64,000 nt of DNA from Candidatus Latescibacterota bacterium (GTDB taxonomy: Bacteria; Latescibacterota; UBA2968; GCA-2709665), in contig OZ220733.1 in NCBI GenBank assembly GCA_965116875.1, positions 384,001 to 448,000 of the forward strand, written 5' to 3'. The translations under genes and the position numbers were made by a program. Positions 1 to 64,000 of the stretch are shown in pieces. Below the pieces are notes generated by a model. The model did no database searches and was not told the origin of the DNA. It saw only the letters and a list, made by a program, of their open reading frames with translations. Positions within the stretch are counted from its first letter, which is position 1. The number at the start of each line of letters is the position of its first letter.

Positions 1-696
1 GCGCTCTTCCATCGACTGGACGCCCTCGCGGCAACAGATACTCCCCTTGCAAGCAACACGTCCGGGCTGCCCATTTCCAGACTCGCGGAAAGAGCCCGGC
101 ACGCCGACCGCATTGCCGGCTCTCACTTTGTTCAGCCTGCTCACATCGTACCCGTAGCCGAAATCGTCCGCGGCCAACAGACCTCGAACGAGACGATGGA
201 CCGTATCACCAGAATCTGGCAGAGGCTGGGCTATTTTCCACTTCGCGTGAACAAGGACGTACCCGGGTTCCTCGTCAACCGTCTTCAGCATGCCCTCATC
301 CGCGAGGCCGTCGACCTTCTGGCGTCAGGCGTCGCCTCGGCGGAGGACATCGATGCCGCTTTCCGTCTGGGGCTCGCGCCCAGATTCACCACCGCGGGAC
401 CGCTGGAACAACGCGACATCAACGGCCTGTCCATGCACGTCCGCGTTGCCTCTCACCTGTGGAAGACCCTGGGCGGGTGGGAGACGCCGTTCGATTATCT
501 TCAGAAGCTGGTCGCCACGGGCGCAACCGGCCTGGAGTCGGGAAATGGTTATTACAACTGGGCGGGCAGCGACCCGCATGCGGTCCGTACTGCAAAGGAC
601 GAGTTACTCCTGCGCCGGACCGCCGAGGTGATGGCGGACTGGGAAGAGGAGCGGGAGAAGCGGCGTAAAGGGCCGAAGACAAGGCCAACGCTGTAG
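1..696 (+). CDS. 3-hydroxyacyl-CoA dehydrogenase family protein (5' end outside window)
   Basis: Frame is open from base 1 (ALFHRLD...LASNTSGLPI...GSHFVQP) and continues into KDVPGFLVNRLQ and GPLEQRDING, which are 3HCDH motifs. Confidence 0.9.
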   Translation, partial: ALFHRLDALAATDTPLASNTSGLPISRLAERARHADRIAGSHFVQPAHIVPVAEIVRGQQTSNETMDRITRIWQRLGYFPLRVNKDVPGFLVNRLQHALIREAVDLLASGVASAEDIDAAFRLGLAPRFTTAGPLEQRDINGLSMHVRVASHLWKTLGGWETPFDYLQKLVATGATGLESGNGYYNWAGSDPHAVRTAKDELLLRRTAEVMADWEEEREKRRKGPKTRPTL

Positions 697-731
697 ACCA
701 ACGATCGTTACTCGTTGTTTCAGGAGGCGCG

Positions 732-1607
732 ATGGGGGACCACAAAAACGAAATGCCGGCTGAGGAACGATACTTCTTCGACCTGAGCGGATACCTGGTT
801 GTACGCAACGCGCTCACGTCCCACGAGGTCGCCGAATGCAATGCCTCCATCAATCACTACGCCGAACGCGTCTCCACCCGTTCCATCGAAACAGGCGGCC
901 TCGCTGGCGGGTCATCCGCCCTCAAAGGCGCGCAGGGGCGAAAGGAACTCACGGGAATGCTGGGTTGGCCCGCGCCTTACAGGGAGCCGTTCCGCCGGCT
1001 GATCGTCCATCCCGTTGTGGTCTCACGCCTGAATGAAATGTCCGGAAAGGGCTTCCGGCTGGACCATGGCCCCCTGTTGATTGGCGCGGAACCCGGGGCC
1101 GAGGGGCACCAGTTGCACGGCGCGGGCGAACCGTTCGGTCCTTCCGTATGGTACCACCAGCAGAACGGAAGGATGTACTGCCGGGGCGTCACGGTTGCCT
1201 GGCAACTGGCGGACGTCAACGAAGGTGACGGCGGCTTCTGCATCGTACCCGGAAGCCACAAGACCCGGGAACCCACTCCCGCGGGCGTGCGATCCGTTGA
1301 AGATCACATGGACCTTGTCGTGCAACCTGTGATGAATGCGGGCGACGTACTGTTTTTCGCAGAATCCGCCACGCACGGAACCCTGCCGTGGGAGGGCGGA
1401 CACGAACGCCGTTCCGTACTCTACAAATATGCCTCACGAGCCGCCGCCCGTGCAACGGGACGTCATTTCAGGCCCGAAGCCCGCTGGGGAGACTGGGTCC
1501 GGGACCTCAGCCCGGAACAAAGAGCCGTTCTCTACGGGCCGGGCGTCCATACCGGCAATGACTTTCCACGGCTGGAATCGGACGGCGAAAAGACCTGGGT
1601 CGCCTGA
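732..1607 (+). CDS. PhyH-like Fe(II)/2-oxoglutarate oxygenase with non-canonical H-G-A iron motif
   Basis: RBS AGGAGG; YFFDLSGYLVV; DGGFCIVPGSHK; AGDVLFF...THGT; RRS. Confidence 0.88.
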   Translation: MGDHKNEMPAEERYFFDLSGYLVVRNALTSHEVAECNASINHYAERVSTRSIETGGLAGGSSALKGAQGRKELTGMLGWPAPYREPFRRLIVHPVVVSRLNEMSGKGFRLDHGPLLIGAEPGAEGHQLHGAGEPFGPSVWYHQQNGRMYCRGVTVAWQLADVNEGDGGFCIVPGSHKTREPTPAGVRSVEDHMDLVVQPVMNAGDVLFFAESATHGTLPWEGGHERRSVLYKYASRAAARATGRHFRPEARWGDWVRDLSPEQRAVLYGPGVHTGNDFPRLESDGEKTWVA

Positions 1608-1648
1608 ACGAGCACGTTCAACGCCACGGATCGCCGTTGGAGAACGCG

Positions 1649-2512
1649 ATGGATGCGAGAGAACGCTACTTCTGGGATCTGACTGGTTATATCGTTGTAA
1701 AGAACGTACTGAATTCCAATCAGGTCGCCGCTGCGAACGAAGCGATCGACCTGCACCGGGACCGGATACGCATAGCCGACGACAATCTGGGAGCGCGCGA
1801 CTCTCAGGCCCTGCGGGGCACCGGGCGCCCAACCATGCACGACCTGCTGCAGTTGGAACGCCCGTACTGCGAACCGTTCCGGCGGATGCTGGTCCACCCT
1901 GCCGTCGTTCTTCGCCTGAACGTGATGTGCGGTACAGGTTTTCGACTGGACCACGGCCCGTTGCTGATATCCGGCGTCAAGGGCACCGAAGGCCTGACCA
2001 TGCACGGCGCCGGCGAACCGCACAGACCGCACGCGGCCTACAACCATCAGAACGGTCAATCCTACTGCGGGGGTGTCACTGTAAGCTGGCAACTCGCCGA
2101 CGTGAACCCCGGTGACGGCGGATTCGTCTGCGTCCCCGGCAGCCACAAAACGGGATTTTCCATGCCTTCGGGGGTCCGTACCTGCGACGACGATATGGGT
2201 ACCGTCGTACAGCCGGCCATGCGCGCCGGCGACGTCCTCTTTTTCATGGACGGCGCGCAGACCCATGGCACACGCCCCTGGCGGAGTGAACGTCCCCGCC
2301 GATCGGTGTTGTACAAATATGCTTCCAGGTCCTCCGTACGGGGCGGCCCGGCCAAAGAACTCGCGCCCCCTGAAATCTACTGGGGCGAGGAGGTCGTGTC
2401 GGATATGACCGACGAGCAGCGCGCGGTCATGTTCGGGCCTTACTCCAACCACGGCGGCGATGTTCCGTATCTTGCCGTGGACGAAAACGGAGACGTCCGC
2501 GTCGAACGCTGA
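1649..2512 (+). CDS. PhyH-like Fe(II)/2OG oxygenase with H-G-A motif; tandem paralog of the preceding gene
   Basis: GGAG RBS before ATG 1649; YFWDLTGYIVV, FRLDHGP, VPGSHK, GDVLFF, THGT, RRSVLYKY. Confidence 0.88.
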   Translation: MDARERYFWDLTGYIVVKNVLNSNQVAAANEAIDLHRDRIRIADDNLGARDSQALRGTGRPTMHDLLQLERPYCEPFRRMLVHPAVVLRLNVMCGTGFRLDHGPLLISGVKGTEGLTMHGAGEPHRPHAAYNHQNGQSYCGGVTVSWQLADVNPGDGGFVCVPGSHKTGFSMPSGVRTCDDDMGTVVQPAMRAGDVLFFMDGAQTHGTRPWRSERPRRSVLYKYASRSSVRGGPAKELAPPEIYWGEEVVSDMTDEQRAVMFGPYSNHGGDVPYLAVDENGDVRVER

Positions 2513-2521
2513 AAACGTCCA

Positions 2522-3511
2522 ATGGAAGATGCAGCCGAAACCATTACAGGGCTGATTCAGAATGCCTATGCTTCGTTTGCACTTCTCGCGGGCATGCAGC
2601 TTGACGTCTTCACGCCCCTGTCCGACGGCCCGCTGGAGGCACGGCAGGTTGCAGAGAAGATCGGGGTATCGACCGACCTTCTCTCCCCGCTGCTTTTCGC
2701 GTTGACGGCAGCGGGCCTGCTGCGTGTTGAAGACAATCGATTTGTCAACGGCGGCGAGGCACAGCGCTATCTGGTTGCGTCCAGTCCCGACTACGTTGGC
2801 AACCTCCACCACCTGCTCTCCGACCTGTGGTCGGCAACCCTCAGGACCGCGAATTCGATTCGGCTCGGGCTGCCCCAGGCTGAACACAGCTTTGCCGACA
2901 TGCCATCCGGCCGGTTGCATGCCTTCCTTCGAGGACTTCACGGCGAGGCTCTCGCGACCGGACGGGACCTGGCTGCTCGTTTCGGATTCTCGACGCGCAG
3001 GCGCCTTCTGGATGTTGGAGGGGGATCGGGCGGCCTGGCCGTCGGCGTTGTCGAAGCGTGTCCCGATCTCTGCGCAACCGTTGTGGATCTGCCGGCAGTG
3101 ATCCCGGTAACGAGACGCTTCATCCGCGAGGCGGAGGCAAGCCAACGGATCCACACCCTTGCAATTGACGTCACACGAGAACCCGTGCCCGGCGAGTTCG
3201 ACGTCGCCGTGGTCAAGGCCTTTATCCAGACCCTGTCTCCATGCGAGGCAGGCCGGGCGCTGTCGCATATAGGCGCTGCTCTGAGCCCAGGGAGCGCAAT
3301 CTACATCCTGGGCAACGGCATCCTGGACGACTGCCGCTGCTCACCTCGGGAGGCCGCACTTTTCAACATCGTCTTCGTCAATATCTACCGCGGGGGGCGG
3401 GCCTACACAGAAAGCGAATACCGAGACTGGCTGCTTCAAGCGGGATTTGCGGACGTCCTCCGCGTCAGGCAATCGAACGGATCGAGCATAATCACCGCAC
3501 GGAAAACGTGA
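2522..3511 (+). CDS. SAM-dependent O-methyltransferase (Methyltransf_2 type with N-terminal dimerisation domain)
   Basis: LLDVGGGSG motif I; ATVVDLP; C-terminal G..YTESEYRDWL..AGF. Confidence 0.9.
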   Translation: MEDAAETITGLIQNAYASFALLAGMQLDVFTPLSDGPLEARQVAEKIGVSTDLLSPLLFALTAAGLLRVEDNRFVNGGEAQRYLVASSPDYVGNLHHLLSDLWSATLRTANSIRLGLPQAEHSFADMPSGRLHAFLRGLHGEALATGRDLAARFGFSTRRRLLDVGGGSGGLAVGVVEACPDLCATVVDLPAVIPVTRRFIREAEASQRIHTLAIDVTREPVPGEFDVAVVKAFIQTLSPCEAGRALSHIGAALSPGSAIYILGNGILDDCRCSPREAALFNIVFVNIYRGGRAYTESEYRDWLLQAGFADVLRVRQSNGSSIITARKT

Positions 3512-3571
3512 TTCATTCGACGCTGGCGAAACAGCCGAAGACTGGCTTCCCGTCAGTCCACAGGGAACTTC

Positions 3572-4408
3572 ATGGAAACGGACCTTGAAACGTATCTGTT
3601 CGACCTTCGCGGTTATCTGCATCTCGAGAATGCGCTCTCCGGCGAGGAAGTTGGCGAACTCAACGCCTGCCTGGATGAGATTCCCCCACTTACGCCGGGG
3701 GAGTGGTACGGTTACGTTCAAGCCCATACCTATGGCGACGACACCTCGGGACTGAACCTTCAGCAGATCTACGAAGCCGGGGAGCCCTTCGAGAACCTGA
3801 TTGACCATCCTTCCTGGTTCGAAAAGGTGAAGCGCTTTGTGGGAGGCGAGGGCAGTTTCGACTACCACCACGGTCCTCTGTTCATCGACGAGAATTTCGC
3901 CAACTTTCGCGAGCCTGGCGAAGCCATCGGGCTGCATTCCGGCGGATTTCCACCCATTCTGCGGAATCAGTTCCGCTACCATGGCGGGCGTTTTATGTGC
4001 GGCCAGATCAACATCCTTATGGCGCTGACCGACGTCGGACCTGGCGACGGCGGCACCATGTTGATTCCGGGAAGCCATAAGGCCAACTTCAAACACCCGC
4101 ATTTCGACAGGCACCGGATGTCCAGAAATGCCACCGTCGAAGGCATCGAGGGCGCCGTCGAAATTCGTATGGCTGCCGGAGATGCGCTTCTGTTTGTGGA
4201 CGGCATCTCACACGGATCCGCCCGGCGGTCCAACCCGGGCATCCGGCGCGTGGTCGTCTACCGCTACGGACCTTCATGGGGGAACTTCCGCCACGGCTAT
4301 CAGCCGTCACCGGAACTCCTGCAAAGACTCACGCCACAGCGGCGCCGCATCGTACAGCCGCAGCAACTCCTGCCTCGAGAACCGCAGGGAAAAACCGACT
4401 CCACGTGA
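3572..4408 (+). CDS. PhyH-like Fe(II)/2OG oxygenase with H-S-G motif
   Basis: YLFDLRGYLHL; DGGTMLIPGSHK; AGDALLF...SHGS; RRVVVYRY. Confidence 0.88.
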   Translation: METDLETYLFDLRGYLHLENALSGEEVGELNACLDEIPPLTPGEWYGYVQAHTYGDDTSGLNLQQIYEAGEPFENLIDHPSWFEKVKRFVGGEGSFDYHHGPLFIDENFANFREPGEAIGLHSGGFPPILRNQFRYHGGRFMCGQINILMALTDVGPGDGGTMLIPGSHKANFKHPHFDRHRMSRNATVEGIEGAVEIRMAAGDALLFVDGISHGSARRSNPGIRRVVVYRYGPSWGNFRHGYQPSPELLQRLTPQRRRIVQPQQLLPREPQGKTDST

Positions 4409-4467
4409 CAGGCGAATAGTACTGCCGCGACTTCATAAGTCCCATTCAAGAAACGAAGGAGGCTGCG

Positions 4468-5199
4468 ATGGCTGACTCACAGGAAATGCTGGAAGAACTG
4501 AAAGATTTCGACACCCCCTCGATCACGAACGTCGTGGCCACGTATCCCGGCAATCCGCTCTGCCTGAGCCTTTACAATCCATGGACGGAAAACTGGTACA
4601 CGGACCAGTCCATACGTTGTATGTATCCCGAACTGGGCCGCACGGTGGGGTACGCGGTAACGTGCGTCTTCGGACTGCCAGACCCGGACTACAGCTCTCT
4701 GTCGTTTCTGGACGTGATCGACGCGCTGGATGCTTCGCCAAAACCGACCGTCCTCGTCTTTCAGCAAAAATTCCCGCCCGAACTCGCGGCAAAGGTTGGC
4801 CTGGCCGGCGGAAACATGACCTCAGCGATGAAGGCCGTCGGGTGCGTGGGCGCGATCTCCAACGGTCCCTCCAGGGACATCGACGAGATCCGCCCCATGA
4901 AATTTCAATATATGCTCAGCGGTGTCACCGCCGGCCACGGCGGCATGGCCGTTCACGCCGTGAACGTGCCGGTCTCCGTAGGGGGGATGGACGTCGCACC
5001 GGGCGAAATCATCCACATGGACGAGAACGGCGCGTGCAAGTTCCCGGCCGACAAGCTGGAGGCGGTTCTCAACAACGTGCGTGCGCTGCAGAAGGAAGAG
5101 GAGGAGCGGATGGGCGCCCTGCTGAGCGCCTCTTCGGCCGATGAAGTCCGGGCAATCATGGGCGGCCATGCCTACGCCGAAGAGGAAGAAGAAGGGTGA
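4468..5199 (+). CDS. RraA / HMG-aldolase family protein
   Basis: RBS AAGGAGG; FDTPSITN, VGYAVT, GPSRDIDEI, V.VGGMDVAPGEIIHMDENG. Confidence 0.85.
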   Translation: MADSQEMLEELKDFDTPSITNVVATYPGNPLCLSLYNPWTENWYTDQSIRCMYPELGRTVGYAVTCVFGLPDPDYSSLSFLDVIDALDASPKPTVLVFQQKFPPELAAKVGLAGGNMTSAMKAVGCVGAISNGPSRDIDEIRPMKFQYMLSGVTAGHGGMAVHAVNVPVSVGGMDVAPGEIIHMDENGACKFPADKLEAVLNNVRALQKEEEERMGALLSASSADEVRAIMGGHAYAEEEEEG

Positions 5200-5334
5200 C
5201 ACGCCAACCTGCGGCAGTCCGGGACAGGAGGCGCCCCGAGAATCTCCATAAACCGGGCGACGTGCGTGTCACGCGCGGCCGATGGACCTGAGATTCGCCC
5301 GTAAGAATCTGCCAGACAGACGGCAGGACGGTAG

Positions 5335-8300
5335 CTAGACGACGATTCTGACGCGATCGCCGACGGCCGTGGAATACACTTCGAATGACTCGCCGATAAC
5401 CTTCGAAAAATCAAACGTTTCCTTTACGACAAAGGTCGTCCGCCCTCGCATTTTGCGAATGGTGAACACGCCGTCCCCAATCCGGAGCCGGCACCCCGGA
5501 TACGCCCCTTCCTTCGGGTGATCGACGTCACTCCCGAACCTGGATCGCTTTCCCGATTTCACCACGCCCCTGCCCCTGACGAACCTGGGCATATCGGCAA
5601 GAAATACGCGGCTGCCGCCACCCTCGCGCCGGACTCGTTCAACCAGATATACGGTTTCCAGACCCGACGGATGCCGGACGTAGACCACCTTGCCGTCCAG
5701 GGATCCATCCTCCGGCAGCGCGACGTCCAGCACGAGTTCACTGCGTCCCGGTTCGCCCGAAATGTCTCCCGTCACGCCGGTGACCGTCCCTTCGTAGTCG
5801 CGAATCCGATGAACCGAAGCGTCGCCCACCCGGAACGACGCCCCGTCGATCACGTCGACCTCGACGTTTGCGGAGGACTCGCTCAACACGCCGGACCGAC
5901 CCTTCAGTTCGAGCCGCCGACCATCCGGCAGGGTCGCGGCCAATCCCGCTCCCGCGGAATCTATCGCAATGATTCGTACCCGGTCCCGTTCCCGCACCCG
6001 CAGCACCACGCCAGACCGGTCGCGTGCAACCAGCTCTGCATCCCGCACGAATCCTTCACCGGTATGCGCTTCGATGACCGACACGAACAGGCTGGATTCG
6101 CGCCTGCGACGCAAACAGACCGTACGGAGCCAGAAATCGTCGAGCTTGCCGTCATCCTCCTGCGTCCGGCGGATGGACGGCGCGTCGCTGACCAGCAATC
6201 GACCTGCCTGGACGCCGACGAACCTGACATCAACGAACGTACCCTCACCTTCAAACCGCACCTTGAAGTTTCCGGAAACGTCCGTCCCCCGCGTGCGATG
6301 AAAGTACCCATACAGCGCGCCGCGGGTCCCGTCTCCGCTCAATACCATCTCCCCTTCAGCCGGGCTCAGGTCGGGCGCCGCGGATATCACCTGATCGAAA
6401 TCGGCCGATCCGTGCAACAGATAGTCATGTACGTCTCCGCCCTTCACCTCGAACAGGTCCACCACGTATCCGCTCTCCGGCCCCGTTGGGATTAACATCA
6501 ACGTTCGGCGGTAGACTTCCGTATCCTCGAACGCGCCCGGGGCCTCCGCACAGACCATGCCCACGCTCGCGTCTGAAGCGGGACGGTAGCACAGCAGCCG
6601 CCCGCCGTCTCGTGTCTGCTCCTGCCCGTCGACGACCACGGTATTGTGGCTCCCCACCGTCGTTGCCCACTCCCGGTAACGGGTATGGGTATATCCAATG
6701 TCCGACAGCAATTCCTGACCGAACACGTCCATGCCCATCGCGAGCGTATCGTAATGGTGGTGCCCGCCCCACGGACCGTAACACATCGTCGCCCGAATGG
6801 CTTCTGAGGTCCTCCCGACTCCCAGGATGGCATCTCCCGCCCCGGGCAGCAGGTAGTTTGAAGGCACCAGCGCCAACAGGTCCTTCTCTGTAACACGCCT
6901 GTCGGCCTCCGATGTCCTTCGAAACAGCGCGTATTCAACGTCGGCCACAGCAATCCGGGAGGCGCCCCTGATTTCATCCGCCGCCTCCACGAATTTGCCC
7001 ATGGATGCAATCCGACTGGAAACGCGGGCGAAACCCGTACTGATTCCCCACGTATCGTTGGCCATGAACGTCCGCCCATCCGGCATGAACAAACCCAGCG
7101 GCGCCGTATAGACGCGCTCCAGAAACGGCATCTCTCCATAAACGTCGATTCCGCCGGGCCCACTGATCACATCAGGCACACGAAGGGTTCCGCTCGTAAT
7201 CATATTGAAGTAGTTGAGCGTATCCTCGTGCCAGTACCCGTCGTAATTGTAACAGTTATCGATCAACGTCCGATACAGCCCGTACCCTCTCGCCACGAAG
7301 TCCGGCTCGTCAACAACACGTCCCACGAGCGCGAGCCCGTTGATCCTCCCGCCGTCGTAATTCGTGGAACCGTGGGGGATTTCAAGCGTGTGGCGAATCG
7401 CCTCGTACAGCAGGTCCCGTTCGATTGCCGCACGTACATCCCGGCCCTCGGCCTCGGAGAGTTTCTCGATTGCGCCGCTGTTCGAAATCAGGTCGTAAAC
7501 CTGGGCAAGCCTGAACGCGTTGTATGCGTCCGAAAACGGGCTGGCGTGGAAATTCCCCATGCGAGCGGACACGAATGGGAAGGGTGGATCCTTGTAGAAA
7601 TGGTTCTCGTAAAAACCCTTTCGGTCGGCATGAAGATAGGACCGACCCAGGCCGTGAACGGGGTAGTCCTTGTAGACTTCGGAGAGCCGATCCAGAATCA
7701 CTGCGGCCTTTTCCGCGTACGCCGGCTCTCCCGTGAAGACGTAAGCCATCGCCAGCGGACCCGCCATTCGGACCACGTGATACTGCGTGTAATTCAGCAG
7801 CATGTTGTCGAAGAAATACCGCATCCCTTCGTCATCTTCCCAATACCGGTATCGGACCGTCCCGCCTGCCGGGCCAACGACTTCAATCTCCCCCACGGGC
7901 TTATGCTCCGGTCCCGGGAACGCATTCCCACAGATCTTGCACCTGACCTGGTCCGGATTGTCCGGCGACCACTCCCAGAAATGAATCCGCCAGCTTCGCT
8001 TTCGCCGGTCCACGGGACAGCGGGGCAGCGGAAAGTTAACCTGCTCGGAGATACCCACACGTATGGCGTCATCCGGCATCTCCAGAATTCCCCGGCGGGC
8101 TATCCAGCGCAAACGCGCGTCCCTGAACTGCTTCGCCCAGCTGTACGACTCCACTCGCCGCCGGGCGCGCTCGATCTGGTCCGACGTATAGAACAGCGGG
8201 TGCGCCACGCCTCTCGGAAACGGCCGTTCACCCTCCCAGTACCGTGTTTCCCTCGAACAGTCGATTCGTTCGATACCCATATCGCGTCTCCAAATAGATG

Positions 8301-8382
8301 AATCGCATCCCGCTGCAAGAACCATCGTGCCCAATCCGGCGCCTCGCAGAAACTCTCGTCTGGTGAGATCCAACCTGGACAT
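5335..8382 (-). CDS. Heparinase II/III-like polysaccharide lyase; predicted Tat-exported lipoprotein
   Basis: TRREFL twin-arginine signal with LAAGC lipobox; DGYWHE..NY; GHHHYD; DIGY; SHNTVVVDG; YVVDLF. Confidence 0.82.
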   Translation of the reverse strand: MSRLDLTRREFLRGAGLGTMVLAAGCDSSIWRRDMGIERIDCSRETRYWEGERPFPRGVAHPLFYTSDQIERARRRVESYSWAKQFRDARLRWIARRGILEMPDDAIRVGISEQVNFPLPRCPVDRRKRSWRIHFWEWSPDNPDQVRCKICGNAFPGPEHKPVGEIEVVGPAGGTVRYRYWEDDEGMRYFFDNMLLNYTQYHVVRMAGPLAMAYVFTGEPAYAEKAAVILDRLSEVYKDYPVHGLGRSYLHADRKGFYENHFYKDPPFPFVSARMGNFHASPFSDAYNAFRLAQVYDLISNSGAIEKLSEAEGRDVRAAIERDLLYEAIRHTLEIPHGSTNYDGGRINGLALVGRVVDEPDFVARGYGLYRTLIDNCYNYDGYWHEDTLNYFNMITSGTLRVPDVISGPGGIDVYGEMPFLERVYTAPLGLFMPDGRTFMANDTWGISTGFARVSSRIASMGKFVEAADEIRGASRIAVADVEYALFRRTSEADRRVTEKDLLALVPSNYLLPGAGDAILGVGRTSEAIRATMCYGPWGGHHHYDTLAMGMDVFGQELLSDIGYTHTRYREWATTVGSHNTVVVDGQEQTRDGGRLLCYRPASDASVGMVCAEAPGAFEDTEVYRRTLMLIPTGPESGYVVDLFEVKGGDVHDYLLHGSADFDQVISAAPDLSPAEGEMVLSGDGTRGALYGYFHRTRGTDVSGNFKVRFEGEGTFVDVRFVGVQAGRLLVSDAPSIRRTQEDDGKLDDFWLRTVCLRRRRESSLFVSVIEAHTGEGFVRDAELVARDRSGVVLRVRERDRVRIIAIDSAGAGLAATLPDGRRLELKGRSGVLSESSANVEVDVIDGASFRVGDASVHRIRDYEGTVTGVTGDISGEPGRSELVLDVALPEDGSLDGKVVYVRHPSGLETVYLVERVRREGGGSRVFLADMPRFVRGRGVVKSGKRSRFGSDVDHPKEGAYPGCRLRIGDGVFTIRKMRGRTTFVVKETFDFSKVIGESFEVYSTAVGDRVRIVV

Positions 8383-8719
8383 AGCAGGTACTCCACGCAG
8401 CGGGCGGGAAGATTAAATCCCGCCCCAAGTCGCCAAACGCACACGTCCTCCCAACGACTTACGCCGACGATACACAGACCCGCGATCGGCCGCGGAAGGC
8501 GAAATATACGTCGCTCGCAAATTGAAGTCCAGAGACACCTCTGGCGCGATTCCGGGAATCCCGGACATTGAATCCGCACCGAACAAGAACTGATGTCGGA
8601 AGCCACACAGTGGAAACCGCACCCGCCTCAAGTCGATTTGCTGACGACGAATCGTCGCATTGTACTTTTCACGGGCACCACCCGATAGTTTACCTTTTTC
8701 CGCTACATTAACCCGGCAT

Positions 8720-8845
8720 CCTGAGCCGCTCCCTGAGCTTGCGGTCCCTGAGCCTGTCGAAGGGTCGAAGGGTCGGCGAAGGAAATAGGGTGCAGAAACG
8801 CGGGCGCTTCGACATTTCGACAAGCTCAATGCAGGCGTGCTCAGC
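8720..8845. repeat. Cluster of nested REP-like CCTGAGC..TCGAAGG / TTCGACA..GCTCA palindromic repeats
   Basis: CCTGAGC at 8720, 8732, 8747; CGAAGG at 8758, 8766, 8777; inverted halves TTCGACA at 8808, 8816 and GCTCA at 8824, 8839. Confidence 0.75.
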
Positions 8846-8958
8846 GTCCCCTTCCGGGCAAGCACCTTTCCACCGTAGCTGGCGCAATAGATGTCAGCCA
8901 TTTATTGCTTCAAGCAACAACTGCGATTGAAAAAAACGAAAAAATCATCATCACCCGC

Positions 8959-9005
8959 TTGACAATTCCTAATTAATTCGTCATATTACTAATAGATTAG
9001 TAATA
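8959..9005 (+). promoter_or_regulatory. Sigma70-type promoter of the blaI operon overlapped by putative BlaI operators
   Basis: TTGACA (8959-8964), 17 nt spacer, CATATT; perfect inverted repeat TATTACTAAT-AG-ATTAGTAATA (8984-9005); degenerate copy at 8966-8983. Confidence 0.8.
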
Positions 9006-9094
9006 AACATCGTGCCGGTCGATAGCCGACTACGCAAATGAACCCATCGTCGCGCTTGTCGACCGGGAATCCGGCAAAGGCAAAGGAGACTCTT

Positions 9095-9493
9095 ATGGCC
9101 AAAAAACGCAGACTGGCCGAGGTCGAGTGGGAACTCATGGACAGTGTCTGGCAGCTCGAACGCCAGGTCACCGTTCGCGACGTTGTGAATCACCTCTACC
9201 CAAACGGTGAAAAGGCATATACGACCGTGCAGACGATCATGAACATTCTGGCGGAAAAAGGCGTGCTGGATCGGGAAAAGATCGGCCCGGTCAACGTGTA
9301 CACCCCTGCGGTGTCCCGGGAAGACGTTGCACGGTCTGAGACGCGAACCCTGGTTTCGCGGATGTTCGACGGCTCCTTTGGCGCGCTTGCGACATATCTC
9401 GTGGATTCGGGCGAGCTTTCGAAGAAGGAACTGGATGAATTGCGCGCATTGATCGAGGAACGGGAGAATGCGAAGGAAGGAGGCTCAACGTGA
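9095..9493 (+). CDS. BlaI/MecI/CopY family transcriptional repressor
   Basis: AAGGAG RBS; LAEVEWELMDSVW, AYTTVQTIMNILAEKG, MFDGS...LATYLV. Confidence 0.93.
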   Translation: MAKKRRLAEVEWELMDSVWQLERQVTVRDVVNHLYPNGEKAYTTVQTIMNILAEKGVLDREKIGPVNVYTPAVSREDVARSETRTLVSRMFDGSFGALATYLVDSGELSKKELDELRALIEERENAKEGGST

Positions 9494-12039
9494 ACACATT
9501 AATCCATCTGGCCGAAACGTGGTGGCCCCTCTACGCGGTACACATGATCGAGATCTCGCTTTTCATTGCTCTGGTGTGGGCCGTGGACCGGTGGCTGACG
9601 CTGGAGACACGGTTTCGATACACGCTTTATCTGCTTGCGCTGGCGAAGGTGTTTGTTCCGCCGGTTTTTGCCATTCCGATACCCTTGTTTCTGGGTTCTC
9701 CACCGGGCGTCGCAGTGGAGGCGGCCGTTAATTCCGGAGTCGTATCCGATGCTGCCGCAGTCTCTCCCGGGCCAGCGACGCCCTTGCCGCTCGCGTTCTA
9801 TCTGTTCTGTGTCTGGATTCTCTCGGTGTCGGTCTGGACCGGGGTGGCGCTGTGGAAGAACGCGGCATTCCGTCGCACGCTGAAATTGGCGACCCCGATT
9901 GACCTGGCAGGCGAGGTTGCATCACTGGATGCGCCGCGCAACCTGGAGGTATATTCCAAATCAGCCCTGCCTTCTCCAATTCTGGTGGGCCTTCTGAAGC
10001 CGCGTTTGTTTCTGCCAACGAGGTGGTCTTCGTGGTCGTCCGAAGAGCTGCGAGGCGTCGTCAGGCACGAATTGTCGCATTTTGAACGACGCGACATCCA
10101 CGTGCTCATTCTGCAGGCCGTCGCAACGGCGCTTTTCTGCGCAAACCCGCTGATCTGGCTGTTGAACCGCCGGTTGATATACCTCCGGGAACTGCGCTGC
10201 GACGAAGCGGTTTTGCAAGAAACCAGGCTGACACCCGCCGAATACGGGCGCCTGTTGCTGGGATTGGTTGACAGCAGATCCGCGCCGCGCGCGCTGACCG
10301 TATTCTTCGCGGATCGGGGAGCGACGCTGAGGAAACGCCTCGAGCACGTCCTCAGCTTCAACGAAAGGCGCATCAAGCCGTCGAAGAGGCATCTGGCTGC
10401 GCTTGTTCTCGTCGGCCTGGCGATTGTGCCGCTCTCGATTCGAGAGGCATATACGCAGGATGACCGTGCCAGTGCGGCGTCGGATTCCTCCGGATCCGTT
10501 ACGGGCAATTCGGACACTGTTGCTGGTGGAGTCCCGATCGACGACGAGGCTGAATTCGAAACGAGGCCCATTACGGTTGGACAACAAAAGAGTTCGGTGG
10601 TTATCAGCGAAATACTGGCGCGATTTGCGAATTCAGGTATGGCGCCTGAAGCAAGTTTCGACGTCACTGTAACCTTGAAAGTACGGGCATACGAGGATGG
10701 CACGGTGTGTGAAATGAAGGTCTTGAATGCCGAAGGACCGGCAGGATTCAAGAACGCCGTAATCGACTCCGTATCGCGAGTGAGATTTGAGCCAGTGAAA
10801 CATGACAGCGAAAATGCGACGGTGTGGTTTACAAAAGAAATCTCATACTACAATTACCCTACGAAAAAGAAACTGCGGACGCCGAATTCTACGAAATTTC
10901 GTGATACCGGCTTGGCAGGCATTCTTGCATCCGACCAGACGGAATCGAAATCCAAACCAGTACGTATCGTTACCCCCGAATATCCCAGAGCGGCGCACAA
11001 GGAGAAGCTGGAAGGTCGTGCCGATACGAATGTCCTGGAATTCTGGTCTGTCGACGTACGACCGGTCATTACGAACTCCGTTCAACCCGTTTATCCAGAC
11101 ACAGCAAGGAAAGCTGGCTTGGCAGGCAACGTGTTCTTGAAGTTAAAGGTCAATGTGGATGGTTCGCCGAGTGACATACGTGTCACCAAAGGTCAACCGG
11201 TATTTGTGAAACCTGCCATCGATGCGATTTCACAGTTCAGGTTCAAACCTGCCGAGCTTGACGGCAAGCCTGTACCCGTCTGGATGACGCACCAGATCAG
11301 TTTTAGACTGCCTAAACAGAAAGCCGCCCCGCCCTCCGACAGTAGCGACGTCGGTGGTGAAGAGGTGTTCGAGTTTTGGGACGTCGACGTAAAACCTGTC
11401 CTCATCCGTTCCGTTGCGCCAGCTTATCCCGACCAAGCATTTAAGGAGGGCTTGTCGGGAAACGTGTTCTTGAAGTTCAAAGTCAACGTGTACGGCTCCG
11501 TGAGTAACGTACGTAACCTCAGAGGTCAAATGATATTTGTGAAGCCCGCGATCGATGCCATTTCACAATTCCGGTTCAAACCTGCGGAACGCGAAGGCAA
11601 ACCTGTCGCGGTGTGGATGACGCGGGCGATCAAGTTTGAATCCACCAGACCAGAAGGCGGACCGGACAACGACAATCTCGAAATCAGCGACAGTCAGGTC
11701 TTTGAGATCTCGGACGTACACGTACAGCCCGTTCTTCTGAACCTGAATGATGTTCGGCCGGATTACCCGGACAAAGCGGAAGAGACGGGCTTGACAGGCA
11801 GAGTGATTATGAAATTCAAGATCAACGTGGATGGCTCCGTGAGCGACGTACACGTACTGGAAGGCGATGAGATATTTCGCAAGCCCGCAATTGATGCAGT
11901 TACTAAATTGAGTTACAAACCGGCTGAACGTAACGACAAACCCGTACCCGTCTGGATGACACTGACTTTTGCGTTCGCGCTTCCTGAAGATCAGGAGGAC
12001 GCGGTTCCCGAAACCGTCGAGCCCGGGGTTGGGAATTAA
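9490..12039 (+). CDS. BlaR1-type M56 metallopeptidase fused to multiple TonB C-terminal domains
   Basis: GTGA overlap with blaI; TM helices; HELSH, NPLIW, RELRCDEAV; three intact YP..A...G..G.V TonB_C repeats plus one degenerate copy. Confidence 0.9.
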   Translation: MNTLIHLAETWWPLYAVHMIEISLFIALVWAVDRWLTLETRFRYTLYLLALAKVFVPPVFAIPIPLFLGSPPGVAVEAAVNSGVVSDAAAVSPGPATPLPLAFYLFCVWILSVSVWTGVALWKNAAFRRTLKLATPIDLAGEVASLDAPRNLEVYSKSALPSPILVGLLKPRLFLPTRWSSWSSEELRGVVRHELSHFERRDIHVLILQAVATALFCANPLIWLLNRRLIYLRELRCDEAVLQETRLTPAEYGRLLLGLVDSRSAPRALTVFFADRGATLRKRLEHVLSFNERRIKPSKRHLAALVLVGLAIVPLSIREAYTQDDRASAASDSSGSVTGNSDTVAGGVPIDDEAEFETRPITVGQQKSSVVISEILARFANSGMAPEASFDVTVTLKVRAYEDGTVCEMKVLNAEGPAGFKNAVIDSVSRVRFEPVKHDSENATVWFTKEISYYNYPTKKKLRTPNSTKFRDTGLAGILASDQTESKSKPVRIVTPEYPRAAHKEKLEGRADTNVLEFWSVDVRPVITNSVQPVYPDTARKAGLAGNVFLKLKVNVDGSPSDIRVTKGQPVFVKPAIDAISQFRFKPAELDGKPVPVWMTHQISFRLPKQKAAPPSDSSDVGGEEVFEFWDVDVKPVLIRSVAPAYPDQAFKEGLSGNVFLKFKVNVYGSVSNVRNLRGQMIFVKPAIDAISQFRFKPAEREGKPVAVWMTRAIKFESTRPEGGPDNDNLEISDSQVFEISDVHVQPVLLNLNDVRPDYPDKAEETGLTGRVIMKFKINVDGSVSDVHVLEGDEIFRKPAIDAVTKLSYKPAERNDKPVPVWMTLTFAFALPEDQEDAVPETVEPGVGN

Positions 12040-12104
12040 CGAGCTACGGCATGTCACGACTGTCCATAACGGCAACCGATCCGGGATTGGTGCGGTTGGC
12101 GTTC

Positions 12105-12416
12105 CCGGGAGCGAGGGCATCCTGCCCTCGGCGGCTGATTCGAGAGAATCTGGCGCCGCCATTTCTGCAACCACGTATTGATTCGGTTAGCGCGAGCCAG
12201 CGCAGGCAATCGCGAACGGTGCAGGCAAGTTGCGGGAATGAGCGAGGGATACCCGAAGCTCCGTACCGAAAAAAAAGCGCGTGAAGTTCGGCGTTTGACA
12301 AATCGTCGCGCAGGATGTCTTCTGCGAACCGGTATCGGGTTTATTGGACGCCTCAGGCTCCCGACGCGAATAGGGTGAGTGACGTGAAGTTCGAGGGCAG
12401 GATGCCCTCGCTCCGG
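12105..12416. repeat. REPIN/MITE-like element bounded by 23-bp perfect inverted repeats
   Basis: GGAGCGAGGGCATCCTGCCCTCG (12108-12130) and its exact reverse complement (12392-12414); each end is itself a hairpin. Confidence 0.75.
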
Positions 12417-12455
12417 ATTCGGTTAGATCACGTCGTGACGGCGGTTAGATTGCCT

Positions 12456-13649
12456 TCAGTAGCAGGTCGGACACCCGCTCATCATCAGGTTATAGTAGAT
12501 CTCCACGCCCGCTCGCAGCTGATCCAGCTCGATCCACTCGTCTGCCGTGTGTCCCTGCGCAATGTCGCCCGGCCCGACGACCACCGCCGGGATCCCCGCA
12601 CGGCTGAAGCTGCTGGCGTCCGTACCGTAACCGACGCCGGCCAGATTGTCCGGCAACCCCATCGAGTTCAGAACACGAGCCACAAGAATGCCGAACGCTT
12701 CCCCTCCGGCCGGATCCAGCGGGCTGTCCACCATATCGGGCGCTTCCTGAACGACCTTCAGACTCGGATTTCTCGCACGAAGTTCCTCCAGCACACCTTC
12801 GACCGCAGGAATGACCGTGTCCGGGTCCTCACCCGGCACCACCCGCCGGTCCACGTGGACCTCGCAGTGTTCCGGTATCATGTTGATCTGTGTACCGCCA
12901 CGTATGAGATTGATGCTGCATTGCGCCCGGCCCGTCAACGGATGTTCTGACGTCAGCCGGGCAATATAACGCTTCTCCAGCGCGCCGATCACTTCCACCA
13001 TCATTCGTATCGCGGACCGACCGCGGGAGGGATCCGAAGAGTGTACCGCCACACCCTCCGTCCGAATCCGCCAGCGTACCACTCCGTTGTGCGCGACTAC
13101 GGCCTGAAGCCGTGTGGGCTCACCCACGATCACACCCGCCGGCCGCCAGTCCAGATCCGGCAACTGTGACGCCACGAACGTGCGTACACCCGTCTTCCCG
13201 ACCTCTTCGTCCAGGGTAAACAGGATCGCCACGTTGTTCGGACCGCTTCGCCGGCTGTATCGCAAAAGCGCCCAGAGCATCGCCGCGCCGGTCCCTTTCG
13301 TATCGCACGTCCCCCGCCCGTACATTCTTCCATCCGCAATCCGCCCCTCGAACGGGTCTACCGTCATCCCGTCCACGCTTACCGTATCGAGGTGGCTCTC
13401 AAACAACAGCCACGGCGCCTGGTCGTTCACCCGGTGAGAGACAAGTAGATTGAATCCCTCCCCCGTGACCGGCAGCCGGCGCGTATCCAGCCCCATCGCT
13501 TCAGCCTGTGCTTCGAGATAGACCGAAAGCGCAAACTCCGCGTCGGGTTTCCCCGAAATCGCGGAGTTCACAGTGTCGAATCCCACCATCGCCTGAAGAA
13601 GGGATTCGCAGGTATCATGGGTCCCCGGTGCCGTTGTCTCCCTGCTCAT
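12456..13649 (-). CDS. M20 family metallo-amidohydrolase (ArgE/DapE-like)
   Basis: ESHLDTV, GRGTCDTKG, DEE, GEPT, G.A.HSS.P, GGTQINMIP, GPGDIAQGHTADE. Confidence 0.92.
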   Translation of the reverse strand: MSRETTAPGTHDTCESLLQAMVGFDTVNSAISGKPDAEFALSVYLEAQAEAMGLDTRRLPVTGEGFNLLVSHRVNDQAPWLLFESHLDTVSVDGMTVDPFEGRIADGRMYGRGTCDTKGTGAAMLWALLRYSRRSGPNNVAILFTLDEEVGKTGVRTFVASQLPDLDWRPAGVIVGEPTRLQAVVAHNGVVRWRIRTEGVAVHSSDPSRGRSAIRMMVEVIGALEKRYIARLTSEHPLTGRAQCSINLIRGGTQINMIPEHCEVHVDRRVVPGEDPDTVIPAVEGVLEELRARNPSLKVVQEAPDMVDSPLDPAGGEAFGILVARVLNSMGLPDNLAGVGYGTDASSFSRAGIPAVVVGPGDIAQGHTADEWIELDQLRAGVEIYYNLMMSGCPTCY

Positions 13650-14683
13650 CGCCAGCGTTCCTCGAATACCGAAATTGCGGTACGAGCCGCCAGCATGGAC
13701 GTCTCCACGCGTTCCCGGTAACCGCCCTTCATCGTCATCCCGGTCTCAATCGTGAACGAGGGACCGTATCTGTTCGCTCCGTAGTCCGCCAGATTCAACC
13801 CCTCGCCGCGTTCCGCTGCGATCAGCCAGAGTACGCCGCGCTCCGGCGTCTCGAAAAATGGACCCGGCGCGTACCCCTGAGGCGCAAGCTGCGCACCCGA
13901 ATGGGCAACGGCCCGAATCATCGAATCGGCCATTCGTTTTTCCCACGTCTCGTCGTCGTCATTTCGCTGGTGGCGCGCCGAGAACCAGAAACCGTTGCCG
14001 CCATACTCGTGCAGGTCCAGCGTAAGGCCCGGTTTGATCCGCGCCATCAGATTTCGCGCACACAGGGACTCGACCGGCGCCCACGGCGTATCGTGAAACC
14101 GGTTGATGTGCAAAACCTCTCCTTCCGGGCTGACGATCAGGGTATAGGCCCTCTGGCAGGGGGCCGTGCCTTCGATGCCGGCCTCGCTCGAAGGATAGAA
14201 GATCCTTCGTCCAAACAGGGGTTTCAGAAACTCCGCGCCCACCTCAAAACGCCCGAGAAGACCCGTGGTGGAATACCCGTACTCACCGATAATCGCGAGA
14301 ACCGTCTCGTCCTGTTCGTAGAGTACCTCGCCACGCGTCTTCAGAAATGTCCGAACGTCCTCGACAGCGTCCACCCGGGGTTCCTCGCCTACGCTCAGAC
14401 TCAACGCGTACCCGTACCCGTTCATCCCCATGGGATCGCGACAGGGAATCACGTAGACCTGATGTTCGGTGTCCAGCTCCTCCAGTAGCCCGAGTGCTGA
14501 TCCAACGCCTGCCTGTTCGGTGGAATGGCTGCCCGCGCTGATGAATATCGCCGGCAGTTTCTCTCCCCCGGTTCTCAGGCACACGACCGGCGCTTTGTCC
14601 GGCGCACATCCCAGTATTTCCGGGCGAAAGCCCTGTGTCTCGACGTAACTCAACAGATCCGAATATCGATCGAAAATCTGCAT
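13646..14683 (-). CDS. M14-like zinc carboxypeptidase/deacylase
   Basis: SAGSHSTE (HxxE), IPCRDP.G, INR, LDLHE, FTIET; ATGA overlap with the M20 gene. Confidence 0.7.
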   Translation of the reverse strand: MQIFDRYSDLLSYVETQGFRPEILGCAPDKAPVVCLRTGGEKLPAIFISAGSHSTEQAGVGSALGLLEELDTEHQVYVIPCRDPMGMNGYGYALSLSVGEEPRVDAVEDVRTFLKTRGEVLYEQDETVLAIIGEYGYSTTGLLGRFEVGAEFLKPLFGRRIFYPSSEAGIEGTAPCQRAYTLIVSPEGEVLHINRFHDTPWAPVESLCARNLMARIKPGLTLDLHEYGGNGFWFSARHQRNDDDETWEKRMADSMIRAVAHSGAQLAPQGYAPGPFFETPERGVLWLIAAERGEGLNLADYGANRYGPSFTIETGMTMKGGYRERVETSMLAARTAISVFEERWR

Positions 14684-14754
14684 TCTATCCCTCCCATTTG
14701 CGTCCCTACCGGCAAGTCCGATTTCTCCAGTGAAACGGTCTGCGCCCCGTCGTC

Positions 14755-17736
14755 TCAGGTCTCCGCACCTGCCCAGCCGGAATTCAATATCGTGACCGTT
14801 TCGGACGGAATCGCAGGATAGTCCCGCACGGTTATTGCGTCTTCCGTGGCCGATTCAATCTCGAAACCCGTTTGAGGCGCTTCACCGGCAAGCAGATAGG
14901 AACCTGCGATGCTTCCGGGATCGGGCACTGGCTCCGCAAGAAGGAATGTTCGGCCGCTCACGGACCGAACCTTCAGCGTCGTACTTGCCGCCCGCAGCGA
15001 GATTGACAGATCGCCGCAGTTCAACTCCGTTCCGTTCAACAGATACGCCCGCACGGCGCGACCCTGCTCGTCCACCGATGCGAATCCGAATCGACCCGAC
15101 AGACGTACCGGACCATACTGGCGCTGTTCCTGGTCCATCGAAGAAATGATGTAATCGGTTCGGCTGGCGAAATTGACCTCTATGGCCACTGCGCCGGACT
15201 CCGGGTCGTCTTCAATCAGACGCGCACTGACAACCGGCGAGCTTCCGTCTATGAAAGGTACGATTATCGCGGCGAATTGGCTTGAGAGCGGCATCCCGTC
15301 GTCAGCAGCGCTGTTTTCCGCCAATACGTGTCCGATGGACGGCTGTTTCAATTCTTCCGTTGTGAATATCCGCCAGCCCGGTGCATCGGCGATCACCATT
15401 CGCTGCGGCGTGTTGAGCACCATCAAGTCCAGATTCACGCCGCGATGTTGCCACGTAAACGTCACGGGTTTCTCAGGCGAAACCCCCCGCGGATTCTCAA
15501 GCCACTCGGCCCAGACATCCGAGAGTCTTCCCGAATCGTACGTGGAAAGATCGGGCACGCCGCCCGCGAGCGCTCCGTTGCAGTGAAAGCCGTACTGATG
15601 GGTTCGCCCACCTCTGACCCGGAAAATGTCAACGACATAACTCCCGTCTTCCGGCGCATCCACCAGAGCGCAGACACGCTGGTAGACGTCGCACTGCGGA
15701 TAGACGTTTACGCCCGATGCCTGCACCACCTCGATACCCGGCGCCAAACCGAAGAGCTCCAGATTGGACCCGCACTCGCTTCGCCCCTGGTCTTCTTCGT
15801 CGACAACCACCAGATTGTGAGAAAGCGTGCTCCGCATCCATCTCTGTCCGCTCCTGCCGTCGGGGAGGCGCTGATCGCTGCCGGAAAAATACCCGCGATC
15901 CGATACCATTTCCTCTCCGTTCGCGTACAGGCTCAAACTCAATACATCCTGATGACGATGACCCGTCTGCACCGTCCACTGATGTTCATTGCCGTTCAGA
16001 TAAAGGGCGGTGTCGTTCGCATCCCGACCGCCGCGCAATACCCCGACATGCCATCCCGGAAACCACTCGGAACGCAGCGGCAACTCGGCCGCGGCCGCGC
16101 GAAGATCGGAGGGACGATACCACAACGCAAATTCGCTCCCCTTCCTGGACAATTCCTCACCCTGTACAACCTCCAGCAACCCGGCGTACGGGCCGCCAAC
16201 ATGGGCTGCCAGTATTTCGACGGAAAGAAGGTCGGCCCCGGCAGCGTATTGCGTATCTCCAATCACAGGCATCCGGTTTCCCGGGGCCAGCGATCTGACC
16301 AGTGACACCAGCGAATCATGGAAACGACCGCTGGAGAACATGTCCAGTGAATCGATCCGCTCTCCTTCATCGGGTACGTAACCGGGCGGGTCGCTGTATC
16401 CATGCAGCAGGTCGGCCAGTTCGTGCACGTTTGAAAGGTTGTGGGCCGAATAGGACGGACATTCGGCGTAGAATCCATCGTGGTGGTAGCGCTCATCCAG
16501 CATCCGGTGGAAGCCGTCCAGCGCGCGACGGACGCGGTCCGGCCGCCCGAAGAGCATCCCTGCGCCGGCGCTCAATACGAAGACGGTCGTGCCCTTGTTG
16601 GAGAGTGAGTTCCAGTGTTCCATATCTGCACACCCGGCCAGGATCAAGTCATCCACGATGCGGCGCTCCGTGACTTCATCCAGAACGCGGCGACCGCCCG
16701 GATACGCGGCTTCGCGAATCAGGTCATACGCGACGAGCATTGAGAAGAGCGGACCGGCGTCGCTTCCTTTCCCGTGTACGCGCAGGCGCCCCGCGCCCCA
16801 GAATCCGTTGTTCAGCGTGGAATGCGTTTCATACTGATGCAAGCCGTACGCGTGCCGTATCGCACCCGGTGGAAAGCGCCCGCCCGCCGGACCACCCGCC
16901 AACTCCTCCCCGCCCATATTGGCCGCCACTTCCGCGGGCGGCAGATCCGCGATACTGCCATCGTACGAATGGTAGAGGTAATTCGGATAGACACGAGCGA
17001 ATCGGTCCAGAATCCAGGCCACCCGTTCAGCGTACCTCGCCTCGCCTGAAACCGCGTACAACTTCGCCAGCGTCAACGCCTGATCCGTTGCCCAGCCCAC
17101 TTTGCAATCTCGAATATGCCCGGTGAAACTCGTCATCGTTGGACGTTCACCGAGCCACTTGAGCGCATGTTTCTCCCTGTTTTCGGGGTCGGCCACTTCT
17201 CCAGGCGTCTGGTAATACGTAAACCGCTGCCCCATACGGGGACATTCCAGAACGCCGGTTTCAGGATACCGCGCATTCGGGTAAACCGTCCCGCAGACAC
17301 TGCACGAGATTTCATCAGGACGCTCTATGGTCCAGTTGAACCGCCCGCCACCCATCAGCGACAGCTTCCCCACGCAGTGGGGGCAGTTCTGGCCATAATG
17401 GGTTCCGGGCGTCAACTCCGGAATCAGCACATCGAAAAACCCGCGGTCCTGCCGCATCGCCAGCGCGACGTCTCTCTCCCACCCCTCCACGACTCCCTTC
17501 GCCCAATCGTAGCGCGCCACGTTTCGGCGAGCATTTTCAATATCCGCGGATTTGTACGACGTCCGGGGACCGGCGCACGCGCTTCTGGATGCCGCCAGCA
17601 GTATCGCGGGAAGGATGAACAGGAACACGAGAATGTGGATTCTCAAGAACCACAAGTCGATCATCGCCGACTGCATGCCCGGTATCGCAACTGCCCATGC
17701 CATCGACCCCAGACCTGAGAGATTCAACTGCCACAT
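14755..17736 (-). CDS. Heparinase II/III-like polysaccharide lyase with N-terminal hydrophobic segment
   Basis: GGAGG RBS; DGFYAE.PSY; GHRHQD; DRGY; SHNLVVVD; YVVDIFRVRGG. Confidence 0.82.
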   Translation of the reverse strand: MWQLNLSGLGSMAWAVAIPGMQSAMIDLWFLRIHILVFLFILPAILLAASRSACAGPRTSYKSADIENARRNVARYDWAKGVVEGWERDVALAMRQDRGFFDVLIPELTPGTHYGQNCPHCVGKLSLMGGGRFNWTIERPDEISCSVCGTVYPNARYPETGVLECPRMGQRFTYYQTPGEVADPENREKHALKWLGERPTMTSFTGHIRDCKVGWATDQALTLAKLYAVSGEARYAERVAWILDRFARVYPNYLYHSYDGSIADLPPAEVAANMGGEELAGGPAGGRFPPGAIRHAYGLHQYETHSTLNNGFWGAGRLRVHGKGSDAGPLFSMLVAYDLIREAAYPGGRRVLDEVTERRIVDDLILAGCADMEHWNSLSNKGTTVFVLSAGAGMLFGRPDRVRRALDGFHRMLDERYHHDGFYAECPSYSAHNLSNVHELADLLHGYSDPPGYVPDEGERIDSLDMFSSGRFHDSLVSLVRSLAPGNRMPVIGDTQYAAGADLLSVEILAAHVGGPYAGLLEVVQGEELSRKGSEFALWYRPSDLRAAAAELPLRSEWFPGWHVGVLRGGRDANDTALYLNGNEHQWTVQTGHRHQDVLSLSLYANGEEMVSDRGYFSGSDQRLPDGRSGQRWMRSTLSHNLVVVDEEDQGRSECGSNLELFGLAPGIEVVQASGVNVYPQCDVYQRVCALVDAPEDGSYVVDIFRVRGGRTHQYGFHCNGALAGGVPDLSTYDSGRLSDVWAEWLENPRGVSPEKPVTFTWQHRGVNLDLMVLNTPQRMVIADAPGWRIFTTEELKQPSIGHVLAENSAADDGMPLSSQFAAIIVPFIDGSSPVVSARLIEDDPESGAVAIEVNFASRTDYIISSMDQEQRQYGPVRLSGRFGFASVDEQGRAVRAYLLNGTELNCGDLSISLRAASTTLKVRSVSGRTFLLAEPVPDPGSIAGSYLLAGEAPQTGFEIESATEDAITVRDYPAIPSETVTILNSGWAGAET

Positions 17737-17747
17737 GACAATTCCTC

Positions 17748-18617
17748 CTATGCGTTGCGGCCGTAGAGCGTGTCCGCCGTCTTTCCCAATATCCAGGCCC
17801 TGTCATCGTCAGCAAGAAAATCCATTGCTTCTTCGATCACGCGGAAGCCAACGGCCTCGCCTCGCTGGGGGTCTTCGGGAAATCCCGTACATCCCAGCAT
17901 CCGTCGGGACCCGAAAGCCTCGTAAACGGCCTTGACGTAAGGATGAACGTCCTCGTGCGGCCACGATTGCGTGGAAATCCCGTCGATCCTCGTGGCCTTC
18001 ACATAGAGATTCGGATACTTCGCGGCCTGAAGCAGGTGGCGAAAACTCCCGCCCGGACCTTCCGAAAGTACGGGCTCCCCCAGGTGATCCACGATCACGT
18101 TTACCTCGGGGAATCGGTCCAGCATCGGTTCAAGCAACGGAATCTGATGGCAGCGACCGAACCATGTGAACGGGACCCCCAGCCTCCTCGCGGTTTCCCA
18201 GAGCGCCGTCTGATCGTCACGAGACAACCACGAGGCGTCCGCATCCTTGATTGGATACAGCCGCATCCCCTGCACCCCGTGCTCGCCGTGGAGCCGTTCC
18301 AGCTTCCCGGCCGCGCCCGGACGTACGGGGTCGATCAGCGCCACGCCGTGCAGGCGATCGGGAAACCGCCGCATGCAGTCGCACATGTAACTGTTGTCGT
18401 ACCCGTGATACATGCATTGAATCAGCACCGTCCGGTCAATATTGTTCTGGTCCATATACCGTATGAGATCCTCGACCAGTCCCGGATATTCCGGCCGATG
18501 GGTCGACATGTCATTGTTGTGAACAAAAGGCGGCGTACCCATCGTCCACACGTGCACGTGAGAGTCGATTCGCACAGGTTCCTCCATTCTGAAAGCGGGC
18601 CCCGTCATCTTCTTCAT
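17748..18617 (-). CDS. Amidohydrolase_2 family protein (sugar lactonase-like)
   Basis: IDSHVHVW, GYDNSY, VIVDHLG, YPNLYVK, AFG..RM. Confidence 0.88.
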   Translation of the reverse strand: MKKMTGPAFRMEEPVRIDSHVHVWTMGTPPFVHNNDMSTHRPEYPGLVEDLIRYMDQNNIDRTVLIQCMYHGYDNSYMCDCMRRFPDRLHGVALIDPVRPGAAGKLERLHGEHGVQGMRLYPIKDADASWLSRDDQTALWETARRLGVPFTWFGRCHQIPLLEPMLDRFPEVNVIVDHLGEPVLSEGPGGSFRHLLQAAKYPNLYVKATRIDGISTQSWPHEDVHPYVKAVYEAFGSRRMLGCTGFPEDPQRGEAVGFRVIEEAMDFLADDDRAWILGKTADTLYGRNA

Positions 18618-19522
18618 CGCGAGTTCTCAAGAACAAGGGAGCACAATGCATCCAGGGTGATCCCTTCCGGGAGCATCCCCGTCCGTGCGCAGGTGTCCTG
18701 GATCGTACCGAGTATCAGCTCGAGATTCAGCCGCGCCGGATGTTCGGGATCGAGGTACTCCTGATCATTGTGGCTGTCCGTTACAATAACAGGAAACCTG
18801 GGCTCGTCAACCCGGAAACGACCCAGCACGTTTTCAATTACGGCACGGTGGTCGTACGGATGAGGAACGTAGGACCATTCGAAGCCGCGCTCGCCAGCGT
18901 GCCCCCGGCGAACCGGTCGGCCGAAAGCCACGGACACCGGCACATTGATGAAATCGCCTTCTCCTTCGATCAGGCGACATTTACGATGGGCCCGGTGGGG
19001 ATAGGGTTCGGCTCCCGCCCATACGCTGTGGTGTCCGGGGAGGACCCGCCCCGGGTTGGACAGGCTGCCCCCGGCGAATCCCAGGTCTTCCAGCACGCCC
19101 GCCGTCTCGTCACTAGCCGAGAAGTAGCCGGCCCTGAAACAGCTGGGCGGACGGCCGATCGCGGATTCCCAGACCTGCATCGCGTCGCTGATGATCCGTA
19201 TCTGTTCTCCGGCTGAATACGCCCCGAGGTCGTACCTGTATTCCCGGTGCCTGAGCTTGTACGGGTGGACATGCAGCCCCAGACATGCGCCGCGGTCCTG
19301 CAAATCCAGGAGCAGGTCTCCGTTCTCAACAGCCACCTCGGGATGCGCAAGAAACGTGACGGGATATCCACACGTTGCCGCCGTCTCCGCATATCCGCGG
19401 ATGGAACGCCCACTCTCCCCATAGTCCGCCGGACCGCTACCGGACATCCGCATTGCAAAGGGCGCCAGGTCTGAACGTGCGGTCTCGCAGTCCATCGTCA
19501 GCAGCACGTAGACCGTCCTCAA
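18614..19522 (-). CDS. Polysaccharide deacetylase (CE4/NodB-like) family protein
   Basis: LLTMDCE, VTFL, LGLHVH, FRAGYF; start codon (TTG) uncertain. Confidence 0.75.
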   Translation of the reverse strand: MRTVYVLLTMDCETARSDLAPFAMRMSGSGPADYGESGRSIRGYAETAATCGYPVTFLAHPEVAVENGDLLLDLQDRGACLGLHVHPYKLRHREYRYDLGAYSAGEQIRIISDAMQVWESAIGRPPSCFRAGYFSASDETAGVLEDLGFAGGSLSNPGRVLPGHHSVWAGAEPYPHRAHRKCRLIEGEGDFINVPVSVAFGRPVRRGHAGERGFEWSYVPHPYDHRAVIENVLGRFRVDEPRFPVIVTDSHNDQEYLDPEHPARLNLELILGTIQDTCARTGMLPEGITLDALCSLVLENSR

Positions 19523-19585
19523 GTCGCACCTCGGCCCAACGCGACACGACTGTTGTCCCTCCTGCGCGGCAAAAATTGCCTGCCC

Positions 19586-20455
19586 CTATCCGCGCCAGTC
19601 CATGTTGATGCTGGTATAGCCATGTGTATATTTCGTGAGACGGTGCGGCAAGTTCTCGAGAAACCATCGTCCGGATTGCGGAATCTCCCATGGAACATCG
19701 ATTCTGTGCCCGCGGTCTCTGAATCCGATGGCACAGGACAGCCTCGGCGCCTGCAGCCGGTTCGGAAACGCGCCATGGTACGTCCGGTGGGCGAATACGA
19801 TCATATCACCGCCCTGCGTGAACAGCGGCACAAGTCCGGGAATATCAAAGCCGGCATACGGTCGCTCTTCCTCGCCATCGGGATAGAACGACCGCCTGTC
19901 CGCCGTCATGCTGAACCCCTCCGGCCCCTCCCAATCTTCCACGTGAGAATCTTCGATGACGCACAAGCCGCCGTGAACCGGGCGGGATCCCGTCAGGTAG
20001 AACCACTTGCCCGACGGCCAGAGGCCGCGGTTCAGTACATCGCCTGAATTCCTGATCTCCGTCGAATACCCGCACCAATCCGTATGCCACGACACCGGTT
20101 GGGACCCCGGCATCCGGATGATCGCGGCCGAACGATGTACGGTCAGCTCTTCAGCGCCGATCAGGTGACGATGGATATCCATGAACGGCCCATACTCCAG
20201 CAGCGACCATGCTCCCGGCCCGGATTCAATCCACGCGTGGCGCGTACGGCTCTGACCCGCCGCAAGCTCACCGTCCGGATCGGTTCCGTCCCACACCGCC
20301 TGATTGAGCTTCTCGACCCATTCCGGCGGCAGCACGTCTTTGATCACTGCAAACCCATGCGCCTCCAGGCATTCGCTCATCTCATCCAGTTCTTGAATGG
20401 CAAACTCGTACCGGTATCCGGTATCAGGCTTCTCGACGTGTGAATAATCTTCCAT
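19586..20455 (-). CDS. PhyH-like Fe(II)/2OG dioxygenase with canonical H-T-D motif
   Basis: HGFAVIKDVL, WHTD, GGLCVIEDSH, GDMIVF...TYHGAF, RLS. Confidence 0.88.
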   Translation of the reverse strand: MEDYSHVEKPDTGYRYEFAIQELDEMSECLEAHGFAVIKDVLPPEWVEKLNQAVWDGTDPDGELAAGQSRTRHAWIESGPGAWSLLEYGPFMDIHRHLIGAEELTVHRSAAIIRMPGSQPVSWHTDWCGYSTEIRNSGDVLNRGLWPSGKWFYLTGSRPVHGGLCVIEDSHVEDWEGPEGFSMTADRRSFYPDGEEERPYAGFDIPGLVPLFTQGGDMIVFAHRTYHGAFPNRLQAPRLSCAIGFRDRGHRIDVPWEIPQSGRWFLENLPHRLTKYTHGYTSINMDWRG

Positions 20456-20589
20456 CGTTTCCTCCGAATAACCATGACGCCAGGCTTGTCTGCGACCGGC
20501 CCTTCATGCCGTCGCGGGTACCGGGACAACGCACATCCGCCGCGCCGCGAGGGCATCTCGACGGATCGAGAGACCGGACTGACAGCCAC

Positions 20590-21399
20590 TCAATCCTCAG
20601 CGGTGGTTCGCATCATCGGATCCCCCGAACTCAGAAAGTGGTCCAGGGTATTCCGGGTTGCAGGCCGGGTACGGAAATCGGCAATCCACGGCTCGCGAAA
20701 CCAGGCCCGCTTCTCACGCGTCAGACTGTTCAGAACAACGGGAGGCACATTCAGCCGGTGCCAGTGCGTTGCCAGGTGCGAATAGGCGTGCAACACGGCG
20801 ATACGCGGTGTATCTCGGGTCCACTCGGGTCCCACGTGGCACACGTTCTCGGTGAAAAATACGGCGCTGCCGGCCGGACACGCATATCCCATCAGGAACG
20901 GGCTTCGCTTTCCCGGCTCCATGGACAGGTGATCCGGATGCATGTCAAAATTCGCCTTATGGCTGCCGACGATGAAATGCGTGCCCCCGTCCTCCGGCCG
21001 CACTTCCGCCAGCTCGAAGACCACGCGTACCATCCCCGCGTGAATCCGCCCGTTCTGACACCTGTATCCGAATATCGGATCGATCTGGCCGGGTCCGCCG
21101 CCGTGGAGCCCCCCGCCGTGGGACTCCCCCTTCTTTCGCCAGACGCAGTAACAGCCTTCCATCCGGACCTCGGGCCCGATGATCTCGTGCAGCACCTCCA
21201 CGACTTTCGGGTGATCGATCAGTACGCTCGACGGACCTCCCGGAACCGTACGATGTTCCGGCGGCAGTGCGCCCGGATCGTGCACGATGCGATCGATCTG
21301 CTTCACAATGGAATCAATCTCATCCTGACTCAGAATGGCGGGGCGCACCAGAAAGCCCGTCAGATCAAACCTGAACTTCTCTTCGTCCGTCATGCCCAT
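20590..21399 (-). CDS. PhyH-like Fe(II)/2OG oxygenase with H-G-G motif
   Basis: FRFDLTGFLV, LHGGG, DGGTHFIVGSHK, AGSAVFFTE..CH. Confidence 0.85.
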   Translation of the reverse strand: MGMTDEEKFRFDLTGFLVRPAILSQDEIDSIVKQIDRIVHDPGALPPEHRTVPGGPSSVLIDHPKVVEVLHEIIGPEVRMEGCYCVWRKKGESHGGGLHGGGPGQIDPIFGYRCQNGRIHAGMVRVVFELAEVRPEDGGTHFIVGSHKANFDMHPDHLSMEPGKRSPFLMGYACPAGSAVFFTENVCHVGPEWTRDTPRIAVLHAYSHLATHWHRLNVPPVVLNSLTREKRAWFREPWIADFRTRPATRNTLDHFLSSGDPMMRTTAED

Positions 21400-21591
21400 C
21401 TCGAATCCTCCGCGGTCCGGTTCGCTGTTTGCTCTGCCTACCGCAATATATGCAACCGTGTTTCACGCACAAACTCCCTTCGAACGGCCCCCGCACGGAT
21501 CCGGATAATCCTTTCCGTGAAACACGCAAGTGTTATCTTTTCGCTTACGGTAAACCCGGGGAATGCGCTCAGGCACAAAGGAGGAGGCGGG

Positions 21592-24111
21592 ATGCGAGAA
21601 TCCGAAAAGCAGCGATGGATCCACCCGGCCGGATTCGTGGACAGGGCAACTCTTGAAGAGATCAAGCAGAAGGTCCGACGCCACGACTGGGCAAAGAAGG
21701 CCGTGGACGAACTGCGCGCGAGCGTGCAGCCGTGGCTCGAGCAGCCGCTCGAACGAATCGAAACGCTGATGCCGAAACGGAAGATGCAGGTTTACTGGCT
21801 GATGATCTGTCCGGTCTGCCAGGAGAGGCTAAGGTTCGAACCGTTCAACGACCGTAAAGCCACGTGCCACCGGTGCGACATTGCCCACGCACTGAATCAG
21901 CAGTCCACGGCGGTACATCTTACGGGAAAATATTCCGGGACCCTTTACGAAGGCTGGGGCTGCTCCTACGTCCAGGGGATGGCAACCGCGGCCCAAACCC
22001 TCGCACTGTTGCATGCACTGGGCGCGGACCGCTCGTACGCCGAAAGGAGCGCGGGCATTCTGAATCTGTTTGCGAAACACATTCAAACCCTGCCCGTGCA
22101 GGGGAGCGGTACCCAGCATGTGATCTGGACCTACAACATGGAGGGCGACTGCGTCATCGTTCTTGCGCTGTCGGAAGCATATGAACTGCTCCGGTTGGAG
22201 GAAGGCCTCTTCACCGCCGAAGAACACCTGCGGATCCGGCAGGACCTGCTCCGGCACTGGGCGGACGCGGTCTTCCGGGTCGAAGAGGACAGCAGCCCGC
22301 GTCACAACGGCATGTTCGCCTATCTCAGTTCGGTCGCCATGGTCGGGTGCGCGATCGAGGACGCGGATTACGTGGACTGGGCCTTCGGCCACCGGGACTA
22401 CGCTTCCGACCAACGCCCAAACCACTGCGGCATCCGCTGGCTGACGCGCAACAACTATCTGGCGGACGGGGGATTCTGGGGCCTGTGCAGCGCGTACCAT
22501 CTGTATGCCCTGGGTCCGAACTGTCGTGCGCTCGTACTCGGCCACAGGCTCTCGCGCCAGATGCCGCACCTGTTCCCGCCGCAAATCTACGACGAACTGG
22601 ACCCCGGGAACAGCAGTTACCGAGCCGTGCGCCGCGCCATCAAATGGTTTACCGCCCAGACGTTTCCGGACCTGTCCGCAGCGCCGACCGGAGATATGGG
22701 CGGGCGCGCCAGCCTCGCCAGCTATCCGCTGACGGCCGAAATCGGATATCGCTACCTGGACATCGACGAAACGGGCTCGTACCGCGTACTTCGAGAGGGG
22801 GACAGAGGACTGACGGGACTCCTGTTCGGCGCAGAAGTCGTCGCAGAAAAACCGGCGCCGTACCTGAGCGCCAATCTCTCCAGCGGGTACGTGGCATTGA
22901 AACGGGAAGCCGGCGGCAACCGCCTGTACGCCGGACTGAACGCGCTTCTGCCGGGCTCCGGACACGCGCACGCGGACCGGATGAATCTGATCACGTATTC
23001 ATACGGCCGGATGCTCACCGGCGAGAAGCGCACCCGTTACGAAGACCCCGATCAGCGCATCTACAGCGGCGCTTCATACGCCCACAATACGGTTACCGTC
23101 GACGAAGTATCGCAGGTTCACGGAGACCGGTTGCGGAGTGAACAGATCCCGCGCATCCACACATTCGTCGATCTCCCCGCGGGTCAGGTGGCCGAAGCCC
23201 ACGGCGACCGGGTGTATGAACAGACCGACGTCTACCGTCGCATCCTGATCCAGTTCGACGCATACCTGCTGGATATCTTCCGTGTTCGGGGCGGGAATAC
23301 ACACGATTGGTTCTATCACGGCATCGGAGAGGAGCCGGAGATCGGCCTTGCAATGAAGGAGAAAACCGGATTCGTACCCGCCGATTACGTCACGCGGGGC
23401 CAATCGGAATATCGTGAGGGGCTTGCACAGGAGACGTTCAAGGCAACATGGCGGGTTCCCGCGGAACCTGATTCAGGAAGCCGCGCCAGCCGGAAAGACG
23501 CATTTAACGAGGTGACGGTGTCCGGTTCGCCCGAGCAGACTGCCGTTCTCCTGGACACCTATCCCGATCCGGGAAGGCACAGTCTGATGGTTCGCCATCG
23601 GAACTCAGACGCACCCTTTGTGGCCGTCCACGAGGCATACCTCGAAAAACCGGTTGTCTCTAACGTGCGGACGCTTCCGGGAGATGCCGCCGCGGCTGTC
23701 CATATCGCACACGCCGACGGCGGCAGCAGACAGGCGATTTACGAGAGCGGATCGGGGCCGGACGGTCTGATGCTGGCCGGGCGGTTTGCATCGGTTTCCC
23801 GCAATGCGTGCGGGCAGCCCTGCAGCATCATCCTGGTCCACGCAACGGAATTCAATTGCAGCGGAATCCGCATCCGGTCGGCGCGGCCGGTGACGCTGTC
23901 GGCGGTTTTCGCGGATGAATCGATCCGAATGGTCTCCTGTCCTCCGGTGGCCTACCAGACGGTGGAAGGCCTGCCCGAATACAATACCGGTCCTGATGTC
24001 GACGTTTGCATCGAATTCGGAACGGACGGAAAGCGCGCAGGCAGGAAATTAGAAGCCCGTTTGCCGGGACAGACCGGGACCGGGCCCGTCCCAATCGAGC
24101 TGTTGCGTTAA
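21592..24111 (+). CDS. Heparinase II/III-like lyase without signal peptide
   Basis: GGAGGAGG RBS before ATG 21592; RHN, DGGFW...AYH, GHAHAD, AHNTVTVD, YLLDIFRVRGG..HDW. Confidence 0.8.
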   Translation: MRESEKQRWIHPAGFVDRATLEEIKQKVRRHDWAKKAVDELRASVQPWLEQPLERIETLMPKRKMQVYWLMICPVCQERLRFEPFNDRKATCHRCDIAHALNQQSTAVHLTGKYSGTLYEGWGCSYVQGMATAAQTLALLHALGADRSYAERSAGILNLFAKHIQTLPVQGSGTQHVIWTYNMEGDCVIVLALSEAYELLRLEEGLFTAEEHLRIRQDLLRHWADAVFRVEEDSSPRHNGMFAYLSSVAMVGCAIEDADYVDWAFGHRDYASDQRPNHCGIRWLTRNNYLADGGFWGLCSAYHLYALGPNCRALVLGHRLSRQMPHLFPPQIYDELDPGNSSYRAVRRAIKWFTAQTFPDLSAAPTGDMGGRASLASYPLTAEIGYRYLDIDETGSYRVLREGDRGLTGLLFGAEVVAEKPAPYLSANLSSGYVALKREAGGNRLYAGLNALLPGSGHAHADRMNLITYSYGRMLTGEKRTRYEDPDQRIYSGASYAHNTVTVDEVSQVHGDRLRSEQIPRIHTFVDLPAGQVAEAHGDRVYEQTDVYRRILIQFDAYLLDIFRVRGGNTHDWFYHGIGEEPEIGLAMKEKTGFVPADYVTRGQSEYREGLAQETFKATWRVPAEPDSGSRASRKDAFNEVTVSGSPEQTAVLLDTYPDPGRHSLMVRHRNSDAPFVAVHEAYLEKPVVSNVRTLPGDAAAAVHIAHADGGSRQAIYESGSGPDGLMLAGRFASVSRNACGQPCSIILVHATEFNCSGIRIRSARPVTLSAVFADESIRMVSCPPVAYQTVEGLPEYNTGPDVDVCIEFGTDGKRAGRKLEARLPGQTGTGPVPIELLR

Positions 24112-24182
24112 CAGGCGACCGTAGATGAGAGACCCGTCGGGAAGGGCCGATACCGGCGACGCCGGGCAGAACGAAGGGGCAG

Positions 24183-25151
24183 TCACTTCCGCTTTCCACC
24201 GGCGTCCGCAATTTTCGGACTTCCCGGCCCCACGGCATTCCGCACCGAGAAGTAATCTTCCCGGGACAGGCGCTTTCCCCCCGCTCCGACGGCTTCGGCA
24301 ATCTGCCTGGGCGTCTTGATTCCACAGATCGCCACGTGGATCGCCGGATGCATCAGGGTGGCGGACAACACCAGCTGGTAAATCGACAGTTCGTTGCGTT
24401 CCGCGATCGGCTTCAGGCTCTGCACCTTCGCACACAATTCCCGGAACCGGTCTCCCTGAAAATCGGGATGATTCATCCGGAAATCGTCGAACGTCTCCCT
24501 TCCGGTGTATTTCCCGCTCAGCAGCCCCTTGTGCATGGGCGAATAGATCATCACGCCGACGTTCTCGGATTGGCACCAGGGCAAGAGATCGTTCTCTCCG
24601 GCCGGTTCGATCAGGCTGTACGGAGGCTGGATTACGTCGTACCTGCCGAAACGGCGCTGCGCCCGGCATTGTTCCACCGTATGGTTGCTGAGCCCATAAC
24701 ACCGGATTTTTCCCTGATCCCGAAGTCTTTCCAGGGTTCCGGCGATATCGGAAAGCGGCGTCAGCGGGTCGTACATGTGCAGCAGGTACAGGTCGATTGT
24801 CTCAACCCCCATCCTTTCGAGTGACACGTCGCATCGCGCTGTGATGTGTTCTGGCGAAAGATCGGGATACCGGGAGCCGTCGGGATTGAAATGGTTGAAC
24901 ACCTTGGTTGCCAGCACGAGTTCGTCCCTCGGCAGGTCCCGTACGACCTCACCCAGGACCTTCTCGGCATAGCCATCGCCGTAGGCTTCCGCCGTATCGA
25001 AAAAGTTGATCCCGTGATCGAACGCGAACTTCATCGCGGCCATCGCATCGTCCTTCGACTGCGGCCCCCAGAATCGGGGACTGAGCTGCCATGTGCCTAC
25101 GGCGATCGGAGATACCGACAGGCCGCTATTCCCAAGCGCGACACGGTCCAT
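24183..25151 (-). CDS. Aldo/keto reductase
   Basis: LG.SGL.VS.I..GTW, GINFFDTAEAYG.G, ATK, IDLYLLH, GKIR..G.SN, YSP..KGLL.G. Confidence 0.95.
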   Translation of the reverse strand: MDRVALGNSGLSVSPIAVGTWQLSPRFWGPQSKDDAMAAMKFAFDHGINFFDTAEAYGDGYAEKVLGEVVRDLPRDELVLATKVFNHFNPDGSRYPDLSPEHITARCDVSLERMGVETIDLYLLHMYDPLTPLSDIAGTLERLRDQGKIRCYGLSNHTVEQCRAQRRFGRYDVIQPPYSLIEPAGENDLLPWCQSENVGVMIYSPMHKGLLSGKYTGRETFDDFRMNHPDFQGDRFRELCAKVQSLKPIAERNELSIYQLVLSATLMHPAIHVAICGIKTPRQIAEAVGAGGKRLSREDYFSVRNAVGPGSPKIADAGGKRK

Positions 25152-25419
25152 TTGCAACTCCTCCCATGGTCAACACTAGTTCTGGTTCTTCGACGCGAAA
25201 CCGGCGCAGAGCAGGTCACACCATTTGACCTTGATTCGTAAGTCTTCGTGGACGTTAAATCGAATATGTGCAAGTTAATAAAGGCGATTCAACTGCGGAT
25301 ACCCAGGATGAACCCGGCCACTGGACGTGAACGGAAAAACTGTCCTTCCTAACGACGTTTACGCCCCGTTTCGGAGGGCTTTGTCACGACACCCGGTTGC
25401 AGTTTTTTTCGAATTGGGG

Positions 25420-26499
25420 TTAATCGGCTGCGCGAACGCCCGTTTTATCCATCGTACCTTGCAGCCCCAGTCCCCTCAGGTCTGCGATCGAGTCACTTTC
25501 CTCCGCCTCGTACAGTTTCCAGATGACCCTGAGTCCCTCGAGGCTGGAAACGGGGTCGGTCAGCGGTTTCCGGCCGGTCTCGATACAATCGATAAAGTGA
25601 GCCATCTCCACTTCAGTGGGTTTGGCGTGCCTTTCTTCCATCAACACGATCTCCCGCTGCCCGGGGTCGTGCTCACCGGGTACGTGTTTTTCCACGTCGC
25701 CCAGGTAGACGACCCGCCCCGTGGCCAGGTGCAGCTCCACCATCCCCTTCTCGCAGTGCGCGTGAAAGGAGTAACCGAGCCGGCTGCCTCGAGCCCCCCA
25801 CGTGCCGAAATGATAGCCCAGGATGCCGCCTTCGAACTCGATGCACACGTTGCTGGTTCCCTCTCTCTCCATCCACGGCGTGCCTCGATTGGTTCCCAGA
25901 TGCACGCCCTTCACCGGCCTGCCCAGCATCCACAACATCAGATCGATATAGTGACAGCCATGGCTGAAGAACTGACCCCCGCCAAGCGTGTCCGCCCGGC
26001 AGTGCCAGCTATCCGGCTCACGCTGCGTATGCTGCTCGGTCCAGATCGACAGCTGAAATACCTCGCCGAAGGTCCTGTTGTCCACCACTTCCTTGAACTT
26101 CAGTATCAGGGGATGAAACCGCATGCAGTACGCCACCATAAGGACACGGTCGTTCCGCTGCGCGGCTTCGATCATTTCCAGGCACTCCCGCTCGCTGTTC
26201 GCCATGGGCTTTTCCACCAGCACGTGCTTGCCCGCATCCAGACAACGCACCGTTACCGGATGGTGAAGATGATGCGGAAGCACCACGAGAACGGCGTCGA
26301 CATGATCCATGACCTCCTCAAAATCGGCCGCGACCACGGGGTTATTTGGAAAATGTCCGGCGACCGCCCGCGCCCGCTCGAGATCGATATCCACCACGGC
26401 CGCAATCTCCACCCTGTGAAGCACCTCGCTCATCCGGCTGGCATGGGACCGTGCCATACCGCCGCATCCGATAATCCCCACTCTTTTTCTCCCCGGCAT
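25420..26499 (-). CDS. Gfo/Idh/MocA family oxidoreductase
   Basis: VGIIGCGGMA, PHHLH, GKHVLVEKP, GGG....HGCHYID. Confidence 0.93.
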   Translation of the reverse strand: MPGRKRVGIIGCGGMARSHASRMSEVLHRVEIAAVVDIDLERARAVAGHFPNNPVVAADFEEVMDHVDAVLVVLPHHLHHPVTVRCLDAGKHVLVEKPMANSERECLEMIEAAQRNDRVLMVAYCMRFHPLILKFKEVVDNRTFGEVFQLSIWTEQHTQREPDSWHCRADTLGGGQFFSHGCHYIDLMLWMLGRPVKGVHLGTNRGTPWMEREGTSNVCIEFEGGILGYHFGTWGARGSRLGYSFHAHCEKGMVELHLATGRVVYLGDVEKHVPGEHDPGQREIVLMEERHAKPTEVEMAHFIDCIETGRKPLTDPVSSLEGLRVIWKLYEAEESDSIADLRGLGLQGTMDKTGVRAAD

Positions 26500-26628
26500 G
26501 TTCCTTTCCTCCATTTCTGGCCTACCGGATTCCAATTCCCCTCCAACCGAGTCGCTTTCGTTCCCGCAAGAGTTCGAAGTACGCTTCGGCTGAGCGTTCC
26601 ATTCACGGGAGTCGCCCTGCGTCGCTCC

Positions 26629-27666
26629 TCATGGGCCCTGTTCGTCGCCCCATTCGAAAACCACTTTTCCCGTCTCCCCACGATCGAAGATTTCAAATGC
26701 TTCCCTGGCCTGTTCAATGTGAAAGCGATGGGTCACGATTTCGTCCAGCGGCACCCGGTGGGTCTGCAGAAAGGCGACGGCATCGAAATAAGCCCCCATC
26801 GAATACACGGAGTTGCCCCTGAGCGTCAGTTCCTTTCGAAGGATATCCGAAAAGTCGATCTCCAGCGACGCCGCGCCGGCGCCCACGTAGACCACCGTCC
26901 CGTGCAATCCCGCGACCGCCGCCGCCTGCGTGCGCGCAAGGCCGCTCCCGGAGCACTCCACGACCCCGCCCGCTCCATCTCCACCCGTCAGATCCATGAC
27001 CGCCGCAACCGGGTCGTTCTCCTTTGCGTTGATTGCAACCCCGCCGCCGATACGGTCCGCGAGGTCGATTCTGTAGGGACTGATGTCCACGCCGAACGTC
27101 CTGTATCCCATCGCTTCGCCCATCAATAGCGTTGTGAGTCCGACCGGACCCAATCCGAACACCACGAGCGGATCGCCGTGACGTTTCGAAACCTTGCTCA
27201 CGGCGGAGAAGGCCGTCCCCGCGGTACATGCCAGCTGGGTCCCGACTGCAAAAGAAACGCTGTCGGGCAGCGGCATGCAGTACCGTGCGTCCGTGACCAT
27301 ATAATCCGCGTGAGACCCGTCGCGAGTCCTGCCGAATGCGCCCTGTCCCGAACAGAACACCGGCGTTCCGGAAAGACAGACCGCGCAATGGCCGCACCCG
27401 ACCGTGTGATAGACGCAGACCCTGTCGCCTGCGGACACATTGACCACGTCCCTGCCGACTTCGGCCACAACTCCCGCCGGTTCGTGTCCGGAAATCATGC
27501 CCTTCCGCTCACTCGCCCACGCCCGGCTGCTATGGTACTTGTGCAGGTCGCTTCCACACAGTCCCGCGACCCTCATTTCAATGACCACCTGTCCGGAACC
27601 CGGTTCCGGACGATCGAATTCCCTGACTTCCACTTCGCTATCGCCGAGATAGACGACGCCCCTCAT
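26629..27666 (-). CDS. Zinc-dependent alcohol/sugar dehydrogenase (MDR family)
   Basis: GLCGSDLH, GHEPAG, GDRV, CGHCAVC......C, FGLGPVG. Confidence 0.95.
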   Translation of the reverse strand: MRGVVYLGDSEVEVREFDRPEPGSGQVVIEMRVAGLCGSDLHKYHSSRAWASERKGMISGHEPAGVVAEVGRDVVNVSAGDRVCVYHTVGCGHCAVCLSGTPVFCSGQGAFGRTRDGSHADYMVTDARYCMPLPDSVSFAVGTQLACTAGTAFSAVSKVSKRHGDPLVVFGLGPVGLTTLLMGEAMGYRTFGVDISPYRIDLADRIGGGVAINAKENDPVAAVMDLTGGDGAGGVVECSGSGLARTQAAAVAGLHGTVVYVGAGAASLEIDFSDILRKELTLRGNSVYSMGAYFDAVAFLQTHRVPLDEIVTHRFHIEQAREAFEIFDRGETGKVVFEWGDEQGP

Positions 27667-28109
27667 ATCCTCATCTCCCACCCATTGGATTCCATAGTGA
27701 ATTCATCCGATTCCATCCCGAGCCGACGACCTCCATGGCACGTTTCCACAGCCCGCATTTCGACGCAGGGCAATCGTCTGCAATTGGATTTCCCTGTTTG
27801 ATTCCCTATCTTATCAGCCTGTTGGAAAAGTCCATCCGGGCTGCGGCTCACCGTACGCACGCCTCCGGGAAACGGGATCATGGACTGGCGCCCCGTCGAT
27901 TCAGCCATGATACTGCGAACCATGATTCATTGCAAGGAGACATTGCAATGGAATACCGCCAGGCCGGGCGAATCCCACAGGCGCGTCAGACCCATGCGTA
28001 CTGGAACCTGCCGTGAAACGCTTCTGTCGATTTGTGGAACAACGATGAACACTCGATACGCCGACGACAGACCTGCTGGTGGCGAAACAATCGCGAACAG
28101 GAGAAACGC

Positions 28110-29846
28110 ATGCCTGAAACAGTGCTGTCCGAACCCCGCCATTCAGTGCGGATAGAACGCAACCTACCCATAAGAATGCGAGACGGCGTCGTCCTTCGAG
28201 CCGACGTCTACCGCCCCGAAGACAACGGTAGATATCCAGTCATCGTCGAACGGGTCGCTTACGAACTGGTGAACCGGTGTACGGCGAACGGTGAGTTCTT
28301 CGCGAGCCGGGGATACGTCTTCGTCGGACAGAACGTGCGTGGCGCCTTCGCCTCCGAGGGCGAGTGGCATCCCTTCCGGGACGACGGCTGGGGCGCCAAC
28401 CGCGACGGATACGATACCATCGAATGGGCCGGAACGCAGCCCTGGTCCAACGGAAGGGTGGGGATGGCCGATGGATCCTACTCCGGATTCTCTCAGTACA
28501 TGGTGGCGCCCACCCGGCCCCCGCACCTGACGGCGCTCTATGTGCGCCAGGGCGGCGCGGATTATTACAGCGGCTTCTGGTACCGTTACGGCGCCTACTC
28601 GCTCCCCTTTCAGAAATGGGCGATGCAGACGCTGCTGGCCCAGCTCGAACACGAAAGCGCGCCACCGGGCCTTGAGGCCGCGACGGCGCGCCTGGCGTGT
28701 GCCCTCGATGAATATGACGACTGGGAGCGGCATCTACCGTTAAAGTCTTTCCCGCCCCTGGAAGGACTGCTCGATTGGTACATCGAATACCTGGATCACC
28801 CCGAAGACGGTCCCTATTGGTGGCCCACCAACATCACCTCGAGATTCGGCGATATTGACACGCCCATGCTGCATTTCGGCGCGTGGTTCGACGTCTTCCT
28901 GGACGGTACGCTGCAGGCCTTCCAGGGAATCCGAAAAAACGGTCGAACACGGGCCTGCCGGCAGGGGCAGCGCCTGCTCATCGGACCCTGGATCCACGGT
29001 CCGGGCAACGCCGCCAAACGCGTCGTCGGCGAAATCGACTTCGGTCCTCAGGCGGCGTTCGACATGAATGCGCACCGCCTGGAGTGGTACGATTACTGGC
29101 TGAAGGGAATAGACAACGGAATTATGGATGGACCGCCGGTTCGCGTTTTCCTGATGGGCAGGAACGAGTGGCTGGACCTGGACGACTGGCCGCCGACGGG
29201 CATTACGTACCGGTCCGCGTATCTGCGGGAGGGTTCCGGGAAAGACGAAAACTCGCTCAACAACGGAGGGCTGACCTTCGAACCGCCCGCTGCGGCGGAA
29301 CATCCGGACAGCTTTGCGTACGATCCGAGCGACCCCATGCCCGGGCTGCGCTTCTATCCCACGCTCGGGCCGGTGGACCACCGGCATCTGGAAGGCGGCA
29401 TGCTCACCTACACGTCGGCGGTGCTGAAGGATGACCTGACCGTCATTGGACCCGTCAAAGCCATCCTGCACGCCCTGTCCTCGGCCCCGGATACGGATTG
29501 GGTGGTCCGGCTATGCGACGTCTGGCCGGACGGTCGTTCCATGCCCGTCTGCGACGGCATCCTGAGGGCGCGATTCCGCGATTCGCTGCAACACCCGGAG
29601 CTGCTGACGCCAGGCAACATCTACAGGTTTAAGATCGACATGTCCGCCACGGCGCAAGTGTTCCAGTCCGGGCATCGGCTGCGCATTGAAATCACAAGCA
29701 GCGATTTCCCCCGGTACGATCGAAACCTGAACACCGGGGGGCCCTTCGGCGAGGAAACCGCCGGCCGGATCGCCGTCAACACCGTCTTCCACGACGCAGA
29801 ACGGCCGTCGTACGTCGTCCTGCCCGTTGTGGAGGACCGACCTTGA
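28110..29846 (+). CDS. CocE/NonD family serine hydrolase
   Basis: MRDGVVLRADVYRP, DGYDTIEW, WSNGRVGM.DGSY.G, AWFD, IGPWIH, SSDFPRYDRNLNTG. Confidence 0.95.
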   Translation: MPETVLSEPRHSVRIERNLPIRMRDGVVLRADVYRPEDNGRYPVIVERVAYELVNRCTANGEFFASRGYVFVGQNVRGAFASEGEWHPFRDDGWGANRDGYDTIEWAGTQPWSNGRVGMADGSYSGFSQYMVAPTRPPHLTALYVRQGGADYYSGFWYRYGAYSLPFQKWAMQTLLAQLEHESAPPGLEAATARLACALDEYDDWERHLPLKSFPPLEGLLDWYIEYLDHPEDGPYWWPTNITSRFGDIDTPMLHFGAWFDVFLDGTLQAFQGIRKNGRTRACRQGQRLLIGPWIHGPGNAAKRVVGEIDFGPQAAFDMNAHRLEWYDYWLKGIDNGIMDGPPVRVFLMGRNEWLDLDDWPPTGITYRSAYLREGSGKDENSLNNGGLTFEPPAAAEHPDSFAYDPSDPMPGLRFYPTLGPVDHRHLEGGMLTYTSAVLKDDLTVIGPVKAILHALSSAPDTDWVVRLCDVWPDGRSMPVCDGILRARFRDSLQHPELLTPGNIYRFKIDMSATAQVFQSGHRLRIEITSSDFPRYDRNLNTGGPFGEETAGRIAVNTVFHDAERPSYVVLPVVEDRP

Positions 29847-29934
29847 TTCGAAAAAAGACAACCGTTCATTCACCACAAAAAGCACAAAAGGCACAAAAGG
29901 TTACGGTGCGAAAACGGGGGATCGAGGTCATTCA
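29846..29934. repeat. ~89-bp dispersed intergenic repeat, copy 1 (core ACCACAAAAAGCACAAAAGGCACA)
   Basis: Aligns by eye over its whole length with 39176-39264. Confidence 0.85.
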
Positions 29935-30024
29935 ACCGGCAGAAAACCGCCCTGCACGGGAACGCTGGTTTCATAGAATCAGCCTCCCGGCAGGGTCCGT
30001 GGATCGAACAGCGTCTTTCGCACC

Positions 30025-31521
30025 TCATGCTTCCGGAAATACGTTGCACCCCGGAGGCGCCTTCCAGTAATCCGTCAGATCGTGTTCTACTGCGCCGGCC
30101 CACCGCCGCAACACCCGCCGTCCCCCGGCCCGTCGTTGCAGCTTCGGCCCGATCGCACCCCCGCGCCATCCCTCCAGGACCCGCTCCAGTAGCGCTCCCT
30201 TCACGTCCGCACAACCGGGGTCTCCCGCCAGGTCCCTGAATTCATCGGGATCGTCGTCCAGATTGAATAACTGCGGTTCGTCAAATCCGTGGTAATGGTT
30301 CAACTTCCATGGACCCTGGCGGACCATCCGGCCCGGCGGTTCGTCGGCGCCGCCGTAATTCTCGGAAAACACTTCATTCGACCAACCCGGCGCCCGTCCG
30401 TCGCCCTCCAGAAAGCACCTGAGGCTGCGGCCTGCAACCTCCGGCAGGGGATCTCCGCCGGCCAGGTCGATAAGGGTGGGGCCGACGTCCAGCAGGCTTG
30501 TTACGGCATCCACACGTCGACCTGCTTCGAATCGCCCCGGAAACGACGCAATCATCGGCACGCCGGCGGACCCCTCGTAAAAGCTGCTCTTCCACCACAT
30601 CCCGTGCTCACCGGCCATTTCCCCGTGGTCCGAGAGATAGATCACCACGGTGTTGTCCGAGAACGACGTGGACGCCAGCGTCTCCAGCAATCCGCCGATG
30701 AGATCATCCAGGAACGTGACAAGCCCGTAATAGGCCGCACGCGCCCTGCGCACCGCGTCATCGTCCAATCCGTCGACGCCGCGTTTCTCGCGCCAGAGAC
30801 GTATCGCCGGATGCAGCCCATCCGGATCGCTTTCGGGTACAGCCGGCAGCTCCACGCGATCGTAATATTCCTGGTACAAATCCCCGGGACAGATAAACGG
30901 GCAATGCGGCAGCACATAACCCGTTACCAGGCAAAACGGACGCTGGACGCCGGACCGGCCGCGGTTTTCGAGAAACTCACGACACGCCCTGGTTACCGCC
31001 ACGTCGTAAGCCTGGTAGGCCGTGCGGCCCGGTCCGGAAATCTCGACCGATTGACGGGACTGGCCGGTCGTACCCGTGGGAATAGGCCCCAGATCGGGGC
31101 CCGGTCCACCCGGCAGCGGGCCCGACAGGTCACCAACGATGCGTTTTTCGAATCCGTGCCGCTGGTCCGGTCCGACAAAGTGCATCCTGCCGCCCAGGAC
31201 CGTCTCGTATCCCGCCAGCCCCAGACCGTGTGCGAAGGTTGGAATATCCGACCTCAGAAAACAGGAATTGGACCACACCTCGATATCAGACGCATGTCTT
31301 CCCGTAAGAAACGACATCCGAGACGGAACGCATAGCGGCGCCCCGCAATAGGTGTTTTCGAACAGTACGCCCCGCCCGGCCAGCGCGTCCAGGTTTGGCG
31401 TTCGGGCGATTCGATCTCCGGCACAGCCCATATACCTCCGGTTGTGCTGGTCCGACATGATCACCAGAAAATTGGGTTGGTCCGGCAAGACAGTCCCCCT
31501 CGCCTCCAGTCCATCAGCCAC
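30025..31521 (-). CDS. Cys-type formylglycine sulfatase (choline-sulfatase-like)
   Basis: PNFLVIMSDQH, TPNLD, LCVPSR (CxPxR), GRMHF, PHCP, SDHGEM.G.HG.W.K. Confidence 0.93.
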   Translation of the reverse strand: MADGLEARGTVLPDQPNFLVIMSDQHNRRYMGCAGDRIARTPNLDALAGRGVLFENTYCGAPLCVPSRMSFLTGRHASDIEVWSNSCFLRSDIPTFAHGLGLAGYETVLGGRMHFVGPDQRHGFEKRIVGDLSGPLPGGPGPDLGPIPTGTTGQSRQSVEISGPGRTAYQAYDVAVTRACREFLENRGRSGVQRPFCLVTGYVLPHCPFICPGDLYQEYYDRVELPAVPESDPDGLHPAIRLWREKRGVDGLDDDAVRRARAAYYGLVTFLDDLIGGLLETLASTSFSDNTVVIYLSDHGEMAGEHGMWWKSSFYEGSAGVPMIASFPGRFEAGRRVDAVTSLLDVGPTLIDLAGGDPLPEVAGRSLRCFLEGDGRAPGWSNEVFSENYGGADEPPGRMVRQGPWKLNHYHGFDEPQLFNLDDDPDEFRDLAGDPGCADVKGALLERVLEGWRGGAIGPKLQRRAGGRRVLRRWAGAVEHDLTDYWKAPPGCNVFPEA

Positions 31522-31544
31522 GTGCGCCTATTCGTACCGTACTC

Positions 31545-32786
31545 TCAGGGACTTCCCGCTCCGGAGAGCGTTACCAGCCTGATACGATGGTTGTACGTAT
31601 CGGCGATGTAGAGGCGTCCGTTTGCCTCATCAAACGCGATGCCCGCCGGCCGGTTCAATGCAGCGGACTGCGCGGGACCTCCGTCTCCGCTGAATCCCGG
31701 TTGCCCGTTACCGGCTACCGTCGCGATGATTCCGGAAACCAGATCAATCGCCCGGATGCGATGGTTCATCTCATCGGCGACGTACAGCCGTCCATCCGGA
31801 CCGAACTGAATGTCGCGCGGGTTGTTCAAGTTTGCCTGCGTGGCCGGACCACCGTCCCCGCTGAATCCGGCGACGCCCGTGCCCGCGATAGTGTCGATTC
31901 GATCCCCTTCGAAGTCCACGCGCCGAATCCGCTGGTTGAGTGTGTCGGAAATATAAAGAGTACCATCGGGCCCCAGAGCCAATCCTCCCGCCGGCCGTGG
32001 ATTGTTGCCCGCCGGGAGGTTCAACTGCGCCAGAAGGGGAGGCCCGCCGTCGCCTCTGAATCCGGCTGTGCCCGTGCCCACCACCGTGGTAATGACGCTG
32101 CCGGCATCGATCTTCCTTACCCGCAGGTTGCGTTGATCCAGTACATACAGCGTGTTGTCGGGCGCAAGCACCGTCTGCGAAGGATGGTTCAGAAGCGCGT
32201 CCTCCGCGGCTCCGCCGTCGCCGGAAAACCCCGGCGTGTCTCCCAGAAATACCCGTACCCTGCCGCTGACCGGATCGAAAATCCGCAGCTTGTGGTTTCG
32301 CCAGGCCGTGAGCAGATAGGCCCCGCCCGACAGCTGGACGAGATGCGTGGGATGGCTCAGATTGACGGACCTTCCGGACGCGCCCGGTGGGATACGCTCG
32401 GACTGCGCGTCGGATCCGTCGCCCATGAACCCGCTTCCGATTGCCGTCTCCAGCGTGCTGTCGCCTATGGCCGCACGGCGCACACGATGGTTGGCCCAAT
32501 CCAGAACGTAAACCCGGCCCTCATGCGTAACCATGACATCCACGGGCCAGTAAAACGTCGACAGCAGCAATACGTTCCCGTCGCCGTCCCAACCTGCATC
32601 CCCGGTACCCGCCCAGGTGCAGATCGTCCCCGGCGTATCTGAACAAAGCGAAGGCGGTGCAACCGGTTCCTCGTCGTCGTCGGACTCGATCGGGTTGTCG
32701 TCACCGCACGCCGTAAGAAAACATGCAAGCAATCCGAAGACAAACCATATACTGCACCGCCACAAACTATCGATACCATACCGCAT
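31545..32786 (-). CDS. NHL-repeat beta-propeller lipoprotein
   Basis: FLTAC lipobox; repeated G.G..GFSGDGG.A..A.LN.P and LYIAD..N.RIR. Confidence 0.9.
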   Translation of the reverse strand: MRYGIDSLWRCSIWFVFGLLACFLTACGDDNPIESDDDEEPVAPPSLCSDTPGTICTWAGTGDAGWDGDGNVLLLSTFYWPVDVMVTHEGRVYVLDWANHRVRRAAIGDSTLETAIGSGFMGDGSDAQSERIPPGASGRSVNLSHPTHLVQLSGGAYLLTAWRNHKLRIFDPVSGRVRVFLGDTPGFSGDGGAAEDALLNHPSQTVLAPDNTLYVLDQRNLRVRKIDAGSVITTVVGTGTAGFRGDGGPPLLAQLNLPAGNNPRPAGGLALGPDGTLYISDTLNQRIRRVDFEGDRIDTIAGTGVAGFSGDGGPATQANLNNPRDIQFGPDGRLYVADEMNHRIRAIDLVSGIIATVAGNGQPGFSGDGGPAQSAALNRPAGIAFDEANGRLYIADTYNHRIRLVTLSGAGSP

Positions 32787-32874
32787 CTACGCTTCCCCTC
32801 ACGCCTGGTCCCGTTCGACCGGCCTGCCGGTTCCTCCCTTTACCGACGTCGACTGCCGCCACACGTCAGGATCC

Positions 32875-34017
32875 TCAGAAATCACTCGCACAGCGGAAAC
32901 CGATCTGTTCGTCCGTGGCGAACGGCGCATCGAACCACCGGGTGGTCGTGTCGGCGAGGTCCCGAAATTTCCATGAACCGCCCCGCATGACGCGATTCAG
33001 CCCGATTTCAGGCCCTTTTGGATTCTCTTTTGGCGTGTCGTTATAGTAATCCGGGTTGAACCAGTCTTCGCACCACTCCCAGGCATTGCCGGACATATCG
33101 TGCGCCCCGTATGGGCTTGCGCCCTTCGGATGGCTGCCGACGTCCACCGTACGGCCCACAAGATCGGCGATATTCGCGTGTTCGGGGGTGGGCGTGGCCG
33201 TACCCCAGGGGTAGGGCCGCTTGTCCGTCCCTCGCGCCGCCTTTTCCCACTCCGCTTCCGTGGGCAGGCGCATACCGGCCCATTCGCAGTACGCCTTTGC
33301 GCCGTACCAGGTCACATTCGTCACGGCCCTGTTGGCGAGGTAGAATGCCTTCAGCACGTACTCATCCTTGATGGTCCGCCCCAACTCCTCGCTTTCCTCG
33401 TCTTCATCCCCTTCGCGTCCCGCCAGAACGTCTATCGATATCCGGATGTCGGCCCTTCTCGATTCCAGATTGTAGAGCACGTTGTCATCCGGGTCCCGGT
33501 TGCGATTCACCGCATTCTCGTATGCGATATCTTCGTCCGTCTGCCAGGGCGCCGTGCGACCGACCGTTTTGGTATTCCGGTTCCTGTCGTTCAGGAACGC
33601 GATAAACTGGCCATTGTTTACCTCGTATTTGTCTATCTTGAACGCGTCCAGGTAGACGACGTGCTCAGGCCCGTCCGGCGGCAACCCACCCCGGTCGGTC
33701 CCCATCGTGAAATCGCCGGCCGGCACATCGAGTAGCTCGTGCTTCAGTATCGGTACCACCGGAAATTCGACCACGATCTGCCCGAAGAAGGATGCGAAAA
33801 TCAAAAAGTCGGGCAGGTCCACCGCGCGACTGCCGTCCAGATCGTATATCGGGTCGTCGGACTGATACGCCCGTGCAAACAGGACAAAATCGGTCAGATC
33901 AATGCTTCCATTGCCGTCGAAGTCCACGTCTTCAATGGTGACCCTTTCCGCCCACGCACGCGCCGGGCCAAATGCGAGGATGAAAAAGAGTGAAAAATAG
34001 AATAATACACGCGGCAT
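32875..34017 (-). CDS. Secreted FGE/SUMF1-domain protein with N-terminal dockerin/EF-hand-like repeat
   Basis: Signal peptide; DFDGNGSIDLTDF / DLDGSRAVDLPDF; F.MG, RLPTEAEWEKAARG, DMSGNAWEW, RGGSW, IGFRC. Confidence 0.9.
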   Translation of the reverse strand: MPRVLFYFSLFFILAFGPARAWAERVTIEDVDFDGNGSIDLTDFVLFARAYQSDDPIYDLDGSRAVDLPDFLIFASFFGQIVVEFPVVPILKHELLDVPAGDFTMGTDRGGLPPDGPEHVVYLDAFKIDKYEVNNGQFIAFLNDRNRNTKTVGRTAPWQTDEDIAYENAVNRNRDPDDNVLYNLESRRADIRISIDVLAGREGDEDEESEELGRTIKDEYVLKAFYLANRAVTNVTWYGAKAYCEWAGMRLPTEAEWEKAARGTDKRPYPWGTATPTPEHANIADLVGRTVDVGSHPKGASPYGAHDMSGNAWEWCEDWFNPDYYNDTPKENPKGPEIGLNRVMRGGSWKFRDLADTTTRWFDAPFATDEQIGFRCASDF

Positions 34018-34074
34018 GTGCCCATTCTCCTTCACCGGCGTCTTTCCCCATTTCGTCCGTCTCCTGGCGACGGG

Positions 34075-37000
34075 TTATTTCTGCACGACAAACGTGGTTT
34101 CCTTCGCGAAGGATTTTCCACTGTTTAGATCCGTTACCGTTACGTTGAGGTAGTGCCGTCCCGATCGCGCCTCGCCGAGTTCCAGTTCCGTATAGGCCAC
34201 TTCAGACTCCTGCACGCCAAGTTGTTCATATCCGATCGCCACACCCTGCTTATTCGACCTCCCCGTAAGCGTCTGTGCCAGCCTCGACAGCACGCCTCCC
34301 GCCTTCGGACCCATCGTGTATTCGACCCGGTACTGGGTCTGGCCGAACTCATCCCGCTTCAAGTTGTAAATCTCGTAATAGACAAACACATTCTGGCCGG
34401 TCCCGAAGGTTCGAGACGGCATTGGAATCACGTTCAGCCCGTTTTTCCCGAATTTTCCAGGATCGGTGTCGGCCTCACTGACTCTGAACGCCAACTCCAG
34501 GTCGCTCACACGGAGTCCTTCTCTATGATAGGACTCCACGACCACCTGCTGCCGGTATATCCCAAGCCGACCCGTCATTCGATCGCGAGCCTTGACTTCC
34601 AACCTGTAGACGCCGGGTGGCACTTCAAGCCTGACCACGTCCGGGAAGACCACGTCCGGGCCCGTTCGATTGCCCGCCTTCTTGTAAAACATCTCGCCAG
34701 TCTTCCGGTAGACCTTTTCCGAATTGGGCGAGAGCAGCGCCAGTTGTCGGCGGACTGCCACCTGCGTGACGTTATGTTCGGGCAGGTAGTTGGTCGAGGC
34801 ACACGGAATGCCATAGTAGATCTCCAAAGCGCTCCTGCCGTCCGGCCCTTTGAAGTCGGCCAATGTATAGTAGAAGTCGAAAGGCGCTTCAGCGTATTCC
34901 GGCGTGAAGGTATCCGGAGTCAGGGCAACGGCTTGCTTGAATACCTGTTCGGGCGAGAAACGTCGGAACTTTGAGACCTGCTCGATACCCAAATCAGGCG
35001 CATCCGGCACCGGTGCAAAATCAAACACCTGCGAGTTGAACTCGTCCGTAAACGTGATCTCTATTCCACCGTCGATATTGAGGTAGATCCACGACTCCCA
35101 CGGCGTGGACCCGTGGTCGGCCCCCGCGCTCAGAACCGGACTGAAACCCGATCCCGCGAAAATGTCCGTGTTGATGCTGGACGGGAGGGGCCCTGAAACC
35201 GTGCTTGCGAGTTCACTTTGTCCGATATCTCCACCCTCGCCGATCGTTCCGGCGGTGCTGGGACGATCCGTATCGTTACGGTCAGTCGACGAGCCCCCGT
35301 CCCGGTTTCCCCCGTCAGTTGTCATCTGCCTCAGATTCGAATCGGAACCATCCGGGTCTCCGCCCGTGAACGCGTCGCGCTCGCCCTCGATGCCCAGATC
35401 GCCTCCGGCGCTTTCAAATCCGAGAATATCCCGCTCCAGAGCAAAATTGCGGAGGGGAAAGACGGGACCCATAAAAGACGCGCCGATCGCCTCCGTACCG
35501 TAAAGCTGTCTGGCAAGTCGCTCCTTCACACGCAGCACGGGCAGGGGGTGCCGGAAATTCACGTTCCGGGAGCTCGTTACATGGTCGGGATCCCCGAACC
35601 GAATGTACACCTCACCACGACGGTCCCAGGGTTTCTCGCCGTTGGAGAACTCCAGACTGGCGTACCAAACGCGACGGTAGTGTTCCAGCAGCCTTTCATT
35701 CACGGACGTCCCGATATCCGGATCGCGCACGTTCCAGAACCGTTCCAGAAACGCCGTCCTCACCTCACCCGACGCCTGTTCATACTCGGCAGACTCCTCG
35801 GGTGACGCGATCAGTCCGATGTCATCATAAAGCGCACGCTGCTCCGGTTTCAGTCGCGAGATGTACGTTGAGAAAAACCCCATCGCCATATCGTATTTGT
35901 TGCGCTTGGCGCAGGCCTGCGCGACGATCGGCATCAGTTCGATCGCATCGGGGTACTCGTCTGTAAACGCCCGGACTTTCTCCAGAATCCGGTCGTAGTC
36001 CTTCACTTTCAGGTACGCGTGGCCCAGCCGCCTCCCCACTTTCCGGTCCGCCGGCCTCATCGCCAGATACCGGGTGTACCAGACAATGGCCTCTTCGTAA
36101 TCCTCCATAAAGTTCGCGTACCAATCTCCCATCAACAGATAGGCGTCGGCGTACTCCGGATCCGTCTTCAGCACCCGGTCCAACTCCGGCTTCACGTCGT
36201 GCTCGTTGAGCATATATCTTACGAGTGCGATCTTGTACTGGGCATCGACGTAGTCCCGATCGCGCATCAGGGCTTTTCTGAAATAGGTGATGGCCTGGTA
36301 GCGCTCGTTGTGGAGTTCCATCAACACGAGGCCCAGACCGTAGTAGGGTTCGGGGTCGTTGCCTGGAAGCGCCGCTGCCTTTCGGAACGCCCATTTCGCG
36401 CCCCGGTAGTATTTGTCCTCCAGAAACGCATATCCCAGTTTCAGATGCGCGTCCTTATTTCGCGGGCGCTGGTGGGCAACGACGCGCAGCGGAAAAATCG
36501 CCTCATCCACTTCGTTTCCGTTGAGCCGCGCCACGCCCAGATCAAAGAGTGAATCGACACTTGCGCGCGGCACATTCTGCGCCTCCACCGCGTATCCGCC
36601 GGGGCCTCCCAGCAGATATTGCACCCGCCCCCGGTGCCAGTAACAGGTCAACACAGGGCGGCCGGCGTGAACGGCAGGCCGGAAAAAGTATCCGATTTCA
36701 GGCATATGGGGTTCGTCGGTTGCGGGACATTGGAAAAGATGCCTGAGCTGCGCCAGATCCCGCGCTCTCGAGGACGCGTCCAACCGCCGCTCCTTCAGTT
36801 CATCGGACGCCCATGACAAGAGCCCGCTCAAGCCAGCCGTTGTTTCACTGGCGCGCGCCGAATTAAACTCTGAAATCAGGTCGCCGACAACGAGCATGCG
36901 TTCGGAGCATACGGCTTCCTTCAGCGCCTCGTCGTTTTTGATACGGCGTCGAATCGCATCGATGTAGCCCTGGCAGCTTCCCCGGGACAGACCCAGGGAA

Positions 37001-37824
37001 GCATACGTTTTTCGTATTTCCTTGAAACCACTGACCGATTCGCGGTAGGCATCCCTGGCGCTGCGATACTCCTCCCGGTGCATGGCGTGATGACCCCTGA
37101 CCCACCAGTTCAGCGCCTGATGAACCATGAGCATCGCGGCGTCTATCTTCGTTTCCTGCGCTGGATGGAAAGGCCTGCCACCGGATTTATCGCTCGAACT
37201 TCGCCACGGCGGAACGACGGCGCCGTCCATTCCGACATATGACAATTCACCGTCCACAACAGCCGCAACGGCGCCTGCGGCTTGAGACCACTCCATGGGA
37301 CCCCGCACGTGTCCGCGCACAAGCAGCCGGGCGCGCCCCATTGCATCGACGAGCCACAACCCCTCACGGTCCGTTACGGCCAGTTGACTTCCGTCCGGCG
37401 CAACCGCCAGATCGATCGGGTCCATTTCGTCGGGCAACTGCCAGAGGGTCTCCCCGGAAGCGTCAATTCGCCAGATCCGATTGCGCGCCAGCGGGAGGCG
37501 ACGCTGTCTGCGGGAATCGGACGTGAGTCTGCCCAGCGGCGTCGTGCCGAACGCAACGTGGTCCAGCGCCCGCTCCAGGTATACCAGCCCACCTCCTGGC
37601 AGGAAACCCACGTCTCCCGGGGGGCCCAGGTAGATCCCCGTCCTGGTGGGCATCGTCCCGTCGTTTTGCCCCACCCAGACCTGGGTTAACAGGACCATTG
37701 GCTTACCCGACGGGATGAGCCAGACGGCCCGCTCGCCATCCGCCGAATAAACCGTGGGCGGGACGGCAGAGGCCCCGGTTGAAAGACCCAGAACGGCCGC
37801 AGCGATGGTGAAGAATCTCAACAA
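34075..37824 (-). CDS. Secreted TPR + GWxTD-domain protein
   Basis: Signal peptide; TPR run; FLERFW..RDP....SVNERLLEHYRRV, PWDRRGEVYIRFGDPD; C-terminal Ig-like VIPMPSR..VYYEIYNL. Confidence 0.82.
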   Translation of the reverse strand: MLRFFTIAAAVLGLSTGASAVPPTVYSADGERAVWLIPSGKPMVLLTQVWVGQNDGTMPTRTGIYLGPPGDVGFLPGGGLVYLERALDHVAFGTTPLGRLTSDSRRQRRLPLARNRIWRIDASGETLWQLPDEMDPIDLAVAPDGSQLAVTDREGLWLVDAMGRARLLVRGHVRGPMEWSQAAGAVAAVVDGELSYVGMDGAVVPPWRSSSDKSGGRPFHPAQETKIDAAMLMVHQALNWWVRGHHAMHREEYRSARDAYRESVSGFKEIRKTYASLGLSRGSCQGYIDAIRRRIKNDEALKEAVCSERMLVVGDLISEFNSARASETTAGLSGLLSWASDELKERRLDASSRARDLAQLRHLFQCPATDEPHMPEIGYFFRPAVHAGRPVLTCYWHRGRVQYLLGGPGGYAVEAQNVPRASVDSLFDLGVARLNGNEVDEAIFPLRVVAHQRPRNKDAHLKLGYAFLEDKYYRGAKWAFRKAAALPGNDPEPYYGLGLVLMELHNERYQAITYFRKALMRDRDYVDAQYKIALVRYMLNEHDVKPELDRVLKTDPEYADAYLLMGDWYANFMEDYEEAIVWYTRYLAMRPADRKVGRRLGHAYLKVKDYDRILEKVRAFTDEYPDAIELMPIVAQACAKRNKYDMAMGFFSTYISRLKPEQRALYDDIGLIASPEESAEYEQASGEVRTAFLERFWNVRDPDIGTSVNERLLEHYRRVWYASLEFSNGEKPWDRRGEVYIRFGDPDHVTSSRNVNFRHPLPVLRVKERLARQLYGTEAIGASFMGPVFPLRNFALERDILGFESAGGDLGIEGERDAFTGGDPDGSDSNLRQMTTDGGNRDGGSSTDRNDTDRPSTAGTIGEGGDIGQSELASTVSGPLPSSINTDIFAGSGFSPVLSAGADHGSTPWESWIYLNIDGGIEITFTDEFNSQVFDFAPVPDAPDLGIEQVSKFRRFSPEQVFKQAVALTPDTFTPEYAEAPFDFYYTLADFKGPDGRSALEIYYGIPCASTNYLPEHNVTQVAVRRQLALLSPNSEKVYRKTGEMFYKKAGNRTGPDVVFPDVVRLEVPPGVYRLEVKARDRMTGRLGIYRQQVVVESYHREGLRVSDLELAFRVSEADTDPGKFGKNGLNVIPMPSRTFGTGQNVFVYYEIYNLKRDEFGQTQYRVEYTMGPKAGGVLSRLAQTLTGRSNKQGVAIGYEQLGVQESEVAYTELELGEARSGRHYLNVTVTDLNSGKSFAKETTFVVQK

Positions 37825-37901
37825 ACGCTCCTCCAGAACTTACATACGGACGCGCGTCGATTCGAGTTGCGGTGAAAGAGAATACCTATAAGATAAGTAC
37901 G

Positions 37902-39128
37902 TTACCCCCTGTCGAACAACCCTTCTATTGCGATCGCTTCCAACGCCTCGCCCATCGCGCCGACGGCCTGGTCGATATCCGCCTCCGTGTGCGAGTAATT
38001 GGTATAGCAGACCGAATAGACGATGATCCCACGCTTGAGAACTTCCTCGTTGAACCTGAGAAACAGCCGGGCCGCATCGGGGTGATCGAATACCAACTGC
38101 CCGACGGGGGGTGCTCCCACGAAGCGCGCAGGAAGGCCCAACCCTTCGCTGTACGCATTGAAACCTTCGTGAAGCTGTTCACCGCGTTTCCACAGCGTGC
38201 CGATCACGTCCTCCCGTTCATACACGTCCAGTACGGCCCGCGCCGCGGCAAGACCCAGCGTGTCACCTCCGAAGGTGGACGACACGACGCAGTCCTTCAC
38301 CCTTTCCATCACCTCTGCATTCCCCACAAAGCACGAGAGAGGCACGCCGTTCGAAAGTCCCTTGGCAAACACCGCCAGATCCGGGACCACCCCGAAATAC
38401 TCCTGTGCGCCGGCACGCCGCAGCCGGAACCCCGTTACGATCTCATCGAAAATGAGGACGGCGCCGTGTTGCTCCGTCAACGACCGCAGTTCCCTTAGAA
38501 AAGTACGCCCGCGTTCAACTTCCGCATAGGCGCATGCCACGCTTACGGCCGCAATCTCACCGGGTGCCGCTTTGAACGCCTCGTTATACGGCCCAATGTT
38601 GCCCCACGGCATCGTGGCGTAGGTGTTGCGCGTCGCCTCCGGCACCCCTCCCCGAGCCATCGTGTTGACCCACCCGTGATACCCGCAGGTCAGGATGAGC
38701 TCCCGCTCCGTAAACGCCCTTGAAAGCCGGTGTGCGGCCGCCATGGCTTCGCCGCCCGTCTTCAGGAATCGGACCCGTTCCGCGCAGGGGAGCACCTTCA
38801 CCAGCCGCTGAGCGACCTCGACTTCAAGCGGGTGCGGATAACTGAACACGATACCGCTATCCAGTTGTTGCCTCACGGCATTATCCACCGCCGGAAAACG
38901 GTACCCCAGGGTGATGGGGCCAAGCCCGTTTCTGAAATCTATATATTCGTTGCCGTCGGCATCCCAAACCCGGCAGCCGTCGCCTCGAACCAGGTAGCAC
39001 GGCTCCACCCCCCGCAACGCCTCTCTCGGGGCCTTGGAATGGGTCTGCGTGCCGAGGGGGATCACTTCCTGCGCCAGGTCGTACAGCTCCCACGAACGGT
39101 CAACCGAACGCCCAACCGCCGTTTCCAT
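37902..39128 (-). CDS. Class III PLP aminotransferase (glutamate-1-semialdehyde aminomutase-like)
   Basis: G.G..VWD.DGNEYID, RFLKTGGEA, GYHGW, IFDEIVTGFR, PDL..FAKGL.NG, STFGG. Confidence 0.9.
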   Translation of the reverse strand: METAVGRSVDRSWELYDLAQEVIPLGTQTHSKAPREALRGVEPCYLVRGDGCRVWDADGNEYIDFRNGLGPITLGYRFPAVDNAVRQQLDSGIVFSYPHPLEVEVAQRLVKVLPCAERVRFLKTGGEAMAAAHRLSRAFTERELILTCGYHGWVNTMARGGVPEATRNTYATMPWGNIGPYNEAFKAAPGEIAAVSVACAYAEVERGRTFLRELRSLTEQHGAVLIFDEIVTGFRLRRAGAQEYFGVVPDLAVFAKGLSNGVPLSCFVGNAEVMERVKDCVVSSTFGGDTLGLAAARAVLDVYEREDVIGTLWKRGEQLHEGFNAYSEGLGLPARFVGAPPVGQLVFDHPDAARLFLRFNEEVLKRGIIVYSVCYTNYSHTEADIDQAVGAMGEALEAIAIEGLFDRG

Positions 39129-39175
39129 GGTTACCCTCCCTGAAAAATCCACATCCAAGCCACCAACGGATCCCA

Positions 39176-39264
39176 ATTCGAAAAAAGACTACCGTTAAAT
39201 TAACCACAAAAAGCACAAAAGGCACAGAAGGTACCGGTCCGAAACGCGGTATCGAGGTCGTTCA
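39176..39264. repeat. ~89-bp dispersed intergenic repeat, copy 2
   Basis: ATTCGAAAAAAGAC.ACCGTT...ACCACAAAAAGCACAAAAGGCACA...ATCGAGGTC.TTCA shared with 29846-29934. Confidence 0.85.
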
Positions 39265-39427
39265 TAGCGACGATATTTCCGCTCACGTCCAGCGACGTCA
39301 AATATCCGGGTACTTTGACGTCAATTCGCCTTTGTTCTTCTGTATATATGCGACATTCAGATCCCTGAAAAATCCCGAATCGACGTGAAAGTAATCCGGG
39401 TCCGCCGTTGTACCCGCGCACGGAGGG

Positions 39428-41395
39428 TCAATACCCGTGAATTGAATGCCCGCCCCCCGGGAACCAGATGATGTCCACAATCAACGAAACTCCCACGCCA
39501 GAGGAATAACCAACGAGTACACCCAGGAAGAACGGCACGTAACGCCGGTAGAGCGCCGCCCCGCCGATTCGCAGGATGAGAAATTTGATGGCCCAGGCCA
39601 GAAAGACCGAAAACACGGTATAACGCACAGACGTTCCCGTTCCGGCAAGCGCGAAGCCAACGGGGTGGAAGGGCCACCACGGAAACCTGTACTTCAGAAA
39701 TGTCAACAGCGACATGACCGCGGCGCCGATGCCGAACAGGCTCAGCTGCAACCGGTGAGGCGGCTCCGGATTGTTCATCTGCGTCAATACGCCGGCAAAG
39801 CCTGACTTGCTGTAGCGGGCGAAGGGATAGTCATTGAAATTGAAAGCGCCGTACGTATAACCCAGGTATAACGTGAAGAGGATCGAGAAAACGCACCCCA
39901 CTCCGAAAGCCGTCAACAACGCGGCAAGCACACGCCGCCGCCCGTCTCGGGGGCAGATGTCCGCCAGTTTGGCCCCGTGGATGACTGACGGCATGAACAG
40001 GCCCTTGCCGTAGGACGCGATGCCGTTCGTGAATCCGAGCGTCGTCAGACTGGATCCCGACAGATTCCGCGACCCGAACAGGGACGTGACAAACCGCTGC
40101 GGCCCCACGGGCATGCTGATGAAGACCAGACCGACGTCGGATACGATGCGCGAAACGCCCAGATAGAGGATAAACGCGGCCAGAACAAACGCGAACGCCA
40201 GGACAAAACTCATTCCGGCCTGCCACCACCAGAAGACAGCGAACAGAACGCACACAATCAGCCCGAATACCGCCGTCCGGAACGACATCATCTCATCTTT
40301 GTCATCCAGGGGCGCGTCCCTCCCCAGCGCCTTCAAGAGGACCAGTTTCAGGTGGTTCCGTGACGTCCAGAACCCCCATCCCACCATCGCAAAAAAGGCG
40401 CCCAGGGGCACCCACTGGAAATCGGCGGAGGCGTGGGACCACGAACTAGCGTTAATTCCCAGCCGGTTCAGAATCCCGCTGCGAACGATGAACAGAAGAT
40501 CGAAGAACCAGAGACTGAATAACACGTCTATATTGGCGAAATAGCAGAAGGAAATCGTAAACATATTGATCCGCGTCCACAGCCCCGGGAAATACCGTTC
40601 GAATTTGATCCAGGGGCCCCATCGGATATTCGGAATCTGTGGAAATCCGGGAACGAAATAGTTGATCATGTTCCAGGCCAGAATGCCGAACGCGACTGCG
40701 AATCCAATCCAGAAAAGCCGCGGGAAATCCGACGTCTCGGCCCGTTCGGTTAGGTCTGTAACGGGGCGCAAGATAGGAAACGAAATGCGTTCGCTTTCCA
40801 TCCACTGTTTTCGCAGAATTACCGCGAGGCAGACCGAACCGAAAAACAGGGCGGTAATCAGGCCCATCCAGCAAACCACCGGTACCAACCAGACGTTCCA
40901 GGGAATGGCGTCGCCGGGCGGCAGTCCTTCGAACAGGTGATTCAACGTGCCGTTCGTATTTCTCGGCGCCAGCCAATGCGGGATATTCGGATGGAAGAAC
41001 TCTCCCCACTGATTCTCCGGCGTCGCAAAGTAGAACGGCGCCGCAATGGCCCCCAGGAAATAACCCGTCAGCCCGACCGACGGTATCGACCCTCCGACGA
41101 GACCGCCCGCGAGCACAACCAGCAGTTCCGTCGAGGATAGCGCAAACCGACTTGCGAGCAACCGGCACAGCGGATTCAGTCCCAGCGCCAGCACGAGGTA
41201 GAGCAGCAGAGTGCCCATCGGAAAGTGACTCAACGTCATTCTCGACGCGTGGACCACGTACTCCACGTAGTTCACCAGGAGGTTCACTCCGACCGCCAAC
41301 ACCCCGGCCAGGAGAACGCTGCGCAGCGTCACCGTCTGCCTGTGAAGTCCACCCTCAACGTCGGCCGATACTGCGACCGCTGAACCTTCTGCCAT
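39428..41395 (-). CDS. Polytopic membrane protein, DUF6785/DUF6784-like (OPT-like putative transporter)
   Basis: Many hydrophobic segments; ILRKQW..ERISFP; RFPWWPFHPVG; WAIK..ILR.GG..LYR...PFFLG. Confidence 0.7.
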   Translation of the reverse strand: MAEGSAVAVSADVEGGLHRQTVTLRSVLLAGVLAVGVNLLVNYVEYVVHASRMTLSHFPMGTLLLYLVLALGLNPLCRLLASRFALSSTELLVVLAGGLVGGSIPSVGLTGYFLGAIAAPFYFATPENQWGEFFHPNIPHWLAPRNTNGTLNHLFEGLPPGDAIPWNVWLVPVVCWMGLITALFFGSVCLAVILRKQWMESERISFPILRPVTDLTERAETSDFPRLFWIGFAVAFGILAWNMINYFVPGFPQIPNIRWGPWIKFERYFPGLWTRINMFTISFCYFANIDVLFSLWFFDLLFIVRSGILNRLGINASSWSHASADFQWVPLGAFFAMVGWGFWTSRNHLKLVLLKALGRDAPLDDKDEMMSFRTAVFGLIVCVLFAVFWWWQAGMSFVLAFAFVLAAFILYLGVSRIVSDVGLVFISMPVGPQRFVTSLFGSRNLSGSSLTTLGFTNGIASYGKGLFMPSVIHGAKLADICPRDGRRRVLAALLTAFGVGCVFSILFTLYLGYTYGAFNFNDYPFARYSKSGFAGVLTQMNNPEPPHRLQLSLFGIGAAVMSLLTFLKYRFPWWPFHPVGFALAGTGTSVRYTVFSVFLAWAIKFLILRIGGAALYRRYVPFFLGVLVGYSSGVGVSLIVDIIWFPGGGHSIHGY

Positions 41396-41665
41396 ATTAC
41401 CTTTCCTGCGTCGTCCGACACCTCAGACAGCGAGGCGGCGGAATGACCGTAGACCCGGTACCGATGCAATCGATATTTGTGATTACCGCGACCAGCCTGC
41501 AGAATACACCTGGACAATGCAATATACAAAACGAACGTAACAAACACAAAAAACGGGCCCCAACGACCAGGCCCGAAGTGCATTATTTGGAAATCGCATT
41601 TGAATCCTTCACGGGATTGGCTGTCCCATTGGGAACGCGGATTTGCTTTGGAACTGACTTACTGT

Positions 41666-42037
41666 TCACGGCAGTGCCTTTATTCCTACTCTGCCGCCGT
41701 CGATAACCTGCACCGTCAACTCATAGCCGTCCAGCAAAGACATACCAATCAGTGGGTCACTTTCCACACAGTCCACAGCGATACGTCGCGGCTTGCCGTC
41801 CCATATAACAGTTGCTTCGTAAACGTCGAAAAGCACCTCACTTCCGTCCGCCAGCATGGCCCTGCTTCGCCTGCGCCAGCGAAGTCGAAGTTTTGCGATC
41901 AGAGAAGCAGGCAGGGTCAACCAGCCATCGAACCCCGTATCAATCACCGCCTCGACCTCTTGAGCCTGTTTCTCAAGGCCTCGCACCGTTACGGAAATTA
42001 CGGCCTCCCGGTAGGCGGTAACGATACCGGCTATCAC
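41666..42037 (-). CDS. Clan AA aspartic protease (DTGF / AF_0612-type)
   Basis: AVIDTGFDGWLTLP, LADGS, PLIGMSLL; GTG start overlaps the upstream TGA stop (GTGA). Confidence 0.88.
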   Translation of the reverse strand: MIAGIVTAYREAVISVTVRGLEKQAQEVEAVIDTGFDGWLTLPASLIAKLRLRWRRRSRAMLADGSEVLFDVYEATVIWDGKPRRIAVDCVESDPLIGMSLLDGYELTVQVIDGGRVGIKALP

Positions 42038-42309
42038 GTCTTTACCGACCGATAGCGTGGTCCAAAGCGGCGGGTATAGCGGGAACCGACTCGCATCATC
42101 CACATTTGCGCATCAGGCCTGCGGGACAGAAGACGATCTGACGCTCCAAGTTCATCCGCGTCGACTTCATAATCACCAGTTTCGATATCGATGACGACAA
42201 ACTTCCCTTCGTTTTCTGGCTCAATGAGGAGGCGTATGTCTCGCTCGTAAATCTCATCGCCTCGCCGGGCGAACTCTTCTTTGCTGTATCGCGGGCGTGA
42301 TACTGGCAT
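42034..42309 (-). CDS. Small conserved protein (DUF5678-like) coupled to the aspartic protease
   Basis: GGAGGAGG RBS; 91 aa; RGDEIYE...GKFVVIDIETGDYEV...RVG. Confidence 0.75.
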   Translation of the reverse strand: MPVSRPRYSKEEFARRGDEIYERDIRLLIEPENEGKFVVIDIETGDYEVDADELGASDRLLSRRPDAQMWMMRVGSRYTRRFGPRYRSVKT

Positions 42310-42501
42310 TGACCTCCTCCCGTTCTGTGGTTTCATCGTTTTTCACAGCAATGTGAACACAGACATCTACCTGAGAAATATACAACTTGAATATTGTCAT
42401 GTCCACATTCAATATTTCCTGCTTCCGGATATACCATAACGGGTGTATACAGAAAACAGACTGAGACTTTGACATGAATGCCATTTTGTCATACAATCCC
42501 A

Positions 42502-44118
42502 CTAAACGCCTGCCGCCCACGTGTTTCCGCCAGCCCGAACCTTTCCTTCCGACTTCAGAAACTCAGCGCAATGCGCGCCGCCGGCGACGCCTCCAACCAC
42601 CTCCAGTTCGTGGCCCATCTCGAGCAATCCATTCTGAATGGTTTCATCCAGCGATCGAGTTACCATGACGGGCTCTTCCATCTGAACGTGCATCCGGGGA
42701 CCCGACACGGCTTCACAGGAAGACGCGCCGAAATCCACGATTTTCTGAGCGATTCGCGCATTCACGCTCACAAGCCTGCGACCCCCCGGCAACCCCGCCG
42801 CGACGTCGCGGTCCGGGAGGCGAATCATCAGCGGCGCCGTATTGTTCAGGGGTCGTTTCCGGGGCGCCACCGAATTCCTGCGTCCGGGCCGTGGATCCAG
42901 GCGGCACATCCCGTGTCCCAGGATCAGACCCGTACCGGGCACTGTAACCAGGGACCCGAATGCGCCGCCCTGTGAAATCGTCACGGACGCCACGTTGCCT
43001 TCGGCGTCCGCGGCGGAAACGTGGAGCGTCCCGGTTGTTGAATCTCCCTCGGGCCCTGGGGACCGCCGATCCACAGATTCCGGAAACTGTCGCATCGACT
43101 CCACGCGACCTGCCGCATAGTCCTTGTTCAGAAGCCGCTGAACCGGAACGTCCACGTGATCCGGATCACCCAGGTAAAGCAGCCGGTCGCGCCACGCCAG
43201 CTTCAGCACTTCGGCCAACCGGTGCCAGTACGTAACCGAATCATCGGGCACGGGCTCGAAGCATTCCAGCATATTGAGGATCTGCAGGGCGGTCAATCCG
43301 CCGTTCGGCAATATCGCGGCATAGACGGTCGCGTCCCGGTACGTCGTCTCATACGGCGCGGTTATACGCGGCATGTAATCTGCCATATCCTCCCGGGTAA
43401 GCGCACCGCCCGTACTGCCAACGTGGTCCGCGATCTTTCGCCCGATTTCTCCATCGTAAAAGTCGCGCCACCCCGCCTCACATGCACGCGTCAACGACTT
43501 CTCCATATCCCGCCGGTGCCAGACGTCGTCCGCCTGTGGCAAACGCCCCTGCGGCATCAGGTGCTTCTCCGTTGCCGGAAACCGCCGGATCACCGGCTCG
43601 AGGTTCCGCACCGCAGCGGCCGTGGAGCCAAACGGGAATCCATTCTCCAGCAGCGTCAGAGACGGCGCCACGATATCGGACCACTTCAAGCGCCCCCAAC
43701 GCTCCCACAGCATCCCCATCCCCGCCATCATTCCCGGCGGACCGACGGCCCGGGGACCGTGCACGTTGGCGTTGTCCCTGATTGAACACAAATACTCATT
43801 CTCGTTGATCCCCTTCGGCCCATCCCGCATCGGCGCCACTTCGTACATCGTCTCGCTTGCACATGCGGGAGCAATGGCGTTGGCATCCAGAGACCATACC
43901 TTCCCGGACCGACCGTCCAGCACCAGCGCGCAAAGGACGTAGCCCATCACGCCCGTGGACTGTGGCTGCAGCATACAGCAGGCCATGCTGGCCGCGGCAG
44001 CCGCGTCCATCGCATTCCCGCCCCGGTCCAGCACGCGCACTCCCACCCGGGCCGCCTCTTCCGGCCCCGCGGCAACGACGCCGCGAGACGTGAGAACCTC
44101 TTTTCCTTCGACCATCAT
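42502..44118 (-). CDS. Gamma-glutamyltransferase (Ntn-hydrolase) family protein
   Basis: GGNAMDAA, WERWG.L.W, FYDGEI, autoprocessing site GTLHVSAAD.EGN..S.T, FGS, PRKRP, PGG, PRMH. Confidence 0.92.
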   Translation of the reverse strand: MMVEGKEVLTSRGVVAAGPEEAARVGVRVLDRGGNAMDAAAAASMACCMLQPQSTGVMGYVLCALVLDGRSGKVWSLDANAIAPACASETMYEVAPMRDGPKGINENEYLCSIRDNANVHGPRAVGPPGMMAGMGMLWERWGRLKWSDIVAPSLTLLENGFPFGSTAAAVRNLEPVIRRFPATEKHLMPQGRLPQADDVWHRRDMEKSLTRACEAGWRDFYDGEIGRKIADHVGSTGGALTREDMADYMPRITAPYETTYRDATVYAAILPNGGLTALQILNMLECFEPVPDDSVTYWHRLAEVLKLAWRDRLLYLGDPDHVDVPVQRLLNKDYAAGRVESMRQFPESVDRRSPGPEGDSTTGTLHVSAADAEGNVASVTISQGGAFGSLVTVPGTGLILGHGMCRLDPRPGRRNSVAPRKRPLNNTAPLMIRLPDRDVAAGLPGGRRLVSVNARIAQKIVDFGASSCEAVSGPRMHVQMEEPVMVTRSLDETIQNGLLEMGHELEVVGGVAGGAHCAEFLKSEGKVRAGGNTWAAGV

Positions 44119-44143
44119 GTGTCGCCCCTGCGCAACCGCCTTG

Positions 44144-45361
44144 CTACAGATTCGCGGCCACCTTGTGAATTGCCGCCGCGATGTCATCGATATCCGACTC
44201 GTCCATATGTTCATGGATGCCTCGAACCGCAACCGTCTCCAGTCCCGCGACAGCCTGAGGGGTCGTTTCCGGCCCATAATGGTACTCGCGGTCCGTCACG
44301 CCGCAGGTGAACGGACATCCGCTGCTTCCATATGTGATCTTTTCCGTCAGATATTTCCCGCGCATAAATATCGGGTCTCCGATATAGTGGGCGCCTACCG
44401 CGACGCCCTCCGCGGACACCGCCCTGCAGAACCGGTCCGGGTCGTGGCCGGTCACGTGAAATATGAAATTCCACCACGAGACCTCGCGGTCCGGTTCCGC
44501 GGGCACGGGCTCGATTCCCGGCGCATCCGCGATCAGTTCACACAGGAGCCGTCCCAGACGGATCCGGCGCTCCACAACGGCCCGCACCTTTTCCAGCTGT
44601 GCCAGGCCCACGGCCCCCTGCATCTCCGTCATACGATAGGTGGGCGCAAGGAACCCGTGGTCCCGCTCGCCCATGTACTGATAGTCCCAGCCCTTATCCG
44701 AAAACAGCTTCAGCCGGACATAGGTCTCCTCGTTATTCGTAACGGTCATCCCGCCGTCTCCGGTTGTCATATGTTTGGACTGCTGAAGGCTGAAACATCC
44801 CATATGCCCGAACGTGCCGACGTACCGATCCTTGAATCGGGTGGCATGGGCCTGGCTGCAGTCCTCGATCAGAATCAGGTTGTGGCGATCAGCAAGTTCC
44901 GCCACCGCGTCCACGTCGCACGGCCTCCCGAAGAGATGCACCAGGATGATCGCCCGCGTCCGGTCCGTAATGACGGCTTCGATGGAGGCGGGGGTCATGT
45001 TCAATGTCCCGGGATCGACGTCGGCAAAGACGGGCACCGCGTTCTGCTGCAAAATCGGCATCACACTGCCCGGATCGGTAACGGGCGCGGTGATAATCTC
45101 ATCCCCCGGCTCCGGGTTCACGGTCCCCACGGCAAGATGAATGGCCGCCGACCCGCCCGTGGAACTCTGCGCGAATCCGACTCCGTAGAAATCAGCAAAG
45201 GCCCTTTCGAATTCCTTCACGAACCGGCCGTTCTTGCCGAACAGATTCTGGCTTCGCACGGCATCGACCAACAGTTGCTCCTCCCGACATCCGAACGGCG
45301 CCCTCTCGGGAAACGGGCGGGTGCGAACCTTCGGTCCTCCATGAATTGCCAGCTTCTCCAT
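44144..45361 (-). CDS. DegT/DnrJ/EryC1/StrS family PLP aminotransferase
   Basis: KLAIHGG, PGDEII, PVFADVD, VHLFG, IEDCSQAH, FSLQQSKHMTTGDGG, YRMTE.QGA. Confidence 0.93.
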   Translation of the reverse strand: MEKLAIHGGPKVRTRPFPERAPFGCREEQLLVDAVRSQNLFGKNGRFVKEFERAFADFYGVGFAQSSTGGSAAIHLAVGTVNPEPGDEIITAPVTDPGSVMPILQQNAVPVFADVDPGTLNMTPASIEAVITDRTRAIILVHLFGRPCDVDAVAELADRHNLILIEDCSQAHATRFKDRYVGTFGHMGCFSLQQSKHMTTGDGGMTVTNNEETYVRLKLFSDKGWDYQYMGERDHGFLAPTYRMTEMQGAVGLAQLEKVRAVVERRIRLGRLLCELIADAPGIEPVPAEPDREVSWWNFIFHVTGHDPDRFCRAVSAEGVAVGAHYIGDPIFMRGKYLTEKITYGSSGCPFTCGVTDREYHYGPETTPQAVAGLETVAVRGIHEHMDESDIDDIAAAIHKVAANL

Positions 45362-45675
45362 CTTCCCTCCAACAAAAGAAGAATCCAGAAGCCGGTAATC
45401 AGAATCCGGAAGGAAAACCTGATTTTCTTCCATCATTCTGACTTTCGACCTCTGGATTTCGCAATGACGCGCCGCCCGATCCGTCACCGTCCCGTCCCGA
45501 CTCCCCGCATTTGGAAGCTGTCTTAAAATTCCCAGCGGTCTTCGCACGGCTGCAAAAGCGCCGGTCGGCGTTGGTCAAATCCACCCGTATAGACAAATAT
45601 GGGCGGATTTTCCCGCCTTGACCGCCACTTTTTCGCTCGCGCTCGGGAACTCACCGGTAATTTTAAAACAGCTTC

Positions 45676-48078
45676 TTACCTCTCCAGTCTGAACAGGACC
45701 TCCTTCTCGACTGCCGCATTGCCGTTCTGATCCTCAACGCGAACCGTCAGCCGGTTCACACCGGCTTTGGCGTTCCCCAGGTCCATCTCGAAATACTCAT
45801 GCAGGTCCGTTTCCTCCCGGACCTGTTCGGTGGAAATCGAAACCTCGGGGTTGCGTTCGCCCCTGCGGAACAGACCGCCCACGCCCGCCCAGAGGCGTCC
45901 GAACGCGCCGCCCTTCTCCGGCATCGAATGGATCGTATAATGTAACGTAAACCGGCTCTGGCCGAATGTGTCCGGTTTCAGGCCGTAGGCTTCGTAATAG
46001 ACAAACGGGTGCTGTTCCATCCGATAGGTCTTGGTGGTCATTGGAATCACCCATATGTCGCCGCCCTTGGCGTATTTTTCCAGACCGCCTTCGGTTGAAA
46101 TCTGATATCCCAGTTCCAGGCCGCTCAGCTTGAGCGTATCCAGGGAATAATCCTCCACCTCCAGTCGTTCCTTGTAGATCCCCGAATGGCCGGAAACGAG
46201 GTCCTTGACCTGAACCCGCATCTCGTAGGCGCCCGGGCTCACGTCCAGCGCGAGTTGATTCGGAATAAAGGTCCCCTTCCCGGTATAAAGCTCCTTCGAC
46301 GTGCGCAGTACCAGTTCCTCGCTGTCCTGCAGCGTCTGTCCGGACTCCGCTTCATACAGCGCAACCGCACACCCCAGGCGAAACACCGGCTGTTCCTGCG
46401 ATTCGGACCCGCTCAGACTACGCGGCGGGATTCCATAATAGACCTCCACGCGCGTCTTGCCATTGGACCCTCTGAACGTCGCCCGATCGTAGTAAAAGTC
46501 GAGAAATGCCTCACGCCCGCCCGGAAGATAGTGATCGGGCATCTGCCTGATACTCCGGTTCATGACCATCGCGGGCGAGTATTTCACGATCCGGCTGGTG
46601 CGCCGCAATGCGCCTTCGTCGAACGCCGCCGCAGGCACGGGCGCAAAGTCGAACTTCCCGCCACCCCACTCGTTGGTAAACACCACCTCGATCCCCCCGG
46701 CGACACCGGTATACACCCACGACTCCCACTTGATAAAGGACATGAAGTCCCCGGCCGTCACCTGCGTGCGGTTCGGGGACAGGGTCACCTCGTAATTGTC
46801 TCCATCCAGCTCCGACATGTCAGCAGGCGCCATGGGCTCATCGGCCAGGGCGGGCGCACCCTCCTCCACTTCCAGCGGGTCGGGCGCTTCGCCCTGATCG
46901 GTACCAGGCGGCAGTTCAGCGGGGAAATCCAGACCCACCTCGTGCATCCTGCGAACCGGAAATACGGGCCCCCGGCCAACCTCCATCATGCCGTGCGGTC
47001 CGTAGATATCGTGGGCGACACGCTCCTTGATCCGTTCCACTGAAACAGGCATGCGTGGCGCCACGCTGCCGGAAGTCGACCGGTAATCCGGCGCGCCGTA
47101 ACGAATATAGACCTCGCCCCGCCGGTCCCACGGATTCGCCTGTTCGGAAAAAGCGGCTCGCGAATACCAGACGCGCCGATAATGCTCCAGCTTGCGCTCG
47201 TTCACCGAGGTCATCAGATCCGGGTCTCTCACCGACCAGAATCTTACGAGGAACTCCCGCCGCGCCGCCGGATCGTCCTCGGTCGCCCTATGGGTAAGAA
47301 GCTCCTCCCTGGATGCGATCAGACTCACGTCCTGGTACAACAGGCGTTCCTCGGGCGGCATACGCGAGAATCCCCTGCCGTAATATTGCATTGCCAGGTC
47401 CAGAGCTTTCCGGCTCGCGCAAGCCTGCGCCACAACGGGCAACAGCAGACCTTCGTCCATCGTTACTTCCAACGAGTCCAGCGCTTGAGAGGGTACGTCC
47501 TCAAAGACGCCCGTCCGGATATAGGTCGTGACTACGGCCTGGAGCACGGTCGGATCACGCGTCCGATCTACCGATAGAGAGCGCACGTAGGCATCGAGGG
47601 AGTTTTCGTAGTCCTCGATGTCGGAATACAACCGTCCCATGAGCCGATGGACCAGTTCGAATCCGGGCGAAAGCGCGGCTGCCCGTGTGGCATGGTAGAT
47701 CGTCTGTTCTGAAAACCTCCCCTTCTCTCCCTCCGCCGTGCCCGCGCGATATGACGCCAGCGCCATGCCGAAGTGTGCTGGTGCGAACTCGACGTTTTGA
47801 GACAGCGCCGACTGAAACGCTTCTCTGGCGCCCTCCAGGTCTGCCTTCAGCAACCGGGCGTATCCGATCCGGGTGTTCTGGCCCGCCGGATCCGCGATTA
47901 TCTGCGGCCAGTACGCACGCAACGCACGCTGCAGTTCCGGGTCCGGTGCGGAGTCGGCGGTCGTGTCAGACGCGGTTTGAGGCGGCGATTCTTCGGCGCC
48001 GTTTGTAGGACCTCCCGCCAGGAAAAGGGCCAATCCGGCAAGCCAGGGAACCATCGTCCGCAGTAGAATCCGGAACAT
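45676..48078 (-). CDS. Secreted TPR + GWxTD-domain protein; paralog of 34075-37824
   Basis: Signal peptide; TPRs; RFWSVRDPD...SVNERKLEHYRRVW, PWDRRGEVYIRYGAPD, WESWVY. Confidence 0.82.
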   Translation of the reverse strand: MFRILLRTMVPWLAGLALFLAGGPTNGAEESPPQTASDTTADSAPDPELQRALRAYWPQIIADPAGQNTRIGYARLLKADLEGAREAFQSALSQNVEFAPAHFGMALASYRAGTAEGEKGRFSEQTIYHATRAAALSPGFELVHRLMGRLYSDIEDYENSLDAYVRSLSVDRTRDPTVLQAVVTTYIRTGVFEDVPSQALDSLEVTMDEGLLLPVVAQACASRKALDLAMQYYGRGFSRMPPEERLLYQDVSLIASREELLTHRATEDDPAARREFLVRFWSVRDPDLMTSVNERKLEHYRRVWYSRAAFSEQANPWDRRGEVYIRYGAPDYRSTSGSVAPRMPVSVERIKERVAHDIYGPHGMMEVGRGPVFPVRRMHEVGLDFPAELPPGTDQGEAPDPLEVEEGAPALADEPMAPADMSELDGDNYEVTLSPNRTQVTAGDFMSFIKWESWVYTGVAGGIEVVFTNEWGGGKFDFAPVPAAAFDEGALRRTSRIVKYSPAMVMNRSIRQMPDHYLPGGREAFLDFYYDRATFRGSNGKTRVEVYYGIPPRSLSGSESQEQPVFRLGCAVALYEAESGQTLQDSEELVLRTSKELYTGKGTFIPNQLALDVSPGAYEMRVQVKDLVSGHSGIYKERLEVEDYSLDTLKLSGLELGYQISTEGGLEKYAKGGDIWVIPMTTKTYRMEQHPFVYYEAYGLKPDTFGQSRFTLHYTIHSMPEKGGAFGRLWAGVGGLFRRGERNPEVSISTEQVREETDLHEYFEMDLGNAKAGVNRLTVRVEDQNGNAAVEKEVLFRLER

Positions 48079-48358
48079 TGTACTCTTCCTCGTTTCGGGT
48101 TTGCGCAAACGCCTCAGACCGCACCCGCATTCTCACTGGAACGGGTGCCGGCGCCTTGGTATTGCTACCTATAAATATAGGATGCCCACAGACGCAATTG
48201 GTTGCAGAAAATCAAGAGGGACGGGAGAGGGGAGAGAACCACACCCCGGCCCACCACCTGGTGAGACGTAAGCCGGGAGAGGGTAGAGATCGCATGCCGT
48301 GTAAGTTTTCTTGTCATGCCGCAGGCAAGACGGAGGAACATATTGGCAAGGGCTTCTT

Positions 48359-48412
48359 CTACCGTCTCACCTCTACCGTCTCCCCGCTTTTTTCTACCGT
48401 CTCCCGTCTACC
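48359..48412. repeat. Short direct repeats CTACCGTCTC x3 in a pyrimidine-rich intergenic block
   Basis: Copies at 48359, 48373 and 48394. Confidence 0.6.
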
Positions 48413-48423
48413 TGCTTCTGTAA

Positions 48424-48461
48424 ATAGAAAAGGAGGACGATCCGGCGGACCGCCCCCCTTT
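48424..48461 (-). terminator. Intrinsic terminator after the PorV-like gene
   Basis: Minus strand reads AAAGGGGGGCGGTCC-GCC-GGATCGTCCTCCTTT followed by TCTATTT. Confidence 0.7.
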
Positions 48462-48483
48462 ATGTTTGCCGCGCGTCAGGCCC

Positions 48484-49527
48484 CTAGAATGTCCCGCCCA
48501 CGGACAGACGCAACGGTGGATCGAAAATGCCCAGATCCGCATTGTGGTAGGAGAGGTCCACTGTGATCAGCTGACCGCCCGGCAGTTCGTGCTTCAGACC
48601 GGCGCCGACGCTCCAGCTTTCAAGTGCGGTATGCGTCCTGTAGCCGGCGCGAAGCGCGAGCGTGTTTTCCAGCCAGAGTTCCCCGCCCGCGCGGGTGATC
48701 GGCCGGAAGTCCGTCACGAACTCGTGCTCGAGGGAGAGCGTGAAGTATCCGGGATCGCCCTTCTGTCCGAATATCTCCATCGCTCCGCCGAGGGAGTATG
48801 TGGTGGGCATCGCCGCCGTGAAACCGCCTTCCGTTACCTTGACGTTCGGGCCCAGGTTCCGGAAACTCATGGCGATCCTGCTGCTCCGGTACCCCGTGTA
48901 GAAGTGGGTGCCGATGCTGTAATCCAGTGTCGAAACCTTCTCCAGGTAAAGATCTTCCTGGATCCAGCGAATTTGACCGCCCAGCATGAATTTGTCGGTC
49001 ATCTTCTTCGCGAATACCGCGCCGAGGGCGATATCGCCCACCTGCGCCATGGTCCCGGTGCCCCAGGGAGCCGTGGGTGTGGTAACCTCGAATTCTTCGG
49101 CCGCGAAACTCGTGACCGTGAACCCGATAATTCCGAATCCGGCGTTGAACGCCAGCGCCCCGGAAACCAGTGAGGAATTGGCCAGCCAGCGGGTGTAGTT
49201 CAGGGTATAGGCCACGTTTTCGACGTGCCCCAGGCCCGCGGCGTTCCAGAACGCGGACGTGATGTCGTCAGCGATGGCGGTATAAGCGCCGCCCATCGCC
49301 TCAGCGCGCGCGCCCTGGCCGATTTTCAGGAACGGAAATTCGGAAAGTCCCACACGTTCGACCCAGAGGCCCCAGGCCTTGTCTACGTTCTCCATCTTCG
49401 GATCGATCAACGCCCCGTCGCGCGACCCGGTGCCGGGCGCCGGCTGCTCAACCGCCCACGCCGGCGTCACGGACAGGAGAGCGACGGTCACGAGGGCCAA
49501 TCCCAAGATGTACCATCCTTTTTTCAT
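48484..49527 (-). CDS. PorV/PorQ family outer-membrane beta-barrel
   Basis: Signal peptide; FLKIGQGARAEAMGGAY.A..DD..S.FWNAAGL; LALRAGY; terminal Phe. Confidence 0.88.
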   Translation of the reverse strand: MKKGWYILGLALVTVALLSVTPAWAVEQPAPGTGSRDGALIDPKMENVDKAWGLWVERVGLSEFPFLKIGQGARAEAMGGAYTAIADDITSAFWNAAGLGHVENVAYTLNYTRWLANSSLVSGALAFNAGFGIIGFTVTSFAAEEFEVTTPTAPWGTGTMAQVGDIALGAVFAKKMTDKFMLGGQIRWIQEDLYLEKVSTLDYSIGTHFYTGYRSSRIAMSFRNLGPNVKVTEGGFTAAMPTTYSLGGAMEIFGQKGDPGYFTLSLEHEFVTDFRPITRAGGELWLENTLALRAGYRTHTALESWSVGAGLKHELPGGQLITVDLSYHNADLGIFDPPLRLSVGGTF

Positions 49528-49557
49528 AACAATTCTCCTTCAACGTCGCGAGGTTCG

Positions 49558-51945
49558 TTAACGGATCACGACAAACGTGCCGGTCTTGATCTTTCCGGCG
49601 CCAGCTGATGGTTCAATGCCATGCACGGCATAGAAATAGATTCCCGGACCCACGAGCGCCCGGATGGTGGAATACGGACGGCCGGTCCAACTGGTCTCGC
49701 TGGAAGAAATGCCCTTCTGGCGCAGGACCTGAATCAGCTGTCCGGCTGTGTTGAAGATATAAATGAACGAGTTGGACGGCACGTTCACGAACCGGATCTT
49801 CACGCCGCCGCCGTACTCGTTGGTGCCGTTGGCCATGTAGGGATTCGGCACCACCACGATATCGCGTTCCAGCGCGTCCGCGGCCGCCACGAACGGCAGC
49901 ACGGGCGACCCGCGGTTGACCTGGAGGAAGTTGGAGAACGGCCCCTCCTGCCCGTTCTGGAGGAACTTCTGCGCCCTGGGCGGGAGGTCCGCAAAGGTCA
50001 TGGTTCCGTCATTGTTCATCCAGTCGTCATGCGGTTGCTGGTAGGCCCGAATGCTGTAGTAATAGAAGAATCCGGCATTGGAGCTCGCATCGGACCAGCC
50101 GTACATCCCGGGACGGTCGGCGCGCCGGCCGTCGCTGGCCTGGTTCGCCAGCCCAACCGCCGTGCTTTCATTGCCCTCCGCGGCGGCCACGGGCCAGTCG
50201 GCGCCCGCATCGTACGTGACACCCGCCGGCAACGGCCCGCCGACGGGAATGTCACCGACGAGCGAGAACGGGCCGGTGGCCGTGAGCGTTCCACGCAGCC
50301 CGCGGTAGATGCGGAAGCCGGCCACGTCGGCCGAGCCGTAGTCCGGATGAACCGCGCCCTGGGCCTCCGCGGCCCAGAACAGTTTCACCTTCGCGTTCTC
50401 GTCGCTCTTCACGTAGACGTCGACGTCGGGTGGGCCATCCGGAATGTCAAAGCCGCTCTGATAGGCGAACAGCGCGTGCTCCAGGTGTTCTACGATCGCC
50501 TGCTCTCCCTGCAGATAGCTGGCCTTATCGGCCGTGAGGGACCACTGCCAGATGTCTATAGGGCTTTTGCCGGGGCCCGCATACTCCGCGCCGGAGCCGG
50601 CAACGTACGCCACCACGACCTTGGCCTTGTCGCCCGGGCCGAGCGCCCATGGACCGTACACCTGCGCGTTCGTGAAGCCGCCAACCTCGGTGGGGTTGTC
50701 CTGTGCGGACGTCGCGGTCAGCTTCGCGAACGCCTCCGCAGGGGTCTCGCCTTCAAGGACAGGCTCGTCGTAGTCGGACGTCGTACGCACGTTCCACCAG
50801 CCCTGGTAGACCGGCTGGTCTTCCGCGGGCTGCACGTACTGACCCGCATCGTGCATATTGAACGCGTGCCTGGGATCGGCCGGGCTGTCCGCGAACGCGA
50901 CGGGCGCCATGCCCACGAACGAGTGGGAGGCCAGCTTGCCGTCCGGGAAGGCCATTTCCTTCAGGTCGGAAGTCTCGATGTCCTTGATCCACGGGTCGCC
51001 CGTATCCTCCCAGGCCTTGAACGGGCTGTCTCCGTCGAACTGATAGCTCAGCTTGAGTCCCTGCGCCCTGGCCGCACTGATCGACACAGGCCCGCCGGGG
51101 CCGCCGTCCACGTAGTTTCCAGCCTCCGTGTACCGGAAGTGATCGTCGAGACCGTCGTCCAGCCACCGCCACCACCGGCCGCCGCCGCGGTTGTTATCGG
51201 CCGTTTCGTTGATCTTCCACGTGGCCACCAGCGGCAGGTACACTTCATTGTGCCGGTCGCTACCGGTGTTTTCCAGGGTAAATTCCGCGATGACGAAATC
51301 GTCGAACATCTGGTGGGACCAGTTGTGGACCTTCCGCGTGATTGTGATGTCGAACTTGTTCGTCCACTTGGCGACCAGAATCTCTTCCGCAAACGCGTCG
51401 TCCGGCGTGTATTCTCCGGGCGAGAAGTTCCAGATCAATCTTGGCGGCGCGCTGACGTCGTTTTCATCGGGCACGTTCGCGCCTGGCCAGTAGTTGCTGG
51501 ACGACGTAAACGTCGCGGAACGACCCTGCTCCCACTCCGTGGCCGCGCCCAGGTGCGCCTCGGGCCCGCTGGACGGGTCGTAGACCAGCGGTGTGATGTC
51601 GGGGCTCTTGCCCCTGGGGCCGGTCCAGGCCGCATCCACGCCGCCGGGCCCCACGACCATGATCCACGTGCCGAAACCAACCGCGTTACCGCCCCGGCGC
51701 GTATAATTGGAGCTGGCGTTGCTACTGGGGATGTTCGCCCAGCCGGGATACCAGAACATATCCGGCTCTCCCGTCTGCCCGCTTCCCAGGTTCCAGCCGC
51801 CCATGGTACCGTCCGAGTTCCAGCTGATCTGGAGGTGACCTCGGCTGGTGGAAAGCCTCGGGGTGTCGCTCTGGTCTACCGCCCAGGCGCCCACCGGCAG
51901 GAGCAAGCCGCACACAAGCGCCACAAGCTTGATGCCTGGTTTCAT
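49558..51945 (-). CDS. Secreted hypothetical protein with FN3-like domain and C-terminal T9SS type-A/FlgD-like domain
   Basis: Signal peptide; PP.V...V.L.W...GFRIYR (FN3-like); C-terminal IVVVPNPY..IRFVNVP..IYIFNTAGQLI..W..GIYFY..GTFVVIR. Confidence 0.75.
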   Translation of the reverse strand: MKPGIKLVALVCGLLLPVGAWAVDQSDTPRLSTSRGHLQISWNSDGTMGGWNLGSGQTGEPDMFWYPGWANIPSSNASSNYTRRGGNAVGFGTWIMVVGPGGVDAAWTGPRGKSPDITPLVYDPSSGPEAHLGAATEWEQGRSATFTSSSNYWPGANVPDENDVSAPPRLIWNFSPGEYTPDDAFAEEILVAKWTNKFDITITRKVHNWSHQMFDDFVIAEFTLENTGSDRHNEVYLPLVATWKINETADNNRGGGRWWRWLDDGLDDHFRYTEAGNYVDGGPGGPVSISAARAQGLKLSYQFDGDSPFKAWEDTGDPWIKDIETSDLKEMAFPDGKLASHSFVGMAPVAFADSPADPRHAFNMHDAGQYVQPAEDQPVYQGWWNVRTTSDYDEPVLEGETPAEAFAKLTATSAQDNPTEVGGFTNAQVYGPWALGPGDKAKVVVAYVAGSGAEYAGPGKSPIDIWQWSLTADKASYLQGEQAIVEHLEHALFAYQSGFDIPDGPPDVDVYVKSDENAKVKLFWAAEAQGAVHPDYGSADVAGFRIYRGLRGTLTATGPFSLVGDIPVGGPLPAGVTYDAGADWPVAAAEGNESTAVGLANQASDGRRADRPGMYGWSDASSNAGFFYYYSIRAYQQPHDDWMNNDGTMTFADLPPRAQKFLQNGQEGPFSNFLQVNRGSPVLPFVAAADALERDIVVVPNPYMANGTNEYGGGVKIRFVNVPSNSFIYIFNTAGQLIQVLRQKGISSSETSWTGRPYSTIRALVGPGIYFYAVHGIEPSAGAGKIKTGTFVVIR

Positions 51946-51966
51946 ACTTGCTTCTCCCTTTCGATT

Positions 51967-51997
51967 AACGGGGGACGGGCAAACCCGCCCCCCGGTT
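51967..51997 (-). promoter_or_regulatory. Intercistronic GC-rich hairpin (mRNA stability element or partial terminator)
   Basis: GGGGG-A-CGGG-CAAA-CCCG-C-CCCCC between the TBDR and the next gene; no long U tract. Confidence 0.55.
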
Positions 51998-52009
51998 ACG
52001 TTAACTCAA

Positions 52010-55000
52010 TTAGAAGTTGACTTTCAGACCCAAGCCCACCTCGCGCGGCTTGCCGTAGTACCGGGTCAACTCGTTGTAGTCCCCGTACGTGAGGTAGTCC
52101 TGGTCGTTCGGCCTGGGGACGTTCAGGCCCCAGCGGACGTAGTCGGGATAGGATCCGCCGACGGGGCTGTCCTGCTGGTTGAACAGATTGAAGATCTCCA
52201 CGTAGAACACGGCGTTCCGCTGCCCGCTCTCCACAAGGGTCTTCTCGACCTGCAGGTCGGTCCAGGTTCGGATGGGCCTGTGGCGAAGTTCCGGCTGCTT
52301 CCCGGGCGGCGTGTACCATTGGGGTCTGCCGCTCTGAATGCGCCAGACCATATTCGCGCGCAGTCCGCCCACCGCGTGGAACTGACGCAGCCCGGGACCG
52401 AAGTCCATGGGCGTATCCAGGTACAGCGAGAGGCTGGACTGGACACGAAGGTCAGACCCTTTCGGGTTGAACAGCCGGCCGCCGCCGTACGTGGGCTGCC
52501 AGACACCGTTCATATTGGCCGGCGCGTCGTAGGCCTTCTGGATGTCCATGAACTCGAAAATCACGAACTGATACCTGTCCGTGATGGCTCTGGACCTGCT
52601 CCGCCACCAGCTGGCGACCCTCGTGGCAAGCTTCATCCGTTCTTCCAGAGAGAAATCCTTGCGCACGTATGCAGACCCGTTCCATTCCCAATCGTGATAC
52701 TGATCGGGGTTCATTACGTACGAGGAATCCGGGTAGAACATGGTGGCGTTGGAGCCCACGCGCGCCGTAGACGCCCAGCCGAAGTTGATGGCCGCGTTGA
52801 ACGAGAAATAGTGGCTGAAGCCCTTGCGCACGTGCAACTCGAGGCCTCTCATGTCCTGGTAAGAACTGGGCTTGCGGCCCCAGACCCAGGTTGTGCGCTG
52901 CGGCTCGTACCAGTACCGGCTTCCTGAGGAAATCTTGCCGATGGCGCTCTTGTAATAGGCCGCTATACCCGCCGTATAGTCTGCGACAAAGTTCCAGTCG
53001 GCGCCCGCCTCGTAAGCCCGGGTTCGGGTAAGGGCAACGTAGGGGTTCGCCATCCGGACCTGCCCGTGCAGACCCCGGAACGAGTCCCACGCCACGTGGG
53101 CATCGGGGCCGTTCGCCCGCCACTGCTCGCGGAAGTACTCGAACAGGTCGGGCACCTTGGCGTAGAGACCGGCCGTGAAGTGGAAGGCCGACCGCTGCGT
53201 GATGGGATGGGAGATCCCGAATCGCGGGCTGAACTGGGTCGCCCACTGCGGGTCGACCGTGACCATATCCACGTGCTTGATGAGCCAGCGGTTCTGCGGC
53301 GTCTGAAGCTGCGAGACGTTGTAGAACCGGTGGTTGGTGTAGAGCGCGTCGAACCGGATGCCCGCGTTCATCACCATCCCCTCGAACTCCATCTTGTCCT
53401 GCAGATAGAATCCGATCTGAATGGGATTGATGGGCGCTTTCACGTCGGGCAGATTACCCGAGTGGGTGATAAAGTCCACAATCCGCTGGCTTGGGTTCGG
53501 CGCATTGTAGTTCAGGTAATAGATGCTGAACCGGGTGAGATCCATTCCGCCCTTGACGAAGTGTCCCTTGGTGACCTGGGACGACACGTCCAGCTTCAGA
53601 TTCAGCCGGCTCCGGTCCGCAATGGTGTAGTTCGCGACGTTGGCGGGCCTTACGTTGAACCAGCCGTCGAGATCCTTCTCGCCGAATACCGTTGTGGGGA
53701 ACCCGAACTGGTCTCTCGGCCACTTCGTATCCTGGGTATCTTCCAGCGTTGTGTAGAACGACACCCTGGCTTCGTAGAACGTCTTGGGTGAAACCGTGTG
53801 CGTCAGCGACGCGTAGGTGACCCGGTCGGTCACGACCCGTCCGCCGGCGCCGGACCCCTCCGGCAGAAAGATGTTCTGACCGTTGGACGCCCTGTCGCGC
53901 TGGGTGTTCGTTCCCCTGTTGTAATATTCAGCCGTGGAATAGATCTGGCCGATGCTCACCTTCGCGTCGGCGCCTGGCCGGAACGTCAGCTTGGCGTTGC
54001 CGCGGAAATCCAGCGGCGTGGACAGCGTGGGAAAGCCGCCGGACATAACGCTGGTCAGGCTGGTGGCGCCAAGGCTCGGGTCGAAGGTGGCATTGCGAAC
54101 GGACGTGTTCAACACGTCGGTGGGCTGCCGGGTCCACCTCGCGCTTGCGAAGAAACTGGCCTGGTCGCCCATCGGCCCCGAAATGCCGCCTTCAATATAA
54201 TACCCCTTGATGTCGGTGTATTCTATGGCCCTGTGCGCAAGGCCCACCTCGTCGTCGGGCGTGCCCGGAACGCCATCCTCGCCGTCGCTCAGAATCACCG
54301 TTTCCGCGCGCCACTCACGGTCGTCCCACTTGAGCCTGTCGCGGTGATACGCGCTCTCGTAGAGATTTGCGCCCCAGTGCTTCTGGCTTGGGGGCGTATA
54401 GCGGAGATCGCCCCAGCCGCGGAAGTCCCGTCCGCCGTCTTTCGTGATGATGGAGACCGCGCCGGATTCCAGGTTGCCGTATTCCGCGCTCGCGCCGCCT
54501 GAAATCACCGTGATTTCCTGAACGGCGGTTTTGGAGGGTCCGGTGAACTGCCTGCCGTAGCCGTCGTTGTTCGGCAGAACCACGCCGTCCACCATCAGGA
54601 TGCCGTCTTTCGAGTCTCCGCCACGGATGACGTTGGCATTGTTGAGCTGCACACCCGGATTCAATGTAACCAGGTCGGTGACCGAGCGGGCCATAGGCAG
54701 CGATTCCAGCTGCTCGGCGCTCATCACGTAGTGACTGGTGGTCTTGTCAGGCTCCACCGGCGGCCGCTCCGCCGTGACCACGAGTTCTTCGGCTTCGAGC
54801 GCCGTCTCCTTCAACTGGAAATCGACGGTCGTGGTAAAGTCGGCCTGGATCCGCACGTCCGTCTTGGTAACGGCGTTGTAGCCGACCATGGATGCCACCA
54901 GCGTAATGTTGCCCGGGTCGACGGAAATGACAAGATAGTATCCGTCCGCGTCCGACTGGGCGCCCCTGCGGGTGCCTTCGATCACGACGTTTACACCCGG

Positions 55001-55135
55001 CAGCGGTTCGCCGGACGCCGCATCCATGATGCGCCCGGTCAGTTTACCGGTCTGGCCCGCAAACGCGTCCTGTGTGAAGCCAATCAGCACGAAGAGCGCG
55101 ACCGGCAAAGCCACAAACAACTTCCATCTGTTCAT
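52010..55135 (-). CDS. TonB-dependent outer-membrane receptor
   Basis: Signal peptide; GK.TGR..DA.SGEPLPGVNV (CarboxypepD_reg-like); plug IRGG..MVDGV, GG.SAEYGN; YLQDKME, FSPRFG; terminal Phe. Confidence 0.93.
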   Translation of the reverse strand: MNRWKLFVALPVALFVLIGFTQDAFAGQTGKLTGRIMDAASGEPLPGVNVVIEGTRRGAQSDADGYYLVISVDPGNITLVASMVGYNAVTKTDVRIQADFTTTVDFQLKETALEAEELVVTAERPPVEPDKTTSHYVMSAEQLESLPMARSVTDLVTLNPGVQLNNANVIRGGDSKDGILMVDGVVLPNNDGYGRQFTGPSKTAVQEITVISGGASAEYGNLESGAVSIITKDGGRDFRGWGDLRYTPPSQKHWGANLYESAYHRDRLKWDDREWRAETVILSDGEDGVPGTPDDEVGLAHRAIEYTDIKGYYIEGGISGPMGDQASFFASARWTRQPTDVLNTSVRNATFDPSLGATSLTSVMSGGFPTLSTPLDFRGNAKLTFRPGADAKVSIGQIYSTAEYYNRGTNTQRDRASNGQNIFLPEGSGAGGRVVTDRVTYASLTHTVSPKTFYEARVSFYTTLEDTQDTKWPRDQFGFPTTVFGEKDLDGWFNVRPANVANYTIADRSRLNLKLDVSSQVTKGHFVKGGMDLTRFSIYYLNYNAPNPSQRIVDFITHSGNLPDVKAPINPIQIGFYLQDKMEFEGMVMNAGIRFDALYTNHRFYNVSQLQTPQNRWLIKHVDMVTVDPQWATQFSPRFGISHPITQRSAFHFTAGLYAKVPDLFEYFREQWRANGPDAHVAWDSFRGLHGQVRMANPYVALTRTRAYEAGADWNFVADYTAGIAAYYKSAIGKISSGSRYWYEPQRTTWVWGRKPSSYQDMRGLELHVRKGFSHYFSFNAAINFGWASTARVGSNATMFYPDSSYVMNPDQYHDWEWNGSAYVRKDFSLEERMKLATRVASWWRSRSRAITDRYQFVIFEFMDIQKAYDAPANMNGVWQPTYGGGRLFNPKGSDLRVQSSLSLYLDTPMDFGPGLRQFHAVGGLRANMVWRIQSGRPQWYTPPGKQPELRHRPIRTWTDLQVEKTLVESGQRNAVFYVEIFNLFNQQDSPVGGSYPDYVRWGLNVPRPNDQDYLTYGDYNELTRYYGKPREVGLGLKVNF

Positions 55136-55165
55136 CTGAATACCTCCTTCGAAAGGACTCCGCGG

Positions 55166-55864
55166 CTATTTCCCGCTGAAGTAGAATTTAACCCCGGCTC
55201 CGAAGTCCAGCATCTGCAGGGGGAAGGTTTCGGAAATTTCCCAGTCTTCCAGGCCCCGAAGGTCCCCGATCATCATGTTGTACCGCGCACGAAGGTCCAC
55301 GGCCACGTTGTCGACGACAAAGGCTTCGACACCCAGCCCCGCGTTAATCCCCAGCGCGAACCGCTCGTCGGAGAACGGTTCCAGCTCAAGAACCAGGTCG
55401 CCTGTCTGACCGGGCCAGAGCAACCCGCTGACGTCGTTCCTGTACCGGTAGAAGCCGCCGCCCACCGCGACGTACGGGGCGAAACTGCTGGCAGAGAACG
55501 GCTGTCCGATCTGCCGCAGCCTGACGAGGGCGTTTACCAGCAGACTGTTCAGGCTCATATTGCTGGACGCGTTCGGGCTGGTGTAGTCGTTGCCGTCGGT
55601 CCAGGTGAACGTACGAGTCAGCAGGCTCCCGTCGGTGAAGTTGCCGCTGTGAAACTCAAGCTCCACGGTTACGTTCGACGCGGGCACGTAGGCCGCGTTC
55701 AGCCCGAACTTGGAATCGTTGTCGTACCACTCGCCCAGACCGAAGACCGGCACGTTGTAATTCGCAAACACGCCGACTCCCCAACTGCCTTCCTGGGCAA
55801 CAGCAGGCCACGCTGATATCGAGAATACGAGAATCAACAGGCCAACAACCCTGAACACCTTCAT
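55166..55864 (-). CDS. Small outer-membrane beta-barrel (OmpA/OmpW-like)
   Basis: AAGGAGG RBS; signal peptide; PYVAVGGG, GINAGLGVE, GAGVKFYF. Confidence 0.85.
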   Translation of the reverse strand: MKVFRVVGLLILVFSISAWPAVAQEGSWGVGVFANYNVPVFGLGEWYDNDSKFGLNAAYVPASNVTVELEFHSGNFTDGSLLTRTFTWTDGNDYTSPNASSNMSLNSLLVNALVRLRQIGQPFSASSFAPYVAVGGGFYRYRNDVSGLLWPGQTGDLVLELEPFSDERFALGINAGLGVEAFVVDNVAVDLRARYNMMIGDLRGLEDWEISETFPLQMLDFGAGVKFYFSGK

Positions 55865-56004
55865 AAACACCTCCTTCTTGGGAATGATGACTTATCCCCT
55901 CCTCACTGCCTTACATCTGCAAACTGCCCCGAAACAGAAATTACCCGGCTAAAAGAACCTGCAAAATCCCCGCAGTCTGCTGGATTCCTCACCCCCTCTC
56001 AAAC

Positions 56005-56046
56005 ATAAAAAAAGGGCAATGCCGTCCGGATACCGGACGCGCCCCG
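56005..56046 (-). terminator. Intrinsic terminator within the putative leader of the OMP-TBDR operon
   Basis: Minus strand reads GGGCGCGTCCGG-TAT-CCGGACGGCATTGCCC followed by T7. Confidence 0.75.
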
Positions 56047-56172
56047 TTAACGCACTCCTGCTTCCAACCTGTTGTATCTATAATAAAGGACTACGCGGTA
56101 GCAATTTAACATAAGCCCACCGGTGGATCGCTTCGATTTGTAATCAAGTGCACAACCGCAGGGTATCGACAG

Positions 56173-56201
56173 AAGATATATAAGGAATTCTCAAATGTCA
56201 A
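56173..56201 (-). promoter_or_regulatory. Sigma70-type promoter directed toward the OMP-TBDR operon
   Basis: Minus strand TTGACA (56201-56196), 17 nt spacer, TATCTT (56178-56173) in AT-rich context. Confidence 0.7.
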
Positions 56202-56300
56202 TACTTTTGTTACCCGTTTTTTCATCCGAATTCGCGACAGTCGCGCCGCCACAATCGCCCGCGTCGCCGGGCGCGAAACGTCCGGCATCGGTCGCGGAAG

Positions 56301-57191
56301 TCAGACGGTCCGCCCGGGATTCGCGCCGAGCGCTTCGCACACGGTTTCGCCAATGTCCGCCGGGCTGCTGCAGACCCGAATACCCGCGGCTGCCAGGGCC
56401 GCCATCTTTTCTTCGGCCGTGCCCTTGCCGCCCGAAATAATGGCGCCGGCGTGGCCCATGCGCCTGCCCGGAGGCGCGGTCTGGCCGGCAATGAAGCCGA
56501 CCACGGGCTTCGGGAATGAAGTCCTCACGTAGTCCGCCGCCTGTTCTTCCGCCGAGCCGCCGATCTCGCCGATCATCACGACGCATTCGGTTTGGGGATC
56601 CTGTCCGAAGGCATCGAGACAATCTATAAAACTGGTTCCGATGACGGGGTCTCCCCCAATGCCCACGCACGTGGACTGGCCGAGACCCAGGGCCGTCAGT
56701 TGGGCGACGGCCTCGTACGTCAGCGTTCCGCTGCGGGAAATGACACCCACGTTGCCGCTCCTGTGTACATCGGCCGGCATAATGCCAATCTTGCATTTGC
56801 CAGGAGAGATGACCCCCGGACAGTTGGGTCCAATCAGCCGGGTGGAGCGCGAACCGAGGTAGTGTTTGACCTTTACCATATCCAGTACGGGGATGCCTTC
56901 GCTGATGCACACGACCAGGCGCACTCCGGCCTCCGCGGCTTCGATGATCGCGTCCGCGGAGAACGCCGCCGGGACGAAGACGATCGAAGCGTCCGCCCCC
57001 GTGGCGTCGACCGCATCGGAAACCGTATTGAAGACCGGTACCCCTTCGACCCGATGTCCGGCCCGGCCCGGCGTGACGCCCGCGACGATCCGGGTGCCGT
57101 AGTCCAACATCTGTCGCGTGTGGAAGGAACCTTCGTTGCCGGTAATCGCCTGCACTATAACTCGAGTGTCGTTGTCGATGAAGATGCTCAT
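56301..57191 (-). CDS. sucD: Succinate--CoA ligase subunit alpha
   Basis: [54 protein letters not shown] (phospho-His). Confidence 0.97.
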
Positions 57192-57253
57192 TGAGTATCC
57201 CTGTTAAAGACCATATCTGTCAGGTTTGTCGCTGTGTTTCCTGATTCGGGAAG

Positions 57254-57964
57254 ACGGGAGACGAGTAGAGGAGAGAGTGGAGAGAAGTGAGAAAAGAGAG
57301 AAGGCGAAAATCGAGGAGAGAGTGGAGAGAAGTGAGTAAAGAGAGAGACGAGGGCCTCTCGCTCCGCTTCGCTACCGAGATTCCCGATCTGCATTTCCCC
57401 ACTCCTCTTGCCTCACTCCTCGCCCGACTTGCCTCTCGCGTTTCCCGATCTGCCTTTTCTCACTCCTCACTCCTCTTACCTCACTCCTGGAGCGGCGGAA
57501 GGGGGCAACGGGAGATGCGTAGAGTAGAGAGTGGAGAGAAGTGAGTAAAGAGAGAGACGAGGACCTCTCGCTCCTCTTCCCTACCGCGATTCCCGATCTG
57601 CATTTCCTCACTCCTCTTGCCTCACTCCTCGCCCGACTTGCCTCTCGCGTTTCCCGGTCTGCTTTTTCTCACTCCTCACTCCTCTTACCTCACTCCTGGT
57701 ACGGCGGAAGGGGGCAACGGGAGATGCGTAGAGTAGAGAGTGGAGAGAAGTGAGAAAAGAGAGAAGGCGAAAATCGAGAAGAGAGCGGAGAGAAGTAAGA
57801 AAAGAGAGAGACGAGGGCCCCTCGCTCCTCTTCCCTACCGCGATTCCCGATCTGCATTTCCTCACTCCTCTTGCCTCACTCCTCGCCCGACTTGCCTCTC
57901 GCGTTTCCCGATCTGCTTTTTCTCACTCCTCACTCCTCTTACCTCACTCCTGGTACGGCGGAAG
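57254..57964. repeat. Three tandem copies of a ~210-255 bp purine-block/pyrimidine-block element
   Basis: Units begin ACGGGAGA at 57254, 57508, 57717; near-identical CGATCTGCATTTCC.CACTCCTCTTGCCTCACTCCTCGCCCGACTTGCC cores. Confidence 0.92.
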
Positions 57965-58646
57965 CGGGCTGCGGTCTGCATCGCTCTTCGATGGTGCCGT
58001 CGGCCTTGCCGATCACGATCTGGTGAGCCAGGCCCACGAAGAGGCCGGACTCAACGACGCCGCAGATCCCACCGATACGTCGTTCCAGATCCCCGGGCTC
58101 TTCGATGCCGCCGAAGGCGCAGTCCAGAATGTGGTTGCCATTGTCCGTGACGAACGTCCTGTTTTCGCGGATGCGCAGAGACGCCCGGCATCCGAGAGCC
58201 TCGAGTTTCAGTTGAACGTACTGCCAGCCGAAGGGGACCACTTCCACCGGCAGCGGAGACTCTCCGAGGCGGTCCTTGAGTTTGGTTTCGTCGGCAACGA
58301 TGATTTCCCGAAGGCTGGCCGCGGCCACGAGTTTTTCGCGAAACAGAGCGCCGCCGCCGCCCTTGATCAGGTTGAAGGCGGGATCGATCTCGTCGGCGCC
58401 GTCAATCGTCAGGTCTATCCGGGTGGCATCGGAGAAATCGATAAGGGGAATGCCTTCGCTCTCCGCCTGATTCCTGGACTGTTCAGACGTTGGGATTCCT
58501 CGAATCCTCAGGCCCTCCCGTACACGCTCGCCCAGCTTTCGAATCGCATAGAAAGCGGTCGATCCGGTCCCAAGGCCGACGATCATGCCGTCGTCCACCA
58601 GTTCGGCGGCCCGTTCACCCGCGGCTTTTTTCGGGTTGGCGGACAC
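57939..58646 (-). CDS. rpiA: Ribose-5-phosphate isomerase A
   Basis: GLGTGSTA, IDGADEID, IKGGGGALFREK, PVEVVP, TDNGN.ILD, GVVESGLF. Confidence 0.97.
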   Translation of the reverse strand: MSANPKKAAGERAAELVDDGMIVGLGTGSTAFYAIRKLGERVREGLRIRGIPTSEQSRNQAESEGIPLIDFSDATRIDLTIDGADEIDPAFNLIKGGGGALFREKLVAAASLREIIVADETKLKDRLGESPLPVEVVPFGWQYVQLKLEALGCRASLRIRENRTFVTDNGNHILDCAFGGIEEPGDLERRIGGICGVVESGLFVGLAHQIVIGKADGTIEERCRPQPASAVPGVR

Positions 58647-58991
58647 CTTGCCTCCTTCAATTCACCACACCTGTCCGAAAACGGGTCTGATTCAATACAA
58701 ATGACGGGAATTTGCGCGAATCCACCCCGGCCCGGATTTGTCTTTTCCGAATTATCCCGGATAGCAGCGGCTCCCGGGACAATTCCAGGCCTGATTCATT
58801 TCGCGGAGAATTTATACATGAACGACCCGTACTGCAATGATAAACGACCGTGACGCACGACCACCGAGGCCGTCGTCGTCGGCGTGAGGCCAAAAACAAT
58901 TGACAATCCCGCCCGTATCTATCATATATAATAAGATGGTCCTGTGAGCCACCATACGGATTGCGGACGACCTGTGAACGAGGGAGGATAC

Positions 58992-59837
58992 GTGGCGTAC
59001 GATACACTCGAGGATTTTTTCGGAGACATCGTTGGAAAGGCCCGGCGCGGGTTGGGCCTGTCCGAGTCATCGCTCGCGGACGCGACGGGGTTGAGCGAAG
59101 GAGACATCGGACTGATCGAGAGCTACGAACTCACGCCCGGCGAAGGCGGAATTCTTGCCCTGGCCGGCGCGCTTCAACTGGATGGTCAAAAGCTGATCGG
59201 AATTGCGAAGGGATGGGTGCCTGCGCACGGGAATTCGCCTCACGACGACCTGCGACTGTCCGTCGAGCGAACGATATTGGATGCGGGCATGGAAGTGAAC
59301 GCGTACGCATTGAAGTGCAAGACGACAGGAAAAGGCGCGATTGTGGACGCGGGCGGGCAGGCGGAGCGGATTCTCGCACTTGCGGAGCGTATGCGTATGG
59401 ACGTGACCCACGTGCTTCTTACTCACGGTCACGGCGACCACGTTGGCGCACTTGCCGAAGTCGCCGAGACAACCGGGGCCCGGGTATGTTGTTGCGAACG
59501 AGACTTCGGGCTTCTTGGTGATCTGAAAAGACTCGTGACCGACCTGGTGGACGATGGATGGCAGACCGGAGTGGGGCGAATCGCCATCGACGCGGTGAGC
59601 CTCCCCGGGCATACGGCCGGCGGCATCGGTTATGGCGCCGAGGGGGTGTTCTTTTCGGGCGACGCGCTTTTCGCGGGATCCATGGGCGGTGCGTTGGGTC
59701 CGGCCTATGCCGGTCAGATCAGGGCCGTGACGGACAACGCGCTCTCCCGGGATGAGAAAACCCGTGTTTTTCCCGGGCACGGGCCCATTACGACCATTGG
59801 TGAGGAACTGGCGAACAACCCGTTCTTTACACGATAA
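58992..59837 (+). CDS. Glyoxalase II-like MBL-fold hydrolase with N-terminal XRE-type HTH
   Basis: GGAGG RBS; KARRGLGLS...LA..TGLS...I..IE; THGHGDHVG, PGHT.G, GDALF.GS, PGHGP.TT...E..NNPF. Confidence 0.85.
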   Translation: MAYDTLEDFFGDIVGKARRGLGLSESSLADATGLSEGDIGLIESYELTPGEGGILALAGALQLDGQKLIGIAKGWVPAHGNSPHDDLRLSVERTILDAGMEVNAYALKCKTTGKGAIVDAGGQAERILALAERMRMDVTHVLLTHGHGDHVGALAEVAETTGARVCCCERDFGLLGDLKRLVTDLVDDGWQTGVGRIAIDAVSLPGHTAGGIGYGAEGVFFSGDALFAGSMGGALGPAYAGQIRAVTDNALSRDEKTRVFPGHGPITTIGEELANNPFFTR

Positions 59838-59968
59838 GCCGCGGCGAAAACCCTTCCGGCAGCGGCGGCAGAAGCGGACGGAAGGCCGCGTAAAACCGGC
59901 GTTTACATCTCAGTATCCAGACGATACGGTACCCGAAAAGGCTTGTCTACAATTCAAGGAGCTTGGAT

Positions 59969-62900
59969 ATGTCCAGGTGGGTTCTTCTCTTCGCAATCGT
60001 CTTGTCTTCGTGCGGGATGGCGATGGGCCAGGAGTATTTCGGGAAGAACAAGGTGACGTATGACGATTACGACTGGCATTTTCTGGAGACGGAGCATTTC
60101 AAGATCTACTTTGACAAGGCGTCGCAGCCTGCTGCGGAGTTTGCGGCGAAGGAGGCGGAGCGTGCGCTGGTGCGTCTGGAGAAGGACTTGAAGTATACGC
60201 TGAAGGACCGGTATCCGATTGTGATCTACAACTCGCACAACGGGTTTTCGGTGACGAACATCACGCCGACGGAGCAGTCGGAGTTCACGGGCGGGTTTAC
60301 GGAGTTCGCGCAGGGACGCGTGGTGATCCCGTATACGGGTTCGTATGCCGACTTCCGTCACGTGATTCACCACGAGCTGGTGCACGTGGTGACGCTGGAG
60401 ATGTGGACGGGCGGTGGATGGCTGGGCGCGATGATGACGCAGACGGCGTCGCTGCCGCCGTTGTGGATCGCGGAGGGCGTGGCGGAGTATCTGTCGCAGG
60501 GTGGATGGGACCGCGAGGGCGACAATTTCATGCGTCACGCGACGATCACGGGTTTTGTGCCGGGGATGACGTCGTTGAGCGGTGCGTTCGCGTATAAGGG
60601 GGGTCAGTCCGTCTTCGTGATGATCGAGGAGGAGTATGGCAAGGACAAGGTGGCGGAGTTCATCTCTTCGTTCCGTTCCGCGCGGTCTGTCGACAAGGCG
60701 CTGAAGGCGTCGATCGGTGAGGGTGTGGAGGAGCTGGACGAGAAGTGGCAGTTGTGGCTGAAGCGGCAGTATTGGAACGAGATCAACCTGCACCATCCGT
60801 CGGAGGAGGTGGCGAAGCAGCTGACGGAGGCGGGCGCGGGCCGTGGTTTTTACAACATTGCGCCGTCGTTTTCACCTCAGGGCGACAAGATCGCGTATGT
60901 GACGGAGCGCCAGGGTACGTTCGACATCTATTTGATGTCGGCGATCGACGGTCAGGATCTGGGGCGGCTGGTGGAGGGGGAGCGATCGTCGGACTTCGAG
61001 GGGTTGTTCGTGCTGCGGCCCGGCATCACGTGGTCGCCGGACGGGAAGCAGATCGCGTTTGCGGCGAAGTCGCGCAACAAGAACACGCTGTATACGCTGG
61101 ACGTGAGGAAGAAGCGTGTGACGAAGCGCTTCAAGTTCGATCTGGACGGGTTGTTCGAGCCCACGTGGTCGCCGGACGGGAAACAGATCGCGATCGTGGG
61201 GTTGAAGGACGGGTGGTCGGACGTGTACGTGGTGGACGTGGCGGACGAGTCGCTGCGCCGGATGACGCGTGATCCGTATGACGAGAAGCACCTGGACTGG
61301 TCGCCGGACGGGGAATGGATCGCGATCAGTTCGGACCGTCCGTCGGCGGACCTTTCGTATGACGGGACGAAGGACTTCGAGTTCGGGGTGTATGACGTGT
61401 TCGTGCTGAAGGCGGACGGGAGCGAGATCCGGCGGGTGGTGGAAAGCGAGGTGAACGACAGCCATCCCACGTGGGGTCCGGACTCGCAGACGCTGGCGTT
61501 CGTGTCGGACAGGACGGGCGTGGGCAACGTCTACATCGCGCACGTGGACGGCTCGCAGGTGTATCCGATCAGCAATCTGCTGTCGGGGGCGCGGTATATC
61601 GACTGGAGCGCGGACGGCAGGAAGCTGGCGTTCACGACGTTCCACCGGGGGGGATACGACATCTTCGTGATGAAGGACCCGCTTAAGCGGAAGCGGAGCA
61701 TGGAGGATCTGCCGCTGACGCGCTATGCGAAGCGTCTGGCAGGCATCGAGGACCGGCCGTTCGTGGAGTTGCAGCGCGACCGGCGGCAGGAGCAGAAGGT
61801 TGCCGCGACGGCGGAGGCCGACAGCGGGGCGGTGGCTGCGCAGGAGGACACGGCGGCGGCGGTGGCGGCGGACCGGAAGGTGGAGACGTGGATGTCGGAC
61901 CAGATGGCGCTGGCCGCGGCGGAGGCGAGCGGCGATGACGAGGAAGCCACGGCCGATGCCGACACGCTGGACGGCATCGGCGACAGGGCGCTGACGCTGC
62001 GCGACTGGAACAGGGAATTCACCGTGAACAAGTACCGCGTGAAACTCAAACCGGAGTTCTTCGGGGCCAACGCGGGCTTCGACACCTTCTACGGCGTCAG
62101 CAGCCTCCTGCAGTTGTCGCTGACGGACGTGATGGGCGACCATAGACTCATCATACAGACCGGCCTGAGCTTCTCCCTCAAGGACAGCGATCTCTTCCTC
62201 GGATACCAGAATCTCAAACACCAGACCAACTTCTATATCAGCGCCTTCCACACGCGCCTGTTCTTCTTCGACCGGGGGCAACTGAACGCCGATCGGTATT
62301 TTGGCGCGGAAGCAAGCCTGGTCAGGCCGTTCAGCCGCTTCAGCAGGATGGAACTGGGCACAAGGGGCATCAGGATTTCCCGCGAACGCCTGGAGCGGGA
62401 ACGTTACGACAACCGGTGGGTTCGCCGCGGATTCACCGGCAGCAGCCTGCGCGGGCTGTCGGGCACCGAAGTTGATTCGCGGGGAGCCGTGGTTTCGTAC
62501 CTGGCTCTGGTGGACGACAACTCGCTGATGGGCGGTTTCGGCGCCGTGGACGGGCGGCGGGTGCGGCTTGGCGCTGAAGGAAGCTGGGCGGGAATGCGTT
62601 TTGCGGCATTCAACGTGGACCTTCGCCAGTACCTGCTCACGCTGGGCGAATATACGCTTGCCTTTCGACTCTCCGGCGGCACCAGCTTCGGCCCCAACAA
62701 GCGAGTCTATTTCGTGGGGGGCGTCAACAACCCCGTGAATCCGAACTTCTCCACGTTCGCCAACGTGGATCAGGACCGGATCTTCTTTTCCAGTTTTGTC
62801 TGGCCGCTGCGCGGCGTGGAGTTGTTCGAGTTGGCCGGAGACTCCTATGTGCTGGCCAATGCGGCATTTCGTTTTCCCCTCATCAGGGAACTGGCCATGG

Positions 62901-63220
62901 GATGGCCGCTGCCGCTCTTCTTCCAGAACGTCCAGGGTGAGTTGTTCCTGGACGTCGGCGGCGCCTTTGAAAGGGCGAGGTGGCGGGACGGGTGGATCGC
63001 CCGCGACGGCGGTTTCGAGCTCAACGTGCCGCAACACTTCCGCCAGGGAAGGTCCAAACACGGATTCGAGAAGCCGCAGATGGCCGCCGGGTACGGATTC
63101 GGCGTTCGGGTGAACCTGGGTTATTTCCTGTTCCGATACGATCTGGCCTGGCCCACGGATTTTGCGGAGACCTACCATCCGCACCAGTATTTCTCAATTG
63201 ACATCACCGGGCATTTCTAG
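59969..63220 (+). CDS. Omp85/BamA-family protein with N-terminal HExxH peptidase-like domain and PD40 beta-propeller
   Basis: Signal peptide; FGKNKV.Y; HELVH..WIAEG.AEY; WSPDG repeats; PLRG, RFP, F.DVG, GFGVR, RYD.AW. Confidence 0.85.
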   Translation: MSRWVLLFAIVLSSCGMAMGQEYFGKNKVTYDDYDWHFLETEHFKIYFDKASQPAAEFAAKEAERALVRLEKDLKYTLKDRYPIVIYNSHNGFSVTNITPTEQSEFTGGFTEFAQGRVVIPYTGSYADFRHVIHHELVHVVTLEMWTGGGWLGAMMTQTASLPPLWIAEGVAEYLSQGGWDREGDNFMRHATITGFVPGMTSLSGAFAYKGGQSVFVMIEEEYGKDKVAEFISSFRSARSVDKALKASIGEGVEELDEKWQLWLKRQYWNEINLHHPSEEVAKQLTEAGAGRGFYNIAPSFSPQGDKIAYVTERQGTFDIYLMSAIDGQDLGRLVEGERSSDFEGLFVLRPGITWSPDGKQIAFAAKSRNKNTLYTLDVRKKRVTKRFKFDLDGLFEPTWSPDGKQIAIVGLKDGWSDVYVVDVADESLRRMTRDPYDEKHLDWSPDGEWIAISSDRPSADLSYDGTKDFEFGVYDVFVLKADGSEIRRVVESEVNDSHPTWGPDSQTLAFVSDRTGVGNVYIAHVDGSQVYPISNLLSGARYIDWSADGRKLAFTTFHRGGYDIFVMKDPLKRKRSMEDLPLTRYAKRLAGIEDRPFVELQRDRRQEQKVAATAEADSGAVAAQEDTAAAVAADRKVETWMSDQMALAAAEASGDDEEATADADTLDGIGDRALTLRDWNREFTVNKYRVKLKPEFFGANAGFDTFYGVSSLLQLSLTDVMGDHRLIIQTGLSFSLKDSDLFLGYQNLKHQTNFYISAFHTRLFFFDRGQLNADRYFGAEASLVRPFSRFSRMELGTRGIRISRERLERERYDNRWVRRGFTGSSLRGLSGTEVDSRGAVVSYLALVDDNSLMGGFGAVDGRRVRLGAEGSWAGMRFAAFNVDLRQYLLTLGEYTLAFRLSGGTSFGPNKRVYFVGGVNNPVNPNFSTFANVDQDRIFFSSFVWPLRGVELFELAGDSYVLANAAFRFPLIRELAMGWPLPLFFQNVQGELFLDVGGAFERARWRDGWIARDGGFELNVPQHFRQGRSKHGFEKPQMAAGYGFGVRVNLGYFLFRYDLAWPTDFAETYHPHQYFSIDITGHF

Positions 63221-63318
63221 GAAGCCCAGGCAGCGTCGAACGCCGGGCCACCCCACTGCAGTCCGGTGCGATGTCGAGTGGCGGCGTCTGAATTCAGAGT
63301 TTCGGGAGAACGTGACAA

Positions 63319-63627
63319 ATGGCGGCCAAAGACCACTACAGGGAGGGATTGAAGCTGATCTCCTCCGGCAGCCTCGATGGGGCTCTTGAGAAGTTCCGTC
63401 AGTCGCTGGAAGAGGATCCGGATTTCTACATGGGTCATCTGGGCCTGGCGCAGGTCCTGGACAGGCAGGGTAAAATCGACGATGCCATTCTGCACGCGCG
63501 GGAAGCGATTCGAATCGCTCCGGAAGAGCCGCTTGCGCATACGAGTCTTTCAAGGCTCTACCAGCAGAAGGGCATGATCGAAGAGGCCGAGGAGGCGATG
63601 GAGATGTCCCGGCGGATGCAGTCCTGA
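63319..63627 (+). CDS. Small TPR protein
   Basis: A...F..SL..DPD..MGH.GLA; A..IAPEEPLAHTSLS..YQ.KGMI.EAE. Confidence 0.85.
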   Translation: MAAKDHYREGLKLISSGSLDGALEKFRQSLEEDPDFYMGHLGLAQVLDRQGKIDDAILHAREAIRIAPEEPLAHTSLSRLYQQKGMIEEAEEAMEMSRRMQS

Positions 63628-63654
63628 CCACCCCGGAAATTGGTTAACGGCGAC

Positions 63655-63688
63655 AGGGCGCGAACGTAACGGTTCGCGCCCTTTGTTT
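63655..63688 (+). terminator. Intrinsic terminator between convergent genes
   Basis: AGGGCGCGAAC-GTAACG-GTTCGCGCCCT-TTGTTT (perfect 11-bp stem). Confidence 0.8.
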
Positions 63689-64000
63689 ATTTGTTCTCAT
63701 TGGCATCGCCTTGTTGCACGGCGCCGAGCCGGCGGGCGAGCAGAAGGCGTATCAGCCCCGGTCCGCCCCCAACCAGGTACGTGACAAAGGCAATGCCGTG
63801 CATCACCGTTGCATAGGCAAGCGCGTCCGTAAGAGGAACGTTGAATACCGCGTGGAGGGTCTGGCTGCAGAAATAATGGTACGTGCCCGTCCCTCCCGGC
63901 GTGGGGATAATGACGCCGATGGTTGAAATCACGAGGACAACAATGGCATCATAAAAACCGAGGTGGTAACGGGACGGGAAGCCGAACGCGAAGAACGTGA
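63687..64000 (-). CDS. Lysylphosphatidylglycerol synthase TM / UPF0104 membrane protein (5' end outside window)
   Basis: IGVIIPTPGGTGTYH...ALAYATVMH motif; frame open to the window edge. Confidence 0.75.
   Translation of the reverse strand, partial: TFFAFGFPSRYHLGFYDAIVVLVISTIGVIIPTPGGTGTYHYFCSQTLHAVFNVPLTDALAYATVMHGIAFVTYLVGGGPGLIRLLLARRLGAVQQGDANENK

Follow-up and report, generated by a model that had tools for sequence, protein, structure and literature searches.

A TonB-dependent transporter (TBDT), a secreted protein termed here the cargo, and a PorV/PorQ-family barrel are encoded as a three-gene module in a Latescibacterota genome and its relatives. On balance we favour, with caution, the reading that the cargo is a SusD-like binding partner of the transporter anchored by type IX secretion system (T9SS) parts, the contact between cargo and transporter being putative.

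The cassette and its neighbourhood

The window is the whole stretch of 64,000 nucleotides that was analysed, from Candidatus Latescibacterota bacterium (GCA_965116875.1, contig OZ220733.1, positions 384,001 to 448,000); the close relatives of the locus lie in Latescibacterota-type genomes. The features discussed below are as follows.

39428..41395, minus strand: DUF6785/DUF6784 protein, loosely linked downstream neighbour (Pfam)
45676..48108, minus strand: GWxTD-domain/TPR protein, loosely linked recurrent neighbour (TIGR04514, 51 bits vs 28)
48429..48461, minus strand: intrinsic-terminator-like hairpin closing the cassette (15 pairs and a T-run)
48484..49527, minus strand: dedicated PorV/PorQ-family barrel, 347 aa (NF033709)
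49558..51945, minus strand: cargo, 795 aa (open reading frame, structure model, C-terminal domain scans)
49561..49869, minus strand: segment coding for the C-terminal domain (CTD), residues 693-795, predicted docking part (complex model)
51970..51993, minus strand: GC-rich hairpin lacking a U-tail, in the gap from TBDT to cargo (folding energy)
52010..55135, minus strand: TBDT, 1041 aa (Pfam, structure model)
55166..55864, minus strand: small outer-membrane beta-barrel protein (OMP), 232 aa (PF13505, 38.5 bits vs 28.7)
56007..56045, minus strand: hairpin in the leader with a U-run behind it, ~140 nt ahead of the OMP start (kept in 7 of 7 close sequences)
56173..56201, minus strand: Sigma70-like promoter site TTGACA-17-TATCTT (both hexamers kept in 6 of 6 orthologous loci aligned)

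The sequence-only reading had described four tightly linked genes, and these are real: the four open reading frames share one orientation in the order OMP, TBDT, cargo and barrel, are separated by gaps of 30, 64 and 30 nt, and all show a coding signal under a codon model trained on the long open reading frames of the window, TBDT and cargo included. The ATG start of the OMP (55864) is kept in 6 of 6 orthologues. The same reading placed the genes between one promoter and one terminator. The terminator-like hairpin is present, and the position after the barrel gene carries a hairpin with z<=-2 in 9 of 23 representatives; a single promoter is not established: the region contains four promoter-like sites against 2.6+/-1.4 by chance, and the leader hairpin intervenes between the promoter-like site and the OMP start. 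This leader hairpin reaches a z of only -1.5 and has no match in Rfam. The hairpin pointed out after the TBDT (-25.7 kcal/mol, z -2.41, with 3 of 200 shuffles doing as well) is kept in position: hairpins with z<=-2 occur there in 9 of 23 representatives, with differing sequences, compared with 0 of 16 for the position behind the OMP and 2 of 22 for that behind the cargo. It probably biases mRNA stability between the transporter segment and the cargo and barrel segments.

The DUF6785 protein, a candidate inner-membrane permease, is found downstream in 50 of 80 loci (11 of 18 clades) and never upstream, and the GWxTD/TPR protein lies within 10 kb in 41 of 80 (9 of 18 clades). Around the cassette of the window lie genes for aminotransferases and a gamma-glutamyltranspeptidase, not for CAZymes, so that a glycan substrate can only be guessed from the fold. 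Among 149 flank representatives, SprA, PorKLMN and PorU were not seen, and the families shown for them include no SusD match.

Order and inheritance of the genes

The relatives examined are the best 80 of 368 barrel relatives, all of one lineage; they span 18 paralog clades, and one chromosome carries up to six of the 80 loci. TBDT, cargo and barrel are adjacent and in the same order in 77 of the 77 loci with enough flank, and the cargo gene stands directly upstream of the barrel gene in all 79 loci with room for it. In IQ-TREE phylogenies of 21 representatives, 10-11 of the 10-12 strong splits are common to the TBDT, the cargo N-domain and the barrel, with no strong conflict among the three trees. 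Both the conserved order and the co-divergence that the sequence-only reading had proposed to look for in relatives are present, each transporter being inherited with its own cargo and barrel. Congruent trees are also expected from co-inheritance alone.

The OMP gene is equally close yet follows a different course. It is found in 60 of the 74 loci with room for it and absent from 14, with four presence/absence changes on the TBDT tree; its own tree displays one strong conflict, corresponding to one swap, and the OMPs of loci L025 and L054 are 95% identical against 55-57% for their other three genes. Linkage alone therefore did not keep the OMP in step. The OMP is an accessory, an optional extra, and not a core member of the operon.

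The transporter, the cargo and the barrel

The TBDT starts with a signal peptide and a CarboxypepD_reg-like extension (residues 32-120), followed by a plug (residues 132-227; PF07715, 39.4 bits vs 23.9). Its model (pLDDT 71.3) displays 22 barrel strands by DSSP count, long loops of up to ~100 residues and a C-terminal F1041. The plug and the 22-strand barrel with an aromatic end place the protein in the TonB-dependent transporter superfamily. A segment at ~110-122, in which E114, E117, V119, V120 and A122 are conserved, resembles a TonB box, and sequence and model together suggest a TonB-energised importer. No STN signalling domain is detected by Pfam. The top Foldseek matches are SusC 8aa0 and classical TBDTs, with similar E-values; a SusC/RagA identity is rejected by TIGR04056 (53.4 vs a cut-off of 368.25, the match confined to residues 31-221). 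Conservation is 50% in the plug and 17-21% in barrel loops L6-L9, while loops L1 (54%) and L11 (43%) are unusually conserved. Loops L6-L9 and the N-domain of the cargo vary most, the plug and the PorV-like barrel less.

The cargo (model pLDDT 82.8) consists of a Sec signal (1-22), a beta-supersandwich (26-501), an Fn3-like domain with insertions (~502-690) and the CTD (693-795). The earlier view that it is not a lipoprotein stands: an AxA-type cleavage site, judged by eye, lies at 20-22, and the only Cys, C12, comes after Val and is not conserved. Pfam and NCBIfam give no SusD match for the cargo, and the model is mainly beta. The Fn3-like domain is suggested by weak fn3 matches in 3 of 66 homologues, and an Atlas neighbour also points there. 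One conserved family supplies the cargo in all loci, distant clades being ~27-36% identical to the window's protein over most of the length, and is not an assortment of enzymes. Relatives amount to 4385 clusters at E<=0.001, some of them through the CTD alone, and the nearest Atlas clusters are commonest in Gemmatimonadota, Ignavibacteriota and Fidelibacterota.

By structure comparison, the N-domain has a galactose-mutarotase-like beta-supersandwich fold, and no other part of the cargo varies as much (conservation 36.5%). The best matches, at Z 17-18, are N-terminal domains without catalytic function; VIA gives Z 18.4 for 8rf9 (rmsd 3.5, 259 aligned) and Z 18.2 for the N-terminal domain of glucoamylase 1lf6 (rmsd 3.0, 236 aligned). 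In glycoside hydrolases and phosphorylases the match falls on the beta-sandwich parts alone, the top matches covering mainly the N-terminal portions of the enzymes. A GH94/GH15/GH65/GH116 enzyme is rejected, as the model beyond residue 501 consists of beta domains and contains no helical (alpha/alpha)6 barrel.

The CTD has seven strands between residues 697 and 793 of the model and ends a protein with a Sec signal; T9SS CTDs are beta-sandwiches with seven strands and 70-100 residues, and PMC11285876 describes their 3+4 architecture. The homology to T9SS CTDs proposed from sequence is supported across the family: at E<=0.1, the type A model TIGR04183 matches 33 of 44 CTD members (best E 1.8e-4), CHU_C/PF13585 of type B matches 35 (best E 1.9e-6, a member that may pass the cut-off), and the PorZ model matches 21 (best E 6.7e-8). 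The label "type A" is not supported, since the window CTD falls under the cut-offs of both types (TIGR04183 18.2 vs 23; CHU_C 18.6 vs 27). PF18962, also type A, matches 10 of 44 members and 6 of 66 wider homologues; CHU_C is found in 19 of those 66, none reaching the cut-off, and TIGR04131 (type B) in 2 of 44. Structure matches of the whole cargo are dominated by the N-domain, the share of the CTD being a weak Foldseek match to PorZ 5m11 (rank 13, prob 0.57). A related genome (L061) encodes a canonical type A CTD protein (TIGR04183 32.6 vs 23), which lends indirect support at most to secretion through SprA.

The barrel is a member of the PorV/PorQ family (NF033709, 152.5 bits vs a cut-off of 90), is matched by profile to the PorV of F. 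johnsoniae (6h3i_F, E 5.9e-18) and is 49% conserved. It is neither PorV proper (NF033710, 59.8 vs 250) nor PorQ proper (NF033711, 60.5 vs 220), and among Pfam and NCBIfam it matches PorV/PorQ models only, with no PorP/SprF match. A CTD-barrel interface, another point that the sequence-only reading had put forward for checking, is predicted: the complex model of barrel residues 40-347 with cargo residues 499-795 scores 0.88 against 0.00 for the best of three controls, at least 93% of the contacts are shared between runs, and partner pLDDT is at least 74. The mark used is reached by 116 of 157 solved pairs and 2 of 215 mismatched pairs, counts that apply only roughly here. The predicted interface joins cargo residues 697-795 to the long-loop face of the barrel, whose extracellular side is deduced from loop lengths. 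Conservation at the interface exceeds that of the remainder in the CTD (0.60 vs 0.51, p 0.036) and shows no excess in the barrel (0.60 vs 0.63). Seven PDB entries contain the F. johnsoniae PorV matched by the barrel, and the high score may stem from a resemblance to solved T9SS structures with PorV, so that it does not establish binding by this copy.

Proposed mechanism, alternatives and known systems

The mechanism we propose starts from what sequence and models display, the one-to-one pairing of a TonB-energised 22-strand transporter with a Sec-exported, non-lipidated cargo and a private PorV/PorQ-family barrel. The cargo would cross the outer membrane via the T9SS translocon SprA, using its CTD, which the cognate barrel is predicted to grip on its extracellular long-loop face. 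The CTD would stay uncleaved, and the barrel would stand in for the lipid anchor of SusD. Type B CTD/PorP pairs offer a precedent for such a tether by analogy: as far as the available text of the sources goes, uncleaved CTD proteins of type B are held in place by cognate PorP/SprF barrels (PMC9143113, PMC10202324), and the CTD of PorZ is retained on PorQ (PMC10202324). The Fn3-like domain might space the beta-supersandwich over the transporter mouth, where it would act as a putative non-catalytic substrate-binding lid or docked partner, with oligosaccharides or modified sugars as the likeliest substrates. Each paralogous cassette would serve a different substrate and feed downstream catabolic genes, often together with the DUF6785 protein.

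The barrel might instead tether a SusG-like surface enzyme whose task is to trim a polymer, or modify it, for the transporter, the supersandwich being catalytic. The GH174 fucanase 9k1g matches the fold (Z 14.6, rmsd 3.9, 244 aligned of 449), as do mutarotase-like proteins (Z 12-13), and 43 near homologues keep E187, D215, D216, D267, D304 and D314 at 91-100%, a pattern to be expected of an enzyme, which counts against a lid. However, among 65 distant homologues the conservation of these six residues is down to 57-78%, and even the near set has no His column above 58%. The best fold matches are the non-catalytic domains, no solved enzyme is matched by sequence, and the same cargo family stands beside every transporter whatever the neighbouring pathway. 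We regard a surface enzyme as unlikely, and give no greater and no lesser weight to a barrel-tethered but free-standing binding protein, like SusE/F or TbpB, that concentrates substrate and forms no stable lid. Free surface binding proteins beside TBDTs are established, and the CTD-barrel contact is the only one predicted. Against free standing, the cargo is never lost in the 77 loci and never swapped among paralogs, while the OMP is both lost and exchanged, and the conserved loops L1 and L11 of the TBDT are what a docking surface might display.

A cargo that binds no substrate, and instead caps the large extracellular loops of the transporter structurally or assists in their assembly, appears less probable still. 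Loops of such length would suit a cap, and the available parts of two sources offer parallels: PG1035 has been suggested as a protective cap for PorP (PMC9143113), and BamG, a barrel of the FadL family, keeps the surface protein BamH positioned over BamA (PMC12578637). Yet a generic chaperone needs no separate, 25-35% identical copy per transporter, and within the cargo it is the N-domain that varies most. It is most improbable that the TBDT-like barrel, instead of being an importer, acts as a private channel by which the cargo is exported or displayed, or as a receptor in signalling. Strict one-to-one linkage also fits a dedicated secretion pair, and SprA is not seen in the flanks; but the plug, the TonB-box-like segment and the 22 strands are importer features, a folded cargo of 85 kDa would be too large for a 22-strand pore, and the lack of a detected STN domain speaks against signalling.

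The favoured reading, a T9SS-anchored binding partner, invites comparison with the SusCD/RagAB utilisome of Bacteroidota. In both, a TBDT with a CarboxypepD_reg-like extension directly precedes a secreted partner that is co-inherited with it and varies in sequence, and many paralogous cassettes per genome lie upstream of catabolic genes. Here, however, the TBDT is far under the TIGR04056 cut-off, the partner is mainly beta, without lipobox or SusD Pfam match and with a T9SS-type CTD, and a third gene supplies a predicted protein anchor. The CTD-barrel logic is, by analogy, closer to PorP/SprF and PorQ anchoring. As in the type B pairs PG1035-PorP and SprB-SprF, the gene of a CTD protein adjoins that of its own FadL-family barrel, and CHU_C weakly matches most CTDs; unlike in these pairs, the barrel is of the PorV/PorQ family, the window CTD is under the type B cut-off, and the cassette is tied to a TBDT, a link not described in the available parts of PMC9143113 and PMC10202324. 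PorZ-PorQ shares an uncleaved CTD on a PorV-like barrel, here predicted, as well as the PorZ matches of nearly half of the CTDs, but PorZ is a single housekeeping component of the T9SS attachment complex, whereas here many paralogs each have a transporter, with a supersandwich as the N-domain. In the Bacteroidota BAM complex, BamG-BamH likewise has a FadL-family barrel holding a surface protein beside a larger barrel (PMC12578637, PMC12611786, in the portions available); BamH, though, is a lipoprotein, the large barrel is BamA, and there is no CTD. The N-terminal supersandwiches of GH94/GH15/GH65/GH116 and galactose mutarotases share the fold of cargo residues 26-501 (Z 12-18) but stand at 7-13% identity and differ by ~200 extra insertion residues and the lack here of an (alpha/alpha)6 barrel. 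Our literature searches returned no description of a TBDT-cargo-barrel module.

If the favoured reading is right, uncultured FCB bacteria equip importers with a substrate-binding partner without SusD, which links two separately studied machines, TonB uptake and type IX secretion, explains the many PorV/PorQ paralogs in such genomes and gives a large family of hypothetical proteins a role. The gene-order signature could find utilisation loci invisible to SusC/SusD-based searches, and the modules offer natural cognate CTD-barrel pairs for studies of T9SS sorting specificity. More tentatively, and at somewhat less than an even chance, the module may represent a second lidded-TBDT architecture, widespread in non-Bacteroidota FCB: a stable complex of TBDT, lid and anchor. 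The lid, a supersandwich secreted by the T9SS and bearing a CTD class of its own, would be clamped not by a lipid but by a private PorV-like barrel. If true, members of the large unannotated cargo family would be determinants of substrate specificity, and nutrient uptake would be a major, possibly early use of T9SS parts.

A conserved TBDT-cargo-barrel cassette

The linkage of four genes noticed in the sequence-only reading is borne out by four open reading frames on the minus strand, all of which score as coding, with intergenic gaps of 30, 64 and 30 nt (OMP-TBDT, TBDT-cargo and cargo-barrel):

55864-55166, minus strand: OMP, an OMP_b-brl protein (accessory small barrel)
55135-52010, minus strand: TBDT, a TonB-dependent transporter
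51993-51970, minus strand: hairpin after the TBDT gene, without a U-tail (z -2.41)
51945-49558, minus strand: cargo, a 795-aa protein outside every curated family
49527-48484, minus strand: barrel of the PorV/PorQ family
48461-48429, minus strand: terminator-like hairpin after the barrel gene

Scanning genome contigs with the barrel alignment yielded 368 relatives, the best 80 of which were used as loci (62 labelled Latescibacterota/Latescibacteria, 15 Gemmatimonadota-type and 3 uncultured bacterium). Barrels under both named labels are 91-99% identical to that of the window, so the two labels appear to denote one lineage. These best 80 of 368 relatives sort into 18 clades when the barrels are grouped at 75% identity, and one chromosome may carry as many as six of them. 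Among them, a cargo homologue lies directly upstream of the barrel in all 79 loci with room for it. The anticipated gene order TBDT-cargo-barrel holds in 77 of 77 loci (leaving out L037, whose upstream flank is absent, and L029 and L053, with short flanks), and the OMP gene is additionally present in 60 of 74 (L017, L040 and L074 also being left out). The cargo genes of L053 and L059, which were scored as present by tblastn, and the TBDT gene of L019 have interrupted reading frames, possibly through assembly errors or decay. Loci L016 and L049 are two cassettes from different clades placed back to back on one contig. Alignments A3-A6 omit the truncated or interrupted loci L019, L029, L037, L040, L053, L059 and L074; of the remaining rows, thinning at a cargo identity of 95% left 44.

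The trees of TBDT, cargo and barrel for 21 representatives have 10-11 of 10-12 strong splits in common and no strong conflicts, in keeping with the proposed co-divergence; the comparison was also run with FastTree on the 44 rows. Such congruence could arise from linkage alone, and the OMP gene serves as an internal contrast: it is equally close (30 nt), yet shows four state changes on the tree and one strong conflict. In L025 and L054, two loci of the same chromosome, the OMPs are 95% identical against 55-57% for TBDT, cargo and barrel; judging by these sequences, the accessory gene was apparently exchanged recently between cassettes. Identity among 13 representatives is 36.5% in the cargo N-domain (residues 26-501), 42% in its Fn3 and C-terminal domains, 49% in the barrel and 50% in the TBDT plug, and ranges in the TBDT loops from 17-21% (L6-L9) to 43% (L11) and 54% (L1). 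Cargo proteins of distant clades are about 27-36% identical and remain homologous across most of their length, and so form one partner family rather than a set of interchangeable enzymes. The cassette is a real and strongly conserved module.

The genes had been placed between one promoter and one terminator. The terminator-like hairpin stands, and a sigma70-like site upstream of OMP (56173-56201) is kept in six of six orthologues. Between this site and the first gene lies a conserved terminator-like hairpin with a U-run, so it is not established that the genes share one unbroken transcript. The region 56007-56201 (minus strand) comprises the promoter-like site, a hairpin with a short palindrome near 56100-56120, and the terminator-like hairpin with its U-run before the OMP start. 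These elements are conserved in close orthologues only, and the region may encode a small RNA or act as an attenuating leader; Rfam gave zero matches in window 44-60 kb, leader included. A general leader motif across cassettes was rejected, the palindrome pattern being present in 2 of 26 representatives. The hairpin noted after the TBDT gene was recovered, and hairpins of unrelated sequence occupy that position in 9 of 23 representatives (0 of 16 after OMP, 2 of 22 after cargo); it may play a role in differential mRNA stability.

The cargo protein and its putative tether

As originally described, the cargo is not a lipoprotein: its signal peptide terminates in an AxA site (by eye), and its sole Cys lies outside any lipobox and is not conserved. 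The structure model (pLDDT 82.8) has three parts. Residues 26-501 resemble, in a structure comparison of the model, the N-terminal beta-supersandwich of glucan phosphorylases and glucoamylase (8rf9, Z 18.4, rmsd 3.5, 259 aligned; glucoamylase 1lf6, Z 18.2, rmsd 3.0, 236 aligned), with mutarotase-like proteins at Z 12-13; unlike in those enzymes, the catalytic helical barrel after the supersandwich is absent from the model. Residues from about 502 to 690 are Fn3-like, with weak fn3 matches in 3 of 66 homologues, and the C-terminal domain (CTD, 693-795) is modelled with seven strands. The cargo profile had no matches in a PDB sequence search, nor did the cargo match plasmid sequences. The family is large, with 4385 clusters at E<=0.001 and 1440 at 1e-10, a part of them reached via the CTD alone; the nearest Atlas clusters (queried with the homologue P0005) are commonest in Gemmatimonadota, Ignavibacteriota and Fidelibacterota, and the closest named relative is from Ca. 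Latescibacteria (95%).

The CTD had been taken for a type A domain of the T9SS (type IX secretion system). Its T9SS-type homology stands: among 44 CTDs scanned singly, 35 match CHU_C, 33 TIGR04183, 21 the PorZ model, 18 FlgD_ig, 10 PF18962 and 2 TIGR04131. The type A label is not supported, as the window's CTD scores below the type A and type B cut-offs alike. A profile of the cassette CTDs recovers no flank protein at E<0.001, though a canonical type A protein sits among the flank genes of locus L061. On sequence grounds, the domain therefore forms a separate class of T9SS-type CTD and is not demonstrably type A. The three PDB matches to the CTD profile are all chance-level.

An interface between the CTD and the PorV-like barrel, as earlier proposed, is indeed predicted. 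The complex model of barrel residues 40-347 with cargo residues 499-795 scores 0.88 in three runs (best control 0.00), with at least 93% of contacts agreeing between runs and partner pLDDT of at least 74; 116 of 157 solved pairs and 2 of 215 mismatched ones reach the mark used, which is only roughly applicable here. PorV occurs in seven solved T9SS entries, so this score may stem from resemblance to them and does not demonstrate binding. Nearly all modelled contacts set the CTD against the N-terminal segment of the barrel and its long loops, a side we read as the extracellular face. The CTD interface is slightly more conserved than the rest of the domain (0.60 vs 0.51, p 0.036); barrel interface residues show no enrichment (0.60 vs 0.63). 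A fusion test with 8000 candidates scored gave four PorV-family proteins of greater length, all of them lacking cargo and CTD sequence, which is weak evidence. Three PorV/PorQ-family barrels (P0297, P0298 and P0300) are fused to OmpA-like peptidoglycan-binding domains and recall the PorP-PorE link, in a single chain.

Precedents exist for such a tether. [quoted passage not shown] Model and precedent together support a predicted tethering of the cargo by the barrel.

Transporter, neighbourhood and possible function

SusD is a lipid-anchored lid. The TBDT of the cassette carries a CarboxypepD_reg-like extension, a plug and a conserved segment near 110-122 which, from its motif, we take to be TonB-box-like. 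Its structure model (pLDDT 71.3) has a barrel of 22 strands whose longest loops reach about 100 residues, and Foldseek returns SusC 8aa0 and classical TBDTs at comparable E-values. Membership of the SusC family was rejected, the score lying far under the family cut-off (53.4 vs 368.25 bits).

We lean towards a reading in which the cargo would be secreted through SprA and would stay uncleaved on its own barrel (binding being predicted and retention presumed), while its supersandwich would serve the TBDT as a lid that binds substrate or as a docked partner; lid role, secretion route and substrate are all putative. That the cargo is instead a tethered enzyme is suggested by six conserved acids (E187, D215, D216, D267, D304 and D314), but these are kept at 57-78% in distant members and no His is conserved, and we consider this unlikely. 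We give the same low credence to a free-standing binding protein, less to a cargo acting as a structural cap, and very little to the TBDT-like barrel serving in export or signalling.

The flanks comprise 180 gene clusters, and 149 representatives of at least 200 aa were scanned. Families shown include sulfatases, GH130-like, heparinase-like, BNR, Gfo/Idh/MocA, xylose-isomerase-like, PhyH and aminotransferase proteins and GntR/LacI regulators; neither SusD nor SprA is among the families shown for the 149. The window's cassette adjoins a GWxTD protein, two aminotransferases, a gamma-glutamyltranspeptidase and a DUF6785 gene. Of the 80 loci, 50 (in 11 of 18 clades) have a DUF6785/DUF6784 gene downstream (window copy 39428-41395, minus strand) and 41 (in 9 of 18 clades) a GWxTD gene nearby; these frequencies have no genome-wide baseline and come with shorter upstream flanks. 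The DUF6785/DUF6784 protein is a candidate inner-membrane permease; its profile has one chance-level PDB match, and a literature search found no paper. GWxTD/TPR proteins, in the window at 45676-48108 and 34075-37824 (minus strand) and often paired near cassettes, may recur simply from their abundance in these genomes. Co-orientation was rejected as linkage evidence for both families and is uninformative, as 400 of 431 downstream genes lie on the cassette's strand.

Elsewhere in the window, a BlaR1/M56 peptidase fused to four TonB C-terminal domains (9038-12039, plus strand), preceded by a short gene resembling a BlaI-type repressor (by eye), is a possible source of TonB. A 1085-aa protein at 59963-63220 (plus strand) combines peptidase MA-like, PD40 propeller and Omp85 domains, and outside the called genes, three copies of a 244-nt repeat (75-100% identity) lie at 57254-57960, where sucD and rpiA flank them.

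T9SS may occur in further FCB phyla (PMC11285876). Chlorobiota are stated to lack SprA and SusCD in PMC12611786 and its preprint (10.1101/2025.02.17.638638), passages of the former treating SusD as a lipid-anchored lid; the portions available of both do not mention Latescibacterota, and the searchable supplements of PMC12611786 have no match to Latescibacter or Calditrich. No module of this type is described in a literature search covering titles and abstract openings, with subscription papers mostly outside its scope. The logic of such anchoring is already known from the PorP/SprF-type B CTD, PorZ-PorQ and BamG-BamH precedents; that search turned up no description of its being coupled in a fixed way to a TBDT. 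The cassette does not belong to SusCD, and its way of working is probably similar.
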